A stretch of 64,000 nucleotides of DNA from Octopus vulgaris. Taxonomy: Eukaryota. The notes under the pieces were generated by a model. That model worked only from the letters and a program-made list of their open reading frames with translations. It did no database searches and was not told where the DNA came from. The translations under genes and the position numbers were made by a program. The stretch spans positions 24,738,001 through 24,802,000 of the forward strand of contig OX597838.1 in NCBI GenBank assembly GCA_951406725.2, in the 5' to 3' direction. Each line of letters begins with the position of its first letter. The stretch's first letter is position 1. This document shows, piece by piece, positions 1 through 64,000 of this stretch.

Positions 1-76
1 AGTCACAGAGTGGGACTGAACCTGGAACCATGTGGTCAAGAAGCAAGCTTCTCACCATGCAGTCAATGCCTGCACC
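1..76 (-). mobile_element. SINE family A, tRNA-derived head (partial)
   Basis: GGGACTGAACCTGGAACCATGTGG is the reverse complement of the B-box region shared by family A copies. Confidence 0.7.
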
Positions 77-1063
77 CTGTCAAATGCTGAAAGGGGGAAG
101 AAAAAAAATTACTATTTCAAGTTGATTTTCTGTAGCAAGTTCTTTTAGCTGGAGGCAAGGAGAAAAAGAAACTGGATCCACAAAGCAGATAAGGAGGACT
201 AAATAAAAAGTAAAACAAAAAATTCTAGGAGGTAAGTAACTGCAATGAGTCATCAGCCATTCATAGAGATGTGAAAACTTAACACTCCTACATACTTCAA
301 CAGCTGTCAGGAAGAAAGAGAAAGAGGGGGAGGAAGGTGTGAGAGAGAAAGAAAGAGAAAAAAAAGTGGGATAGGTCCATGCTAAGCAGTATTACTATCA
401 GGGTTACTAGTACTACTACCACTATTACTCTTTGCCGATGCTGCTACTACTACTGCTGCTGCTGCTGCTAGATTTAGTTGTGGCAGTTAGTTAACAGCAA
501 TTGATAATAGTATTCAATACTGAACTTGCATAAACCACAGAATAGAGTTGACTGTATAAAGGGTTTAATAATCATTAAATGGTTAAATTATTCAACACTA
601 ATTTTGGTGTGAGTGTGTGTTTGTGTGTGTGTGTGTGTGTGATACCAAGAGAATTGGTGACCTCCTCCCCTACAGCAATCTTTTCAATGAAATTTCATAC
701 CGAAATGCTTAATTAATTACAACCCACACAGTCTTTGCTGGTTTAGCAATCACACCAGGCAACCATGGTGGGCGACACTGAGGTGGCACATTTAGAGGAA
801 ATGCATCAGTAGAAAAATTAGTGTAGGGGGAGTTGACCGAGCCCTGGGGCATTCTTAAAATGATACAAAGGGGATGAGTAAAGTTCCAGTACCATGTACT
901 GCAATGGGAGTAGCGACCAGAGGAAGGTAGCTAATTTGGCCAGGAGATTTTGGTGACATGTTTGAAGGATTTGGCTGAAAGTCAATTTTTCTTCCTATAA
1001 AGATTTTCAAGGGCTCTTTGGTGTGAGTGACACAAGTCCCAAGTACCCAGTATCATTATTGCT

Positions 1064-1410
1064 TGCTGGGCAGTCATGGGACTGCAGCCATGCAGGGGCA
1101 CTGCCTTGAAGGTTTTAGTCAAACAAATTAACCCCGTCCCTGCAACATGTTTAAGCCTGGTACTTGTTTCATCGGGCTTTTGCTGAACCACTAGGCTATA
1201 GGGACATAACCAAACCAATACTGGTTCTCAAGTGATGGAACAAACAAATACAATATATATAACAGGCTTCCACAGTTTCTGTCTACCACTCACAAGATAC
1301 AGATTGGCTCCGGGCCATAGAGACACTTGACAAAAGTACCATACAGTGGGACTGAACCTGAAACCACATGCTTGCAAAGCAAGCTTCTTAACCACACAGC
1401 CATGCTTGCA
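1064..1410 (-). mobile_element. SINE family A (tRNA-derived), diverged
   Basis: Head with A/B-box-like motifs and tail CAGCATGGCTGCAGTC shared with the other copies. Confidence 0.8.
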
Positions 1411-1483
1411 CACACAAATGTGTGTGTGTGTTACTTGTTTCAGTCAATTGATTGCAGCCATGCTGGGGCACTGCCTTGAAAAT

Positions 1484-1537
1484 AAAATATGGACCACTTC
1501 ACAAATTCGCATGTCATAGTATATAAGATAGACTGCC
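1484..1537 (-). pseudogene. U6 snRNA-derived fragment with internal deletion
   Basis: Minus strand ATGACATGCGAATTTGTGAAGTGGTCCATATTTT matches the U6 3' end ATGACACGCAAATTCGTGAAGCGTTCCATATTTT at 29/34 positions; 3 mismatches are CpG decay. It is preceded by GGCAG..ATATACT, like the U6 5' part. Confidence 0.8.
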
Positions 1538-2043
1538 ACAGTTTCTGTCTCACCCACAGTTTCTCTGTTCCACAATATCCCTCACAGTTCCTGTTATGTG
1601 GGCCAAATTTAAGTTAAGTTGTTGAATTGTGAAGCTAAGTTTAAGAAATACTCCTAATTTAAATGCTTATGAACAGAATTAAACTAGTAAAATCATAAAT
1701 CCAGCTATACAAGTCAATGAGTCCCTGAAGCTTGGCAATACTGAGTTGATGAGTCACTGATGCTTTGTTAGTACTGTGCTTTAAGTGTAGGTGTGCGGTT
1801 GTGTACTAAGTTCACATATTCCATTCATCTTCATAATGCTAAGTAAGTGTATAAACATCACAAACAACTTTTGCTATATATGAAAAATATGTAAAATATT
1901 AAGACAATTGATGAAAAATATTTATAATGGAATTCTAATTGACAAATATAAATTTTTATTGAAACAAAACACACAGGTGAAGTAAATCACGTGGTGTGAG
2001 GAATCAACACAAAATGTGTTGGCAAAGTGAAACAACACAATGT

Positions 2044-2239
2044 GTGGTTGTCATGGTAACATGCTGTTAATGCCTCACTATCTGTTGATTGGTTAAAATT
2101 ACCCAAATTTCCCAACTTTAATTCCAAATAACATCAAATTCTTTAATTTACGAGATAAAGTAATTAGTTGATCGTGATCAAAATTCAGAGTTGCATCGAT
2201 GCACCAAAACTGAGAGCAATCTGAGCAAAATTAAAGGGG
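2044..2239. repeat. ~200-bp dispersed repeat, inverted copy at 8901-9100
   Basis: Direct comparison, e.g. GATCGTGATCAAAATTCAGAGTTGCAT versus ATGCAACTCTGAATTTTGATCACGATC. Confidence 0.9.
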
Positions 2240-2409
2240 ACTAATTTTGAGAATCAGTTTAACTAGATCCGAAATTATACAAGTAGTTAGCAGCATGTTA
2301 GTCAGATCAGCGAGATTACTTTTTTCAGGGGTTTGCTGTATAGTTGCATACAGTGGAATATTTTGATGGTTTAAATATTTACTGTTAACTTGAAAGATTT
2401 AACCATTTA

Positions 2410-2780
2410 TCCTTTACCTGTTTCAGTCATTTGAACAAGGCCATGCTGGAGCACTACTGCCTTGAAGAAGTTTTAGCCAAATGAATCAACTCAAGTATTT
2501 GTTTAAATTTTTTAAGCCTGGTACTTATTCTATCGGTCTCTTAACTGCTAAGTTACAGGAACGGAAACACACCAGCACTGGTTGTCAAGCAGTGGTGGGG
2601 AACACAAACACTACAGGCTTCTTTCAATTCTTGTCTACCAAATCCACTCACAAGGCTTTGGTCAGCCTGAGGCTATATAGTAGAAGTCACTTGCTCAAGT
2701 TGCCATGCAGTGGGACTGAACCCGAAACCATGTGGTTGGGAAGCAAGCATTTTACCACACAGCAACGCCTGTGCCTGTAT
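2410..2780 (-). mobile_element. SINE family A
   Basis: Full-length similarity to the 62690-63096 copy. Confidence 0.85.
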
Positions 2781-2948
2781 TTTTGAACATGTATGATTTA
2801 TACATGTTTTCAAGCAATTTGAATTTCTTTGCAACAAACCAACCACTTAAACTCATTAAATATTTGATTAATTCATATAAAATCATTTCATATATTTAGA
2901 ACAATAAGACTCAATTAGATCATAATCAGTAGATTGACAGTTACAATT

Positions 2949-3250
2949 TTAACCTTCTAGCATTTAAACTGGCCATACCCAGCCCAAATATTCTACCCAT
3001 TTTATGATCACCATTGGCCAGAACCCGCTTTCCACACTTACTCAACAATGTCATTCTAAAAACTGAAAAAAAACCCCATCAAAATCTCTAAGCTACAAGA
3101 ATCTTGTAGCTTAGAGATTTTGAATCTTGTAGCTTAGAGATTTTGATGGGGTTTTTTTGATAAATTTGTTTTGGTAAATGCTTGATAAATTCAAAATGTG
3201 AATAAATAAGCATTACATTTGACAGAGGAATCTGAACGCAAAAGGGTTAA
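2949..3250. mobile_element. MITE family D (TTAA-flanked, piggyBac-like)
   Basis: TTAACCTTCTAGCATT...AACGCAAAAGGGTTAA. Confidence 0.8.
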
Positions 3251-3254
3251 TAAA

Positions 3255-3463
3255 TTATTTTGAGATACTCTGTGTTTCTTTCAATTACTTGAAATATAAC
3301 AAAAAAATTTACTAAAATGACTTAGTTATCATTCAGCTAGTGATAGGAACATAAATTGTGACTAAGGTTTGGTGGAAGATGTTGATTCAAAATTTATGAA
3401 AACAAGACATTTATTCTAAAGAGCCAGAGCCGGTTTCAGCCGGGTTGGTAACGAAAGGGTTAA
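3255..3463. mobile_element. MITE family E, missing one end
   Basis: Body matches 51430-51648; ends GGTAACGAAAGGGTTAA. Confidence 0.85.
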
Positions 3464-3937
3464 TAAATTAAAGATCATACAGGAATACAACTTTATGTGC
3501 AGACTTTCTACAAGTATGGAGAGAGTAGAAAGAAGCCAACCGGATGTAAGACGATCTCATTTTACAGAACATTTAGTGCTTTATTTATAACCTAATTTAA
3601 TGAATGTTTAAATAAACTAAGTATTCCAAGATTGCTTATATGATACGTGTCTGTGTGGGCGGACAAAATTTGACTGGATGCTTTCTTGTAAATATACATG
3701 GATTGATAGAATGCTAGCGAGAGTTCAAACCATATTTGGGTTAGCTGTTTTTCAATTTTTTTTAAATAATACTGATATCAATCTAACTTTGTACTCTTCC
3801 TACAAAACTGTGTCATGGCCATTAGCGAAAACCGCAGTGACCGAGCGGATTGTTAACATTTGACAAGCTAACTTAGGGTTCAACAAATTTCAGTGACCCG
3901 CATAAGGTAAATTTCTAAACTAGCATTAATTGATAAT

Positions 3938-4315
3938 CACAGGCAAGGCTGTGGTAAGACGTTTGCTTCCCAACTACATGGTTCTGGGTTCAGTCCCACT
4001 GTGTGGCACCTTGGGCAAGAGTCTTCTATAATCTCAGCCAACCAAAGGACTTGTGAGTAAATTTGGTAGATGGAAACTGAAAAAGGACCGTTGAACATAC
4101 GTGCGTATATGCGTGCCCCCACCCTGTCCTTCCACTGCCTGACAACTGGTGCTGGTGTGTTTACATCCCTGTAACTTAGCAGTTCAGCAAAAGAGTCCAA
4201 TAGAATAAGTACTAGGTTTAGAAAGAATACAAGTACCGGGGTTGATTAGTTTGACTAAAATTTCTCAACGCATGCCTGACATGGCCACAGTCTAATGACT
4301 GAAAAACGATAAAAA
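3938..4315 (+). mobile_element. SINE family A
   Basis: GGCTGTGGTAAG...GGTTCAGTCCCACTG head and ATGGCCACAGTCTAATGACTGAAA tail. Confidence 0.85.
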
Positions 4316-4892
4316 ATAAATAATAAAATTTGACTTGAAAACAATAATTCCTCGATTCTTTTCTGCTGTTATGACTTCAGAAATATGTAAAGTAATTTAA
4401 TGAAAGTACTTAGTGAAATTGATAAAGAACAAAAAACCAGTCCTGTGGAATATTGCTAGAAATATATGACTAATTCCATTCACTAACAATTCAGCACCTT
4501 CAATCCTTAAAATCATCTCAGGTGTTTATTGATCCCTTTGATATCCATATAGACCCCCAGGGAAGCAATACTAATTACTTTGCCGACCCCTGTTCTAGCT
4601 CAATTGGATAATATGTATCCTGCCGCGAGCATCACACACATTAGATCTACAATCCTGAAAATAGTTTCAGAACCCTTTTTCTTTTTACAGTTCAGTCAGG
4701 AGAAAGAAAGGTAGTGTACACGACCCTTTCCAGGACATACAAGACTATTAGGAGAAAGTTATCCCTGATGCCTAGCTCAACCACTTGCAATAACGTGAAC
4801 TCCATTGAAAACCTTTAAGCAAGGTGGTGGTAGTACTGATGGTGAGGTTAAACCAAACAATGACTAAATTTACAAGGAAAAAAAAAATGATA

Positions 4893-5075
4893 TACAAGAG
4901 GGTGCGGAAAAGTTCTTGGGTTGGGTAAAAGAAAATCTAGGATCAGTTAATTATTTTATTCAACATACTTCTCTCTCAGATTCACACGTTTATTGTGGCG
5001 GTCCTTCAGTTTTTCTAAGCCCTGTAAAAGAAATTGGAAGCTTGGGCCTTTGACCTTAAAGACAGGAACTTTTCA
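4893..5075. mobile_element. second, truncated copy of the same mariner-type MITE
   Basis: Colinear with 5207-5420. Confidence 0.75.
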
Positions 5076-5167
5076 TATGTATTTTTTTAAATATTATTTT
5101 ATCTAGTTTCAGCTCACGAGCTGTGGCCATGCTGGGGCACCGCCATTGTATTATATATATATGTATG

Positions 5168-5206
<39 letters not shown>

Positions 5207-5211
<5 letters not shown>

Positions 5212-5420
5212 GGGTGCTGAAAAGCTCCTGGCTTTAAGTAAAAGAAAATACAGGAGGATCAGTTAATTATGATTTTATTCAACGTATTCCCCTCAGATTC
5301 ACACAATTATTGCAGTGGTCCTTCTGGTTTTTGAAACCATTTAAAGATTTTGGAAGGTTGGGCCTCCAACCTGGCCTTTCGTGATGCCCTTAAAGCTAGG
5401 AACTTTTCAGCACCCCTTTG
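5207..5420. mobile_element. Tc1/mariner-type MITE
   Basis: TIRs AGGGGGTGCTGAAAAGCTCCTGGCTTTA / TAAAGCTAGGAACTTTTCAGCACCCCT next to a (TA)n run. Confidence 0.8.
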
Positions 5421-5836
5421 GTATGCTGTAGACTGGAGTGGAAAATGGGGCCAATAGGATGTCAGACACATGATGTCCACCTACAATAAGCTGAGAGAGT
5501 AGTAAGTCTGTAAAAGAATCAGCTGATGTTTGCATGAGAGATTACTATGCTAGCATAACACATGTGATGTGATAAATGGACAAGGAGTGCAGAGTACAAC
5601 AGTAAGAAAAAAAAAACTGTGTTAGTGGCATCTTTGAGTAAGATGCGAGAAGGGGTGTGATGAAACTCGTGATGTTGAGCCTTGAAGATGACAGACAAAT
5701 CAATGGTAAAATTCCATATGACAGCCTAACCCATGTAGCAATGGAAGTAAAATGGCTTTTTAAACAATGATAATGTTGAATGCAAAAGAGTACATTCTTC
5801 ATTAGCTTTCAGCTTTGATTAGCTACATTTCAATAA

Positions 5837-6180
5837 TCTATAATAACAAACGCGAAATTCTGTCTGTCTGTCTGTCCGGGACCCTTGTAATCTCAGTCTA
5901 CATTTGCTCTACATAGACATATATCTTTTGGGAATCAGGATGCCCTTCATTTGGTTCTTGACCATCCAGCATTGGAATCAAGTCTGGATGAGGATTCGTT
6001 ATAAGCTAACAGTTGAAAATTCAGATTTTAAAGGTAATCTCAAAGTTTGTGAACTTACAAGATTTTCATTTAAACTGAATTTAAAGTAATATTATTGGTA
6101 AGGTACCAATAAATGCTTTGTTATTATTGCTTTCTTTAGGTTTTAGGTCACAGGCCCAATTAGTCCTCCACAGGAGCTAG
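5837..6180 (+). mobile_element. possible Helitron-like remnant
   Basis: A|TCTATATAATAA...(TCTG)n start resembles the 22700 element; CTAG at 6177-6180. The 3' end is uncertain. Confidence 0.4.
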
Positions 6181-6469
6181 CTTAAAAGTCCACACAGAGT
6201 GCAGCTTTTAAGCCAATAAATAATAATATTCAGAGAACAACAAAAATCAGAACAACATATTCATTCTTAATACATACCTGCAAATTTGAACAGGACTATT
6301 TTAAACAAGAGCCAAAAAGTTTGTTAGATTCATTAGTCTGAGGTAGCTTTGACCGAGGAGACATGACAAGGTTGAAACAGCAGGTCTCCCAAAATTCCCC
6401 AACCCTAATGAACCAAGTGTGTTATGAGCAATTTTAAACACTATTCATGAGAAAGTGAAATAGAAGTCA

Positions 6470-6603
<134 letters not shown>

Positions 6604-7252
6604 CTGCAAAAGAAAAAAAAACAATATTGTAAGGATAAGATTAATGAAAAAAAAAAAAAAAATTGTGAAAATCGTACATCACATATTGTTACATAAAAGC
6701 AATTCATTCGTCACTACTTCAGATTGTGCATGTACAGAAGTCAAATGAAACATGCCAAAGTCAATCAAAACTACAGACGGTACCTATACAGATTTGAAAT
6801 TAGAGAGGGGGGAAAAATGTAAAACAGGTCTAGCACTCCCTTTCTGTTATTCCACAGTCCCTTCCCCTCATCATTTCTGAAGTAGAAGATGAAAGCCCTT
6901 AAATTTTGGGGGAGAATGAATTTGTAAGGGTGCACAGTATTTAAATGAGATTTTTTTGAGATGCAAAGTTAACCTTTGGTAAGTTATAAATCAGAAATTT
7001 AAAGAGACATTACTAAATACGGTTTGTCCTTCCAGTTTCATAACCAGTATTTGTTTATTTACATCCCCATAACTTCGCAATTTGGCACACAAAATAAATA
7101 CCAAATTTAAGTACTGGGATTGATTTGCATGACAAAACCTTTTGAGGAGGTGCTCCAGAATGGGGCTGTCCAACATAACAAGTAAGATACAAGAATAAAA
7201 GAATGCTAGCACTTTTGATAGCAACCAGTCTAACACTGCCTAAGTTTTAAAA

Positions 7253-7593
7253 TTACTCTTTTACTTGTTTCAGTCATTTGATTGCGGCCATGCTGGAGCA
7301 CCGCCTTTAGTTGAGCAAATCGACCCCGGGACTTATTCTTTGTAAGCCCAGTACTTATTCTATCGGTCTCTTTTGCCAAACCGCTAAGTGACGGGGACAT
7401 AAACACACCAGCATCGGTTGTCAAGCAATGCTAGGGGGACAAACACACACACACATATATATATACGACAGGCTTCTTTCAGTTTCCGTCTACCAAATCC
7501 ACTCACAAGGCATTGGTCAGCCCAGGGCTATAGCAGAAGACACTTGCCCAAGATGCCACGCAGTGGGACTGAACCCGGAACCATGTGGTTGGT
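7253..7593 (-). mobile_element. SINE family A, young copy, slightly 5'-truncated
   Basis: Nearly identical to the 26184-26601 and 62690-63096 copies, CpGs retained. Confidence 0.9.
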
Positions 7594-7646
7594 TATTAAA
7601 ATCCTTTCATCAAAATTTCACATTCATTTCAAAAACTTAGGTTTTC

Positions 7647-7990
7647 ATAGGCATGTCTGTGTTGTAAGAAGCTTGCTTCCCACCCACATGGTTCCAGATT
7701 CAGTACCACTGCATGGTACCCTTGGGCAAGTGTCTTCTACCATAACCTGGTGAGTAGATTTGGTAGACAGAAACTGAAAGAAGCCAGACATATATACCTG
7801 TCTATGTGTGTCCCACTATTGCTGGTATGTTTATGTCTTTGTAACTTAGTGGTTTACCAAAAGAGACCAATAGAATAAGTACCATACCAAGCGTTAAAAA
7901 AAAAGTACTAGAGTCAATCCATTCGACTAAAGAAATTCAAGGTGGTGCTCCAGCATGACCACAGTCTAATAGCCAACACACGTAAAAGAT
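7647..7990 (+). mobile_element. SINE family A, older copy
   Basis: Head and tail motifs in the opposite orientation to the adjacent copy. Confidence 0.85.
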
Positions 7991-8900
7991 ATTTTCTTCA
8001 TTAACTGAAGTAAAGGCAGTGCATTTCAGCAAAAGTGTTAATCTAAAATCTGAATTTGCAGAACTATCCAACCCAATTCAGCAGAGATGGGGGGAAAGGA
8101 CAGCTCCAACAAAGATGGAGTTGATGGAAGTAGAGGTGAGGGGGTTGGGAACCAAGTGAACAAGTAATTATAGGTCAATTGGTATTGTAGTTTAAAAATG
8201 AGAGAAAAGGTTAACATATGTGTTTCCCCTTTGTCTGTGTGTGTGTCAACCACTCTGCAGCTACCTTTTGACCTTTCAGTCAGTAAAAGACGAAATTTTG
8301 GTTAGCATCAATTTACAATCTACAATTTTAGTTTAGCTGAAGAGCATGACCCAGTAATCTGTTCCATGAATGTCATTTTAAATTTAACATTTTAATACAT
8401 TTATCTCTTTTTTTTTTTTTTTAAATGTATTTCATTTAACTTCACCACAATCACCATTACATCCAGACCTGACATGGTACGATTTGTTTTGTCTCAATAC
8501 TGACTACATTTCCACATAGATGGGTAGTGGGGAGGGGAGAAGGATGGTCAGTAAATTAGTTGTGAGGAGGACGAGGCATCATGTGATGTGATAAAACAAC
8601 CAGATTAGAACATTTCATAGACATTTTAGAATGACTAAATCTATTTATACACTTCCAGTCATAGATATAAAAGGCAAGTGAGAGAGAAAGAGTGGAAGAA
8701 GTAAAGAGAGTGCATGTATACCAGGATGTTTGCAGTCTATACCAAATTTTGTGTGTGTGTGTGTGTACCCAACCACCTCCTGATAACCGATGAAGCTATG
8801 TGTATATCTCCATAATAAAGCAGTTTGGCAAAAGGGAGTGATAGAATAAGTGCTAGGTTTAAAAAATATGGGATCTAGTCTTTCTCATTTGCAAATTGAG

Positions 8901-9100
8901 CCCCCTTTAATTTTGCTCAGATTACTTTCAGTTTTGGTGTATCAATGCAACTCTGAATTTTGATCACGATCAAACCAATTACTTTATCTTGTAAATTAAA
9001 GAATCTGATGTTATTTGGAATTAAAGTAAGGAAATTTTGGTAATTTTAGCCAATCAACAGACAGTGAGGCATTAACAGCTTGTTACCATGACAACTGCAC
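8901..9100. repeat. ~200-bp dispersed repeat, inverted copy of 2044-2239
   Basis: Reverse complement of 2044-2239. Confidence 0.9.
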
Positions 9101-9236
9101 GTATGTAGGTGTGAGAGGCCAAATCCAGTCATTTTGAACACAAAACAGGTAAAATATTTAGGCTGGATAGGCTGGTTTAAATAACAAAAAAATATTATCT
9201 AATATAGACCTAGATAACCCCAAAAAGACATGACAA

Positions 9237-9540
9237 TCATTCAACGTCCCCTGTCCATGTTGGCATGGGTAGGACAGTTTGACCAGGGCTGGCAAGCTGC
9301 ACTAGACTCCAGTCTGATTTGTCATAGCTTTCTATGGCTGGATGCCTTTCCTAATGCCAACGACTCCAAGAGTGTAGTAGGTGCTTTTTACATGCCACCA
9401 ACATGGAACCCAGTTAGGTAGTACTGGCCACGCTCGAATGGTGCATTTTATATGCCACCAGCATGGGTGCCAGTCAGGTAACACTGGCATCAGCTATGCT
9501 CGAATTGTGCTTTTTACATGCCACAGGCACCATGATCAGG
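9237..9540 (-). mobile_element. family C repeat (RTE 3'UTR-derived)
   Basis: GCTGGATGCCTTTCCTAATGCCAAC and repeated GTGCTTTTTACATGCCAC units. Confidence 0.8.
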
Positions 9541-9966
9541 GTTTACCTGGAGCTAAATCACAGGTGGCGGAGTCACAACAGGCATCTACTTACATGACCA
9601 ACTTCAAACAATTTCTCACACTGACACAAAGATCAATAATAAACAAGAGCGGCTGATTGAATGAGGTCTACTACCTGAGCAGTATATATATATTTAAAAA
9701 GCCTCTTGCAGGTGTGATAAGCAAAGTCAACTTGAAATTTGAACAATACATTAAAAGAACAAAACCACCATATAGCATTTCATCCGACTGGTGCACAACT
9801 GTTTCTTCTAGTCCAATCACTCCCTGACCCCCTTCAAAACATAAGTATCTTGTTTGTCATGGTATGTGTTCGAGTGTTACACTTCACAAGTTTAGCTACG
9901 GAACAAAAAATGACAGGCATAATCAACCACTTTAAAATAAAGAGCCAATGTTATGAAGAACAAGAG

Positions 9967-10230
9967 TCATCATCATCATTTGATGTCCGTTTTCCATGCT
10001 GGCATGGGTTGGACGATTTGACAGGAGCTGACCAGTTGAAGGGCTGTTCAGACTCCATTTCTGTTTTGGCATCGGCTTTATGTGGCAGCAGCACTTATGG
10101 GCCTGTAAGATAAGGGATTTACAACTGGAGAGGGTTGCAGGGGACAAGCCTCTATGCAAGAGAGGCCACACTTTTACTTATCTCGACAGGTCTTTTCAAG
10201 TACAGCAAACTGCCAGGAGTCTTGGTCCTC
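9967..10230 (-). mobile_element. family C repeat (RTE 3'UTR-derived)
   Basis: (CAT)n followed by TTTCCATGCTGGCATGGGTTGGAC. Confidence 0.75.
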
Positions 10231-10339
10231 TGTAGTCCCAGGAGAGAAATAACATAAAATAAGGAATTTACACAGGTTCCACTAGTTGATAAATACTGAA
10301 TTTAGAAATAGGGAAAACAAAAGATTAATTCCAGATACA

Positions 10340-10775
10340 AACATCAATTTTATGTCTATTTTTCCATGTTGAAATGGTTTGGATGGGTCAACTCCTGTGT
10401 AGCACTCAATATCCTGAGATCAGCTTTTACCACTTTTGCTTATGTTTTCCTTTCCCATAGTTTGCTTCCAGTGATATTTCTTTTAACCCATCCATTATTC
10501 TCCATACAAATGTCTGTACCATTGTAGTCCTCGTTCTTCCGTGCTAGTTGACACCTCTTGTACCTATTTTATCTCTCTCAGGTCATCCATACAACATTGT
10601 TCATGCAAACTAACATTACACATCCAGCAGTACATGCTGGCTTCATTTCTCCCCACCCATCATATACAATCTACCTTTTGTACAGAGAGAGAGAATCCTC
10701 TTGTTGCCAACAGATATAATAGACTCTGAACTTTGTCCATCCTGTCCTGATTCTGGCTATTATTCTTTCAAAGTA
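10340..10775 (-). mobile_element. degenerate RTE LINE fragment
   Basis: Minus strand IIARIRTGWTKF...ATRGFSL...KGRLYD with frameshifts. Confidence 0.7.
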
Positions 10776-10909
10776 CCTCTTCCACAGCAAAGATCTTGGA
10801 ATACATCAATAAAATCTAATCCTTTTGTTATTGACCTGCTTGAAACTGCCTCTGATTGAATGATACAGAAACCAACCAATTTAAAGTGTTCATATCAAAA
10901 TTAATTTAC

Positions 10910-11115
10910 TGAAGCTTGCTTCCTAACCAGATGGTCCCAGGTTCAGTCCCACTGCGTGGAACCTTGGGCAAGTATCTCCTACTATAACCTTGGGCCAATC
11001 AAAGCCTTGAGTGAATTTGGTAGATAAAAACTGAAAGAAACCAGTCATGTATAAGTGTGTGTGTTTACGTCCCTGCAACTTAGGCAGTTCGGCAAAAGAA
11101 ACCAATAAAATAAGT
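10910..11115 (+). mobile_element. SINE family A, partial
   Basis: GGTTCAGTCCCACTGCGTGG...GGCAAAAGAAACCAATAAAATAAGTA. Confidence 0.8.
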
Positions 11116-13574
11116 AAATTGAAACCACATAGTTAAGACAACTCAGAACTGAAATGACCAACATCACACCATTCTTTTTGTATGCAATCCAGTGGGGATC
11201 ACTGATCACTTTAATTTTTCATAGTGAACAAACTGGCCATATTGGACACTCGGCAAAGAGTAGGGATTGTATGGGGTGAAATGACCAGGAGGTGGACGTG
11301 CTACTGCAACAGTGACTTTCTAGCTGTGTCCAGTTCTACTTGCTCTCCTACAAGCAGTTTGAGCAACATTACTAATTTTCTCTTTAGACATTTAGCTAGG
11401 CTTGTAAAAGAGAAAGTTCATGTTGCTGGTGACAGGATTTGAAACCAGGGCCTTTGACTCAGTAAAATTAGCATGTTACCATAATTGCAACATCACAATT
11501 TATCTTACATTTTATTCCATTTATTTTTTTATTGTGAGTAACACTTAGACTTTGGTCACTAATAATACATTAAAACAGAGAGAGATTTTAAGCATTTCTC
11601 TTTGGCCATCGTTTTTTCAGTATCACAACTCTGTATTCTATTAAAATATTTCTAAGCATGGCCATTCATAAAGAATTAACTGCTAAAGTTTCAATGTAAA
11701 ATGTTATTAGATATTATAGTACCAATTTAACATAGTGGGGAAAAACCCACTCACTCACAAGCTCTGAACCACAAGCCTATCATTTGTCAGGCAATAAAAT
11801 ATGTGTGGAGTGTGGATAAAGTGGTGCAGTTAGAATACTAAAACACAGTACCTAGTCTGTGAAAAATGGGGACCAGTGTAAACAGGTAATAGAGACACCT
11901 GGAATGAGATATATGGCTAAGTTCCTTTCTGTAAACTTGTTATTTTTTTCTTTTGTCTGAAATTGGTGATTATAATGTATTGCCAAAACCCAATTCATCC
12001 AGGAACTCACAACTTGAGCACCCACAACAGAAAGGATTTGAAACCCTATAAGATAACTTGTCCTTAGACTAAGAAACTTTCCACTGATTACAAATAAGAA
12101 AAATCTTTCAATTTAAGGTCATGAAAAATAGGAAAAATACACCCACAAGAATTCATTAAATTAATGCCAGCTAAATTCGAAAGATCACATCTATTATATA
12201 TTAAACACTTCATTTATCAAACAAATGGGATTTCCTTTCTCTCCTGCAATTCCTTCAGGGAGAGCCCCAAGTAAAACTCAATATGTCACATATAGAATTT
12301 TTTATTTTGAGTCGCTGGACTGCAGCCATGCTGGGTTACCAGTCCCAACAGTTTTTAATCTAGTTATTTCAATTGGCTATTTATTTCATTGATCTATATT
12401 TTACTGAGTGACCGTTACCATTTTGAAATAATTACCAGTTTCTTAATCAGTAGCATTCTATCAAAAACGAATACACATACCACAGGCTGCTACACAGTGA
12501 GTTCAAACCACATGATTGTGATGAAAAATTAGCATAGCCATGCTTATATCTGCATGCACAGACAGACAGTGTGCATGCATGTGTGCGCATACTCATTTGT
12601 ATATAATTTACATTTATACATAATGCATAGTTTTTTTGTTTTTTTTAAAGTATGAGATAGAAATAGTGATTAGTCAAATTTATTATAATTGCTATGTGAA
12701 ATACATTGAAACATACATTCTCAAACAAAGCAATGTATTATCTATACTAGTGTACCCTCTGTTAAGTCAACCAGTATGGAAGGATATAAAAGACATAATG
12801 CAGAATGTAAACACTTCTGTTTTTATAAACTCATTCTACACTCACAGTTCATTATAAAAATTACAGTATTTCAGAAACAGAAGTATTCATTTTTCTCAGT
12901 TTATGTTTACATATTGATAATGATAAGACCTATGTATTATCCTTACGGACTTTTATTTATTTAATTTTCACATTTGAAAATTCAAGTAGTATTTTTCAAT
13001 AATAGAAGCATTACATTCTGACTTGCTGCACTAAAGGTTGTCAGCAGTAAACCTGTCAGGATTTTGAGCAATGAAGGTTAACAGTATTTGTGCAGGACAT
13101 CTAATATGTCACCATAATCAAAGAAATTTACTGATAATATATCAATCTTAACTGTTCATTACCTCAGATAGTTTGGACAATAGATACAATTTATTTCCAT
13201 CATGCTATTCTGATATAGCAGCATTCTCAACTAAGGAAAAATGGGTAACATATAGTTCCCAAGTATGATACTTACCCCCAACACTTAAGGGTAAAAAACT
13301 GTATTATACATGAATATGGTACATGTGTGTGTGTGTGTGTGTGCGTGTTTATGTATGTGTAGCTATATAAATTACATAACAGACTTCTCTCCAGACTACC
13401 AAGATTGATGAGAAGTTAACCTAAAATGGGAGACCTAGTCAGGATACACACAACAGTGTACTCCAAGGGTCAGGCAGATGTGTTAAGCCGGGTGCTGTTT
13501 TAAGTCTACTACATAAGAACAGAAATGATGGATTTCTGCAGTTTCTAACTTAACTGGCATTCCGTTGGTTATGA

Positions 13575-13845
13575 AGGTTCCAGTTGATCTAGTCAATGAA
13601 ACAACCTGTTTGTAGAATTACATGCAAGTGGCTGAGCACTCCACAGACGTGTACCCTTAACGTAGTTTTCAGAGATATTCAGCGTGACACAGAATGTGAC
13701 AAGGCTGGCCCTTTGTAAGACAAGTACTTCTCATTTTTGCCAGCTGAGTGAACCAGAGCGACATGAAATAAATCAAAGACAAAGTGCTACCAGGTATTGA
13801 ACTCACAACCTTACAAGTGTGAGTCTAACAACTTAGCCACATGCC
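13575..13845 (-). mobile_element. SINE family G
   Basis: Shared with 62497-63190; tRNA-like head at the high-coordinate end. Confidence 0.8.
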
Positions 13846-14043
13846 TTAATAAGTTCCTGACTTGTAGATATGAACATATACAATAGGCTTTTGCAGAGCT
13901 TCTGTGTAGCAAATTTTCCTCGTGAGTATTGGTGAACATGACGTTATGGTAGTAGAAAACATGCCCACGGTTATGAGCAGTGAGATTAAACCCGAAACCA
14001 CATAGTTACTAAGTGACTGTCTTGACCATATAGCCATGCTAAA

Positions 14044-14259
14044 TTAACCCTTTAGTATTTAAACCAGCCATATCCAGCCCAAATATTCTGTTTTGTGTTT
14101 AAATTGGCCAGATGTGGCCTCTCACACCTACCCTACAATATCATTCTAAAAGTCAACAGTTACCTCATCAAAATCTCAAAGCTACAAGATAATGTTTGAT
14201 TAAAGACATGTGGATAAATAAACACTTTTGACAGAATAATGTAAATACTAAGTGGTTAA
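14044..14259. mobile_element. MITE family D
   Basis: TTAACCCTTTAGTATTTA...TAAATACTAAGTGGTTAA. Confidence 0.85.
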
Positions 14260-16309
14260 GGAAGTTAAAGAAATATTAAATATATAATGGAGTCTGCAAG
14301 TGCATCTTGCTGGGAACCAAATAAAAAAAAAGGAGTTTTGATGCAAATGAAACTTAGAGTGACCCTAGACAGTTTCTTTGAACTGTAAATTGTCAAAGAT
14401 CTCACATCTGTTTTCTGTATGAGAATTTGTTAGAGAAATTATTGACATGAATATTAACAGTAATATTTTGTGTTTGGATATGGCTTCATGAGAACAAGCA
14501 AATCATTTAATTAATAGATGAAAGCGTAATATATTTTCTCACAAAATAGGCAGAATGAAGCCAAAGATGATGTAATGTTTGGATTCTGAGTTCTCCGACC
14601 TGCAGATATTTGGTTTAATTAAGTTAAACAGGATAATGGTGATTAAGGTTAACTCCGGGAGGACACAAACAGATGGCAGAAAGATTACAAAGACCTTTCT
14701 TCTTTCCTCACTCTAGACAAGCTGAAAAAACAGGTAGCTGTTCATCTAAGGCGCTAACCTTTGGTAATAACAGGAAACTATGTAGTAGTAATGCTGCTAG
14801 AAATGACAGTCAAATACCCACAAAACTACTCCTGATTTTTGGAGAGAAATGACACACTGAATAAAGTTCTAGAAAATAAACACGAGAGGGTCACAGCTAA
14901 AATGCCTTTGATCTTAAGCCTGTTTTAACAAGGTTAACCCAGGGCTAAACAACCTTTCATGAGGTTATCCCCTTGCAGATTAACAAGTGCAGAAATGTTA
15001 TAAGTCATCTATAATAATAGCAGGATGTAAAATGCTCATTAATTTCTGTCCAGTCAGCTTTTGCCAGGTGGAGGACCATCTGAAATAGATTTGCCACTTC
15101 ACACAGCAAGTTTGCTGTACTCGTTTTTTTTTTTTATCAATGTTACTCACTGCACAGACCAACACCAGTCTCTTTGGAATCTGTCACAGAAATAGTTTTA
15201 TGAAAAAGTACAACTATGAGAAAATTTGAGAGTAAAAAGTACAAACCTTTTGCTAACACCCCCACATGTATGCATAAAGGGAAAATGGTAACATCAATAT
15301 TAGAAAGCTGATTTCAGCTGTATTTCCAGAAATGCAATTGAAAAAGCATGAAGTATTGTTGATTAAGTTGTCGAGTGTCTGACTGGTAGAGTACTTTATT
15401 CCCCCTGCAGTGATGATCTGAGTTCAGAATATAGAGGGATATATTCAAATTATCTGACCACTGATTCTACCGATATGCTAAGTAGGGAAGGTAATTAATT
15501 AAGAAAAACCTTAACTTATCCATGGATAGAATTCAAGACATTCCATCACAAAACTTTATCAACAAGATCCTGGAACTGGGGCAAGATACATGGTTTAACT
15601 GCCAGGTGAGCTCTGACTGATTAGGCCTATAGTCAAATGTGTTTCCCTTATGACCGTTTCCTCTTTTATTCAAGATAACCATGACAATATTTTATGCGTT
15701 CTTCCTTTTAGGACAATAGAAAATAAGGTATTAAGGTGAATTTAGCTGTTATTTCTAACCAGCAGAGGAATCTTGCTGAGGCCTCTTCATTGGCACAGCT
15801 ATCTACAATTTGAAGATGCATGCATATAGTGCAATGGGAAGTAACAGAAACATTTAAATCACACCCTCCTTTGGAATTTTTCAATGTTTATAAACTATTA
15901 AAAGATATTTTCTACATTCTGCGAAACCATTTCAATACACCACCCCTCCACACACAGAGTAACATTCAAAATGGTTTTGAAAAATGTAAACAAATGGGTA
16001 CAGGCAGACATATCTGTGTGTGTGTGGTACCATGGATAAGTATTTTCTTCTCATAGCCTTATGACTAATTTCAGACACACAGCATGGAATGGCAAAAATT
16101 GGTGTGTCAAATGAAAATACCTTGTGGTATTTCACTCCACAGCAACTTTCTCCCTTTACATCCAAGCTGACTATTTTGTCCACTGGGTCGATAAACTCAT
16201 ACTGAGCAATGTACTGTGGAGAGGGTGGTCAGTAAAATTGATTAAAACCTTTTAAAGCAATACCACAACATGGATGCAGTGCAGTGAGTGACCAAAGGCT
16301 CATATCAAT

Positions 16310-16640
16310 GGTCATGCTGGGGCACTGCCTTGAAGAACTGCAGTTCAACAAATTAAACCTTGTACTTTTTTTTTTCCTTTTTAAAGCCTGGTACTTATTT
16401 TATTGGTTTCTTTTTCTGAAGTTCTAATGTTATGGGGATGTAAACACACCAACACAGGTTGTCAAGTGGAGGTGGGGGACAAACAAAGATATACGACAGG
16501 CTTCTTTTAGCTTCTGTCTACCAGATCCACTCACAAGGCTTTGTTCAGCCTAGGGCTATGGTAGAAGATACTTGCCCAAGGTGCCATGCAATGGGATGGA
16601 ACCTGGAACTTCTTACTGCACAGTCATTCCTGCATGTATA
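16310..16640 (-). mobile_element. SINE family A, diverged
   Basis: CATGCTGGGGCACTGCC tail and CCACTCACAAGGCTTTG body. Confidence 0.8.
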
Positions 16641-16863
16641 CATGAGAAAGGCTCAAATGGCAACATTTCGATAAACACAGTGATTTTCTGCAGGCATTCA
16701 TTTATGAAAACAAAATCTATCTAGTAGTTCCTTTGACCTTGCAGTTATAGTTAAATCGTGTTCCATTAGGGAGATCCAATAAAACTGAAACATGCTCAGA
16801 GTTGTCATTACACTGATAAACATCAAACTCACTCCCAACTGCATTCCATATTTAATTTTAATT

Positions 16864-17075
16864 GGTTCTAATTTAGAAACAAGGCCAGCAATTTTAAGAG
16901 GAGGAGGATGGGTCAATGCCATCAACCTAAGTACTTGACTGGTACTTTGATTTTATCAACTGGTAAAGGGAATGAAAAGCAGGATTTGAACTCAGAACAT
17001 AAAGAGCTAGAAAAGATACTGCAAAGCAATTTTTCATTTTTCTGATGCTCTAATGATTCTGCCAGCTCATTACCT
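16864..17075 (-). mobile_element. SINE family B (tRNA-derived)
   Basis: GGATTTGAACTCAGAAC B-box and AAGGCCAGCAATTT tail shared with other family B copies. Confidence 0.75.
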
Positions 17076-17703
17076 TATATTTAATTAAAACTAAGATTGT
17101 CTCCCTTGCCCTGCCCCCCCCCCCCCCGCCTCCACTAAAAATAATGTTGATAATTGTTCATCACCAAAGGTATAATTTTAATTAAAAAATCCAGTTTGAC
17201 TAGATAAAGTGTGCTAATTAGCACCCACTTTACTGCTAAACTTTTCATACACCAGTTCTCTCCCTCGCTATTTTTCTTCCCCTGTCATTCTACCAATTAA
17301 GATGTTTGTTCCTCCTGTCTTAAGATGTCAATGCCTCTACCAACCACAAAGTTGTTGACAAACAATCATGTCAAATAAAATAAACTTTAATGATTCACTA
17401 ATAAATACAAGGCTGACCTCACCCTCTCCCTTCTGAAGGCCAGCCTTCCAGGATATAACTACTACTTCCTGTCATGTATATGAAGATTAGAAAAATAATT
17501 GGAGAATGGTACTCAGCATAGAACCTTAATATGACAGCTTTTTTTTTCTAAGTAGAGATACTAAGAGCACACACATAAGTGTTTAGAAGAGTCCATTGCA
17601 TGCAAAGTAGAACTATCATGCACAGCATAATGAGAACTGCCTTGTATATCTATAGAATTCTTTCATTTTCACTGTCATCATCAGAGAAGTACCACACTTG
17701 ATT

Positions 17704-17932
17704 TTAACCCTTTTGATACCAACCCGGCTGAAACCACTTCTGGCTCTGTAATACAAATGTCTTGTTTCCATTAGTTGTGAATTAAAATCTTCCACCAAAA
17801 CCTTAGTCACAATTTACGTTCCAAACACTAGCTTAATGATAGCGAAGCTATTTTACTAAATTCTTGGTTATATTCAAAATTAATTGAAAGAAACAGAGCA
17901 TCTCAAAATAAATACGGTAACAAAAGGGTTAA
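17704..17932. mobile_element. MITE family E (TTAA-flanked, piggyBac-like)
   Basis: TTAACCCTTTTGATACC...GGTAACAAAAGGGTTAA. Confidence 0.9.
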
Positions 17933-19341
17933 ATAATCTAGGGCAGTGGTTTTCAACCGGGGTCTATATGAGCCTCGGAGATCCGTATAAGATTTTGTTG
18001 TTAAGGTTTATATGCAATAAATTGCATATAATTTTTTTTATACAATTCCTAATAAAAATATAGGATTTTTTTATGTCCATGGAAAGGTATGGTACAGTAG
18101 AGTAAAACAGGAACCATTGATCTAGGGAATATCTTTTGGACACAGTCTTTAGTACAAGCTTTGCCAAACATTTGCAAGATGGTGAAACTTAAATGACATT
18201 AACCTTGCCTCATATAAAAGTAAATTGTAACGCCAACGAAGGAACAACTATGTGGTCACCTGATATGCTAGAAATATCAGCAAAATCGGTTTCAAAAGAC
18301 GTAACTAAGCTAATCCCCTAGATCTACAGTTCTAGAAAATACATATTAAAGAGAAGTTTGAAAGTTATGTGTTTTCAATAAAAAATCTAAAGAGTGCCTA
18401 AATGTGAAGAGTTCCAGTTGCAAGCAAGATATTTTGTAAGGTTTATAGCAGGGTACTATAAATGTCACTACAAACCACAGCAATAGTAAACCAACAAGAG
18501 AACTTTTAAATCCACTTGGTAAAAATAAGCATTAATTGACCCTCAAATCACCTTACAATGGTAAAAAAAAAAGAATGACACTGAATAATGTAATCCAAGA
18601 TACACTATGACAATAAAAGACAAGCCGATGATAGCTGATGTCTGCTCAATCAGGGATGATCTGCAGGTAAATAAGCACCTGCTTCTGATAGCTATTTATA
18701 GCTTATACGGAATGTCTCAATATCTTTCCCAAGGACACATCACAGACAAAAATATCTGATCTAACACTGATACTTTAAAAACTTGGTTAGCTGCAAGTTA
18801 AAGGATAGATTAGAACTGTATTAGAGCTATATTGTATGACAAGGGTAAATAGGAAAGAAAGTATTGGAAAGGACCACATTAGCATAGTTAATTCCTTAAG
18901 CCAGAAAGACTGATGCAAATATTCCATTAAGCTTTCTTGATTTGTCAAAATCGCTCGCTTAAAAAAAAAGTTTTAATACTGAATTATGGCATCAAGGAAT
19001 CATGGTTAGTCATTTTAGCTTTCAGCTTTCCTTTTGGCAATAAAAAGAAAGCAGAGCAAGATAATGTATTTAACGCCAAATGTTAAAATATTACAAATAA
19101 ATCCAATGTAACTAAACATAAACACTCAACATGGCTTTTCTTTAAGGCAAAAAATATTTAAAGTATCATACAGACAAGAAAGTAATAGCTCAAATGCAGT
19201 ATAGCCATGAAAACAGCAGAAAGACTGGGTGCTTTTCTGTCATATAAAGGTAAAATACCCAATTTTTCAGCGGTTTTCATGACATTTGAAATATTACTTC
19301 GTACATGATACACATTTGACACTTCCAAAAACAAAAGTTAA

Positions 19342-19537
19342 TGGTTTCAAATTTTGGCACATGGACAGCACATTTGGGGGAGGGGCTAAGTTCGTTAAAT
19401 CGACGCCAGTGTTCAACTGGCACTTAATTTATCGACTCCAAAAGAATGAAGGCAAAGTCGACCCTGGCGGAATTTGAACCAAGATAGATGAAATGCAGCT
19501 GCTAAGCATTTTGCCCAGCGTGCTAATGGTTCTGCCA
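19342..19537 (-). mobile_element. SINE family B
   Basis: Central GTCGACTTTGCCTTCATTC...GTCGATAAATTAAGTGCCAG motif on the minus strand. Confidence 0.85.
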
Positions 19538-19554
19538 TTTTCTACATTTGGCAT

Positions 19555-19783
19555 TTAACCCTTTAGCATTTAAACCGGCCATATCCGGCCAAAAGTATTC
19601 TGCCTGTTTTACGTTCAAACTGGCCAGATCTGGTCTCTCACACCAACCCTACAATATCATTTTAAAAATTAACAGCTACCTCATTGAAATCTCATAGCTA
19701 CAAGATAATGCATGATTAGTTCAAAACAATGCGGATGAAAAAGCATTAATTTTGGTAGAATAATGTGAACACTAAAGGGTTAA
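19555..19783. mobile_element. MITE family D
   Basis: TTAACCCTTTAGCATT...AACACTAAAGGGTTAA. Confidence 0.9.
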
Positions 19784-21034
19784 GTTAATATGAAAGTATG
19801 AGATGGTCAATATACTTTGTAGGTTTTAATTCCTGTTTCCAAGATTAAATTTCACCCAAGACAAATTTAGCCGTTCATAGCTCTATCATAAAAAAAAAAA
19901 AATACAAAGATACTAGGATTATGCAGATAGATTAATTATGATCCATATTCTAAAAGGAAATGATAATCTTGTACAACATGAAATATTTAGTATTCTAAAT
20001 GCAAAGATACAAACAACATCATTAAAATAATTCCGCCACCATCTTTTACAGGTAACTTGATAGCTTGAGAACAACCAGTAGGATAACACCCACAAATTAA
20101 CATACCCTGAGATGAAAGAAGATTTCAATGAATGAGAATGCTAAATGTTAATTTGCCACAGGTAGAACAAGAAAAACAACGGAGACTAACATTTGCAAAA
20201 GTTGAAAGAAATTTAGAGGATTCTTGTTTACTTGAATCAGATAGATATTAGTAATACATGAATTATACACACACATAAACAAAAGGTCAACTGTACCCTA
20301 TCTCTGTATAGCAAAGAAGTCAAGGCTACCTAATGTAGGTGATAGCCCTGGGTCAACCTTGATCCTATAATCAAATAATTCAAGCTGCGACCAACCCCCA
20401 CCACCACCACCCCCACCACCACCAACAGTGTACCTTGGGCTACATATGTAACATATTCATCTGTTTTTACATGAGGGTGTAAGGGTGGCTGGTATTTTAG
20501 TAAGGTTGAGCAATTACAGAGAGTTCCTTGTTTACCTTAAGCATATCAATTTGAAGAAAGCAATTAAAGACAATATTTACCAGATGTGTATTGAGAAAGG
20601 TTTCTAATAAACGAAATGGAGCAACTGACATGCTACTGGAGGTAACCTCAAAAGTTCTATAAGATATTTGAAAGTATGAAGGTATGGAACTATATGTTCC
20701 ATCTACAATAAAATGCCCAATTGTTTGATCATTTTCTCTTGCTTTCAAATGATAGAAGTACTTTTTTTTATAGTTTAAGTCAACCTGTGAGTCATGGTCG
20801 TTTTTTACTCTTTCTTCCAAAGATCAGAGATTTAGGTGTGAATGTGCTAAAAACCAAAGAGGTAATATTAAAACAGGTGATGAATTACACTGCCCTTGAA
20901 GAAACAGTCCATCAAACTTGGTTTCTGCAGTTTCCAGCCAAATTTCATTCAAAGCTCTATTCAACCCAAAGCCACGCTAGTAGACTGTACAGTAGAATTA
21001 AACTAAAATCCACGGGGTGACTAAAAATAAACTA

Positions 21035-21166
21035 GGGCATCCAGCTGTAGAAACCATGCTGAAACAGACAATTGGAGTCTAGACAGCTCCCTGGCTGGCT
21101 GGTCGGCCGGCCGGCCCTAGTTAAACCATCCAACCCATGCCAGTATGGAAAACAATGACGATGATG
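21035..21166 (+). mobile_element. family C repeat
   Basis: GGGCATCCAGCTGTAGAAACCATGC...CCAACCCATGCCAGTATGGAAAA...GATGATG. Confidence 0.75.
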
Positions 21167-21194
21167 CGACTGAAACACTAAACCTTCTCTTTTG

Positions 21195-21392
21195 TTAACC
21201 CTTTACCATTTAAACTGGTCCTATCTGGCCCAAATATTCTGTTTTATGCTTAAACCGGTCAGATACAGCCTCTCACCTACCCTATAATGTCATTCTAAAA
21301 ATGAACGGATCAGATTATTGAAATCTTGATACTGCAAGACAATGTCAATAAGTATTACTTTTGACAGAGAAATTTGGATGCTGAAGGGTTAA
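21195..21392. mobile_element. MITE family D
   Basis: TTAACCCTTTACCATT...GATGCTGAAGGGTTAA. Confidence 0.85.
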
Positions 21393-22699
21393 GCCAACAA
21401 ATTTGAACGACACAATGAATCATAAATCAGAAACAAGATTCTACTCCTTGAAAACAAAAACAATAAAAAATTTAAATCTAGAATTTCAGGACACTGGCAA
21501 TGACAGAAACAATTAGTCCATAGTTGGGCGAGTTCAATTACACAGAGGGGTAAATAACCTATTAGGCCCCTTGTCTTCAACTCAGGCAAAAAGCAAGGGT
21601 GTTAAACATTGGTTTCTTTACTCTTCAACTGAAATTATAGAACAGGTGAACAAATGTGCCAAAGGAAAAATTCTGGCAAAATTCTTTGGTTGAACAGTTT
21701 CTTTGGAATACATCAACTGAATGCACAAGGAGAAGTCTTTCTTATTCACTGTTTCCCTATTCACATGGTGACAGTAATAAAATAAAAAAAAATATGAATA
21801 ATGTCATAGCAAAAACGTTCCAATCATAAAACCATTTTATAGAATACATTATTACATTCTAAAATAGCCTTTCTAATATTTAAAAGAAAAACGCTTTAGA
21901 AAAAGGGGAGTGAAGTGCATGTGGAAGGGATATGAAGGTCGTTAATTGAAATTGGAGAACAGAAAAAAAATCATATCTAAAGTGCAAGCCATTTGTAATA
22001 ATTGTTAACATCCTGTTGAAAATAATTATACACTCAAAAGTTAGGACAAAAAGGCAAGATCATCATAAATAACATTAACTGGAAGGTTTTTGTATCCTTA
22101 ATACATCAGTGAAAGCCAACAAGGATTATAAATTGGTTTTTCCTTATTTTATTCCAAAATCATCATCATCACCATTTGTCTCCATAATTGTTTTCTTTCA
22201 ATCTTGTTTTGACAAATATACAGTGATCTAAGACAACAATGAATTCAACCATTCGGAAGTAAATTACTCAGGCCAAATTCATTACACACACACACATATA
22301 TATATATATAACTCTTCTGATATGAATGCACTTGAAACAGCCCTTGGTCTAACAATACAAATAGTTTTAATGCAATCTAAATCAAAACCTCCCATCAAAA
22401 TTTATATTTAAAACATCAGCTTAATGACAAAATTATTTTGCTAAGCTCCTTCATTATCTTCAAAATATGGTAACAAAAGGTTTAAAGAACTAAAAGCTGT
22501 ACAAACAGTACAAAACTTGATCTGAGATCATGTGTCGAAACTGACAATTTCATCTTTGCAAGTCATGATGGCTATTTAAAAGGCACATACACATACCATT
22601 ATATTCAATTTTGTTTCAGTTTGTGATGATAAACACTTTTTTTCCTCATGTTTCTGACCCACTCAGAAGTGGACATGTACAAGACTGGTTAATTATACA

Positions 22700-23095
22700 T
22701 CTTTATATATAAAAGAGAGGTTGTGTGCTGTCTGTCTCCTTCGATTTAGATTCCTAACTACTCCCACATTTTGCAGTGCAGTTTAACCAAAACCGGGTAT
22801 CTTATAGTCGTGATTCATATCGAGCCCTTCTGGGTATTAGTGCGCGTCTACGATGAGTCTACGATTTAAAAAAAAAAATTACCATCAATTTTTCCTATTT
22901 TTAATGCATTTTTGGCATATATAAGGGAAGTAACTCTCTAAAAATTTATTAAATCTCAGAACGTAAAAAGCTACAGTAACACCCCCCCCCTTGTGGTTAG
23001 CCATATTGAGATGGCTATTATACTTTACATCTCTAAAAAATGCTTATATAGTTATTTCCCTTACAAACCCGAGCAACGCCGGGCGATACTGCTAG
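22700..23095 (+). mobile_element. non-autonomous Helitron
   Basis: A|TC 5' end, subterminal hairpin CCCG-AGCAACGC-CGGG, CTAG|T 3' end, no TSD. Confidence 0.85.
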
Positions 23096-23797
23096 TTAGA
23101 AAATAAAACAAAAGTGAATATAAAGAGGTGTGTGTATGTGGTAAATTATTCTAACTACCATAATAGTAAAAAAAAATTGAAATAGAAATACAGTTTGATT
23201 CCCTGGGAAAAAGTAAATGAAAACCTCAATAGAAGAGCAGAAAGAGATAAATTTAAGATTTACCTAGCATGTAGATGTTGTACAGAGAAAAAGTTCATAG
23301 GATGTTAATAGGTTCACTTGCCATGAAGAGTGGGAAGTATTGTGTCAGGCTCTTCCCACTCTGCACAATAATGAAACATCAGTAGTTTACCAATTCCTTT
23401 GGATTAATTATTACTGATGTAGGCCCTTGCAAGTTTCCTTGGATTTCAAGAACAACAGCTTCTGTGGCATAGGTTGAGGATTCGAAAGGATTCAGTGAGC
23501 CAAAAGACTCTATGAAACCCCAATGTTTGCTTTGGCATTGTTTCTGTGGGTGGAGGCCCTTTAAGATGCCAACCACTTTACTGTTCATTTAACAACCATT
23601 CCCCCCCCCCACGCCTGCTTGGGTTGGATCAGCAGTTATTTGAAATAGGATTTTATGGCTCAATGCTCTTATGTATATGTGTTTGCACAAAGTGTATATT
23701 TTATTTATATGCTAATATAAATATATCCTTGCTATGCAAATACAAATATCTAGCAAATTTATATGCAAATACACATTGTTACTGACAATTTGTGTAA

Positions 23798-24097
23798 TAC
23801 TCTCTTTACTCTTTTACTTGTTTCAGTCATTTGACTGCGGCCATGCTGGAGCACCGTCTTTAGTCGAGCAAATCGACCCCAGGACTTATTCTTTGTAAGA
23901 CCAGTACTTATTCACACAAACACATACACACATATATACGACAGGCTTCTTTCAGTTTCTGTCTACCAAATCCACTCACAAGGCATTGGTCGGCCCGGGG
24001 CTATAGCAGAAGACACTTGCCCAAGATGCCACGCAGTGGGACTGAACCCGGAACCATGTGGTTGGTAAGCAAGCTACTTACCACACAGCCACTCCTC
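23798..24097 (-). mobile_element. SINE family A, young copy with internal deletion
   Basis: Near-identical head and tail; lacks the CTATCGGTCTC...CTAGGGGGAC segment. Confidence 0.9.
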
Positions 24098-24649
24098 AAG
24101 GTTACTTTCATTTATCAGGGGAAAAAAACCCCAAAAGAAAAAACGTGCAGCTGCTTAAAGTGTTCAACTGATTCTGAAGCATTCTTAAATTCCTTCTCCT
24201 CCACTAACTGTTCCAAACTCTGATGTGATGGTATAATGTTAGACCATTAACATAGGAAGGGGAAGTTCCACTAAATCTAATTGTCTAAAAATAGTTTTGT
24301 TTTTCAAATAGTCAGGAAGTTTTCAAGAAAGTAAAGAATATTTCCAAGAGTCGTAATGTCTACAGCGGAATAGAAATTTAAGAATCAGCAGATGGACTTT
24401 GTAAACAATTCCAAACTTCTAATAATAGAAGCTCTCCAACAAGAATGTTAAGTTTAAATGATATATAATATATACTCAGGTGCATACTTCTGCCTTTTTG
24501 CATACATGTGCACAAATGCAGGCATTTAAGTGTATGTCTATACATGTGTTCATCCATCAAGTAAAATGTGATGCGAAAGATGGGCAGTGAATGGCAGACG
24601 GAGAGAAAGAAAAACAAAAAAAATCAATAGAGAACCAGACAAAGCATTT

Positions 24650-24799
24650 TGTGGCTGTGTGGTAAGAAGCTTGCTTCTCAACCACATGGTTCTGGGTTCA
24701 GTCCCACTGTGTAGCACCTTGGGCAAGTGTCTTCTATAACCTTGGCCCAGCCAAAGCCTTGTGAGTGGATTTGTAAGGTGGAAACTGAAAGAAGCCCGA

Positions 24800-24864
<65 letters not shown>

Positions 24865-25058
24865 GTTTGTTCCCTCACTGCTTGACAACTGATGGCATGT
24901 TTATGTTCCCCATAACTTAGCAGTTTGGCAAACAAGACAGCTAGAATAAGTACTAGGCTTAAAAAGCAATAATTCCTGGGGTTGATATGTTCAACTAAAA
25001 CCTTTCAAGGTGGTGCCCCAGCTTGGCTGCAGTCAAATGACCAAAACAAGTAAAAGGT
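24650..25058 (+). mobile_element. SINE family A with internal (TG)n(TA)n
   Basis: Full-length head-to-tail similarity. Confidence 0.9.
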
Positions 25059-25098
25059 AAACCTTTCCCAAATCAACTTTGCTTTTCATCCTTTGAAC

Positions 25099-25359
25099 CA
25101 GTGGTTCTCAACCATTTTTTTTTTTTGCCAGTGGACCCATTTCATTCCTATTTTATTCTACTGGACCTCCATTGGCAGTCACTGTATATAAAGAAATGTA
25201 TATAAAAAATTTTGCTGTATTTTTAGGAGTAAATATATCAGGAATTGCATTAAAACAAATTGTCAAACTATTTTGTGTTTTGTACAAGTAAATAACCAAT
25301 TTATTGCACATAAATTTTAACATTAAAATCTTATAACGGGCTTCGGTTGAGAACCACTA
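25099..25359. mobile_element. hAT-type MITE inserted in a SINE B remnant
   Basis: TIRs CAGTGGTTCTCAACC / GGTTGAGAACCACTA; degenerate 8-bp flanks CTTTGAAC / CTTTTAAT. Related copies at ~17944-18120 and ~54524-54740. Confidence 0.8.
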
Positions 25360-26183
25360 CTTTTAATGATGATAAAATGTATAACATACCAATCAAACGC
25401 AAGAGATCAATATAACTGACTTAGCAATTGAAAGCAGCACAACAGCGTGAGCAGAGACCAATGACTGAAACCAGTATTAAAAAGAAATAACCAAAATATA
25501 AAAAGTGGATGGCAATGATGACAAAAGATATGTATATACAGTTATTGTTGTTGGAGCATTTGATAGAAGCTGCAGTCTATCTTGTCTGTCATCAATCTCC
25601 GACAAAATGAAAGAGAAGCTTTAAATGTAGAGTCTAAAGGCCTTGTATGCTGACAGATGACAGATTTTTACATAAGTTTTAATGGCTGATCATTATCAGA
25701 GTCGAGTTGAGAGATGCATGACATTAAAGAAATAACATTACTGGAATTTTGTGATGTAGATAAACTGATTTGTAGTTGGTTTCAAATGCAGCCAAATTTA
25801 ATTGCATACCATGCCAATGAAGTAAAATAATCTGATATTTCTTTAAAAAAAAAAAAAAAAGAAAAGAAAAGAGATAATGAAAAATTCACCCAGCATTGAT
25901 TGCTAAGGTCATGGGAAGTGAAGGCATAACATTTCTGCAAAATAAAGAAGACCAATCATACACACATGAGTGTGTACATGTTTACATATGTGCCTGCAAA
26001 AGTAACGTGCAATGATTCTTCTGTCATTTCTCCTTTTAACAGCTCATCCATTCACTGAGTGTCTTCAAAGAAATAAGCGATGCTTTCTCGAAAAGCAGTT
26101 AAGGATGAGCAACAGGAAAGGCACCTAGTAGTAAAACAAGGCCTAACCCATGCTAGCACAGAACATATAAAACTACTGGATTT

Positions 26184-26380
26184 ATTACTTTTTACTCGTT
26201 TCAGTCATTTGACTGCGGCCATGCTGGAGCACCGCCTTTAATCGAGCAACTCAACCCCAAGACTTATTCTTTGTAAGCCCAGTACTTATTCTATCGGTCT
26301 CTTTTTGCCGATCTGCTAAGTGACGGGGACATAAACACACCAGCATCGGTTGTCAAGCAATGCTAGGGGGACAAACACAG

Positions 26381-26439
<59 letters not shown>

Positions 26440-26601
26440 TATATACGACAGGCTTCTTTCAGTTTCCGCCTACCAAATCCACTCACAAAGCTTTGGTCGG
26501 CCCGAGGCTATAGTAGAAGACACTTGTCCAAGGTGCCACGCAGTGGGACTGAACCCAGAACCATGTGGTTGGTAAACAAGCTACTTACCACACAGCCACT
26601 C
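26184..26601 (-). mobile_element. SINE family A, young full-length copy
   Basis: Full-length, CpGs retained, internal (CA)/(TA) microsatellite. Confidence 0.9.
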
Positions 26602-27605
26602 TGTTTTATATTTATTTTCCATAGCAAGTTGATCTTTAGAACGTAATGAAAGGTTCTTTCACAAATGATGAGAAATGTTTTATTTTACATATGAACATTT
26701 TAAAATAGGCAGTTTTCATAAAATAACTGCAACCAAGTGATTTCAGGTCAGTTTGTAATGAACAATCAGCATAAATCGACAAAACAAATGTATTTATTTT
26801 CAAACAGATTAAGTGGGATAAAGGCCAGAGATGTTTAGGATAGCCAGATTAGAAGATATTAGACAAAAACTAATACAAAAACAAAATAATTATGTAACAC
26901 ACCATAGGAGCTCTAAGTTAATTTTAAATGCTTAGCTATTAGTGTAATTTAAACCCTAAAATTATGTAAACTTATTTGCTTCGTGCTGTGTTAAGACTTC
27001 CATCCTGACTGCACACATACCAACAGATTAATTTTCAATGAATGAATGAATGAATAAATTATATACACAAATTTATACAAACATGACTAGAGTTTGTGAG
27101 GCCTTGCCTTACTCCAGAGCTGAAAGAGAGTCTCCTATATTGAAATCATGATCCTTTGACCCGAGATCCATATGCTCACTTTTTCATGTTTTTCTTATAC
27201 AAAATTAATTAGCTTTTAATTGAAGGTAACTAAGAGAGAGGACACTGAGGAAATTGCAAAAAATAAGATGCAATTAAAAAAAAAAATTAAGCAGCCAAAC
27301 AAGGAACTCACTGGAATGATGACGTCATTGCCATATCAAAGTAATTTAAAATGAACAGGATGCTTTATTTTATGTAGATTACTATGTCACTGTGCTGTGT
27401 TCAAATAAAGTCTGGATAACTTCAGTTTTATATCCCCACCCTACAAATCCAAAATTATAAAGAGTACAACACAAAATGTACCGTGGCCATAAATATATAT
27501 TTATGCTAACTGGAGCATAGACATTCTAAATTATAAATGTTGGCTTAGTTACTGCTGAACTTTACTGTCAGTAAAACGGTTGGTTGCTTGAGAGAGCTCA
27601 ACAAA

Positions 27606-27661
<56 letters not shown>

Positions 27662-28174
27662 CGTGTACACACACACATATATACACATCCAGGGTGGTAG
27701 ATTGTTGGAAAGTTAGAGTGCCAGATGAGATGTAGTTTCTGTTCTCCACTCAAATCCTGCCTCCTGTCACCAGTAACAACTGGATCCTTTGGGATAGGCT
27801 CAGGACATCCTTAAGCAATTGCCCAAGTATTTCAGCTGACCACTCTTAATCCCTGCACACCAAGTCACATGCTCGCTCTCTTTCTCTCTCTCATTTATAC
27901 GAGAGTGAGAACAAAATGAACTAAAAATGCTTCATGGGATGTATTTCAATACGTCAGAGTTTCAAGTTCAAATCTAACCAGGTTCAACCAAATTAGCCTT
28001 TACATCCTTCTGGGTATCAAGATAAATGTAAGAAATTAAGGGCGAATCCCTCCATTCCTCACAAATCATTATCCTTGTGTCAAAAAGGAAATCATCAAAA
28101 TCCATATGAGCTACCAAACTTCAGTAAATGATACTGGATATAGCAGCACAATGAAGACTTTATAAAATGACAGG

Positions 28175-28500
28175 ATCATCACCATCATTTAGTGTCCATC
28201 TTCCATACTGGCATGAGTTGGACAGTTTGACAGGAGCTGGCCAGGCAGAAGATCACACCAGGTTACTGTGTCTGTTTTGACATTGTTTTTATGGTTGGAT
28301 GTCGTTCCTAACACCAACCACCCCACAGAGTGGACCGAGTGCTTTTTATGTGACACCAGCACAGGCGAGGTCAGTTTTGGCATGGTTTTTCCAGCTGGAT
28401 GCCTTTCCAAATGCCAACCACTTCATAGTTTGGACTGGATGCTTTTTTTTTTTTGTGGCACCAGCACAGGTGAGGTCACCAAATAACTTGCAAGACAAAG
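28175..28500 (-). mobile_element. family C repeat with internal duplication
   Basis: Two successive GGATG..TTCC.AA..CCAACCAC...CACCAGCACAGG.GAGGTCA units. Confidence 0.8.
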
Positions 28501-29649
28501 ATTTTTTAAATGTTTATAGAAATGATGTCTCGTAACAAGGCAGAAGTCCACTCTTGTTATCAAGCGAGTAAACTCCAAATAATCACTGTTACTTATTTCA
28601 ACTCCAAACATTTAAGTGCTGAACCAGATACTATAACTATTGCAGGAATTTAGGTAAAAATTACCAATACAATGTAATGATCGTTGGTGTACGTAATGAA
28701 AATTTTTTTTTACCCATTATCATGCCACTTTTACCTGGTTGAGTAAGCTGAATACAGGTAAGTTGATTCATGCAGATGTAATCATATATTTACGAGATAT
28801 CAATTTTCTGGGTGTTGATTTCCTGTTTCAGAGCTAAACTTGTGTTCAAGTAATCTCTGTAACTTGGAAGCTGCACAACTCTTACTAGAAAATTAATTCT
28901 GAGGTACACCATCTCTTTCAATGATGTTGCATAGTTAATGTGCACTCATCCTAATAAAATATTTTAGGCAAAGTTGAAAATATTTTATGGGTTTTGCTTT
29001 TTAAGTTCAAAAGATTTTGTGGGGGTTCACATCATTTATGAAAGCAGTAATGCAATGATCAAATATATAATCCCTCAACTCTTGCTCAGAATTCAATAAA
29101 TTCCAATATCAGATTGCAAGTGTGCACAGACGACACTGAAAGGTCTATTTTCTTCAAGTTCAAGCCTTCATCTAATTAAATCATTAGAAAATGAATTATT
29201 AATATCAAATTTTAACTTGCCACTCGAGATATACTTGCCATGATGCTTGAAAAAATGTCAAAGCATGAAATACAAACATACATGGTGGCAACAGGAAGTC
29301 TTCTGACAAAGTTCCTTTTAAAATGAAACTAAATTTCTCACATAGAAGAGCACTCACTGTTTTATGGCCCAAAACACAGCTCTCTTTCCAGCAAGGCCTA
29401 CAGCTGTCCTCTTGGAAACACTGGTTTGGTGTATTTCTTACAATAATCTTTACTAAAAGCCAAAATGTCTCAGAAGCATATTTGCTGTTGTTCTACTGAA
29501 TAAATAGCTAACTTGCAGAGTTGCTCTGGTGTCATAGTGTCAGTGAAGTATTCAAAGATAATTATAATTTTATAATTCAAAGTTGACAAACAGGACTGAA
29601 AAACAAAAAGGTCCAAGAGTCAGCATTTAACTGGTAAGATGAAAAATAT

Positions 29650-29840
29650 TCTAATTTTGTTACAAGGCCAGTAAATCCGAAGGGAGGGGAGACAATTACA
29701 TCAATTCCGGTGTTTGATTGGTACTTGATTTTATCAACTGTGAAAAGATGAAAAGCAAAGTCAACCTAGGTGGCATTTGAGCATAAAATACAAAGAGCCA
29801 GAAGAAATGCTAAGTATTTTGTCAGGTGTAGTAACGATTA
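29650..29840 (-). mobile_element. SINE family B, diverged
   Basis: GATGAAAAGCAAAGTCAAC central motif. Confidence 0.7.
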
Positions 29841-30370
29841 ATAAGTATGTTCTGAGAAGGTGGAATGCTAACACACATCGCAACAAAAACATGATGGATT
29901 AGCAAAAAAGATGCCATAGTGTTGGCTTGTATAGTAAGTGTTACAATACTAACATAGTGAGTTGAGTGCCTAACTACATTCTAATTATTTAAAGTGTATA
30001 GAGAAGGAATGAAATGTGATAGGTTTTCTAATCAATGCTCAAAAGCCCATTGTAAGGAATTCTTGAAATTGCACCAAGATAGTAAATTACAGTTTAGTTT
30101 CAGCCATAACCAGTTACAGAAGGTTTTTAACCCTCTGCCAGTCCAAAATATTTTCATAAGTATTCTAAACATCCATGATTATTTTCAGACTTTTGGTTAG
30201 CCCTTGTTTCATACGTTCTGAATAACAAAGCTTTCCTTTCATAAGTCCCAAGTGGTTTTTTAAAAAAAATCTACAAATGTATATCATAGTATGGATGCCA
30301 GGGAAATATTTCCTGCATATCACATGCAATACACAGGACAGGTAAAGGGTTAAGAGATTTAAATATTCAG

Positions 30371-30621
30371 TGACTACAGAAGACCTGGTCAGTGAAAAAT
30401 AAAATCGCAAGGTATTGGGATGAAAGTTGAGAAATGTTGCTCAATTAATCATTTAAAATGTATTTTTAAATGCTTACAGAAGAAGAATACATAAAAAATG
30501 TTTCTGACTACAGAAGACCTGGTCAGTGAAAAATGAAATCACAAGGTATTGGGATGAAAGTTGAGAAATGTTGCTCAATTAATCATTTAAAATGTATTTT
30601 TAAATACATAAAAAATGTTTC
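30371..30621. repeat. tandem duplication (134 + 117 bp)
   Basis: TGACTACAGAAGACCTGG starts at 30371 and 30505; copy 2 lacks 17 bp. Confidence 0.95.
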
Positions 30622-32403
30622 AGCAAAACTTCAACTATATTATGAAGAAAAGGAGATATCAATAAGATATCTAACATGAATCTAAAACAGTTTCAGTCAA
30701 CAACATATCTAATAACTAAATGATACTGAGAACAAAGGAACCACAACGTAGTTGATTGATATTCTAGAGATAGTTGCAAAAGCTAAGGGGTTAATTTACC
30801 CTTCTTAACATGGTAAAGTATAAAAAGGGAGATTTGGCTACTGTTCCTAAAAGCAAGAGTCTATACACGGATACTATTGTTGGTACAATAACTTGCGTAT
30901 ATTAAGCTAGTTTACATACAAAAATTTCTTACATAAATCCAAGACAAAAATTTACTAATGCATCTCATCATACACAAGATAAAATCATTTGGTTGGGAAT
31001 TAAATTTAAATATTATTGTTAATCAGACAGGTTGATATTCAAAGAATTGGCCACTACAAAACTTACAAGAATGAATAATTTTGACAAGAACATATTTTTT
31101 TTCATTTAGAACTTTTCACTGAATTATAAAGTTACAGTTTGATCTACAGATCAATGATTGAACTATAAACAACATAGATTTCAAATGGTTTGTTAGATAA
31201 ACAAACAGGATATAAAGTACACACAATCAGTACATTCACGGATTCAGATATTCAGCAAACGTGTCGCTGCAAGAGATAAACATTTTACGCAATAGTTTTA
31301 ACAAAAAAATATCATGGATATTATTGTGCCCACCATTGAAAATTGGCACACCTTTTGAATTCTGACCAATAGCCATAGAAATTACTTTAGCTGCCAAATA
31401 CTCCTAACACTGCTAAGGCTATTTCCAGAAACAAATTTCTATGAAAAGAATAAAATAAAAAAACCTTGAAGCATTTAGCTCACCACTCCTTCCTGCACAG
31501 TTTAATCATTTGGACACTATATCACAATGAAAGAAATAAACTATCTGAGAAACCATTATTTCAGTAAATAGTTTTAATAATAGCTTAGCATGGAAATAAT
31601 TGATGAGTTCACAGTTGCTAACTAGAACAACTGGAGAAATATGACCCACACCATAGAAATCATTTTAGCTACCAAACATAGCTAATAATTGCAATATGAT
31701 ATTAAAGGAGGACAAGCTCAAGGACATCAACATTGAGACCAATATAAATCCCGATTGGAAATCAATACTGAACAAAAATTAGAGTTGAGAAATGACTGTA
31801 AAAAAACAAACAAACTATAGGGAATATTTTCTCACTCACTTTTTGTTTGTTTTGCTCTGTCAGTGGAATAAATCAACGACGCAATAGAAGCTAATTTTAG
31901 ATTTAGTAAACAAATAGATTTGATAGGTGATAATGACTACGTAAGCAATAGATAAGGACGACTATCGAACGATGACAAATGAACCAACAGTCAAGTAGAA
32001 AACAGATGTTACTACACGAGTACTAAAATCCATTGTATCTAGTAAGATACGTCTGAGGGAGTTACTACTGGGTTGTGTTAATGTTGAAGTCAGTCCTGAT
32101 TGAGTAGAACAAAAATCAAAAGGCAATTCAGCCACGACCATCATGACTTTTTTAGAGACACTGTGCAATGGTGTCTTTTTCCCGCCTTACTCAAGATAGC
32201 AGGGTGTAACTTGGAGGAATTAAGCTGCTGTTTTTAGGTAGTTGAATCACCACATAGACATCCTTCTTTGCTTGGTCCCCCACCTCCCGAGTTGTTAGCA
32301 GTAAAGAAAAATCAAAATAAAACGTTTTTCTTTGGGGTGGGGGTAGGGTTTACAAATGCTGCCAACAAAACATGTTTACAGTTCTATATTTAAGAGATAA
32401 GGA

Positions 32404-32621
32404 ATTATTTACATTATTTACATTTGACGGATATTTGTCCACATTTTGTTTGTTCGATACCAGGCGGTGAACCTGAATAATAATATCGAAACACCTTAGG
32501 AATGAGAACCCAGGTTCGAAATTTCTCCAAGACACCTGATGAAGGCTGGAGGGAGTATCAGCCGAAACGTTGTGCTAACAACAAACAAGAGGAGGACAAA
32601 TATCCATCAAATGTAAATAAT
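32404..32621 (+). mobile_element. Penelope-like element terminal-repeat remnant with an inverted partial copy
   Basis: Contains the hammerhead. Ends are inverted: ATTATTTACATTTGACGGATATTTGTCC...TTGTTTGTT and AACAAACAA...GGACAAATATCCATCAAATGTAAATAAT. Confidence 0.65.
32531..32576 (+). ncRNA. minimal type I hammerhead ribozyme motif (Penelope-like)
   Basis: GACAC-CTGATGA-A-GGCTG(loop)CAGCC-GAAA-CG-TT-GTGCT. Catalytic boxes, stem II and the palindromic AACGTT stem III are present; stem I has one mismatch. Confidence 0.7.
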
Positions 32622-32657
32622 ATAAAAAAGGTTACATAAAATTTGACACAGAATGAG

Positions 32658-32845
32658 GATCATCATGTGTGTCTTCCATGCTGGCATGGCTTAGATGACT
32701 CAACAAGATTAGACAAGCCAGAGGATTGCTTCAAGCTCCTGTGTCTAATTTGGCATGGTTTCTACAGCTAGATGCCTCCCCTAACATAAACCACTTTACC
32801 GTGTGAACTGGGTGCTTTCTTTTTTCCATGGCATCAGCACTTGTA
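32658..32845 (-). mobile_element. family C repeat
   Basis: TTCCATGCTGGCATGG...TTGGCATGGTTTCTACAGCT. Confidence 0.75.
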
Positions 32846-35189
32846 AAACACACACACACAAAAAAAAATCTGAGTTTAACCCCAATTCATTTTATTTCTC
32901 AAAAGGTCATATTGTTAAAAAATGAAACATTGATAAAAAAAAAAAGAGAACCTATATACAAAGTCATGAGATACATCAAGAAATCATTCAACTTCAATTA
33001 ACTACTCTTATTTTGACATCCAGTTTTGCCTGATGTTGTTAATGCTTTTGATATATCTACTCAACCACAACTGGCAGCAAACACAAAAACTAGCTGCAGG
33101 GTAAGTATTTGAGAAAAAAAAACAAAAAAAACAGCACCAGTAAACATGTTTGACTAGATCCAAGTCAAACGTGTTTGTCCTGTTAATCATGTGACATTTC
33201 AGAAACAGTTGGGTTTCGGTTATTTTAAATTGTATTATAACAATATGCTACCAAGAGAAACTATATGAAACTGAGCCAACGAAGAGTACAAATATATGAT
33301 CACATGACTTGCAGTAATATCTGCCTTGAATCATACCTACGATCTTATAAAAAGAAAAGGGCAAACATTTAGATAATGTAATTCAAGAAGTATTGCTGTA
33401 TTTTTTTTTTTTGCTTTTTCAGGACAATGGTTTGTTGCTGGACGATGGCCATGTTTGAAGCAATGTCTTCAAGAGTTATAGACAATCATATTGGCACCAG
33501 CACTTAGTCTGGTACTTCTTTCATTGATCTTTATTGAATAGATAAGCTTGCTTTTAAAGTAATGTAAAGATACCAGTTTATACAGGTATGCCTTCCACTC
33601 ACAATGCACTAGTCAACAGTCAACTTGTTCAAATACTCTGAAGTGAAACCAAATCTAACACCATGGGATTACAAAGCAAAACTCTTAACCACATAACTAC
33701 AACTTCACCTATGTGGAATGTTTGAAAATAAGGAAAGGTGGCTGCAGCTACATTTTTTTCCTATAAGGCTGATAGACTGACCTCGGGTCAAATAATGACA
33801 CAAAATCCAAAGTGGAGGTGTGTACCATGTTAAGTATGACAAGTATGAAATACAAATGTAGCAAGTATCTTTTTGCATTCATTAAATTACAGGAGTAATA
33901 TTGGAATTTCTTCAAGTAATGAAACTATTTTGGTGATGGTAGGAGTGAGAAATCAAGAAGAGACCATTCCTCTCCATGCTATATCCAAAGAAGTTGAACC
34001 TGGAATTGAGGTGAGGTGAAATTTTACAGTGTTGTTCATACACTGATTATGCTGCCCCAAAACCCAGGTCAGCCCTTACTAAACAGTCCCATAATCAAAA
34101 GCTTTCCATCAATAACCACCCTGTCCTACTGAGTATCTTAGACTATATTATTCAATAATAATTTGAAGGATAGTGAGCTGCCATTTCTAGCAAACTGACA
34201 GGTTATATAGAGCAGTCATGGGCAACCTGTGACCTGCAGGACTTTCTAAATGGCATACCCAACAAAATATTATTTTGAATTTTTTTTTGTTTAGTAATGC
34301 AGTCCACTTGATGAAGAGCAATGTCTCATGTAGCCTGCTTCTTGAAAGATGTTACCCATTCATACCTAGTATAAAGATTCCAACACTATTTTAAGCTAAG
34401 AGCACCACTGGGCCATTTAAAAAACTGAAGTGTCTTGATTCCAACCACAACACACTACCAAAACACAAACCAATTTCCTTTCATTTAGGGGTCCCAGTTA
34501 CCCTATTTATTCAGTAAACTGCACCACTGAAACATAATATTGAAAAGGAGAAATGGTAAATACTGTGATTGGCTCTGAAGTAGGAAGATTTAAAATAACA
34601 TCTTAGAATTTACTGATCTTAAGAGGGCATTCAAATGACTGAAGTACAAGGAGGGCACACATATGGTTTGGGCGTTTTTCTCTGTCTCTACTCATCCATA
34701 ACTTTACATTAAACCTGCTTAAAAAAATACTTCCGAATGTTTATATATACACAAATATATACACTAACACACAAAAATTATTAAAGTTACACATGCATAG
34801 AAACACCCACTAAAACTTACACACACACACACACGATATTTTGACAAGAATGAAGATGGGTTAACCCTTTTGCTACAAATTCCTTACACTGGCTTAATGA
34901 AAAATCCTTATTTTAAACTACTTGTATTTCAATTAAACTACTTGTATATTCAATTAAAACCTTCCAGCAGTTTTATCTTCAGAAATCTTCCAAATGTTTC
35001 AAAATCTAGCTTCATAATGAAATGTTGCACTAAAATCACTCCAAATTCTTCATTACATTAAAAATTAATTGAAATGCATAATAGGTAAGTGTGTTTCATT
35101 ATAAATATGGTTATGAAAACAGTTAGGGTTCCTTAACTTACTCATAGAAGCACTAGTTATTTGGCCCCAGATTAGCCTGATACAGCAGT

Positions 35190-35476
35190 TGTTGTTTGCT
35201 CCTTCTTGAGCCACGCCTGGCTCATAGGGCCAGTTTCCTTGGCATATAGGTTCCCTACCTGGACGAGAAGCCGGTTCGTTGCAGGTGAGCTGCAAGGTGC
35301 AGGAGGAAAGAGTGAGAGAAAGTTGTGGCAAAAGAGTCAGCAGAAGTTTGCCATTACCTTCTGCCAGAGCCACATGGAGCTTAGGTGTTTTGCTCATAAA
35401 CACCTGGTCTGAGAATCGAACCCACGATCCCTTGACCGCGAGTCCGCTGCTCTAACCACTAGGCCATGTGCCTCCA
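35190..35476 (-). mobile_element. full-length tRNA-derived SINE with (AAC)n tail and 13-bp TSD
   Basis: Head GGCACATGGCCTAGTGGTTAGAGC...GGGTTCGATTCTC. TSD CTGATACAGCAGT at 35177-35189 and 35477-35489. Confidence 0.9.
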
Positions 35477-35721
35477 CTGATACAGCAGTACAATGATCAA
35501 AGAAGATATTTTATCTGTGATCATCTCTTACTTTGACAGTATTTAGGACTGCATTGTCCAATGCGTCCTTTTTATGACAGAAGATTGCAATTTGAGGACA
35601 ATTCAGATGCTGTTACTAACAAGTTGAGTAACCACACAGGCTGCTTCACCTTCATGCCAAACCAAGTCTAACTTGCAACAAGCACTCCAGTCAATATGTG
35701 CATTCCAGTTACAAGTCCACC

Positions 35722-35830
35722 TAGTCACATGCACAGACTAGTCACATGTGGCACATGCACAGACCAGTCACATGTGGCACATGCACACTCCAGCCACAAG
35801 CCCCCCCCCCAGTCACATGCAGCATACACA
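35722..35830. repeat. 26-bp minisatellite rich in CACATG
   Basis: AGTCACATGTGGCACATGCACAGAC repeated. Confidence 0.85.
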
Positions 35831-36862
35831 TTACCCTAAATACTGATATTAAGAACGCTTGCTAATAAATGCTACAGGTGGCCTATCGCTGTCTTATACT
35901 CTTAGATACAAAAACCTAAAATTTATACACAACAATTTACAAAACAGAATCTGTTTATTTTAATTAATGCCTTAATATTGATTATAAACTAAATAAATCC
36001 GAATATGTCAGAGTGTTAAACCTTAATGAATAGTCTCGTTATTGGACAAAATAACCAAATACTTTCAGAACACTTCATAATAACACACTGTAACAACATA
36101 CTATAATAGCATAGTGTCACTAGAAATACTTTTGTAATCCAATCTTAAAACAGTCTATTTCACACTGATTTCAAACGCACACACACTTATCTGTTTGAAT
36201 GTTTATAATGAAGTCCTTGTTTTGTGTTGGTGATTAAATATTTGCTTTTGGTACTAATCATCTTACCAGTCACCCAATGGAACCAAGTAGATTTACGAAA
36301 CTTAGTTTTGGAAACTTAATATTCTTTGATGGTTTTTTTTAGGCAAAAAATTTGTTTTACTTTTACTCAGAGGAGGAAGAGTGGCATTTGTGACCTTTTA
36401 CCAGGGTCACATAAATTGGTGGGAGGAAAGAGGAGGAAATTTCAACCCTCAGACATGTTCTAAATATTTGAAACAGTGGGGAGTGGGTGACTTCACGGAA
36501 TCACAGAATAGTCCACCCAATAGGCCACCACAGTTTTCTGTTGGCACGATTTCATTAATAAACTTAGAGTAACATGAGGCTATGGAAGAATAAGGCCCCA
36601 AGGTGCCAATCAGATTGAATTTGGAATCCAATGACTGCAACCCAGACTACTACTTGCTCGCAACTTAGCATCCAAAGTTTATGCTTGAATAACAAAAACC
36701 CCACGCTCATTCACCCTCAAAATATGCTAAGAAACACAAATGGGATAACATCTGACAACTAACCAAGTGTTAGTTTTAGAACTGTATTACATTTTCTCGG
36801 ACTGATTCAATGAACTCTTTGATGAAAAAAAATTCCCTGTAGCACTTAGCTACATTCTATGA

Positions 36863-37225
36863 TTAAACTTTTATCATTTAAACTGGCCAATATATTCTAC
36901 TAGTTTTATTCTCAAACTGGCCAAATCTGGTCTCACACCAACCTACAATGTCATTCTAAAAATTAACAGTTAGCTCATCAAAATCTTGAAACTACAAAAT
37001 GTTGTTGGCATCCTTTTTTGTCTCGGGAGACAATGGAATTGCGCATAAAATAATCTAGTCTGGCTTTTACATTTCATGTCCTAATACATCTGCTGTGGCT
37101 GTGTAGTCTTATCCTGGACAAACACTCCCTCTGGCAGGTGCCGCAAATGTAGCGAAGACTTTTAGTTCAAAACAATGAGAATAAATATGATGATTGATGG
37201 AGAAATCTGAATGCTAAAGGGTTAA
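36863..37225. mobile_element. MITE family D containing an RTE fragment
   Basis: Right TIR AATGCTAAAGGGTTAA; body shared with family D. Confidence 0.8.
37000..37162 (-). mobile_element. RTE (BovB-like) 3' end inserted in a MITE
   Basis: Minus strand YICGTCQRECLSRIRLHSHSRC (C-terminal zinc-finger-like motif) and CCATTGTCTC...GGATGCCAACAAC tail. Confidence 0.75.
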
Positions 37226-39265
37226 ATTCACCTGGACTCACTGTGTATTTCATCTCTTCAAGACTAATAAAATGTACACCAGCAATGTACTGAACGAAGC
37301 TCTCTCAACTACATTCAGCTTGTGCCACAGCTGAAAATATACTTTGAAATTGAGGACAATGTCTACAAAATTTGAAATTGAATTGATAAAATTATGAAGG
37401 ACATTACAAAAGCCACTTCTTTCAGGCAGATGTTAAGAGAGGTGTGGGGAAAACTTCAATGGTCAATAAAATCACAATGAGCAGTTTGTTTCTATAAAAA
37501 GTAGTTGCAGAGTGAGTGATATGTAATTTTGACTTTGCCCAGTCGCATAATGAAGTTGAAAGAAATATTTCAACACTGAAGATAAAATTTTATCACAATG
37601 CAATTAGTAATCTGAGCTTGTCAACATAATGGTAGTGTCGGACTTAATTCTATGTTTAGATCTAATGCAGGTTAATTTAACCTTTTCATCTGTAAAAGGA
37701 AAACAAGAGTGGCAAAACACATACAATATACTAGGGTGAAAAACCAAAACCAACACTTGGGGTAGAAGCACAAAGTGTTTAAAAGAGATAAGGGTTAGGT
37801 CCAACACCAATAAGCATAAAATCCTGCACATGAATTGATTCCTTCATCACTTCTTCAGCAAGCAGTGAAGGCCATACTTCAGTGTCAGGAATTGCATCTC
37901 CTGTATTTCTCATAAAATTGGAAATATTAGCAATTAAAGTTTTCTTTATTTCTATTTAAATTGCTTTTGTTTTTTGTACTGCTGGGTGTGCTAAATAAAC
38001 TGACACTAATTAAACTATCATATCTAAATGTTCTATTGATAATTACATTTCTTAATGTTGAATTCATTGGGTGAGTTTCAAACAGATCTGTAGCTAGATA
38101 ATTGGGTTCTCTCAGAATGGAAACAATGGCTAGATAGTAATAACAATGCAGTCATAAGTCTGGCTACAGATTAAGGATTAAGAAGAGGGTAAAAATCTTA
38201 AGAGGGGAATAATTTTCTTTTCCATAATATAGAAGAAAATCCAAGACGCCAAAAATATCAAGAGATATCTGTTTCAGCTTAGTTTTAAGTGGGGAAAATG
38301 ATAATGTCTGTGTTCTAAAGAAATAACTTGAATGATATCACCTTTAGTTCTCTTGTGCATCATACATACACATGAAGCATAAGGCACTAATTAGCAACAC
38401 ATTATTTTACAGGACTAGGGTAAAAGATTTCTGAAAGAATCTGTGTATACATAAGTGTGTGTGGGCATCATATACACACATATGCATATGAAAGTAATAT
38501 TTTGGAAATAAAAATCGAGATAGAAATGATAAGAAGAATGACATCCAGACCCATGTAAGTCCCTATTTAATGGTGTTTACTTCCAACTGAATGGCGTATT
38601 GAGTCATACGGACCAAATGAGGTTTTCTATTCTGATGTGTTCCTTATGCAAGATTAGAAGAGTTTCAGACAACTATTGCACACTGAAGCATACAAATGAT
38701 TCATTTGCATCAACAACATGACATTTAAATTTAAAAAGAAAAAAAAAAATGAATTAAAAAATATAAACGATTTGAAATATTAATTTTCTAGTGTTTGACT
38801 AAACAATTTCATTGTGCTGTCTGTTAGTCAATTTCCTAAAGAATTCTCAAATCACAATGGAATCTTTACAAATTTATGAGATACACAGTAACGATCAAAT
38901 ATATCTGAAAGAAATTCCAGCAGAAAATGAAATCTGTTTAAATGCTCAACTGTATTTTCAATAGACTTCTCAATTAATTAGCATTATTAATGATAACTCT
39001 GCTACTCTTTTTATTTATTTATTTAACCTGTCTTGGAAAAAGAAGGCTTTGAATCAAATTTTTTTTTGTTTTGTTTAATCTTTTCCAGTTTGTATAAAGC
39101 CTGATCAAACCAAGGAAGGATTTAATTTCAAAATCATAAATCCTTGTAAGTGCTGGAACACACTCATCTGGTCTTTGAGTGCACTATGTTCCATTTAAGT
39201 GCACTACGTTCCAAGCATTCAGACCAGTTCTCCAGCTTCTCTGCCCATAGTTTTACTACAGATGT

Positions 39266-39479
39266 TTAACCCTTTAGCATTCAGATTACTGTCAAATGTA
39301 ATGCTTATTTATTAACATTGTTTTGAATTAATCATGCATTTATTGCATAGCTTTGAGATTTCAATGTGATTATTTTTTAGACTGACATTGTAGAATAGGA
39401 GTGAGAGGCTGAATCTGGCTGGCTTGAACATAAAACAGGAATATTTGGGCCCAATACGACTAGTTTAAACGAAGAGTTA
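39266..39479. mobile_element. MITE family D (opposite orientation)
   Basis: TTAACCCTTTAGCATTCAGATTAC start. Confidence 0.8.
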
Positions 39480-40209
39480 CGTTGGGCTACATCAATTTCG
39501 TTAGTTAGGAAAAGATCTGTAAAAGCCATATGCAGTACCACTTCCTAACTTATAGCTAAAAAAAATTTACAATGTCAATTTTGCCTTTCGTCATTCTAGG
39601 ATAGATTGAAATTCAGTCAAACAAATAATAGGGTTGATTTAATCAACTACAGACCCTTTCTCACCTAACTGTGGGCTTGTACTTATGTTTCAAATTCTTA
39701 TATAAATTATAATTGAGATTATTGAAAGTAAACAGTTATTTAGCTATATTATGATTTAAGTAAGACCCAATGCCGAATAAATTCACCAAATTCATCAAAA
39801 ACATCTAATCAACAACAGAAATATGATTATCAACAGCAAAATCTACAAAGCTAAGACCTTTGTACATTTTGCTGAAAGGCAAAACATACTAGAGAACAAC
39901 AAACTTATAATCGACCACCCAACTTCACCACCAATTAATTATGTAATATAGGCAAATAATATTAAGTCACTGACTTGGCCATACAACCAGCTATTTGAGT
40001 CTAATAATAACTGTTTCGTTTTTTATCAATAACGAATGTGTCACATATGGTCACAGCATTTAAATAGATTTGTTTAAGGAAAAAAAAAGTCATATCTACA
40101 TTAATAGGTTGACCAGATAACAGACCTACATAAACTTTAGAATAAAAAAAAAATGATAGGATGGTCATTGTTGGAACACTTTATCAGGACTAACTAAACA
40201 ACAAATTAA

Positions 40210-40415
40210 CATTGGTTGTAAAGTGGTGGTGATGGAGGGGACAAACATGTAAAGACACACACAATAGGCTTCTTTCAGTTTCCCCCTGCCATATCCACTC
40301 ACAAGGCTTTAGTTGACCTAAGGCTATAACAGAAGGCACTTACCTAAGGTGCCACACAACAGGACTGAACCCAGAACCATGTGGTTGGGAAGTAAACTTC
40401 TTACCACACAGGCAA
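40210..40415 (-). mobile_element. SINE family A, 5' half
   Basis: GGACTGAACCCAGAACCATGTGGTTGGG head. Confidence 0.8.
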
Positions 40416-42142
40416 TTCTTAGAGTAAGAGAAAGAAAAAAAGGAGGAAACAACACACCAAGAATTAAGTCTACTCGTAATCTATCTTACAAGAGACCAAA
40501 CAAGTCTGAAGTGTTAATTATAATAACAGCTAGTTATATACAAATAAGTTATAACACAGAAGTTGCCATGAAAAATCACTCTCAAATTACATGCCCTACT
40601 GATCAGAGCTGACCGAGTGCTCAACAACAATAAGTTTTATTACTCCAAGTCTGCCCCCTCTACAGTATCAATTTAAACATACAAAGAGGAATTTGGAATA
40701 TTCTCCTTTTTCTATATAATATTCAGCTTACTCCATAATCAGCTGGTTAGATCTGGCTTGATCCTCGAGGAGACAAACACACACACAAACTTGTTTTTCA
40801 TTATGAAAACAAACCCAATGAAATACAGATGCAGTGTGTGGAAACCTATTTTAATCTATAACATATAAAAACTTATTATAAACCGTAAACAAATGATCCC
40901 ACCGCCCCACTAAACTCTTTGTGCAAAGCTGAAGTTAAACAAAGAAAGCTGTGTCATTGAAATATAATTTCTCTTAACTTGAAGTGTATGTATTGGCAGC
41001 AAGGACTTTCATTGTTTTCAAAATAAATTCCATTTCAAATGCCCACGATGTTATTGGTTTATTATACTGGGGAAATACAATTCATTCATATCAAACAGGA
41101 ACTCTGGGTTCAACCTCAATTGGTAAAAATGTGTGTGTGCGTGTGTGAATGATGGTTAAGCATCATCATTTAGCATTCATTTTCCATGCTGGTGTGGGTT
41201 AGATGGTAAGCTGGAGAGTTGTATGAGGCTCCAGAAAATCTGCCTCAACAAATTCTATCTGGCCCTTGCAAGCATGGGAAAAAATGGACATTAAACAAAT
41301 ATATTACATTATATACACAATGCCATACTGCATGTACTTCATTATAACTATTGACTACATTTTGACTAATTAAAAAACAGTCATCAATGTAACTGTAGAA
41401 TAATTTCAGAAGATAGCTGAAGGTTTGTTGTCAATTACTAATAAGAACTTCTGTTGTCGACACAACTCAAGAGTGAAACTGCAGTGTAACAGTAATTCAA
41501 GGGACCAGTTTTGTTACATTGATAGTGCCTGAAGATGTCATGGGTACATGTGCTTGAGAAATACTCAGCCACTTAATACAATGAGTAGGTGGCTCAGTTG
41601 ATCAAAGAACAGGGATGCTCACTGTAGAAAACCCGTCTTAAGATAATGCAAGCAGCTACTGAAAGTACACACCATTTGGAGACAAGATTATATTGAAGAC
41701 AAGTGAAAACACCATTACAGACTATATGTACAGTGCATATGATACATTGGTGAAAACTAAACACACACACACACACACTATCCTGATAGAATGGAAAGAG
41801 CTGAAAGAAAAGGACAGCAAACAGGAGTCTGAAGCAGACAATTATTAACCCATTATTACAATGTTCACCATGGTACCCTTAAATAAAATAGAATCTGGAA
41901 GACAAGTGGGGTAACAACAACAATAACAAACAGTTGTTGAGAAGCTGATGGATGAACAAAAGGCATAATTCAAGTATGCTTGCAGATTGTTATCTGATGT
42001 GTCCTTCCTGTTTCTCAAGACTGAGATTCAAAAGATTTGGCTGCTTTTAATAAGTCAGTCAACTACACAGAGGTCGATCAGATTGAATTACCAAGTTACT
42101 GCAATTTGATAGTGCTGGCTGTAGGTGGAATTTTAGAATAAA

Positions 42143-42488
42143 GTTGTGGCTGAGAAGCTTGCTTCCCAACCATTTGGTCTTGGTTCAATTCCACTACATG
42201 GCACATTGGGTAAATGCCCTCTGCTGTAGACCCAGAAAACCAAAGCCTTGTTAGTGGATTTGGTAGATGGAAACTGAAAGGAGCTGTGTGTGCGTGTGTT
42301 TGTGTGTCCATTACTGCTTGACAACCAGTCTTGCTTTGTTTATGTTCCCACAACATAGCAGTTCAGTAAAAGAGAATACTAAAAAGGGGGAAAAAGTACA
42401 GGGATCAATTTAGTCAACTAAACCTTCAAGCTAGTACCCCAGCAAAGCCACAGTCTAATGAATGAAACAAGTAAAAGAGAAAAGATAA
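42143..42488 (+). mobile_element. SINE family A, diverged
   Basis: Head and GAAACAAGTAAAAGA tail. Confidence 0.8.
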
Positions 42489-44180
42489 GTGAACCTAACA
42501 CAATGGAAACTGAGCTAGAAATTCAACTATTATCAAATCTAAACTGCATCCATCATCAATGGCTTCTGCTCCCTTGTATATCTTCTCTCATGTTAGCCTA
42601 GCATGTCTGTAAAGAGCATGGACATAGCTCATCTTCTGGTTAATTAAATAAAAAACACTCCAGAAAATACCGCTGCTATCATATTGGTCTTGAGTGGTTC
42701 ACAATGGTAAGTACTAACACCAGACCCTTGACTCTCTCAACAGATATATTTTAAGATCTTGAGGTTGTCAGTTGCATTAATTTCACCTGTTTAAGAGGAT
42801 CTGCAAAAGGTCAAGGTTTGACTAACATACAAAAACATGAATTAGGTTAGAATGTTAATTAAGAAAGGAATTTCTATTTCCATAAAACAATTAGCAAGAC
42901 AACTTAAATATCATTAATTCCAGAAGACTTTTTGTTAATAAATTACTAGCTCTCTGTGAAAACAATCACAATAAGAAGAATGTCACAAATTGACACACTA
43001 ATAAAATAGAATTTAAAAAAATTAAAAGATTAATAAAAACAAGACATTAATAAAACATATCCTTCATAAATTAACATTGATAAAAAAAAAAAATACTAAA
43101 AGGTTTCTTCAGAATGGAAAATATCTGAGAAAGGTTTCTGTTTCTAGTCTTAAAAAAGAAACAAAACAAGAATGGGCAGTGCTGTTAAATGTATGGAATA
43201 TTGCTAATAGAAGAAGGAGCGTACACATATGAGTGTGTATGTGTGTGTGTAATAGCACATCGGGAATATCAATGACGGCAACAAAACTAGCAGGAGCAGG
43301 CAGGCAGCAACAGTGTTTGGAATCAGTTGAAACGATGAATTGGCAACCATCCACTCCTTGACATTGGCATTCAAAGACTGGGTAACGCTAGTAAAACAAG
43401 CAGCTTCATTCACAGAGTTCATTATTTTAACATGTACAAGAAATAAATTTACCAATATTGTGTTCACAACATTATTTTCAAAGTGGCTTCCATAAAATCC
43501 TCTGTTTTTCATTTGCAGCAACAACAATAAAAATGAAAGCATTAAAAACAAACAAAAAAAAGTGATGCATTCTTAATTAGCTACATTTAGTTTCCTAGGT
43601 GCAAAAGATGATCTGGGATATGAAGATTAAACCAACAACTGCAGTTATTGCTGATTCGGGGTCAATAACACCAGCACAAGGACACCAATATTGCAGGAAG
43701 TAAACAACTCTACTGCTGCGAGTGTGTCCCTCATATAGTTAGACCTGTTAGAAACGGCAGCTAAATCTGTCTCAAATCACACTATCACCGAAGATAGGAA
43801 AAGACATGGATAATCTAGTCCTAGTCCTACATGCCCCTAACACTATCACCATGGCAAGAATATTTTTGATCATAGGTCTCCTAGGATTAGAGCTGAATTG
43901 GAAGTACATAACAATAACAAATGGTGCTTTATTTTATTGACCCTTGGAAGGATGAAAGGCAGCAAAATTATCCATCCTAGCACATGAATAACTAAATACT
44001 GTCAAGCATTTTTCTCTGATGTCCCAAGGAATACACTGTAGCATCATATTAAATATTAAGGGTCCAGTCTAATCATTTTATCTCCATTATGATACTTGTA
44101 AGGATAGGAAAATATAATTCGAATATCAGAAGCTGACAAGTTATCGAAAAATAGATTAAAAGGTATACAGAAGAATCGGC

Positions 44181-44302
44181 AGAGCATCAGATAAACACCA
44201 AATAGATTGGAAAGGGACATGGCAAAATATTAAATTCTGTAGAGCATCAGATAAACACCTAATAGATTGGAAAGGGACATGACAAAATATTAAATTCTGT
44301 AG
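44181..44302. repeat. 60-bp tandem duplication
   Basis: AGAGCATCAGATAAACACC starts at 44181 and 44241; 2 mismatches. Confidence 0.95.
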
Positions 44303-44784
44303 GTATGGCTGTGGTGTTAAGAAGTTCATTTCTCAATCATGCAGTCCAGAGTTCAATCACACTACCTGGCAGCTGGGGAAGATGTCTTCTACCATAGCCT
44401 CAGGCTGACTAATACCATTTAGCAGTGGGTAAGTGGAATCTATGGAAAATACACAGAATCCCATAGACTATGTGTAAGTGTATTTTTGGCTTGAAACAAT
44501 GCAAACACTGGCAGGAATCTCTTGAAATGGATTTATTTAAAGACCGTCCATTGCTCCTGCCATTAAAAATACAGTGAACTAGTGACTGGGCTGACAGAAG
44601 CCATGAATTGTAATAAAAACTAAATAATCTTGCTTAGACATACTTTCCTTCACATCTTTCCAGGCCAATAAAATAAGGAGCAGTCTATGTACTGGAGTTG
44701 ATGTAATCAAACATACCCTAGGAGTGGTATCACAGAATAACAAAACTAACAAAGCAAAGAATGAAAAAAAACCCAAATCCTTTA

Positions 44785-45130
44785 TCATGGCTGCATGGTT
44801 AAGATGTTCGCTTGACAACTATATGGTCTTGGTTTCAATCTCACATGACTCTTTGGACAAGTGTTGTCTTCTATAGCTTCTGGACAACCAATGTCATGTA
44901 AGTGAAATTGGCAAATGGAAACTGTGTAGAAGATCATTATATATGAATATGTGAGTGTTTGGATGTGTATGCTTGTATGCATTTGTTTGGCACCATTTTG
45001 AAAAAGCAGTGGTAAATATGAATTGGTAGAATAAGTACCAGACAGTAAAAAGATCATTATGAACAACTAAAACTCTTTTAAGTGGTGCCCCAGCATGACC
45101 ATAGTCTAACCAGTGAAACCAGCAAAAGAG
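44785..45130 (+). mobile_element. SINE family A, old copy
   Basis: Degenerate head and GTGGTGCCCCAGCATGACC tail. Confidence 0.7.
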
Positions 45131-45569
45131 TATGAATGAGACGCAAGAGAAAATAAAGCCTTCAGTTGATAGATTAAAAAGTGAAAAATAAGTAGAGCTA
45201 ATGGTGAAATGATTTCACTGAAATGATCCCAAAAGAGCATAAACTCTTTACTCCTTTTCTTTCTCGGTAACAAAATTCTATTAAGAAATAGGATTACTTG
45301 AACATTGTGAACAATAGTGAAATCGGAGCCTTTGAAAAAGTGGAAGTAATGACATCAATAATGGATACAGTTTCACCAGAACAATAAGTTGTACTCTTAC
45401 AGTGAAAATATTTGATTGTACGATAGGAAAGAACAATTTATTATCGAGTATCAAAAAGGATCCAGTAGCAATCAAAAATTTAAAACCACTGATTTTTTTT
45501 TTTTGCATTATCTCTATAGTTTCTTTTCAACAGTTCCAGAAAATTGACTGCTTTTGATGAAGCACTGTC

Positions 45570-45762
45570 TTAACCCTTTAGCATTCTGGATATTCTGTCA
45601 AACATAATGCTTATTTTATTAACACTATTTTCAATTAATCATGTATTACCTCATAGCTTTGAGATTTCAATGATGTGATTGCATAGGACAGATCTTGCTT
45701 GTTTGAACATAAAACAAAAATATTTTGGTTGGGTATGGCTGCCTTAAATGCTAATATGTTAA
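45570..45762. mobile_element. MITE family D
   Basis: TTAACCCTTTAGCATTC...AAATGCTAATATGTTAA. Confidence 0.8.
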
Positions 45763-45984
45763 AGATTATAGTTGATTACAGTGACCCTGGCTGGAATATC
45801 TTTGCTTGTAGTTTAGTACTATTAGGAAAATGACCAGGTGCTAAACAAACGCTTTTAAGTCAATCTTAGATTGCAGAGACTGAGCTTAATTGAAGAAAAC
45901 CTTTCCTTTAAAAGACATTCTAAAAAGAATATAATAATTTTTTTGTTTTTGCATGCATGTGGTTCTCTTCTCCAGAAACACATC

Positions 45985-46530
45985 TCAATGCCTGTAGTTC
46001 TTTGGTCATCTATGTAGAAAGATGTAGAAAGAGTCAACCTCTTGGGATTAGTCTCCACCACTTCTCATATCTTCTTTCGCTTGAATTGCTCAGCACTTCT
46101 TCACTCTAACAGTCATCCGCCATACAGGACCACACAAACTCAGTCTTCTCTCGAACAGGATTACATCTGGTTCCACTTATATTCTGGTTTTCTCTATTTG
46201 TGCTATCATTCATGCATACCAACATTACACAACTGGAGGCATAAGTTTGCTTAATTTCTTCCAAGCTTTTGCACATCCTTCAACATTTAATGGCCATGCT
46301 TCACTATTATACAGCACTGCACTAGGTACACAAACATCATACAATCTACAATTCACTCAAAGAGAGAGACTTAACAGAGATAATAGTTCCTTGAACTTGT
46401 TCCAAACCATTTTCAATCTGGCTACTATACTTCCAGAACACCTTTCTCTATTACTAATTAAGTCACCTAGAGAATTGAAGCCATCAATTACTTCTAAGGA
46501 GTTCTCCAAGAGTTTATCTCACAAGTTCTG
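45985..46530 (-). mobile_element. degenerate RTE LINE reverse-transcriptase fragment
   Basis: Minus strand LEVIDGFNSLGDLIS...SIVARLKMVWNKFKELL...LYDVCVPSAVLYNSEAW resembles the RTE post-RT motifs YLG/ARI..AW/LYGSETW; disrupted. Confidence 0.8.
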
Positions 46531-46565
46531 ATTAATAAGTACGGCCACATGTTTGCTACATATAC

Positions 46566-46765
46566 AGAATCGTTAGTGTGCTGGGCAAAATAATTAGCAG
46601 CAATTCTTCCATCTCTACATTCCGAGTTCAAACTCCATTGGTTGACTTTGCCTTTCATCCTTTCGGTGTCAATAAAATAAGTCCCAGTTGAGTGCTGGTG
46701 TCAATTGTAATCAACTTACCCACTTCTCTGAAATTACTGGTCTTGTGCCAAAATGTAAAAGCCAA
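46566..46765 (+). mobile_element. SINE family B
   Basis: CAGAATCGTTAG...GAGTTCAAA...GACTTTGCCTTTCATCCTTTCGG. Confidence 0.85.
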
Positions 46766-47384
46766 AATTGAATCAGCCCCAATTTTAATTATCTAATTAG
46801 CCAATCAAAAACAATTTTTTTAAATTGAAAATATGCCCAGTTATTACAAATAAAAACACAGAAAGTAAGATTCTATACCCTAATAATTTCATAGATGTTT
46901 TAGGAAGTTAGCTTCAAGTTTTTACAATGTTTTTTTTCTCCATTAATTTATTAAGAAAAGACTTCTTTTCAACCTAGTCATGTCAATCTCAGAAAATTTT
47001 CACAAATCTCAATCAATGACACTTGTAAAACTTGTCTATCCAGTTTTATGGCATATATACTACTTTCTTAATTCTATGGTGCAAAGAAAAAAAAAAAGAA
47101 AAAATCAATAGACAAAATTACTAATCCGAAACCAAACCAGTACTTTTCTTTTTTAAACATGGTCTAAGAATATTTTGTGTGTCAATGCAAAGATATTAGT
47201 TCTCCTGGTTAAACTTCTTATATAGCACATCTAACAATGACGTTTTTCAATTTACAGGAGTTACAATTTGGATTTCATTGTATTGCCCCTTTTGACACCA
47301 GCTGGCTTGTGACCATCTTTCATTCAACAATACAAGCTGCCTGTTTTACCCCTTAGCACTCAGATTACTCTTATACATAATATC

Positions 47385-47945
47385 TTCATCATCATCGTTT
47401 AATGTCAGCTTTCCATGCTAGCATGGATTAGATGCTTTGACATGGAGCTGTCCAGACTCCAGCTGCCAGTTGAGGCATAGTTTCTATTGCTGAATGCCCT
47501 TCCTAATGCCAACCACTTAGAGTGTACTAAGTGATTTTTACATGTCATCATCTCAGGTGCATTTATGCAGTACTGACATCGATGTGTTTACGAAGCACCA
47601 GGATAGGTGTTTTAACACAGCACCAGCACAGGCGCTTTTTAAATGGCACCGGCACCTGAGTGAAAGGACAAGCCTGTATGTGTGGAAGATAGCAATTTTA
47701 CTTAGCTTGACGCGTCTTATCAAATACAGCAAACCACCACACCTCCCGGTCCAATGTCATTTCCTCAGTGAGGTCCAGCATCTGAAGCCCTTTTCTCTTC
47801 CCTTTATCCCATGTCTTCCTGGGTCTACCCCTTCCACAGGTACCCTCCACAATTAGAGCTTGGCACTTCTTTATGCAGCTGTCCTCATCCATATGCATCA
47901 CATGACCAAACCAGTGCAGTCAACATGACCAAACCAGTGCACACA
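47385..47945 (-). mobile_element. RTE-clade LINE 3' end (ORF C-terminus, 3'UTR, (GAT)n tail)
   Basis: Minus strand GHVMHMDEDSCIKKCQALIVEGTCGRGRPRKTW, a typical RTE C-terminal motif, followed by a UTR shared with family C repeats. Confidence 0.85.
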
Positions 47946-49667
47946 ACATTTGATGCTTCATTTCTTAAAGATGAATCATGCATTATCTTGAAGCTTTAAG
48001 ATTTCAATGATGTGATTGTGAGTGCTTATTTTTAGAATGACCCTGAAGGGTAGGTATCAGAGGCTGGATTTGGCTAGTTTGAGCATAAAACAGAATATTT
48101 TGACTGGATATGGCCAGAATGAATTTCAGGTCTATTACCTATGGAGAAGCATCTATATTAAGAAAAATAACGAATCATTACTTTTACAAATTAGCAAGTA
48201 TGAAATGCATATTAAATTACTGCGTTGGTTTTAAGGCTTAGACTGGTCTTCTATTTTTTTTATATATAGCTTCTTTTAGAGGCCATCAGCTGCTCTGTGT
48301 AATTCCTCAATCTTATAACCAGATCAGCTTACCATCTTGAAAAGGAAAGAGGGAACATTAATATGGTCCTAGATATGTATTACTCAAGGATAAAATACTT
48401 ATAGCTGGAACAGCTTAGTGGTCTACTCAATCATGGACAACCTAGGGCTAAAGACAGCTGAAACCCAAAGCAGCAAAGCACTTGTCCAATGCTATAATAA
48501 AGTAATACAGTCATTTTATGATCATATGAATTTAGGCTGTCTGGTAAAGTCTGAATTAACCCAAATCTTCAATGGTCAACCCTTGTTAGTACCGACTGTC
48601 ACCAACTCGCAGAACTAGTCAGTAGACAAGACAAAAATACCATCCCCACTTAACGGAAACCATTTACTATAGTATTCAATTCCTTCAGACTATGTACAGA
48701 TACTTTTCTGAAACAGGGTAAGAAAAGATATTTACCACAGACAAGATACAAAACAGCTTCACAACAGAGTGTTTATTTAGACGACACCAATGTATGTAAT
48801 TCGTAGAAAATAATTCAAGCAATCAAAAGGAAATTAAGCTCAGGAATGTAAATAAGCTAGAGATAATTATCAAACTACTTTTCACAAAACAAAATTTAGA
48901 GAGAGAGAGCTACAAGATACATTTAAAAATGTTTCCAACAGTCACCCCACCAAGCCAACCTTGCCTTCCATACGTCCTATTTATTTGCTGCTATCCAATG
49001 TAATAACAGCTGTAAATGTTTTCTAGATACACATTTTTATGAAATTAAACAAAGAGAAAGAATGAGATGGTGCTTTAATAAACAAACCATTGCCTGTTCT
49101 CAAATAAACAAAAGCCACAATTAACAAAATAATTAAAAACAATTAAGTAAATTGCACACAATGCTTGGTATGTCTATCCAATAATTATTTGAAACGGTTT
49201 CATTATTTTCAGTTTAAAAGAATATTAAAACAATAAATAAATGCTAGACTACAAATATGATTTCAATGTTCATACTAAATTCAATTTTGCCAAAGTTTTT
49301 ATCATCACCATCAATTTTTTTAAATGCTAATCGGCCTCTGGAATAAAGCATTTAAATGAAACACTGCAGGAAGAAAGGCTTCATCAAAAGTCAACCAATT
49401 TGTTGCTACCTAATTGCATCCATACACAGTTCTATATATTATAATGCTGTAAATAACCAATAAGATATACAGCATTGATTAGTCAAAGTTATTACTAAGC
49501 AGGTTATTGGTAACATACTTTTCTCAGAGATGATAAAATGTTTGACAATCAGAGAAAAAAAAAAAGGTCTTGCTCAAGGCCAGACACAATGCTTTTTATA
49601 GCAAGATATGACCACAAGACTCCATTTTGTCATTTAAATAACCGATGCCAATCTCCTGGCTATTTAA

Positions 49668-49875
49668 TTCTAATTTTGGTACAAGGCCAGCAATTTTTTG
49701 AGAGAAAGGAATAAGTAGATTATTCGAGCCCAGTATGTGACTGGTACTTTACTGACCACACCGAAAGGATAAAAGGCAAAGTCAACCTTACAGAATTTGA
49801 ACTTGGGACTTACAGAGCCAGAAGAAATACTAAGCATTTTACTCATCACACTAATGATTCTACCAGCTCACCATC
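49668..49875 (-). mobile_element. SINE family B
   Basis: Same motifs as 46566-46765, reverse-complemented. Confidence 0.8.
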
Positions 49876-50072
49876 GTTCCTTGGCTGATAACTAAAAACA
49901 ATATCGCAGTCATAGTTGATGTAAGCATTACCTTGCCTAGAGATTCGGTTACAAGGCTTACAACAGAGTATAAATTCCTGATCTAGAAAACCCTGTTTCC
50001 ATATCCATTCAGTTTATGTCAGTAAAATAGTATGAATACAGTGAAAAACCATGACAAACTGAGCAGAGGGCA

Positions 50073-50403
50073 TCAACTGGAGATGCACTCAACAATGTGT
50101 GATCTGAAGTCACAGATAAGGACCACTCAGAAGCCGGAGATGGCTTACACAGAAACTGTGCGTGTTTATTCCATTACTTTGTTATAAGATATGATGCCTT
50201 TGTGTATGGCTTCGGAAGAAGATATCTACAAAGATTAGATTAAGTCAACTGGAGATGCACTAAATAAAGTGTGATCTTCAGCTTCAGTGTGATCCCTATC
50301 AGTGACTTCAGATGGGTTGGAGAGAGATTGTGTGTTTAACCCATTAGCTTATGATGCCTCCATGTAGGTTTCCAACAGAAGGTATTTGCAAGGAATAAAG
50401 TAA
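50073..50403. repeat. diverged ~172-bp tandem duplication with an internal inversion
   Basis: TCAACTGGAGATGCACT at 50073 and 50245. Confidence 0.85.
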
Positions 50404-50629
50404 CCCCACCACACTTGACATTGTACTAGAGGTTTTGCAAACAACTTGCACATGCAAGTGCTACCAGTTGAAAGCTCCGCATACCAGAAGCCAAGAAGTG
50501 TATGGGGTCATCAGGAGAGAATGTGCGCCGTTTTGGGGCCTACTTGTCGACAGTATCATTGCACACTAGCCCCGCTCACTACAGCTTGTGGAATCCACAA
50601 CCCCTCCATAGGATTAGAGCAGAATCCCT

Positions 50630-50693
<64 letters not shown>

Positions 50694-50717
50694 CACATAC
50701 ACACACACACATATATA

Positions 50718-50900
50718 TCATCATCATCGTTTAATGTCCGCCTTCCATGCTAGCATGGGTTGGACGATTTTGACTGAGGGCTGGCGAACCAGATGGCCGC
50801 ACCAGGCTCCAATCTTGATCTGGCAGAATTTCTACAGCTGGATGCCCTTCCTAACGCCAACCACTCCAAGAGTATAGTCCAACCACTCCGAGAGTGGTTG
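50718..50900 (-). mobile_element. family C repeat, young
   Basis: (CAT)nCGTTTAATGTCCG...CTGGATGCCCTTCCTAACGCCAACCAC. Confidence 0.85.
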
Positions 50901-51072
50901 TGTATGTATATATATATATACATCTTTTGGCAAAATGGAAAGGGAGAATGCATTTCTTACCCTTTTTTTTTCTTGACAGCACCGTTAATCTGGCTTCTAC
51001 ACACAGCTTCTAACACACACTAAGAGCACACAAGTAACACACAATGTTGTCATTGTCACTACGATTACTACT

Positions 51073-51118
<46 letters not shown>

Positions 51119-51119
51119 A

Positions 51120-51395
51120 TATGATGGACTCTACTGTAGAAAACGATGTATGAACATTCAGCTTTTGCCGAGTGACCTGCATAAATGATTTGTTTACAGT
51201 GATCAAATGTTTGTGTTGCACATTAACTCTCTGCCAAACTGACATTGTCTGAACAGGTGCAGTGTGTGTCAGTTGTTGAAATGATAGAGAAACACATGAT
51301 GGAATGTTTTGCTCAAGAACACAACGTACCACCTGGTCTAGGAATTGAAATCACGATCACCAGAGGAGTGCAACACCCTAACCACTGAGCCACAA
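51120..51395 (-). mobile_element. tRNA-derived SINE
   Basis: Minus strand GTGGCTCAGTGGTTAGGGTG A-box and TTGTGTTCTTGAGCAAAACA body. Confidence 0.7.
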
Positions 51396-51429
51396 ACACA
51401 GTTACATTTATCCGACACAAAATTCAACT

Positions 51430-51648
51430 TTAACCCTTTTGTTACCATATTTCTGATGAGATGCTCTGTGTTTCTTTCAATTAATTTTAAATATAACAAA
51501 GAATTTAGTAAAATAACTTTGTTATCATTAAGTTAGTGTTAGGAACATAAATTTTTACTAAGGTTTGGTAGAAAATTTTAATTCAGAACTTTTGAAAACA
51601 AGACATTTGTACTCAGAGCCAGAGGCGGTTTGGTATCAAAAGGGTTAA
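51430..51648. mobile_element. MITE family E
   Basis: TTAACCCTTTTGTTACC...GGTATCAAAAGGGTTAA. Confidence 0.9.
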
Positions 51649-52974
51649 AATTCAATGTCTGTCGGACAACAAGTTACCACTTCAATTTCCCATTTATCTC
51701 CATATGTTGTTACTGCCTACACATCCTTAGCTTTAGGGCTCACACCCTTTCAACCTATGAAATCACATGACCACCTTCTGAACAAACAAACAAGAAACAA
51801 TACAAATATTTTTCATCATCCCGAAGCATTGTTCATTTGGGAATGTGTGGGTGCCAACAAAGACCAACCATTTAGACTTCAATTGGAAGAGTGCCTCTTC
51901 ACAAAAGACAATGAATAGAAATCCAGAACTTGGTGTAACACTTTTTAAAGACTTAATAGATTGATCAGAACAGTTAATTTAGAAACAAACAATAAAAAAA
52001 GATTTCATACATTATTATTATTATTATTATTTCCATCATTATCAGCATTCAGTATTGTGCTAGTATTTGTTAGATACAAGCCTACAAGCTGTTCTTTCTA
52101 TAGTTTTCTTCCTATTCTCTAAAACCATCTCTATGCAGGTACGTTACCAGCTAGAAATATCAGTCAAAACTCCCTCAAGAAAACTATTGCTAATAAAGAG
52201 AGGGAAAAAACAAAAAACAAACATTAGTCCAAGATAAACTAAATTTGATAAAAGATGGGATGGTAATATCAGGAACAGTTTTAATTATAGCTCAGCCCAA
52301 TCAGGGCTTATCTACAACAGGATCAATCTAAAAATGGCAAATATTACTATATAGGATGGGCATAGGCAGAACACTTTTGAGCAGGGCTGAGCTGGGTCTA
52401 AACAACAGCCCTTAAGACCAGTGGTTGTGAACTGCTTTGGAGCCCAGTGCTCCCATCCTTTCATCAAATGATCCCTACTTATAGTTTACAAAGAAAAGGA
52501 AAGAAAAAAAAAACTTTGCCCAGTGGTTTATTATCCATATATTCTTAAACCTCATTCAGCATATGCCACTACATATTTTAATGGAGTGAAGCTGCTTGTG
52601 TTATATTTTCTTTTATGGAAATTGCAAAAAGGAAAGGGCTCGCATAACAAAATTATATTGGACCCAAGAGCATCACCAGTCGTTTCTGCTCCTTAATCCT
52701 GATAAATATTTTAAACAGATTTTCAAAAAAACTAGTATAAAGTATTGTATTTCTAAACAAAAATCATAACACTTCTAAACACCCTGCACCACTCATGGGG
52801 CCTTCTTGCAAGCTCACAAAGCCCCTAAGAGGGTGCTTTTGCCCAAGTAATGAATTACTGCCTTTGACTAACAGTCAAAAGGATAACACTGCATGGTAGA
52901 TACTTTATAGAATTAGTGTGGGTTAGTAAAATTTTAGTTACAAAATCATTTGCAAGTTTGTCCATACGAATCAA

Positions 52975-53535
52975 ATTTTCTTCCCAACAACATGGTTCTG
53001 GGTTCAGTTCCACTGTGTAGCACCTGGAGCAAGTGTCTTCTACAAAAGCCCCAGGCCAACCAAAGCATGGTGTGGGGTTTTTTGGTAGACTAAAACTGAA
53101 AGAAGCCCATTGCACACAAGACCCCCTTCAGTCATGAATGACCATGGGATTGTGCCTTGAAAATTACCCTCCAAGGCACAAATCCAGGTAAGGTTGTTTA
53201 TGGAAGACCAGCGTCACCCATTCATACCACTGTTATCCAAGGGAAAAGCAGATACAGCTTGGCACCAGTGACATTGTAACTCATTTCTACAGCTGAGTGA
53301 GCTGGAGCAACATGAAAAAGTGTCTTGTTCAAGAACACAACACACAGCCTGGTCTGGGAATCAAACTCACCACCTCAGGATTGAGCTCGATGCTCTAACT
53401 ATTGAGCCATGCAAGAGAGGGTGTCTGTGTTTCTCTACCACTACCATCTGAGAACTGGTGTTGGTTTGTTTATGTCCCCATAACTTAGGTGGTGCCCCAG
53501 CATGGCCAGTCGAATGACTTGAACAAGATAAAAGA
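52975..53535 (+). mobile_element. SINE family A interrupted by another SINE at ~53120-53412
   Basis: Head at 52975-53115 and tail at 53415-53535. Confidence 0.75.
53120..53412 (-). mobile_element. tRNA-derived SINE, nested insertion
   Basis: Minus strand head GCATGGCTCAATAGTTAGAGCATC...GAGTTTGATTCCC followed by TTGTGTTCTTGAACAAGACAC. Confidence 0.75.
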
Positions 53536-53777
53536 AACTAATACATTGGATAATATGTCTAAGGAAAGAAAAGGGCAATGAAAATATTAAACTGAAGATA
53601 GAAAAAAATGGAAAATTCAAGATTTTTAGATAAGTCTGAATATTCAAAACAAATCTTCAGTTCTAAGAACGGCAAAGAACTAAACAGGCAAATATCTTTA
53701 CACTTTGTAATGTTTATATCCTTGTAATTAACAGGAGTGCAATTCAATGTCTATATAATACAGTGATAAAGTAATAT

Positions 53778-53992
53778 CGGTTTCAAATTTAGGCACAAGG
53801 CCAGCAATTTCGGCAGCTGGAGTAAGTCAATGTAACTGACCCCAGTACTCAACTGGTACTTTATTTTATCAGTCCTGAAAGGATGAAAAGCAAAGTCGAC
53901 TTTAGTGGAATTTGAACCCAGAATGTAAAGACAAATGAAATGCCATTAAGCATTTTCCCCGGTGTGCTAACAATTCTGCCAACTTGCCACCT
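53778..53992 (-). mobile_element. SINE family B, full-length
   Basis: Same motifs; head GGTGGCAAGTTGGCAGAATTGTTAGCAC on the minus strand. Confidence 0.85.
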
Positions 53993-56030
53993 TATAACCT
54001 ATGGATTAATTTCTGCCTCCAATTTTCAGGTTTAATCCAGAAGCAATTTTACCTTCAGAATTTGCTTTACTAAGAACCATAGCACTTCCAGTTTTGTCCA
54101 CCAATGAAGGCTTGTTTTAACAATGTTTGCCCAAAGCAGAACTTTTATATATTTCTTTTTAAACTCAGTTTAGTCTCTCACAGTTCAAACTACTGTAAAT
54201 TAGTAGAAAATAAAACATTGTAGACACCTGGAATTGGCATTAACATGACAAATCTGATGCTTTTTCTTTTCTTTTTTTTTTGAAATGAGAAAAAAAACAA
54301 AAAACACTATAATTTAGATGTGTTTGTGAAGTTAACAATATTTCCAGGTGACTGTTTCCTACAAGAAATATAACAGATTTAATAATTCAATAACACAAAC
54401 CATTATATTTCATAAAAGTAGAGTTAGATTTACTTCGAATAACTTTATATAAAAAATTTAAGTGCTGGATTTTCAAATTTTAATCGATCAGAGAGAAAAG
54501 CAGTACTATTTGAATGTCTAAATCAGTGGTCCCTAACCAGATTTTTTTTTTACCTATGGATCCCTTTGATTCCTATTTTACTGAGATGAACCCTCATAGT
54601 CATTTGATATTTTTAAAAATCCCATTGCATTAAAAAAAAAAAATTATGCACATCAAAAGTATAACCAGTTTATTACATATCAATTTCAACAAGCTTATAT
54701 GGAGCCCCAAAGGGTCTAAATAGTTGATGTTGGACCATTCCCAATCTATTAAAACATAACATTATATGAAAAGCTATTATCTGGAGTGGCCTGATACAAT
54801 GGTATCAAATGCTTGAAATAAATAAAACTTAGGTATTTTACCTGTCAGATTCTACATGTAAACAATCTTTGGAGAAATTCCTTCAAGTGGATAGATATAT
54901 TTCAAAAAGCAAGATCAAACTTTGAGTAAAGAAATGAGAGATAGACCTTCAAAGATATTTTGCACTCAACCATTCCTCTCCCCCACTAGACACACAATTT
55001 AGTATTCTTCTTTTTACATTTGGCAAACACACACACACACACATTATATATATATATAAACTGAATCTCAAATGAAGCCTGATCTTTTAATGTTAACTTC
55101 TCTTCCCTTTTCTTAAAGAACAGCTGACAGCAGACTGATGCAAATTGATACATGTTAAGTAAATATTCAACTCATCCAGCAAACTTGCACCAATAAATAA
55201 ACGTGAACCAAAATAGAAGTCTTGGGTTTGGTTTAAATTGCAGTATATGTTTTGGTTAGGTAAATCAAGTTACATATATCGACGACAGATTTCTTATAGC
55301 AGAGGGATTTTCCATATGTATTATGTATGCATATGTTTATGAATTTCTGCTGCAAGATTCATTATTATATATATATACACACACACGAGTGTGTGTGTGT
55401 GTGTGTGTAACGAAAAAGCTAAATGCCTTACAAGATAAAACGAATATGATTGCAGCAGGGAGAAACTTCTTCAATGCTACAAAAATATATAGATTACATT
55501 AAAAAAAAAAAATCTTGGCTTTTAAAACAACTCTGAAGAACTGAGTAATCTATCAAACCAAACTGCTTGATGGAAAAAAAAATATCCCTGATTTAAACGA
55601 TCGAGATTTCAAAACCCCGAAGTTGAACCAGAATTTTCCCCCGTGACAGTCTCCCTACAAACACTAAAAATGGATTTATTGTTCATACATACTAAATTCT
55701 AAAATCAGCAGTTTTCCACAACTCGATAGGAAGTTGGGATATATAAATATTTCGACTGACCTACAAGACAACATTACGAATTTTAAAAAAATGTGTATTA
55801 AAAAAGAGGGTGTGTTCACAAATGACAACCGTTTTTCTTTTTGTTTTTTACTCGTTAATAAAGATTGTTCCCACCCTGCTTTATAGAAAAATCATAATAG
55901 AATGAGCGTTAATTCTTTTCTTTTTTTATGTAATCATCGTAAAAATTGTATAGGGCTGAATAAACTCTTGAATTAACTACGTCTGAAGAAGACAATGAAG
56001 ATAACATCTATGGTTGCGTCTGATTTTTAG

Positions 56031-56071
<41 letters not shown>

Positions 56072-58634
56072 GAAGCGAGAACAATATATCGCAGTTAAAC
56101 AATGAGACATTAAAAGCTGTATGTTTCAATGTCGAAGAAAAAAAAACCATGGGATGGTGAGATAGGGTCACCGCTCGCTTCAGATGACAGAGACTGTAGA
56201 ATGAGGTGTGTACACGAGTGAGCGTGTGCGCGTGCCTGTGAAACAGAAAAAGCCATTTCTGCCTGACACTTTGTGACATTCGACAAATATAAAAAAAGTC
56301 AACATATTTAGAAATATGTGTGACTAAGAAGAGAGCAAAGATAGATTGTCTCTATACGTACGAATGCGTATATAAATATGTGTGTGTGTCTGTGATATAT
56401 ATATATATATATACATACACACACACACAGCCTGTTACAACTACTGCTCATTTGTATATGAAAGAACTAAACTTTCGAGTTTTTTTCTTAAATATAATGA
56501 GTTGTAACGAAACGGTTTCAACTGAAATCGAAACCAGATCATAAGCTACACTCCAGAATATAAGAAACGTTATAACCACACAAACACTACATACATATAT
56601 CAGTTACTTTTTATTGACTATATATACACATATATATATGTGTGTAATTGGCTAACACTGCAAAGTCAGACGTTAGCTAATTCAAAAGCTTGTAGTGCCC
56701 TCTATGATTTACAAACCTCTATAAACAGCCGGAGGTATAGCATCTGAAACGATCAACTACCTTCCGCCAGTCTACAGTAGGTCAACTTTCCAAGAAGACC
56801 CGACACCAATTCATTCCCCAGGTAGAGAAATTAGGGTACGTTGTTTACCCTCAAGGTCGTCAACCTTGATCAATAATAAGACCTATGATTAATACGAAAA
56901 AAAAAAAAAAAAAAAAGAAGCATTCCAGCCGTGACCATCCCAACATTTTCCGGACCACATCCAATGTATCCATCCTTCCTCGGGTGTGATTTCAGAGGGA
57001 TTTTGGCTACTAATTCTAAAAGACAGCAATCAATCTGTGAGTGACATCCCCGATAGAATTTGCAGGCATCATTATAGTATCAATTTCTGTGAATAAACGA
57101 AAGTGGACGGACCGCCAAGGATACAGATTAACCTAAAAAAATGCAATGTTTATGCAATCAAGCAGATGTAATCACTTGATATAAAAATCAGACTGGATTT
57201 AAACAACAACAACAATAATAATAATAATCGCGCGCATGCACAACGGCACTATAATTTGGACGGAGTTTTCTTCATAGATGTCGAAATGACATCCTTACTG
57301 AAGCATATATATGTTGTTACTATGTGCGTGTATTCATATATCATCATAATATGTATGCCAACAGCATTGCATCTTTGAACCAAGGTTTCGTTCAAATGGT
57401 TTGTTCAGTGGACTGTGCAAATCGGCGGGCTAATAAATGACTCATACCAGCTCACATGTGTGTCAGTGTGTACTGAGAATAGATACGTACGTGTGTGTGT
57501 GTGTGTTAGATGTATGTAATTGAAGCTTCAGTTTTAGTCTGCTTGTATATATGTATGACTATACGTAAGGGTGGGGATAGATATGTACGTGTGTGTATAC
57601 ATGTATAAAATGTAACTGAATCTTCAGCTTTATTCTGCTTGTATATATGTATGAATGTGTGTGTGTATGTCGGTGAGGGGGGTTATTTGCCATGGTATTT
57701 CATTAAATATTTTACATTTCTGTCTTAAATATCGAACGACAAAAGAGAAGTGAAAATCAAAGACAGTCTCTAAAGCAACATTGTTAAAACAAAAAAACCA
57801 TTTTATTTGTTCTAGACATTGGATTTGATCACGATGGAGACCTCCCCTACCTTCAAAAGGTTATAACAAATTATATACAGCCCCGGAAAGACCCCCCTTG
57901 ATCCCCATTTTTTTAATAAATTACTTGTCCGGGCTGGAGGAAGGGGCATTGCTCATAGGACTAGGAGGGTCCCTGTACATCCCCCAAGACCGACCGACGA
58001 TGAGACTGAAGCCATTAAGGTTCCTCTTGAACCTTTTATAAGTTAATATTTGAGGGAATGCCAAACGACCGGCATTTGGGGAAGGAAGGAAGGAAGGAAG
58101 GGCAGAGTGCATGGTTGATATTTTATCGTCATAAGTATGAAAGGCGAAAATTGACCTGGGGTAAGATTTGAGCTTTGAACGTTATGGTACACACGTAGCA
58201 TCTATTTCGTGTACAAGACTGGAATGAAGACTATATCCAGCGGTGGCGGTGGTCGACAATTAGAATCGGCGAAGAAATGGAAGCAAAAATAAAGTAACAT
58301 CTTAACAGTTGATTCTCGAAAGATCAAGAGCGAGTGTGTGTGTGTATTATATATATATACACACATATATATATATGAAAAGAGAGAGAGAGAGGGCGGC
58401 TTCTAATTCTGTGCTTGACTGTATGGGTGTGTGCGAGAGGAACTGAAGTGGAATCAGTTTTGTATGTATATGTAATATATTAGATTTCATCCCAGTATAC
58501 ACGCACAGTATATACTCTCTCTCTATCTCTTTCTAACTATCCATATAGTTTCAGAAGAGCAAATCAAACAGCCATACAATAAAACGGAATATTCCCTAAA
58601 AAGCTGAAGCCCTTCATTGAATATCTGACAGTGT

Positions 58635-58676
<42 letters not shown>

Positions 58677-58771
58677 TACATATAACACACTGCATAGATG
58701 TGTATAACATACACACAGCAATTAAACATTTAGATAGAGATTGACTATGCATGTTACTGCGCTCAATCAGG

Positions 58772-58803
<32 letters not shown>

Positions 58804-59264
58804 CATACACAACTGCTGAAGTTAGGGAGTGACTGATACACACAGATTGTATGTATGTGCCAATGAAAGTATACGTAGGAAAGATATGTGTAAACTGCGG
58901 TAAAAGAGAAAAAAGCTAGGCAAGATTTAGTAGTTAGCTTAAAAGACGTTCCTCATACGAGATAAGACGAAGGCGATCTTTAATCCCACACAAAGTACCG
59001 CCTTAAATCAATTTCGCTAATTTAAACAATAAAAAAAACCCAAAAATATATAAATACATAGAATTAAAGATTTAAAATCACGACACAGCATCCGTTCCTT
59101 TTTAATTATAAAATTCGTTTTAATAGGAAAAGGGTGAGGCCAGTAATATTTTCGGTTTTTACATCTGGGTTAAAAAAGCTGAGACCAAACCAATGTCTCT
59201 TTAAACTGTCAGTGCTTTCTTTAATTGTTTTTCAAAAATATTTACTGGTTCCCGATCACTATAC

Positions 59265-59310
<46 letters not shown>

Positions 59311-59421
59311 CAATTAAATAGCAATAAAATTATTTAGTTAATTTCCATTAAGATTAGATTAGGATTCACAATGGGATGAAAGTAAAATGTTTAACTGAGA
59401 AATTTAGACATACACACACAG

Positions 59422-59423
<2 letters not shown>

Positions 59424-59513
<90 letters not shown>
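59424..59513. repeat. compound (TA)n(TG)n microsatellite (representative of many in the window)
   Basis: Direct reading. Similar tracts at ~5150, 27610, 50632, 51075, 56033, 58637, 58773 and 59260. Confidence 0.98.
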
Positions 59514-59515
<2 letters not shown>

Positions 59516-60360
59516 TGTTATACATACAGTCGAAAGGGAAAAGGGGTTACATTTTGTGTGTAGTTTTATAGGGATATATATAGTTTTACACCAATCGCAC
59601 ACACAGGTTTGTTGAGACTGGTTCATATTTAATAATTTCAATCTAAGAAACATAAAACTGACTCTGATAACCAAGTCATGCATCGAAGTATTCTCAAGAT
59701 TTATGTTGGAAATATCCAAATATTAAAAATCGAGAAATTTAGCTTTCTACACACACACACACACACACAATTACATATGTATGCAACTATTTAGTATATA
59801 TTTAACATTTCCAAGTTAAAGACAACTTCCATTTATATACATACATATCAGACATTGAAAATAACAGCAAATAAGTATTTTAATTGAGAGATTTTTATAA
59901 GCGGAGGTCAGGGCTAGGCGAGGCTCTTGAGATTTTTGAAATAAAGACCTCTTTATAAACCGACAAAATTTAGACACACACAAACACGTATACAAGATCG
60001 AATACACGGATATTTATGCAGTTTATGTACATATAATCGTCAATATACATCGATGTGGGTATAACAAAAGAAGCGAGAGGTGAAAAACGAGAGGCAAATA
60101 GGCGAGGACGGGCTACTTTAATGTAAAATGTCGGCCATGAGAGCACCGCCTGACTTTGTGTGTGTGCATGTGTATAGATCAGTGTGTGCGCGTATACGTA
60201 TGTATGCGTATGTGTGTGTGTATAAATCTGTATGTGTGTGTGTGTGTCGTTATTAAATGGAGTTAAAATAGAAGCCAGATTAAACAGACACCAGCTTATT
60301 GTTGGTTATTTACTTTTCATTTTTCGATGTCGTTTATGGAAAAGATGTTCAGATACTTAC

Positions 60361-60650
60361 TGTTGAACAAATTTTCGATAGAAAATTTTTTTTTTTTCTC
60401 TTTTGCGATTTTTCCGTGTACTCACAAGACAGACGGGAGAGAAGGAGTGTGTATGTGTGTGCGAGAGAGAGAGAGATACACAGAGAGTGAGTGAGTGAGC
60501 TATATAGACAGACAGATATATATTAAGGAGGGAGTGGCTGGATAGCAATGCGCGTGGATAGAGAGGGAGTGAGAGAGATAGAGTTCCGCTGTTACAGTGA
60601 AGTAGACAGTCGCCCGGTTCTCCTCCGACACAGTTGCCTTCGCTCGGCAG
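60361..60650 (-). other. CDC42: probable non-coding first exon of Cdc42 (TSS approximate)
   Basis: Strong donor ACA|GTAAGTATC at 60360. CpG-rich and CT-repeat-rich leader with no upstream acceptor, at the centre of the only CpG-rich block in the window. Confidence 0.6.
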
Positions 60651-60812
60651 GGGAACGGTGAGAGGCGATGGATGCACATGCGCCGAACGTCACTGATGAC
60701 GTAAGAAGTTATTTATACATATACATATATCTTTATATATATGTGTATGTGTATATATATATGTATATATACAGATAGATGTGTGTAACTGTGCGTGTAT
60801 ATGTGTGTATAA

Positions 60813-60844
<32 letters not shown>

Positions 60845-61100
60845 GGGGGAAGAGAAGTACACGCACACACAAACACACAATTATTTTGCACACATACACA
60901 CACATACACCCGTGTGTGTGCAAAATAATTTTTATTCAGTCTTCCCTCCTTTCTCTCCCTTCTTCTTCCCCCACCCCTGCCTTCTCTCACTGAAGGTTTC
61001 GGGTTTCGATTTGTCGGCCGGGCATCCTACTTCGACTTTCCGAATTACTTTCTTTTTTTTTTTTAATTTTTTTCCCTCCGAAATTTCGGAGTTGGGACTT
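60560..61100 (-). promoter_or_regulatory. putative Cdc42 promoter (CpG-rich, CRE/ATF half-sites)
   Basis: High CpG density, ACGTCA-CTGA-TGACGT palindrome at 60687-60702, and adjacency to the candidate first exon. Confidence 0.5.
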
Positions 61101-61448
61101 GTCTAGCAAATGATTTGATCTGAGTCCACGCACTGATGTGATGAATTTGAAAAATCTTTAAAGAGTCATTTTAGCCAACTAAAAACCACACGAAAATTGT
61201 TAAATTCACTTTAAATTCTCCAAGGGTCACAGTATATTTTTCCTGTGTCAGTGACTAAGTCGCAGTCGGGAGACGAAAACTTTTGACACTTCAAGAAATA
61301 AGTTAAAAGTGAATTTAGCATGTTTTTGTGTGTGTGTTTTTTTTTAATTACTAAAATGGCTCTTCCACGATGTAATTATTTTCTATTTTGTACTTTATAA
61401 CTTTATTTTTACGAGCCGACAAGGAACCCGCTACATTAGTCAATTTTT

Positions 61449-61880
61449 GGCGATCTTTCGTCTCTAGTAGACCTTTCCGTCGATTTCCGTAAAATTTTTT
61501 TTTTTTTTACATATGGGCTTGCGGGAACTTTTGAAGTAATATACATACATATACACATACACCGAGTAAAAAATTTCAAAAATCTCTTTCTTTCACACAT
61601 TACTCTGTCTCTTCACACACACTAACAGAAGCACTTCACTTACACAACATACTGTCTGTCTCCCACACCCCATCAAACACACACACACACGCACGCACAC
61701 ATACATGTCCATCAATGCTCCCATGCACGGTAACTTCAAAAGAACTTCCTCGTCATACAATCGCTTTCTCTTAGTCTCTTTCGCTCTCATTACTTCAAAA
61801 GTTCCCGCAAGCCCATATGTAAAAAAAAGAAGTTTTTTACGGAAATCGACGGAAAAGTCTACTAGAGACGAAAGATTGCC
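61449..61880. repeat. 92-bp near-perfect inverted repeat with ~250-bp spacer
   Basis: Arms at 61449-61540 and 61789-61880. Confidence 0.95.
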
Positions 61881-62496
61881 CAATTTCTTTATTAACAATG
61901 AGGTTGAGAAAAAGAGGGGACGATACGAGGATAGACAAAACAAACATTGGGGTCAGGGTATCGAATGAGACGAAACCTATGAACAAAAAAAAAACAATTA
62001 AAATATATACAATTAAATGAGAATGAATAATTTAATAAAAAATGAAGCAGAGGACGCGGTCGATCCCACAAACCACATACACTGAAGACTTTGCTTTGTA
62101 TGGGCAAACTGCAGCCCGCTTCTCAAAAGAAGTTGCTCATGCCCTCTCTACGTGATCGCTCAACACCATAGAAATAGCAGCTAAATCTAATTCGTATCAC
62201 ATCCTACAAGGGGTACCGGCACTCGGAAGCAATGACATTTCTGGCAGGCCTCACCTAAATTAGTCGGCATGAAAAAACCAGAGGAAATTTTGTTCCTCTT
62301 CCTACCTGCTTCCAGGAGTGATCGCCTCTTCATCCTAACGTCATAAGAAAAAATAGGGAGGATTAAAATACTTCGAATGATATAAATACATTATCTATTA
62401 GATAAATGAAAAATGGGATAGTCACGCCTGGAATGCCACTGATTACAGGTTTCGTTTTCTTTTCGATTTGGATGAGTGAACTACTATAGGTTTTGC

Positions 62497-63190
62497 CCAA
62501 CCAATGGTGTGCCAGTTGATTCGAACGAGTGAACATCCTGCTCGTGAAATTAACGTGCAAGTGACTGAGCACTGCACAGACCTGCGTACCCTTAACGTAG
62601 TTCTCAGGGAGATTCAGCATAATGCAGAATGGGACAAGGACGGCCCTTTGAAATACAAGTACTACCAGTTTTTGCCAGTGGAGTGGACTCTTTACTCTCT
62701 TTTTACTCTTTTACTTGTTTCAGTCAGTTGACTGCGGCCATGCTGGAGCACCGCCTTTAGTCGAGCAACTCGACCCCGGGACTTATTCTTTGTAAGCCCA
62801 GTACTTATTCTATCGGTCTCTTTTGCCAAACAGCGAAGTGACGGGGACATAAACACACCAGCATCGGTTGTCAAGCAATGCTAGGGGGACAAACACAGAC
62901 ACACAAACATACACGCACACATATATATACATATACGATGGGCTTTTTTCAGTTTCCATCTACCAAATCCACTCACAAGGCTTTGGTCGGCCTGAGACTA
63001 TAGTAGAAGACACTTGCCCAAGGTGCCACGCAGTGGGACTGAACCCGGAACCATGTGGTTGGTAAGCAAGCTACTTACCACACAGCCACTCCTGCGACTG
63101 AAGCAACATGAAATAAAGTGTAATGCACCTCAAGAATTGAACTCACAACTTTATGATTGTGAAGCAAATAACCTAACCACTAAGCCAATA
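62497..63190 (-). mobile_element. SINE family G (tRNA-derived), split by a family A insertion
   Basis: Colinear with 13575-13845: CCCTTAACGTAGTT..., ATTGAACTCACAAC... Confidence 0.8.
62690..63096 (-). mobile_element. SINE family A, young full-length copy nested in a family G SINE
   Basis: Full-length; host sequence GAGTGGACT|...|GACTGAAGCAAC resumes after it. Confidence 0.9.
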
Positions 63191-63340
63191 AACCTGATTA
63201 TCTTTTTCTCTCTTTCTCTATTTTGTTTCTTTTGATCTTTTGTTTTTATTTTTACTTTTACATTTCATGTCATAAGAAACAACAAGACTATTTAACTACT
63301 GATAACACAGCTCTTAGATTTCCAAATAACCAGCCAGAGA

Positions 63341-63554
63341 TGAACCTTTTGGCATTTAAACTGGCCAGATCCAGCCCAAATGTTCCACCTGTTTTAACTT
63401 TATATTGGCCAAATCCTGTACTTACTCCACAATGTCATTCTAAAAATAAACAGTTACATCATCGAACTTTTGGAGCTACAAGATAATTCATTCAAAACAA
63501 TGTGAATAAATTATCATTGCACTTGATAGAGTAATCTGACCGATAAAGGGTTAA
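63341..63554. mobile_element. MITE family D
   Basis: Body shared with family D; ends AAAGGGTTAA. Confidence 0.8.
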
Positions 63555-64000
63555 GTATCACCAGTGTCTTGGTTGTTCACTTTGAATAGTGACATTCATG
63601 AATAAGAGTGAGACCTGACAGGGCTAAACGAAATAATTTCGCTGCCTTGGTTACTGAAAAAATATCTCCCTCTTAAGTAAGAGTATTATCGTAAAATGAA
63701 GAAAGAGAGCCAGAAACATTATTAAGATTAGAATCTAGTATGTCTAACTTCTGCTAGCTTAACCTTTTATCTTAGAAATGTTTGATACCATGGCAACTCA
63801 GAAAGAGAGAGAGAGAGAGTTTTCTGAATGAAAGCAAAGTTAACATTACATCCAAGTAGTTTAAGCGAAAGTGAAAGGATCACTTTTTTTTTTTACATGT
63901 GGCCATGGTATTTTTTATTAAGACAGGACCAGGAAAATATTAGGCAGGAATGCTGGAGAACACTGATTGAAGGACAATATCTTAAAAGACAAAGAGCAAT

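Follow-up and report, generated by a model that had tools for sequence, protein, structure and literature searches.

A fold-back hammerhead insertion in the Cdc42 gene of Octopus vulgaris as a near-certain remnant of a Penelope element whose tRNA-derived head is a likely Pol III start

The hammerhead motif in the window analyzed here, a stretch of 64,000 nucleotides of the Octopus vulgaris genome (assembly GCA_951406725.2, contig OX597838.1, positions 24,738,001 to 24,802,000), lies in an insertion that is almost certainly a remnant of a Penelope pLTR, and since most copies of the family begin at a tRNA-like start signal, the element was likely copied from Pol III RNA. Pol III normally makes only short non-coding RNAs, and in the usual split autonomous retrotransposons use Pol II (or co-transcription by Pol I), while only short parasites use Pol III. 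Our overall reading of the sequence data, which we regard as fairly probable, is that a Pol III head starts a SINE-like pLTR RNA and possibly the full template as well, and that the arms of the copies were produced by two-strand priming. If Pol III did transcribe the full unit from this head, the usual split between Pol II and Pol III would be broken, the element would possess a route by which it spawns its own SINE, and the question would be raised how an uncapped, ribozyme-bearing RNA gets translated.

BLAST comparison with the majority sequence of the family placed the insertion at 32377 to about 32624 of the window, with its start at 32377 and not at 32404, and the following features were distinguished within and around it.

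32377..32454, minus strand: inverted arm, the 3' end of the Penelope pLTR (unit positions 188-265) with the optional tail; 78 nt, 94.9% to the family majority by BLAST
32377..32409, minus strand: Penelope tail of about 32 nt, confined to the inverted arm and corresponding to residues ~43-54 of the parent ORF by continuity into that ORF
32452..32454: head-to-head junction, a 3-nt microhomology (GTT) common to both arms, which overlap there
32452..32624, plus strand: sense arm, the pLTR truncated at its 5' end (unit positions 53-232) and without tail; 173 nt, 89.5% to the family majority
32452..32475, plus strand: remnant of the tRNA-derived head, consisting of the B box (one change) and the 3' strand, the A box being gone by truncation (alignment to full-length copies)
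32476..32484, plus strand: (AAT)3, a run whose length varies across the family and which is a frequent 5' junction point
32502..32639, plus strand: 45-codon frame, the N-terminus of the parent RT/GIY-YIG ORF, running through the hammerhead and ending in flanking DNA
32531..32576, plus strand: minimal type I hammerhead motif with a predicted cut after 32571, in which stem III is solely an intermolecular ACGU palindrome
6604..60360, minus strand: host 5'-UTR intron of Cdc42, 53.8 kb, bounded by the 6603-to-60361 splice that contigs of probable RNA runs show

A preliminary description of this DNA had correctly recognized the fold-back, while the dimensions it gave, an element of about 220 bp with inverted ends of about 40 bp, did not hold: the paired part of the two arms amounts to 50 nt at 88%, and the ~32-nt tail is absent from the right arm. 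The statement that the element contains no ORF was misleading, since the ATG at 32502 opens 45 codons, the first ~41 of which represent the N-terminus of the parent ORF. The tRNA-derived head, on the other hand, could not be seen at that stage because the A box is lost in the window copy. Structure prediction for 32404-32621 returned the fold-back itself (z -8.1), in which the hammerhead is unformed, and inspection by eye revealed no obvious target-site duplications at the window copy.

The first coding exon of Cdc42 occupies 6476-6580 on the minus strand, and contigs from all four probable RNA runs splice 6603 to 60361 with GT..AG ends, which places the insertion in the 5'-UTR intron of Cdc42 with the hammerhead arm antisense, as had been proposed. 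The non-coding first exon of Cdc42 has its end at 60361, likewise on the minus strand. The next Cdc42 intron, which lies outside the window, contains a GIY-YIG piece of the family that is 373 bp long and without hammerhead (L063:1778-2150); it shows 94% to the majority and is also antisense, so that both family pieces within Cdc42 have this orientation (n=2, one of them without the hammerhead). In the Cdc42 pre-mRNA, the arms at 32405-32454 and 32580-32629 would pair into a duplex of ~50 bp, a possible candidate substrate for A-to-I editing. Having no A box, a mismatch in stem I and an antisense position, the window copy is most likely a dead passenger, which agrees with the earlier suspicion that it may be inactive.

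Since 28 of the 30 best GIY-YIG copies continue from the ORF into the same sequence, and since the tail runs on into a typical Penelope ORF N-terminus, this sequence is the pLTR of an autonomous-type element and not, as first suggested, a separate non-autonomous family; in L125 and other loci, GIY-YIG coding sequence lies directly 5' of the pLTR unit. Alignment of the copies yielded a pLTR unit of 264 nt composed of the A/B-box head, (AAT)n, the hammerhead and a 3' end with or without the ~32-nt tail. The majority element comprises 2,647 nt in the order ORF stop, 29 nt, tRNA-like head, (AAT)n, ATG, hammerhead, two alternative 3' ends ~32 nt apart, and the remaining ORF. Its reading frame of ~835 codons (132 + 703) opens ahead of the hammerhead, and its stop codon is separated from the following head by 29 nt; both parts are in frame with the commonest length of an A run (16 of 40 copies), and an apparent frameshift was rejected as an alignment artefact. 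A separate SINE mobilized by Penelope was rejected as well, the head being continuous with the end of the ORF: the tRNA-SINE test showed that the short unit is not a family of its own and is also the pLTR of the ORF-bearing element.

The single ORF encodes an RT followed by a C-terminal GIY-YIG domain, the latter assigned by motif and homology, with no GIY-YIG call by Pfam on a 112-aa piece; among its 81 homologues nearly all carry RVT_1 and a few PF01541. The reading frame through the hammerhead is homologous in a 53%-identical relative (P0005), and the linker is without the Cys cluster (Neptune/Nematis zinc finger) seen in the Neptune element of the same genome. In a FastTree analysis of 78 sequences rooted on Neptune, which included Anolis and Schistosoma proteins and no reference clade set, the family was found among Penelope/Poseidon-type proteins. 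A first look at the genome returned 3,413 candidate relatives of the window copy, 40 of which were scored, and calibration of exact word counts indicated ~28,000-29,000 pLTR arms genome-wide. With a median divergence of 5.8% from the majority (34 alignments) and no intact full ORF among 150 GIY-YIG matches, the longest open frame being 452 aa, the family is probably extinct or nearly so. Its pLTR sequence is present in contigs of probable RNA runs, which carry no strand, start or cut-site information. Relatives were found in none of the viral contigs and in two genome contigs, probably as contaminating pieces.

The A/B-box head with which the pLTR begins is tRNA-derived. Among 30 genomic tRNA loci its best match was tRNA-Arg(TCG), with a score of 64 compared to 40.6 +/- 3.9 for 300 shuffles (maximum 60), the isotype being uncertain since the comparison was limited to these 30 loci of six anticodon families. 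ARAGORN at default settings called the head as a tRNA in 0 of 17 loci; under relaxed settings it was folded as a Ser(ACT)-like partial cloverleaf with a broken acceptor stem, and the head is thus degenerate. Likewise, Rfam returned no tRNA match on the window, a fold-back copy, a clean head or the distant relative L337 described below.

The 5' ends of the copies converge on this head. Exact words of 20-22 nt occurred genome-wide 9,734 times at position 194 (near the 3' end), 3,735 times at the A box, 843 times at position -29 and 593 times at position -238, corresponding after calibration to ~28-29 thousand, 12-14 thousand, 1.7-3.2 thousand and 1.1-1.4 thousand, respectively. The step persists in the calibrated counts; the fall is 4.4-fold at the 5' edge of the head compared to 1.4-fold across the next 210 nt upstream, and pLTR words are altogether ~10-20 fold commoner than ORF words. 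Upstream element sequence was absent in 33 of 40 head-selected copies, and three of the other seven look like duplicates; the 40 were drawn from the first 45 listed head matches, and the remaining five were likewise without upstream element sequence. All sampled family loci, a collection in which ORF copies are over-represented, gave 161 heads: element sequence extends further upstream in 48, the junction is palindromic in 53, and neither applies to 60. None of these 60 non-continuous and not obviously palindromic junctions matches the element beyond -8, and eight stop at the G at -6, in each case (8/8) preceded by A and never with an extra G; five of the eight are jumps into the ORF. Overall, the 5' ends concentrate in the 0-7 nt ahead of tRNA position 1, many clean junctions retaining 3-6 leader bases upstream of +1 and some falling at +1 or +2. 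None of 70 exact junctions from pLTR to ORF start extends into an upstream ORF end, a result that rests on few informative copies since only ~7 of the 70 reach the head (nine pattern matches, two of them spurious by eye); the same 0/70 applies to head-to-tail partial tandems (ORF end, pLTR, ORF), an arrangement that has been described for Penelope as frequent and is not obligatory. In several chimeras (L427, L428, L437, L448, L470) the pLTR is copied to its 5' end and preceded by an ORF-internal piece, consistent with a template jump of the RT at the 5' end of an RNA. A palindrome at the edge of the head, GCCC-AC-GGGC, could stall the RT or seed snap-back. The majority of copies resemble SINE-type products made from a short RNA whose start is the tRNA-derived head.

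Pol III terminates at runs of four or more T. The sense strand of the majority element contains no such run (T4) in its 2,647 nt, whereas 4.8 were expected from base shuffling (P=0.006), 2.6 from synonymous shuffling of the ORF (P=0.034) and 2.6 from dinucleotide shuffling (P=0.054), P values that are modest. The Neptune ORF of the same genome contains nine T4 at equal T content, and 42 other Penelope loci, which are not independent and in many cases share source studies, contain 233 compared to 149 expected (1.56-fold above). The low-T subset of these loci predicts 4.8 T4 for the unit (Poisson P=0.008), and zero T4 was found in three of 44 other Penelope loci, each shorter than 1.7 kb. Five of six single-copy ORF stretches of the family, again not independent, are without T4. 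Runs of four G are absent from the unit, too, and other Penelope loci are G4-poor as well (35 vs. 64 expected). The family and its closest relatives (P0001-P0006, P0024, P0027, P0055, P0062) have some of the lowest Phe contents among 76 homologues (2.6% vs. a median of 3.6%), which may reflect avoidance of T runs.

An A box, a B box and an AAT run were also observed between ORF stop and hammerhead of a distant Penelope relative on a metagenome contig (L337, 2757-3020). This relative forms a tandem unit of 2,791 nt, its ORF starts just before the hammerhead core, and it contains two T4, both near the ORF start, compared to 6.1 expected, and no T5. Its tRNA likeness is weak (z ~3.2), and one of 17 scored control spacers equalled this z without possessing the boxes.

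On this evidence, a Pol III start at the head appears likely, while synthesis of the full ORF-bearing template by Pol III is proposed tentatively, at somewhat less than an even chance. Pol III would start near G(-6), matching a pre-tRNA leader; from every pLTR whose head is intact it would make a short RNA of ~270 nt with some flank added, and from the head at the 5' end of a full unit a terminator-free RNA of ~2.9 kb. The RT/GIY-YIG protein would then nick both strands of AT-rich DNA, and each nicked strand would prime cDNA synthesis from either of two internal sites of the RNA, steps that are modeled on the account given of Poseidon_Ac (PMC11167929). The two cDNAs would finally join 5'-to-5' by microhomology and form a fold-back with the tail on one arm, as in the window copy. 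In its strongest form, which we advance with reserve as falling short of an even chance, the proposal is that of an autonomous 2.65-kb unit made by Pol III from a captured tRNA promoter, with an ORF purged of terminators, in which each intact pLTR would act as a built-in SINE, a design that would have at least one counterpart in a distant lineage of Penelope elements (L337). What counts against such a reading is the difficulty of translating an RNA that has no cap and carries its start codon 5' of the ribozyme cut site.

Alternatively, Pol III might make the short pLTR RNA only, as an internal SINE, with the ORF templates and the protein coming from host Pol II read-through. The Pol III head is common to this alternative and to synthesis of both RNAs by Pol III, and the sole difference concerns the long RNA. 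The ~10-20 fold excess of pLTR over ORF words agrees with it, as it explains the surplus of short copies; translation requires a cap or a substitute, and the processivity of Pol III has been held to limit such elements to ~1.3 kb (PMC10886601, with regard to TRIMp3). However, a role restricted to short RNA leaves a T4-free ORF of 2.5 kb without a reason, and those ORF-start copies that reach the head stop there. We consider a split of this kind rather doubtful, though a serious contender.

Less likely still, and in our view improbable, is an ordinary Pol II Penelope element that captured a tRNA-derived SINE head once in its spacer. The head would now be a relic, the sharp 5' ends would result from stalling or snap-back of the RT at the GC-rich palindrome or from a chance Pol II start, and the lack of T4 would be a compositional accident. 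The degenerate cloverleaf, the snap-back junctions at 53 of 161 heads and the concurrent absence of G4 runs fit this scenario, and so do the internal LINE-like promoter reported for Drosophila Penelope (PMC2377424) and the palindromic head-to-head junctions described as common in Penelope elements (PMC3846280). Yet thousands of ORF-end copies (843 exact words) demonstrate that the RT can pass the palindrome, the jumps from G(-6) to unrelated ORF positions suggest a true RNA end, and the eight junctions ending at -6 are without an extra G. Moreover, other Penelope loci are rich in T4, and similar boxes occur in L337.

The defined 5' end might also have arisen by processing, if a longer Pol II transcript were cut at its tRNA-like fold in the manner of RNase P. 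The junctions at +1 or +2 and the partial cloverleaf obtained with relaxed ARAGORN would be compatible with such a cleavage, but the many clean junctions that keep 3-6 leader bases upstream of +1, together with the broken acceptor stem, argue against it, and the missing T4 runs would be left unexplained; we regard this origin as very unlikely. The slightest chance is given to a stand-alone non-autonomous retrozyme family that spreads via circular RNA and is kept antisense in introns by selection against pre-mRNA cleavage, which is largely refuted as to identity: the valid minimal-hammerhead motif, the majority of short copies, the antisense position of both pieces in Cdc42 and occasional direct repeats of the pLTR (as in L106) speak for it, but the sequence possesses no part beyond the pLTR of an ORF-bearing element, the copies are single or head-to-head instead of arrays, and the 5' ends gather at two points upstream of the cut, the tRNA head and the AAT run (in a sample with intact core, in which starts at the cut site are invisible).

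Head-to-tail arrays of the retrozyme type, an arrangement that the preliminary description had suggested looking for, are thus not the rule in this family. An inverted partner was present for 46 of 92 sampled arms, defined by an exact hammerhead core and taken as first listed on one contig (C1), a sample in which starts at the cut itself cannot appear; this frequency of partners on the opposite strand limits what the antisense position of the two Cdc42 pieces can say about selection. Of 36 fold-back pairs in which both 3' ends could be scored, 33 had a single tailed arm, two had the tail on both arms and one had none. Inverted partners with a truncated 5' end and a one-sided tail of 30-40 bp are described marks of Penelope elements (PMC8557442, PMC3846280), and the fold-back is such a known inverted 5'-truncated junction and not a pair of terminal inverted repeats. 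Sixteen of the 92 arms begin at the (AAT) run, often fused to the (AAT)n end of another repeat; copies of this kind are numerous (for example L112, L120, L122, L123 and L126) and suggest AAT microsatellites as insertion sites.

For Poseidon_Ac of the green anole, it has been reported that both target strands are nicked and extended, starting at two internal sites that bound the tail, and that the hammerhead is protein-assisted and dispensable for insertion in vitro (PMC11167929). By analogy, the simplest inference is that each fold-back arm represents one cDNA of the Poseidon_Ac type, and the hammerhead is probably not needed for insertion in the Octopus family either. The arms, which number tens of thousands and end at two fixed points on the 3' side and one on the 5' side, would then constitute an in vivo record of two-site, two-strand priming, which in the Poseidon_Ac report was seen in vitro.

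The hammerhead motif itself was confirmed letter for letter with respect to core, stems and GUU triplet. CUGAUGA occupies 32536-32542, followed by an extra A at 32543, and GAAA lies at 32564-32567, the palindrome ACGU at 32567-32570 and U17 at 32571. Stem II is formed by GGCUGG (32544-32549) and UCAGCC (32558-32563), i.e., 6 bp including one G-U, and stem I by GACAC (32531-32535) and GUGCU (32572-32576), i.e., 5 bp with one A.C mismatch that is private to the window copy, C32575 being T in the family majority. The original assignment to the Penelope-type minimal type I hammerheads with palindromic stem III, carried by a repeat family, was upheld: the features given for these ribozymes in PMC4209133 are present, namely the core bases, an extra base after A9, the G10.1-C11.1 pair, a palindromic stem III and a helix I of 4-5 bp. 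The exact 39-nt hammerhead core of the family occurs 1,218 times in the genome compared to 0 for the reversed control, and a general minimal-hammerhead descriptor run on both strands of 302,968 nt gave 15 matches (the window motif, 13 Neptune-end copies of one motif and one other), so that the motif is not a product of chance. Of the checks proposed at the outset, a comparison with the Rfam hammerhead models gave no score on the window motif or on a fold-back copy. Within the family, no compensatory changes in the hammerhead stems were seen. Other Penelope ends possess a different stem II that still pairs, having been chosen by a descriptor that requires pairing.

Among 64 arms unselected for the motif, all 11 core bases were kept in 31 and the palindrome in addition in 16, a pattern of conservation that fits selection in source elements followed by neutral decay after insertion. 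Position 7, which is free in the hammerhead consensus, is the sole strongly variable non-CpG site (30% A), and this variation fits equally well a conservative Asp/Glu change in the overlapping ORF. Folding of a 56-nt dimer by RNAcofold did not return the active fold, a run that carries no weight either way. According to PMC4209133, PLE minimal hammerheads are inactive as monomers and weak as dimers, and the present motif is likewise predicted from its sequence to be weak and dependent on a dimer or on protein. The ribozyme in itself shows nothing new, and both it and the fold-back are known from Penelope elements.

As far as the published descriptions extend, the family resembles the Penelope/Poseidon PLEs Poseidon_Ac (PMC11167929) and Adineta Pen2a (PMC3846280) in having a single RT ORF with C-terminal GIY-YIG that starts in the pLTR, a hammerhead near the start codon, an inverted 5'-truncated partner, a one-arm tail of ~30 nt and AT-rich targets. 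Unlike them, it possesses an A/B-box head, sharp copy ends at this head and no T4; the promoters described for Penelope/Poseidon elements are, in contrast to this head, Pol II-like (TATA/Inr or LINE-like). With the minimal hammerheads of metazoan PLEs, as presented by Cervera & de la Pena (2014; PMC4209133), the motif shares the core, the extra base between 9 and 10.1, the G10.1-C11.1 pair, the palindromic positions 15.2-16.2, the short helix I and opposite-strand motif pairs 100-700 bp apart, whereas its helix II comprises 6 bp instead of the 7-8 bp given there for Schistosoma and its triplet is GUU. The animal non-LTR retrozymes, as characterized in PMC7229834 and bioRxiv 10.64898/2026.07.22.740005, similarly have a type I hammerhead within a short unit that is akin to a Penelope pLTR, but they are head-to-tail non-coding arrays, while in the Octopus family an ORF adjoins the unit without a break and the copies occur singly or head-to-head.

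The nearest precedents for the head among the sources compared are the SINE-like hammerhead repeats of schistosomes and the non-autonomous TRIMp3 elements. The Schistosoma Sm-alpha and Sj-alpha repeats, as summarized in a review (PMC6765202), also place a Pol III-type promoter ahead of a hammerhead in a short repeat; they are tandem and SINE-like, whereas in Octopus promoter and hammerhead lie within a protein-coding element whose copies are head-to-head with Penelope tails. The TRIMp3 elements Helenus, Ajax and Cassandra (Kojima, 2024; PMC10886601) likewise carry a Pol III promoter derived from a small RNA in a retroelement terminal repeat, but they are described as non-autonomous LTR elements of up to ~1.3 kb whose autonomous partners are argued to require Pol II, while the Octopus head is located in the ORF-bearing element itself. 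In the literature, taken mainly at the level of abstracts, no Penelope element with a tRNA head or a Pol III promoter was found, and repeat databases may already describe the family.

Two further hammerhead-bearing repeats were observed. One is a second hammerhead repeat family of 21 loci (L267-L294) with a 4-bp stem II, a T-rich sense strand and some fold-back copies, in which no tRNA head was recognized by eye and no match to the Penelope family protein was obtained by tblastn. The other is represented by the Neptune elements found with PF01541, which were rejected as partners of the present family because they share no tail with it and have a different hammerhead. A young Neptune-type Penelope family (L031-L062) has many intact frames of 781 codons, and its 3' end carries the U3-A8 core variant of the minimal hammerhead.
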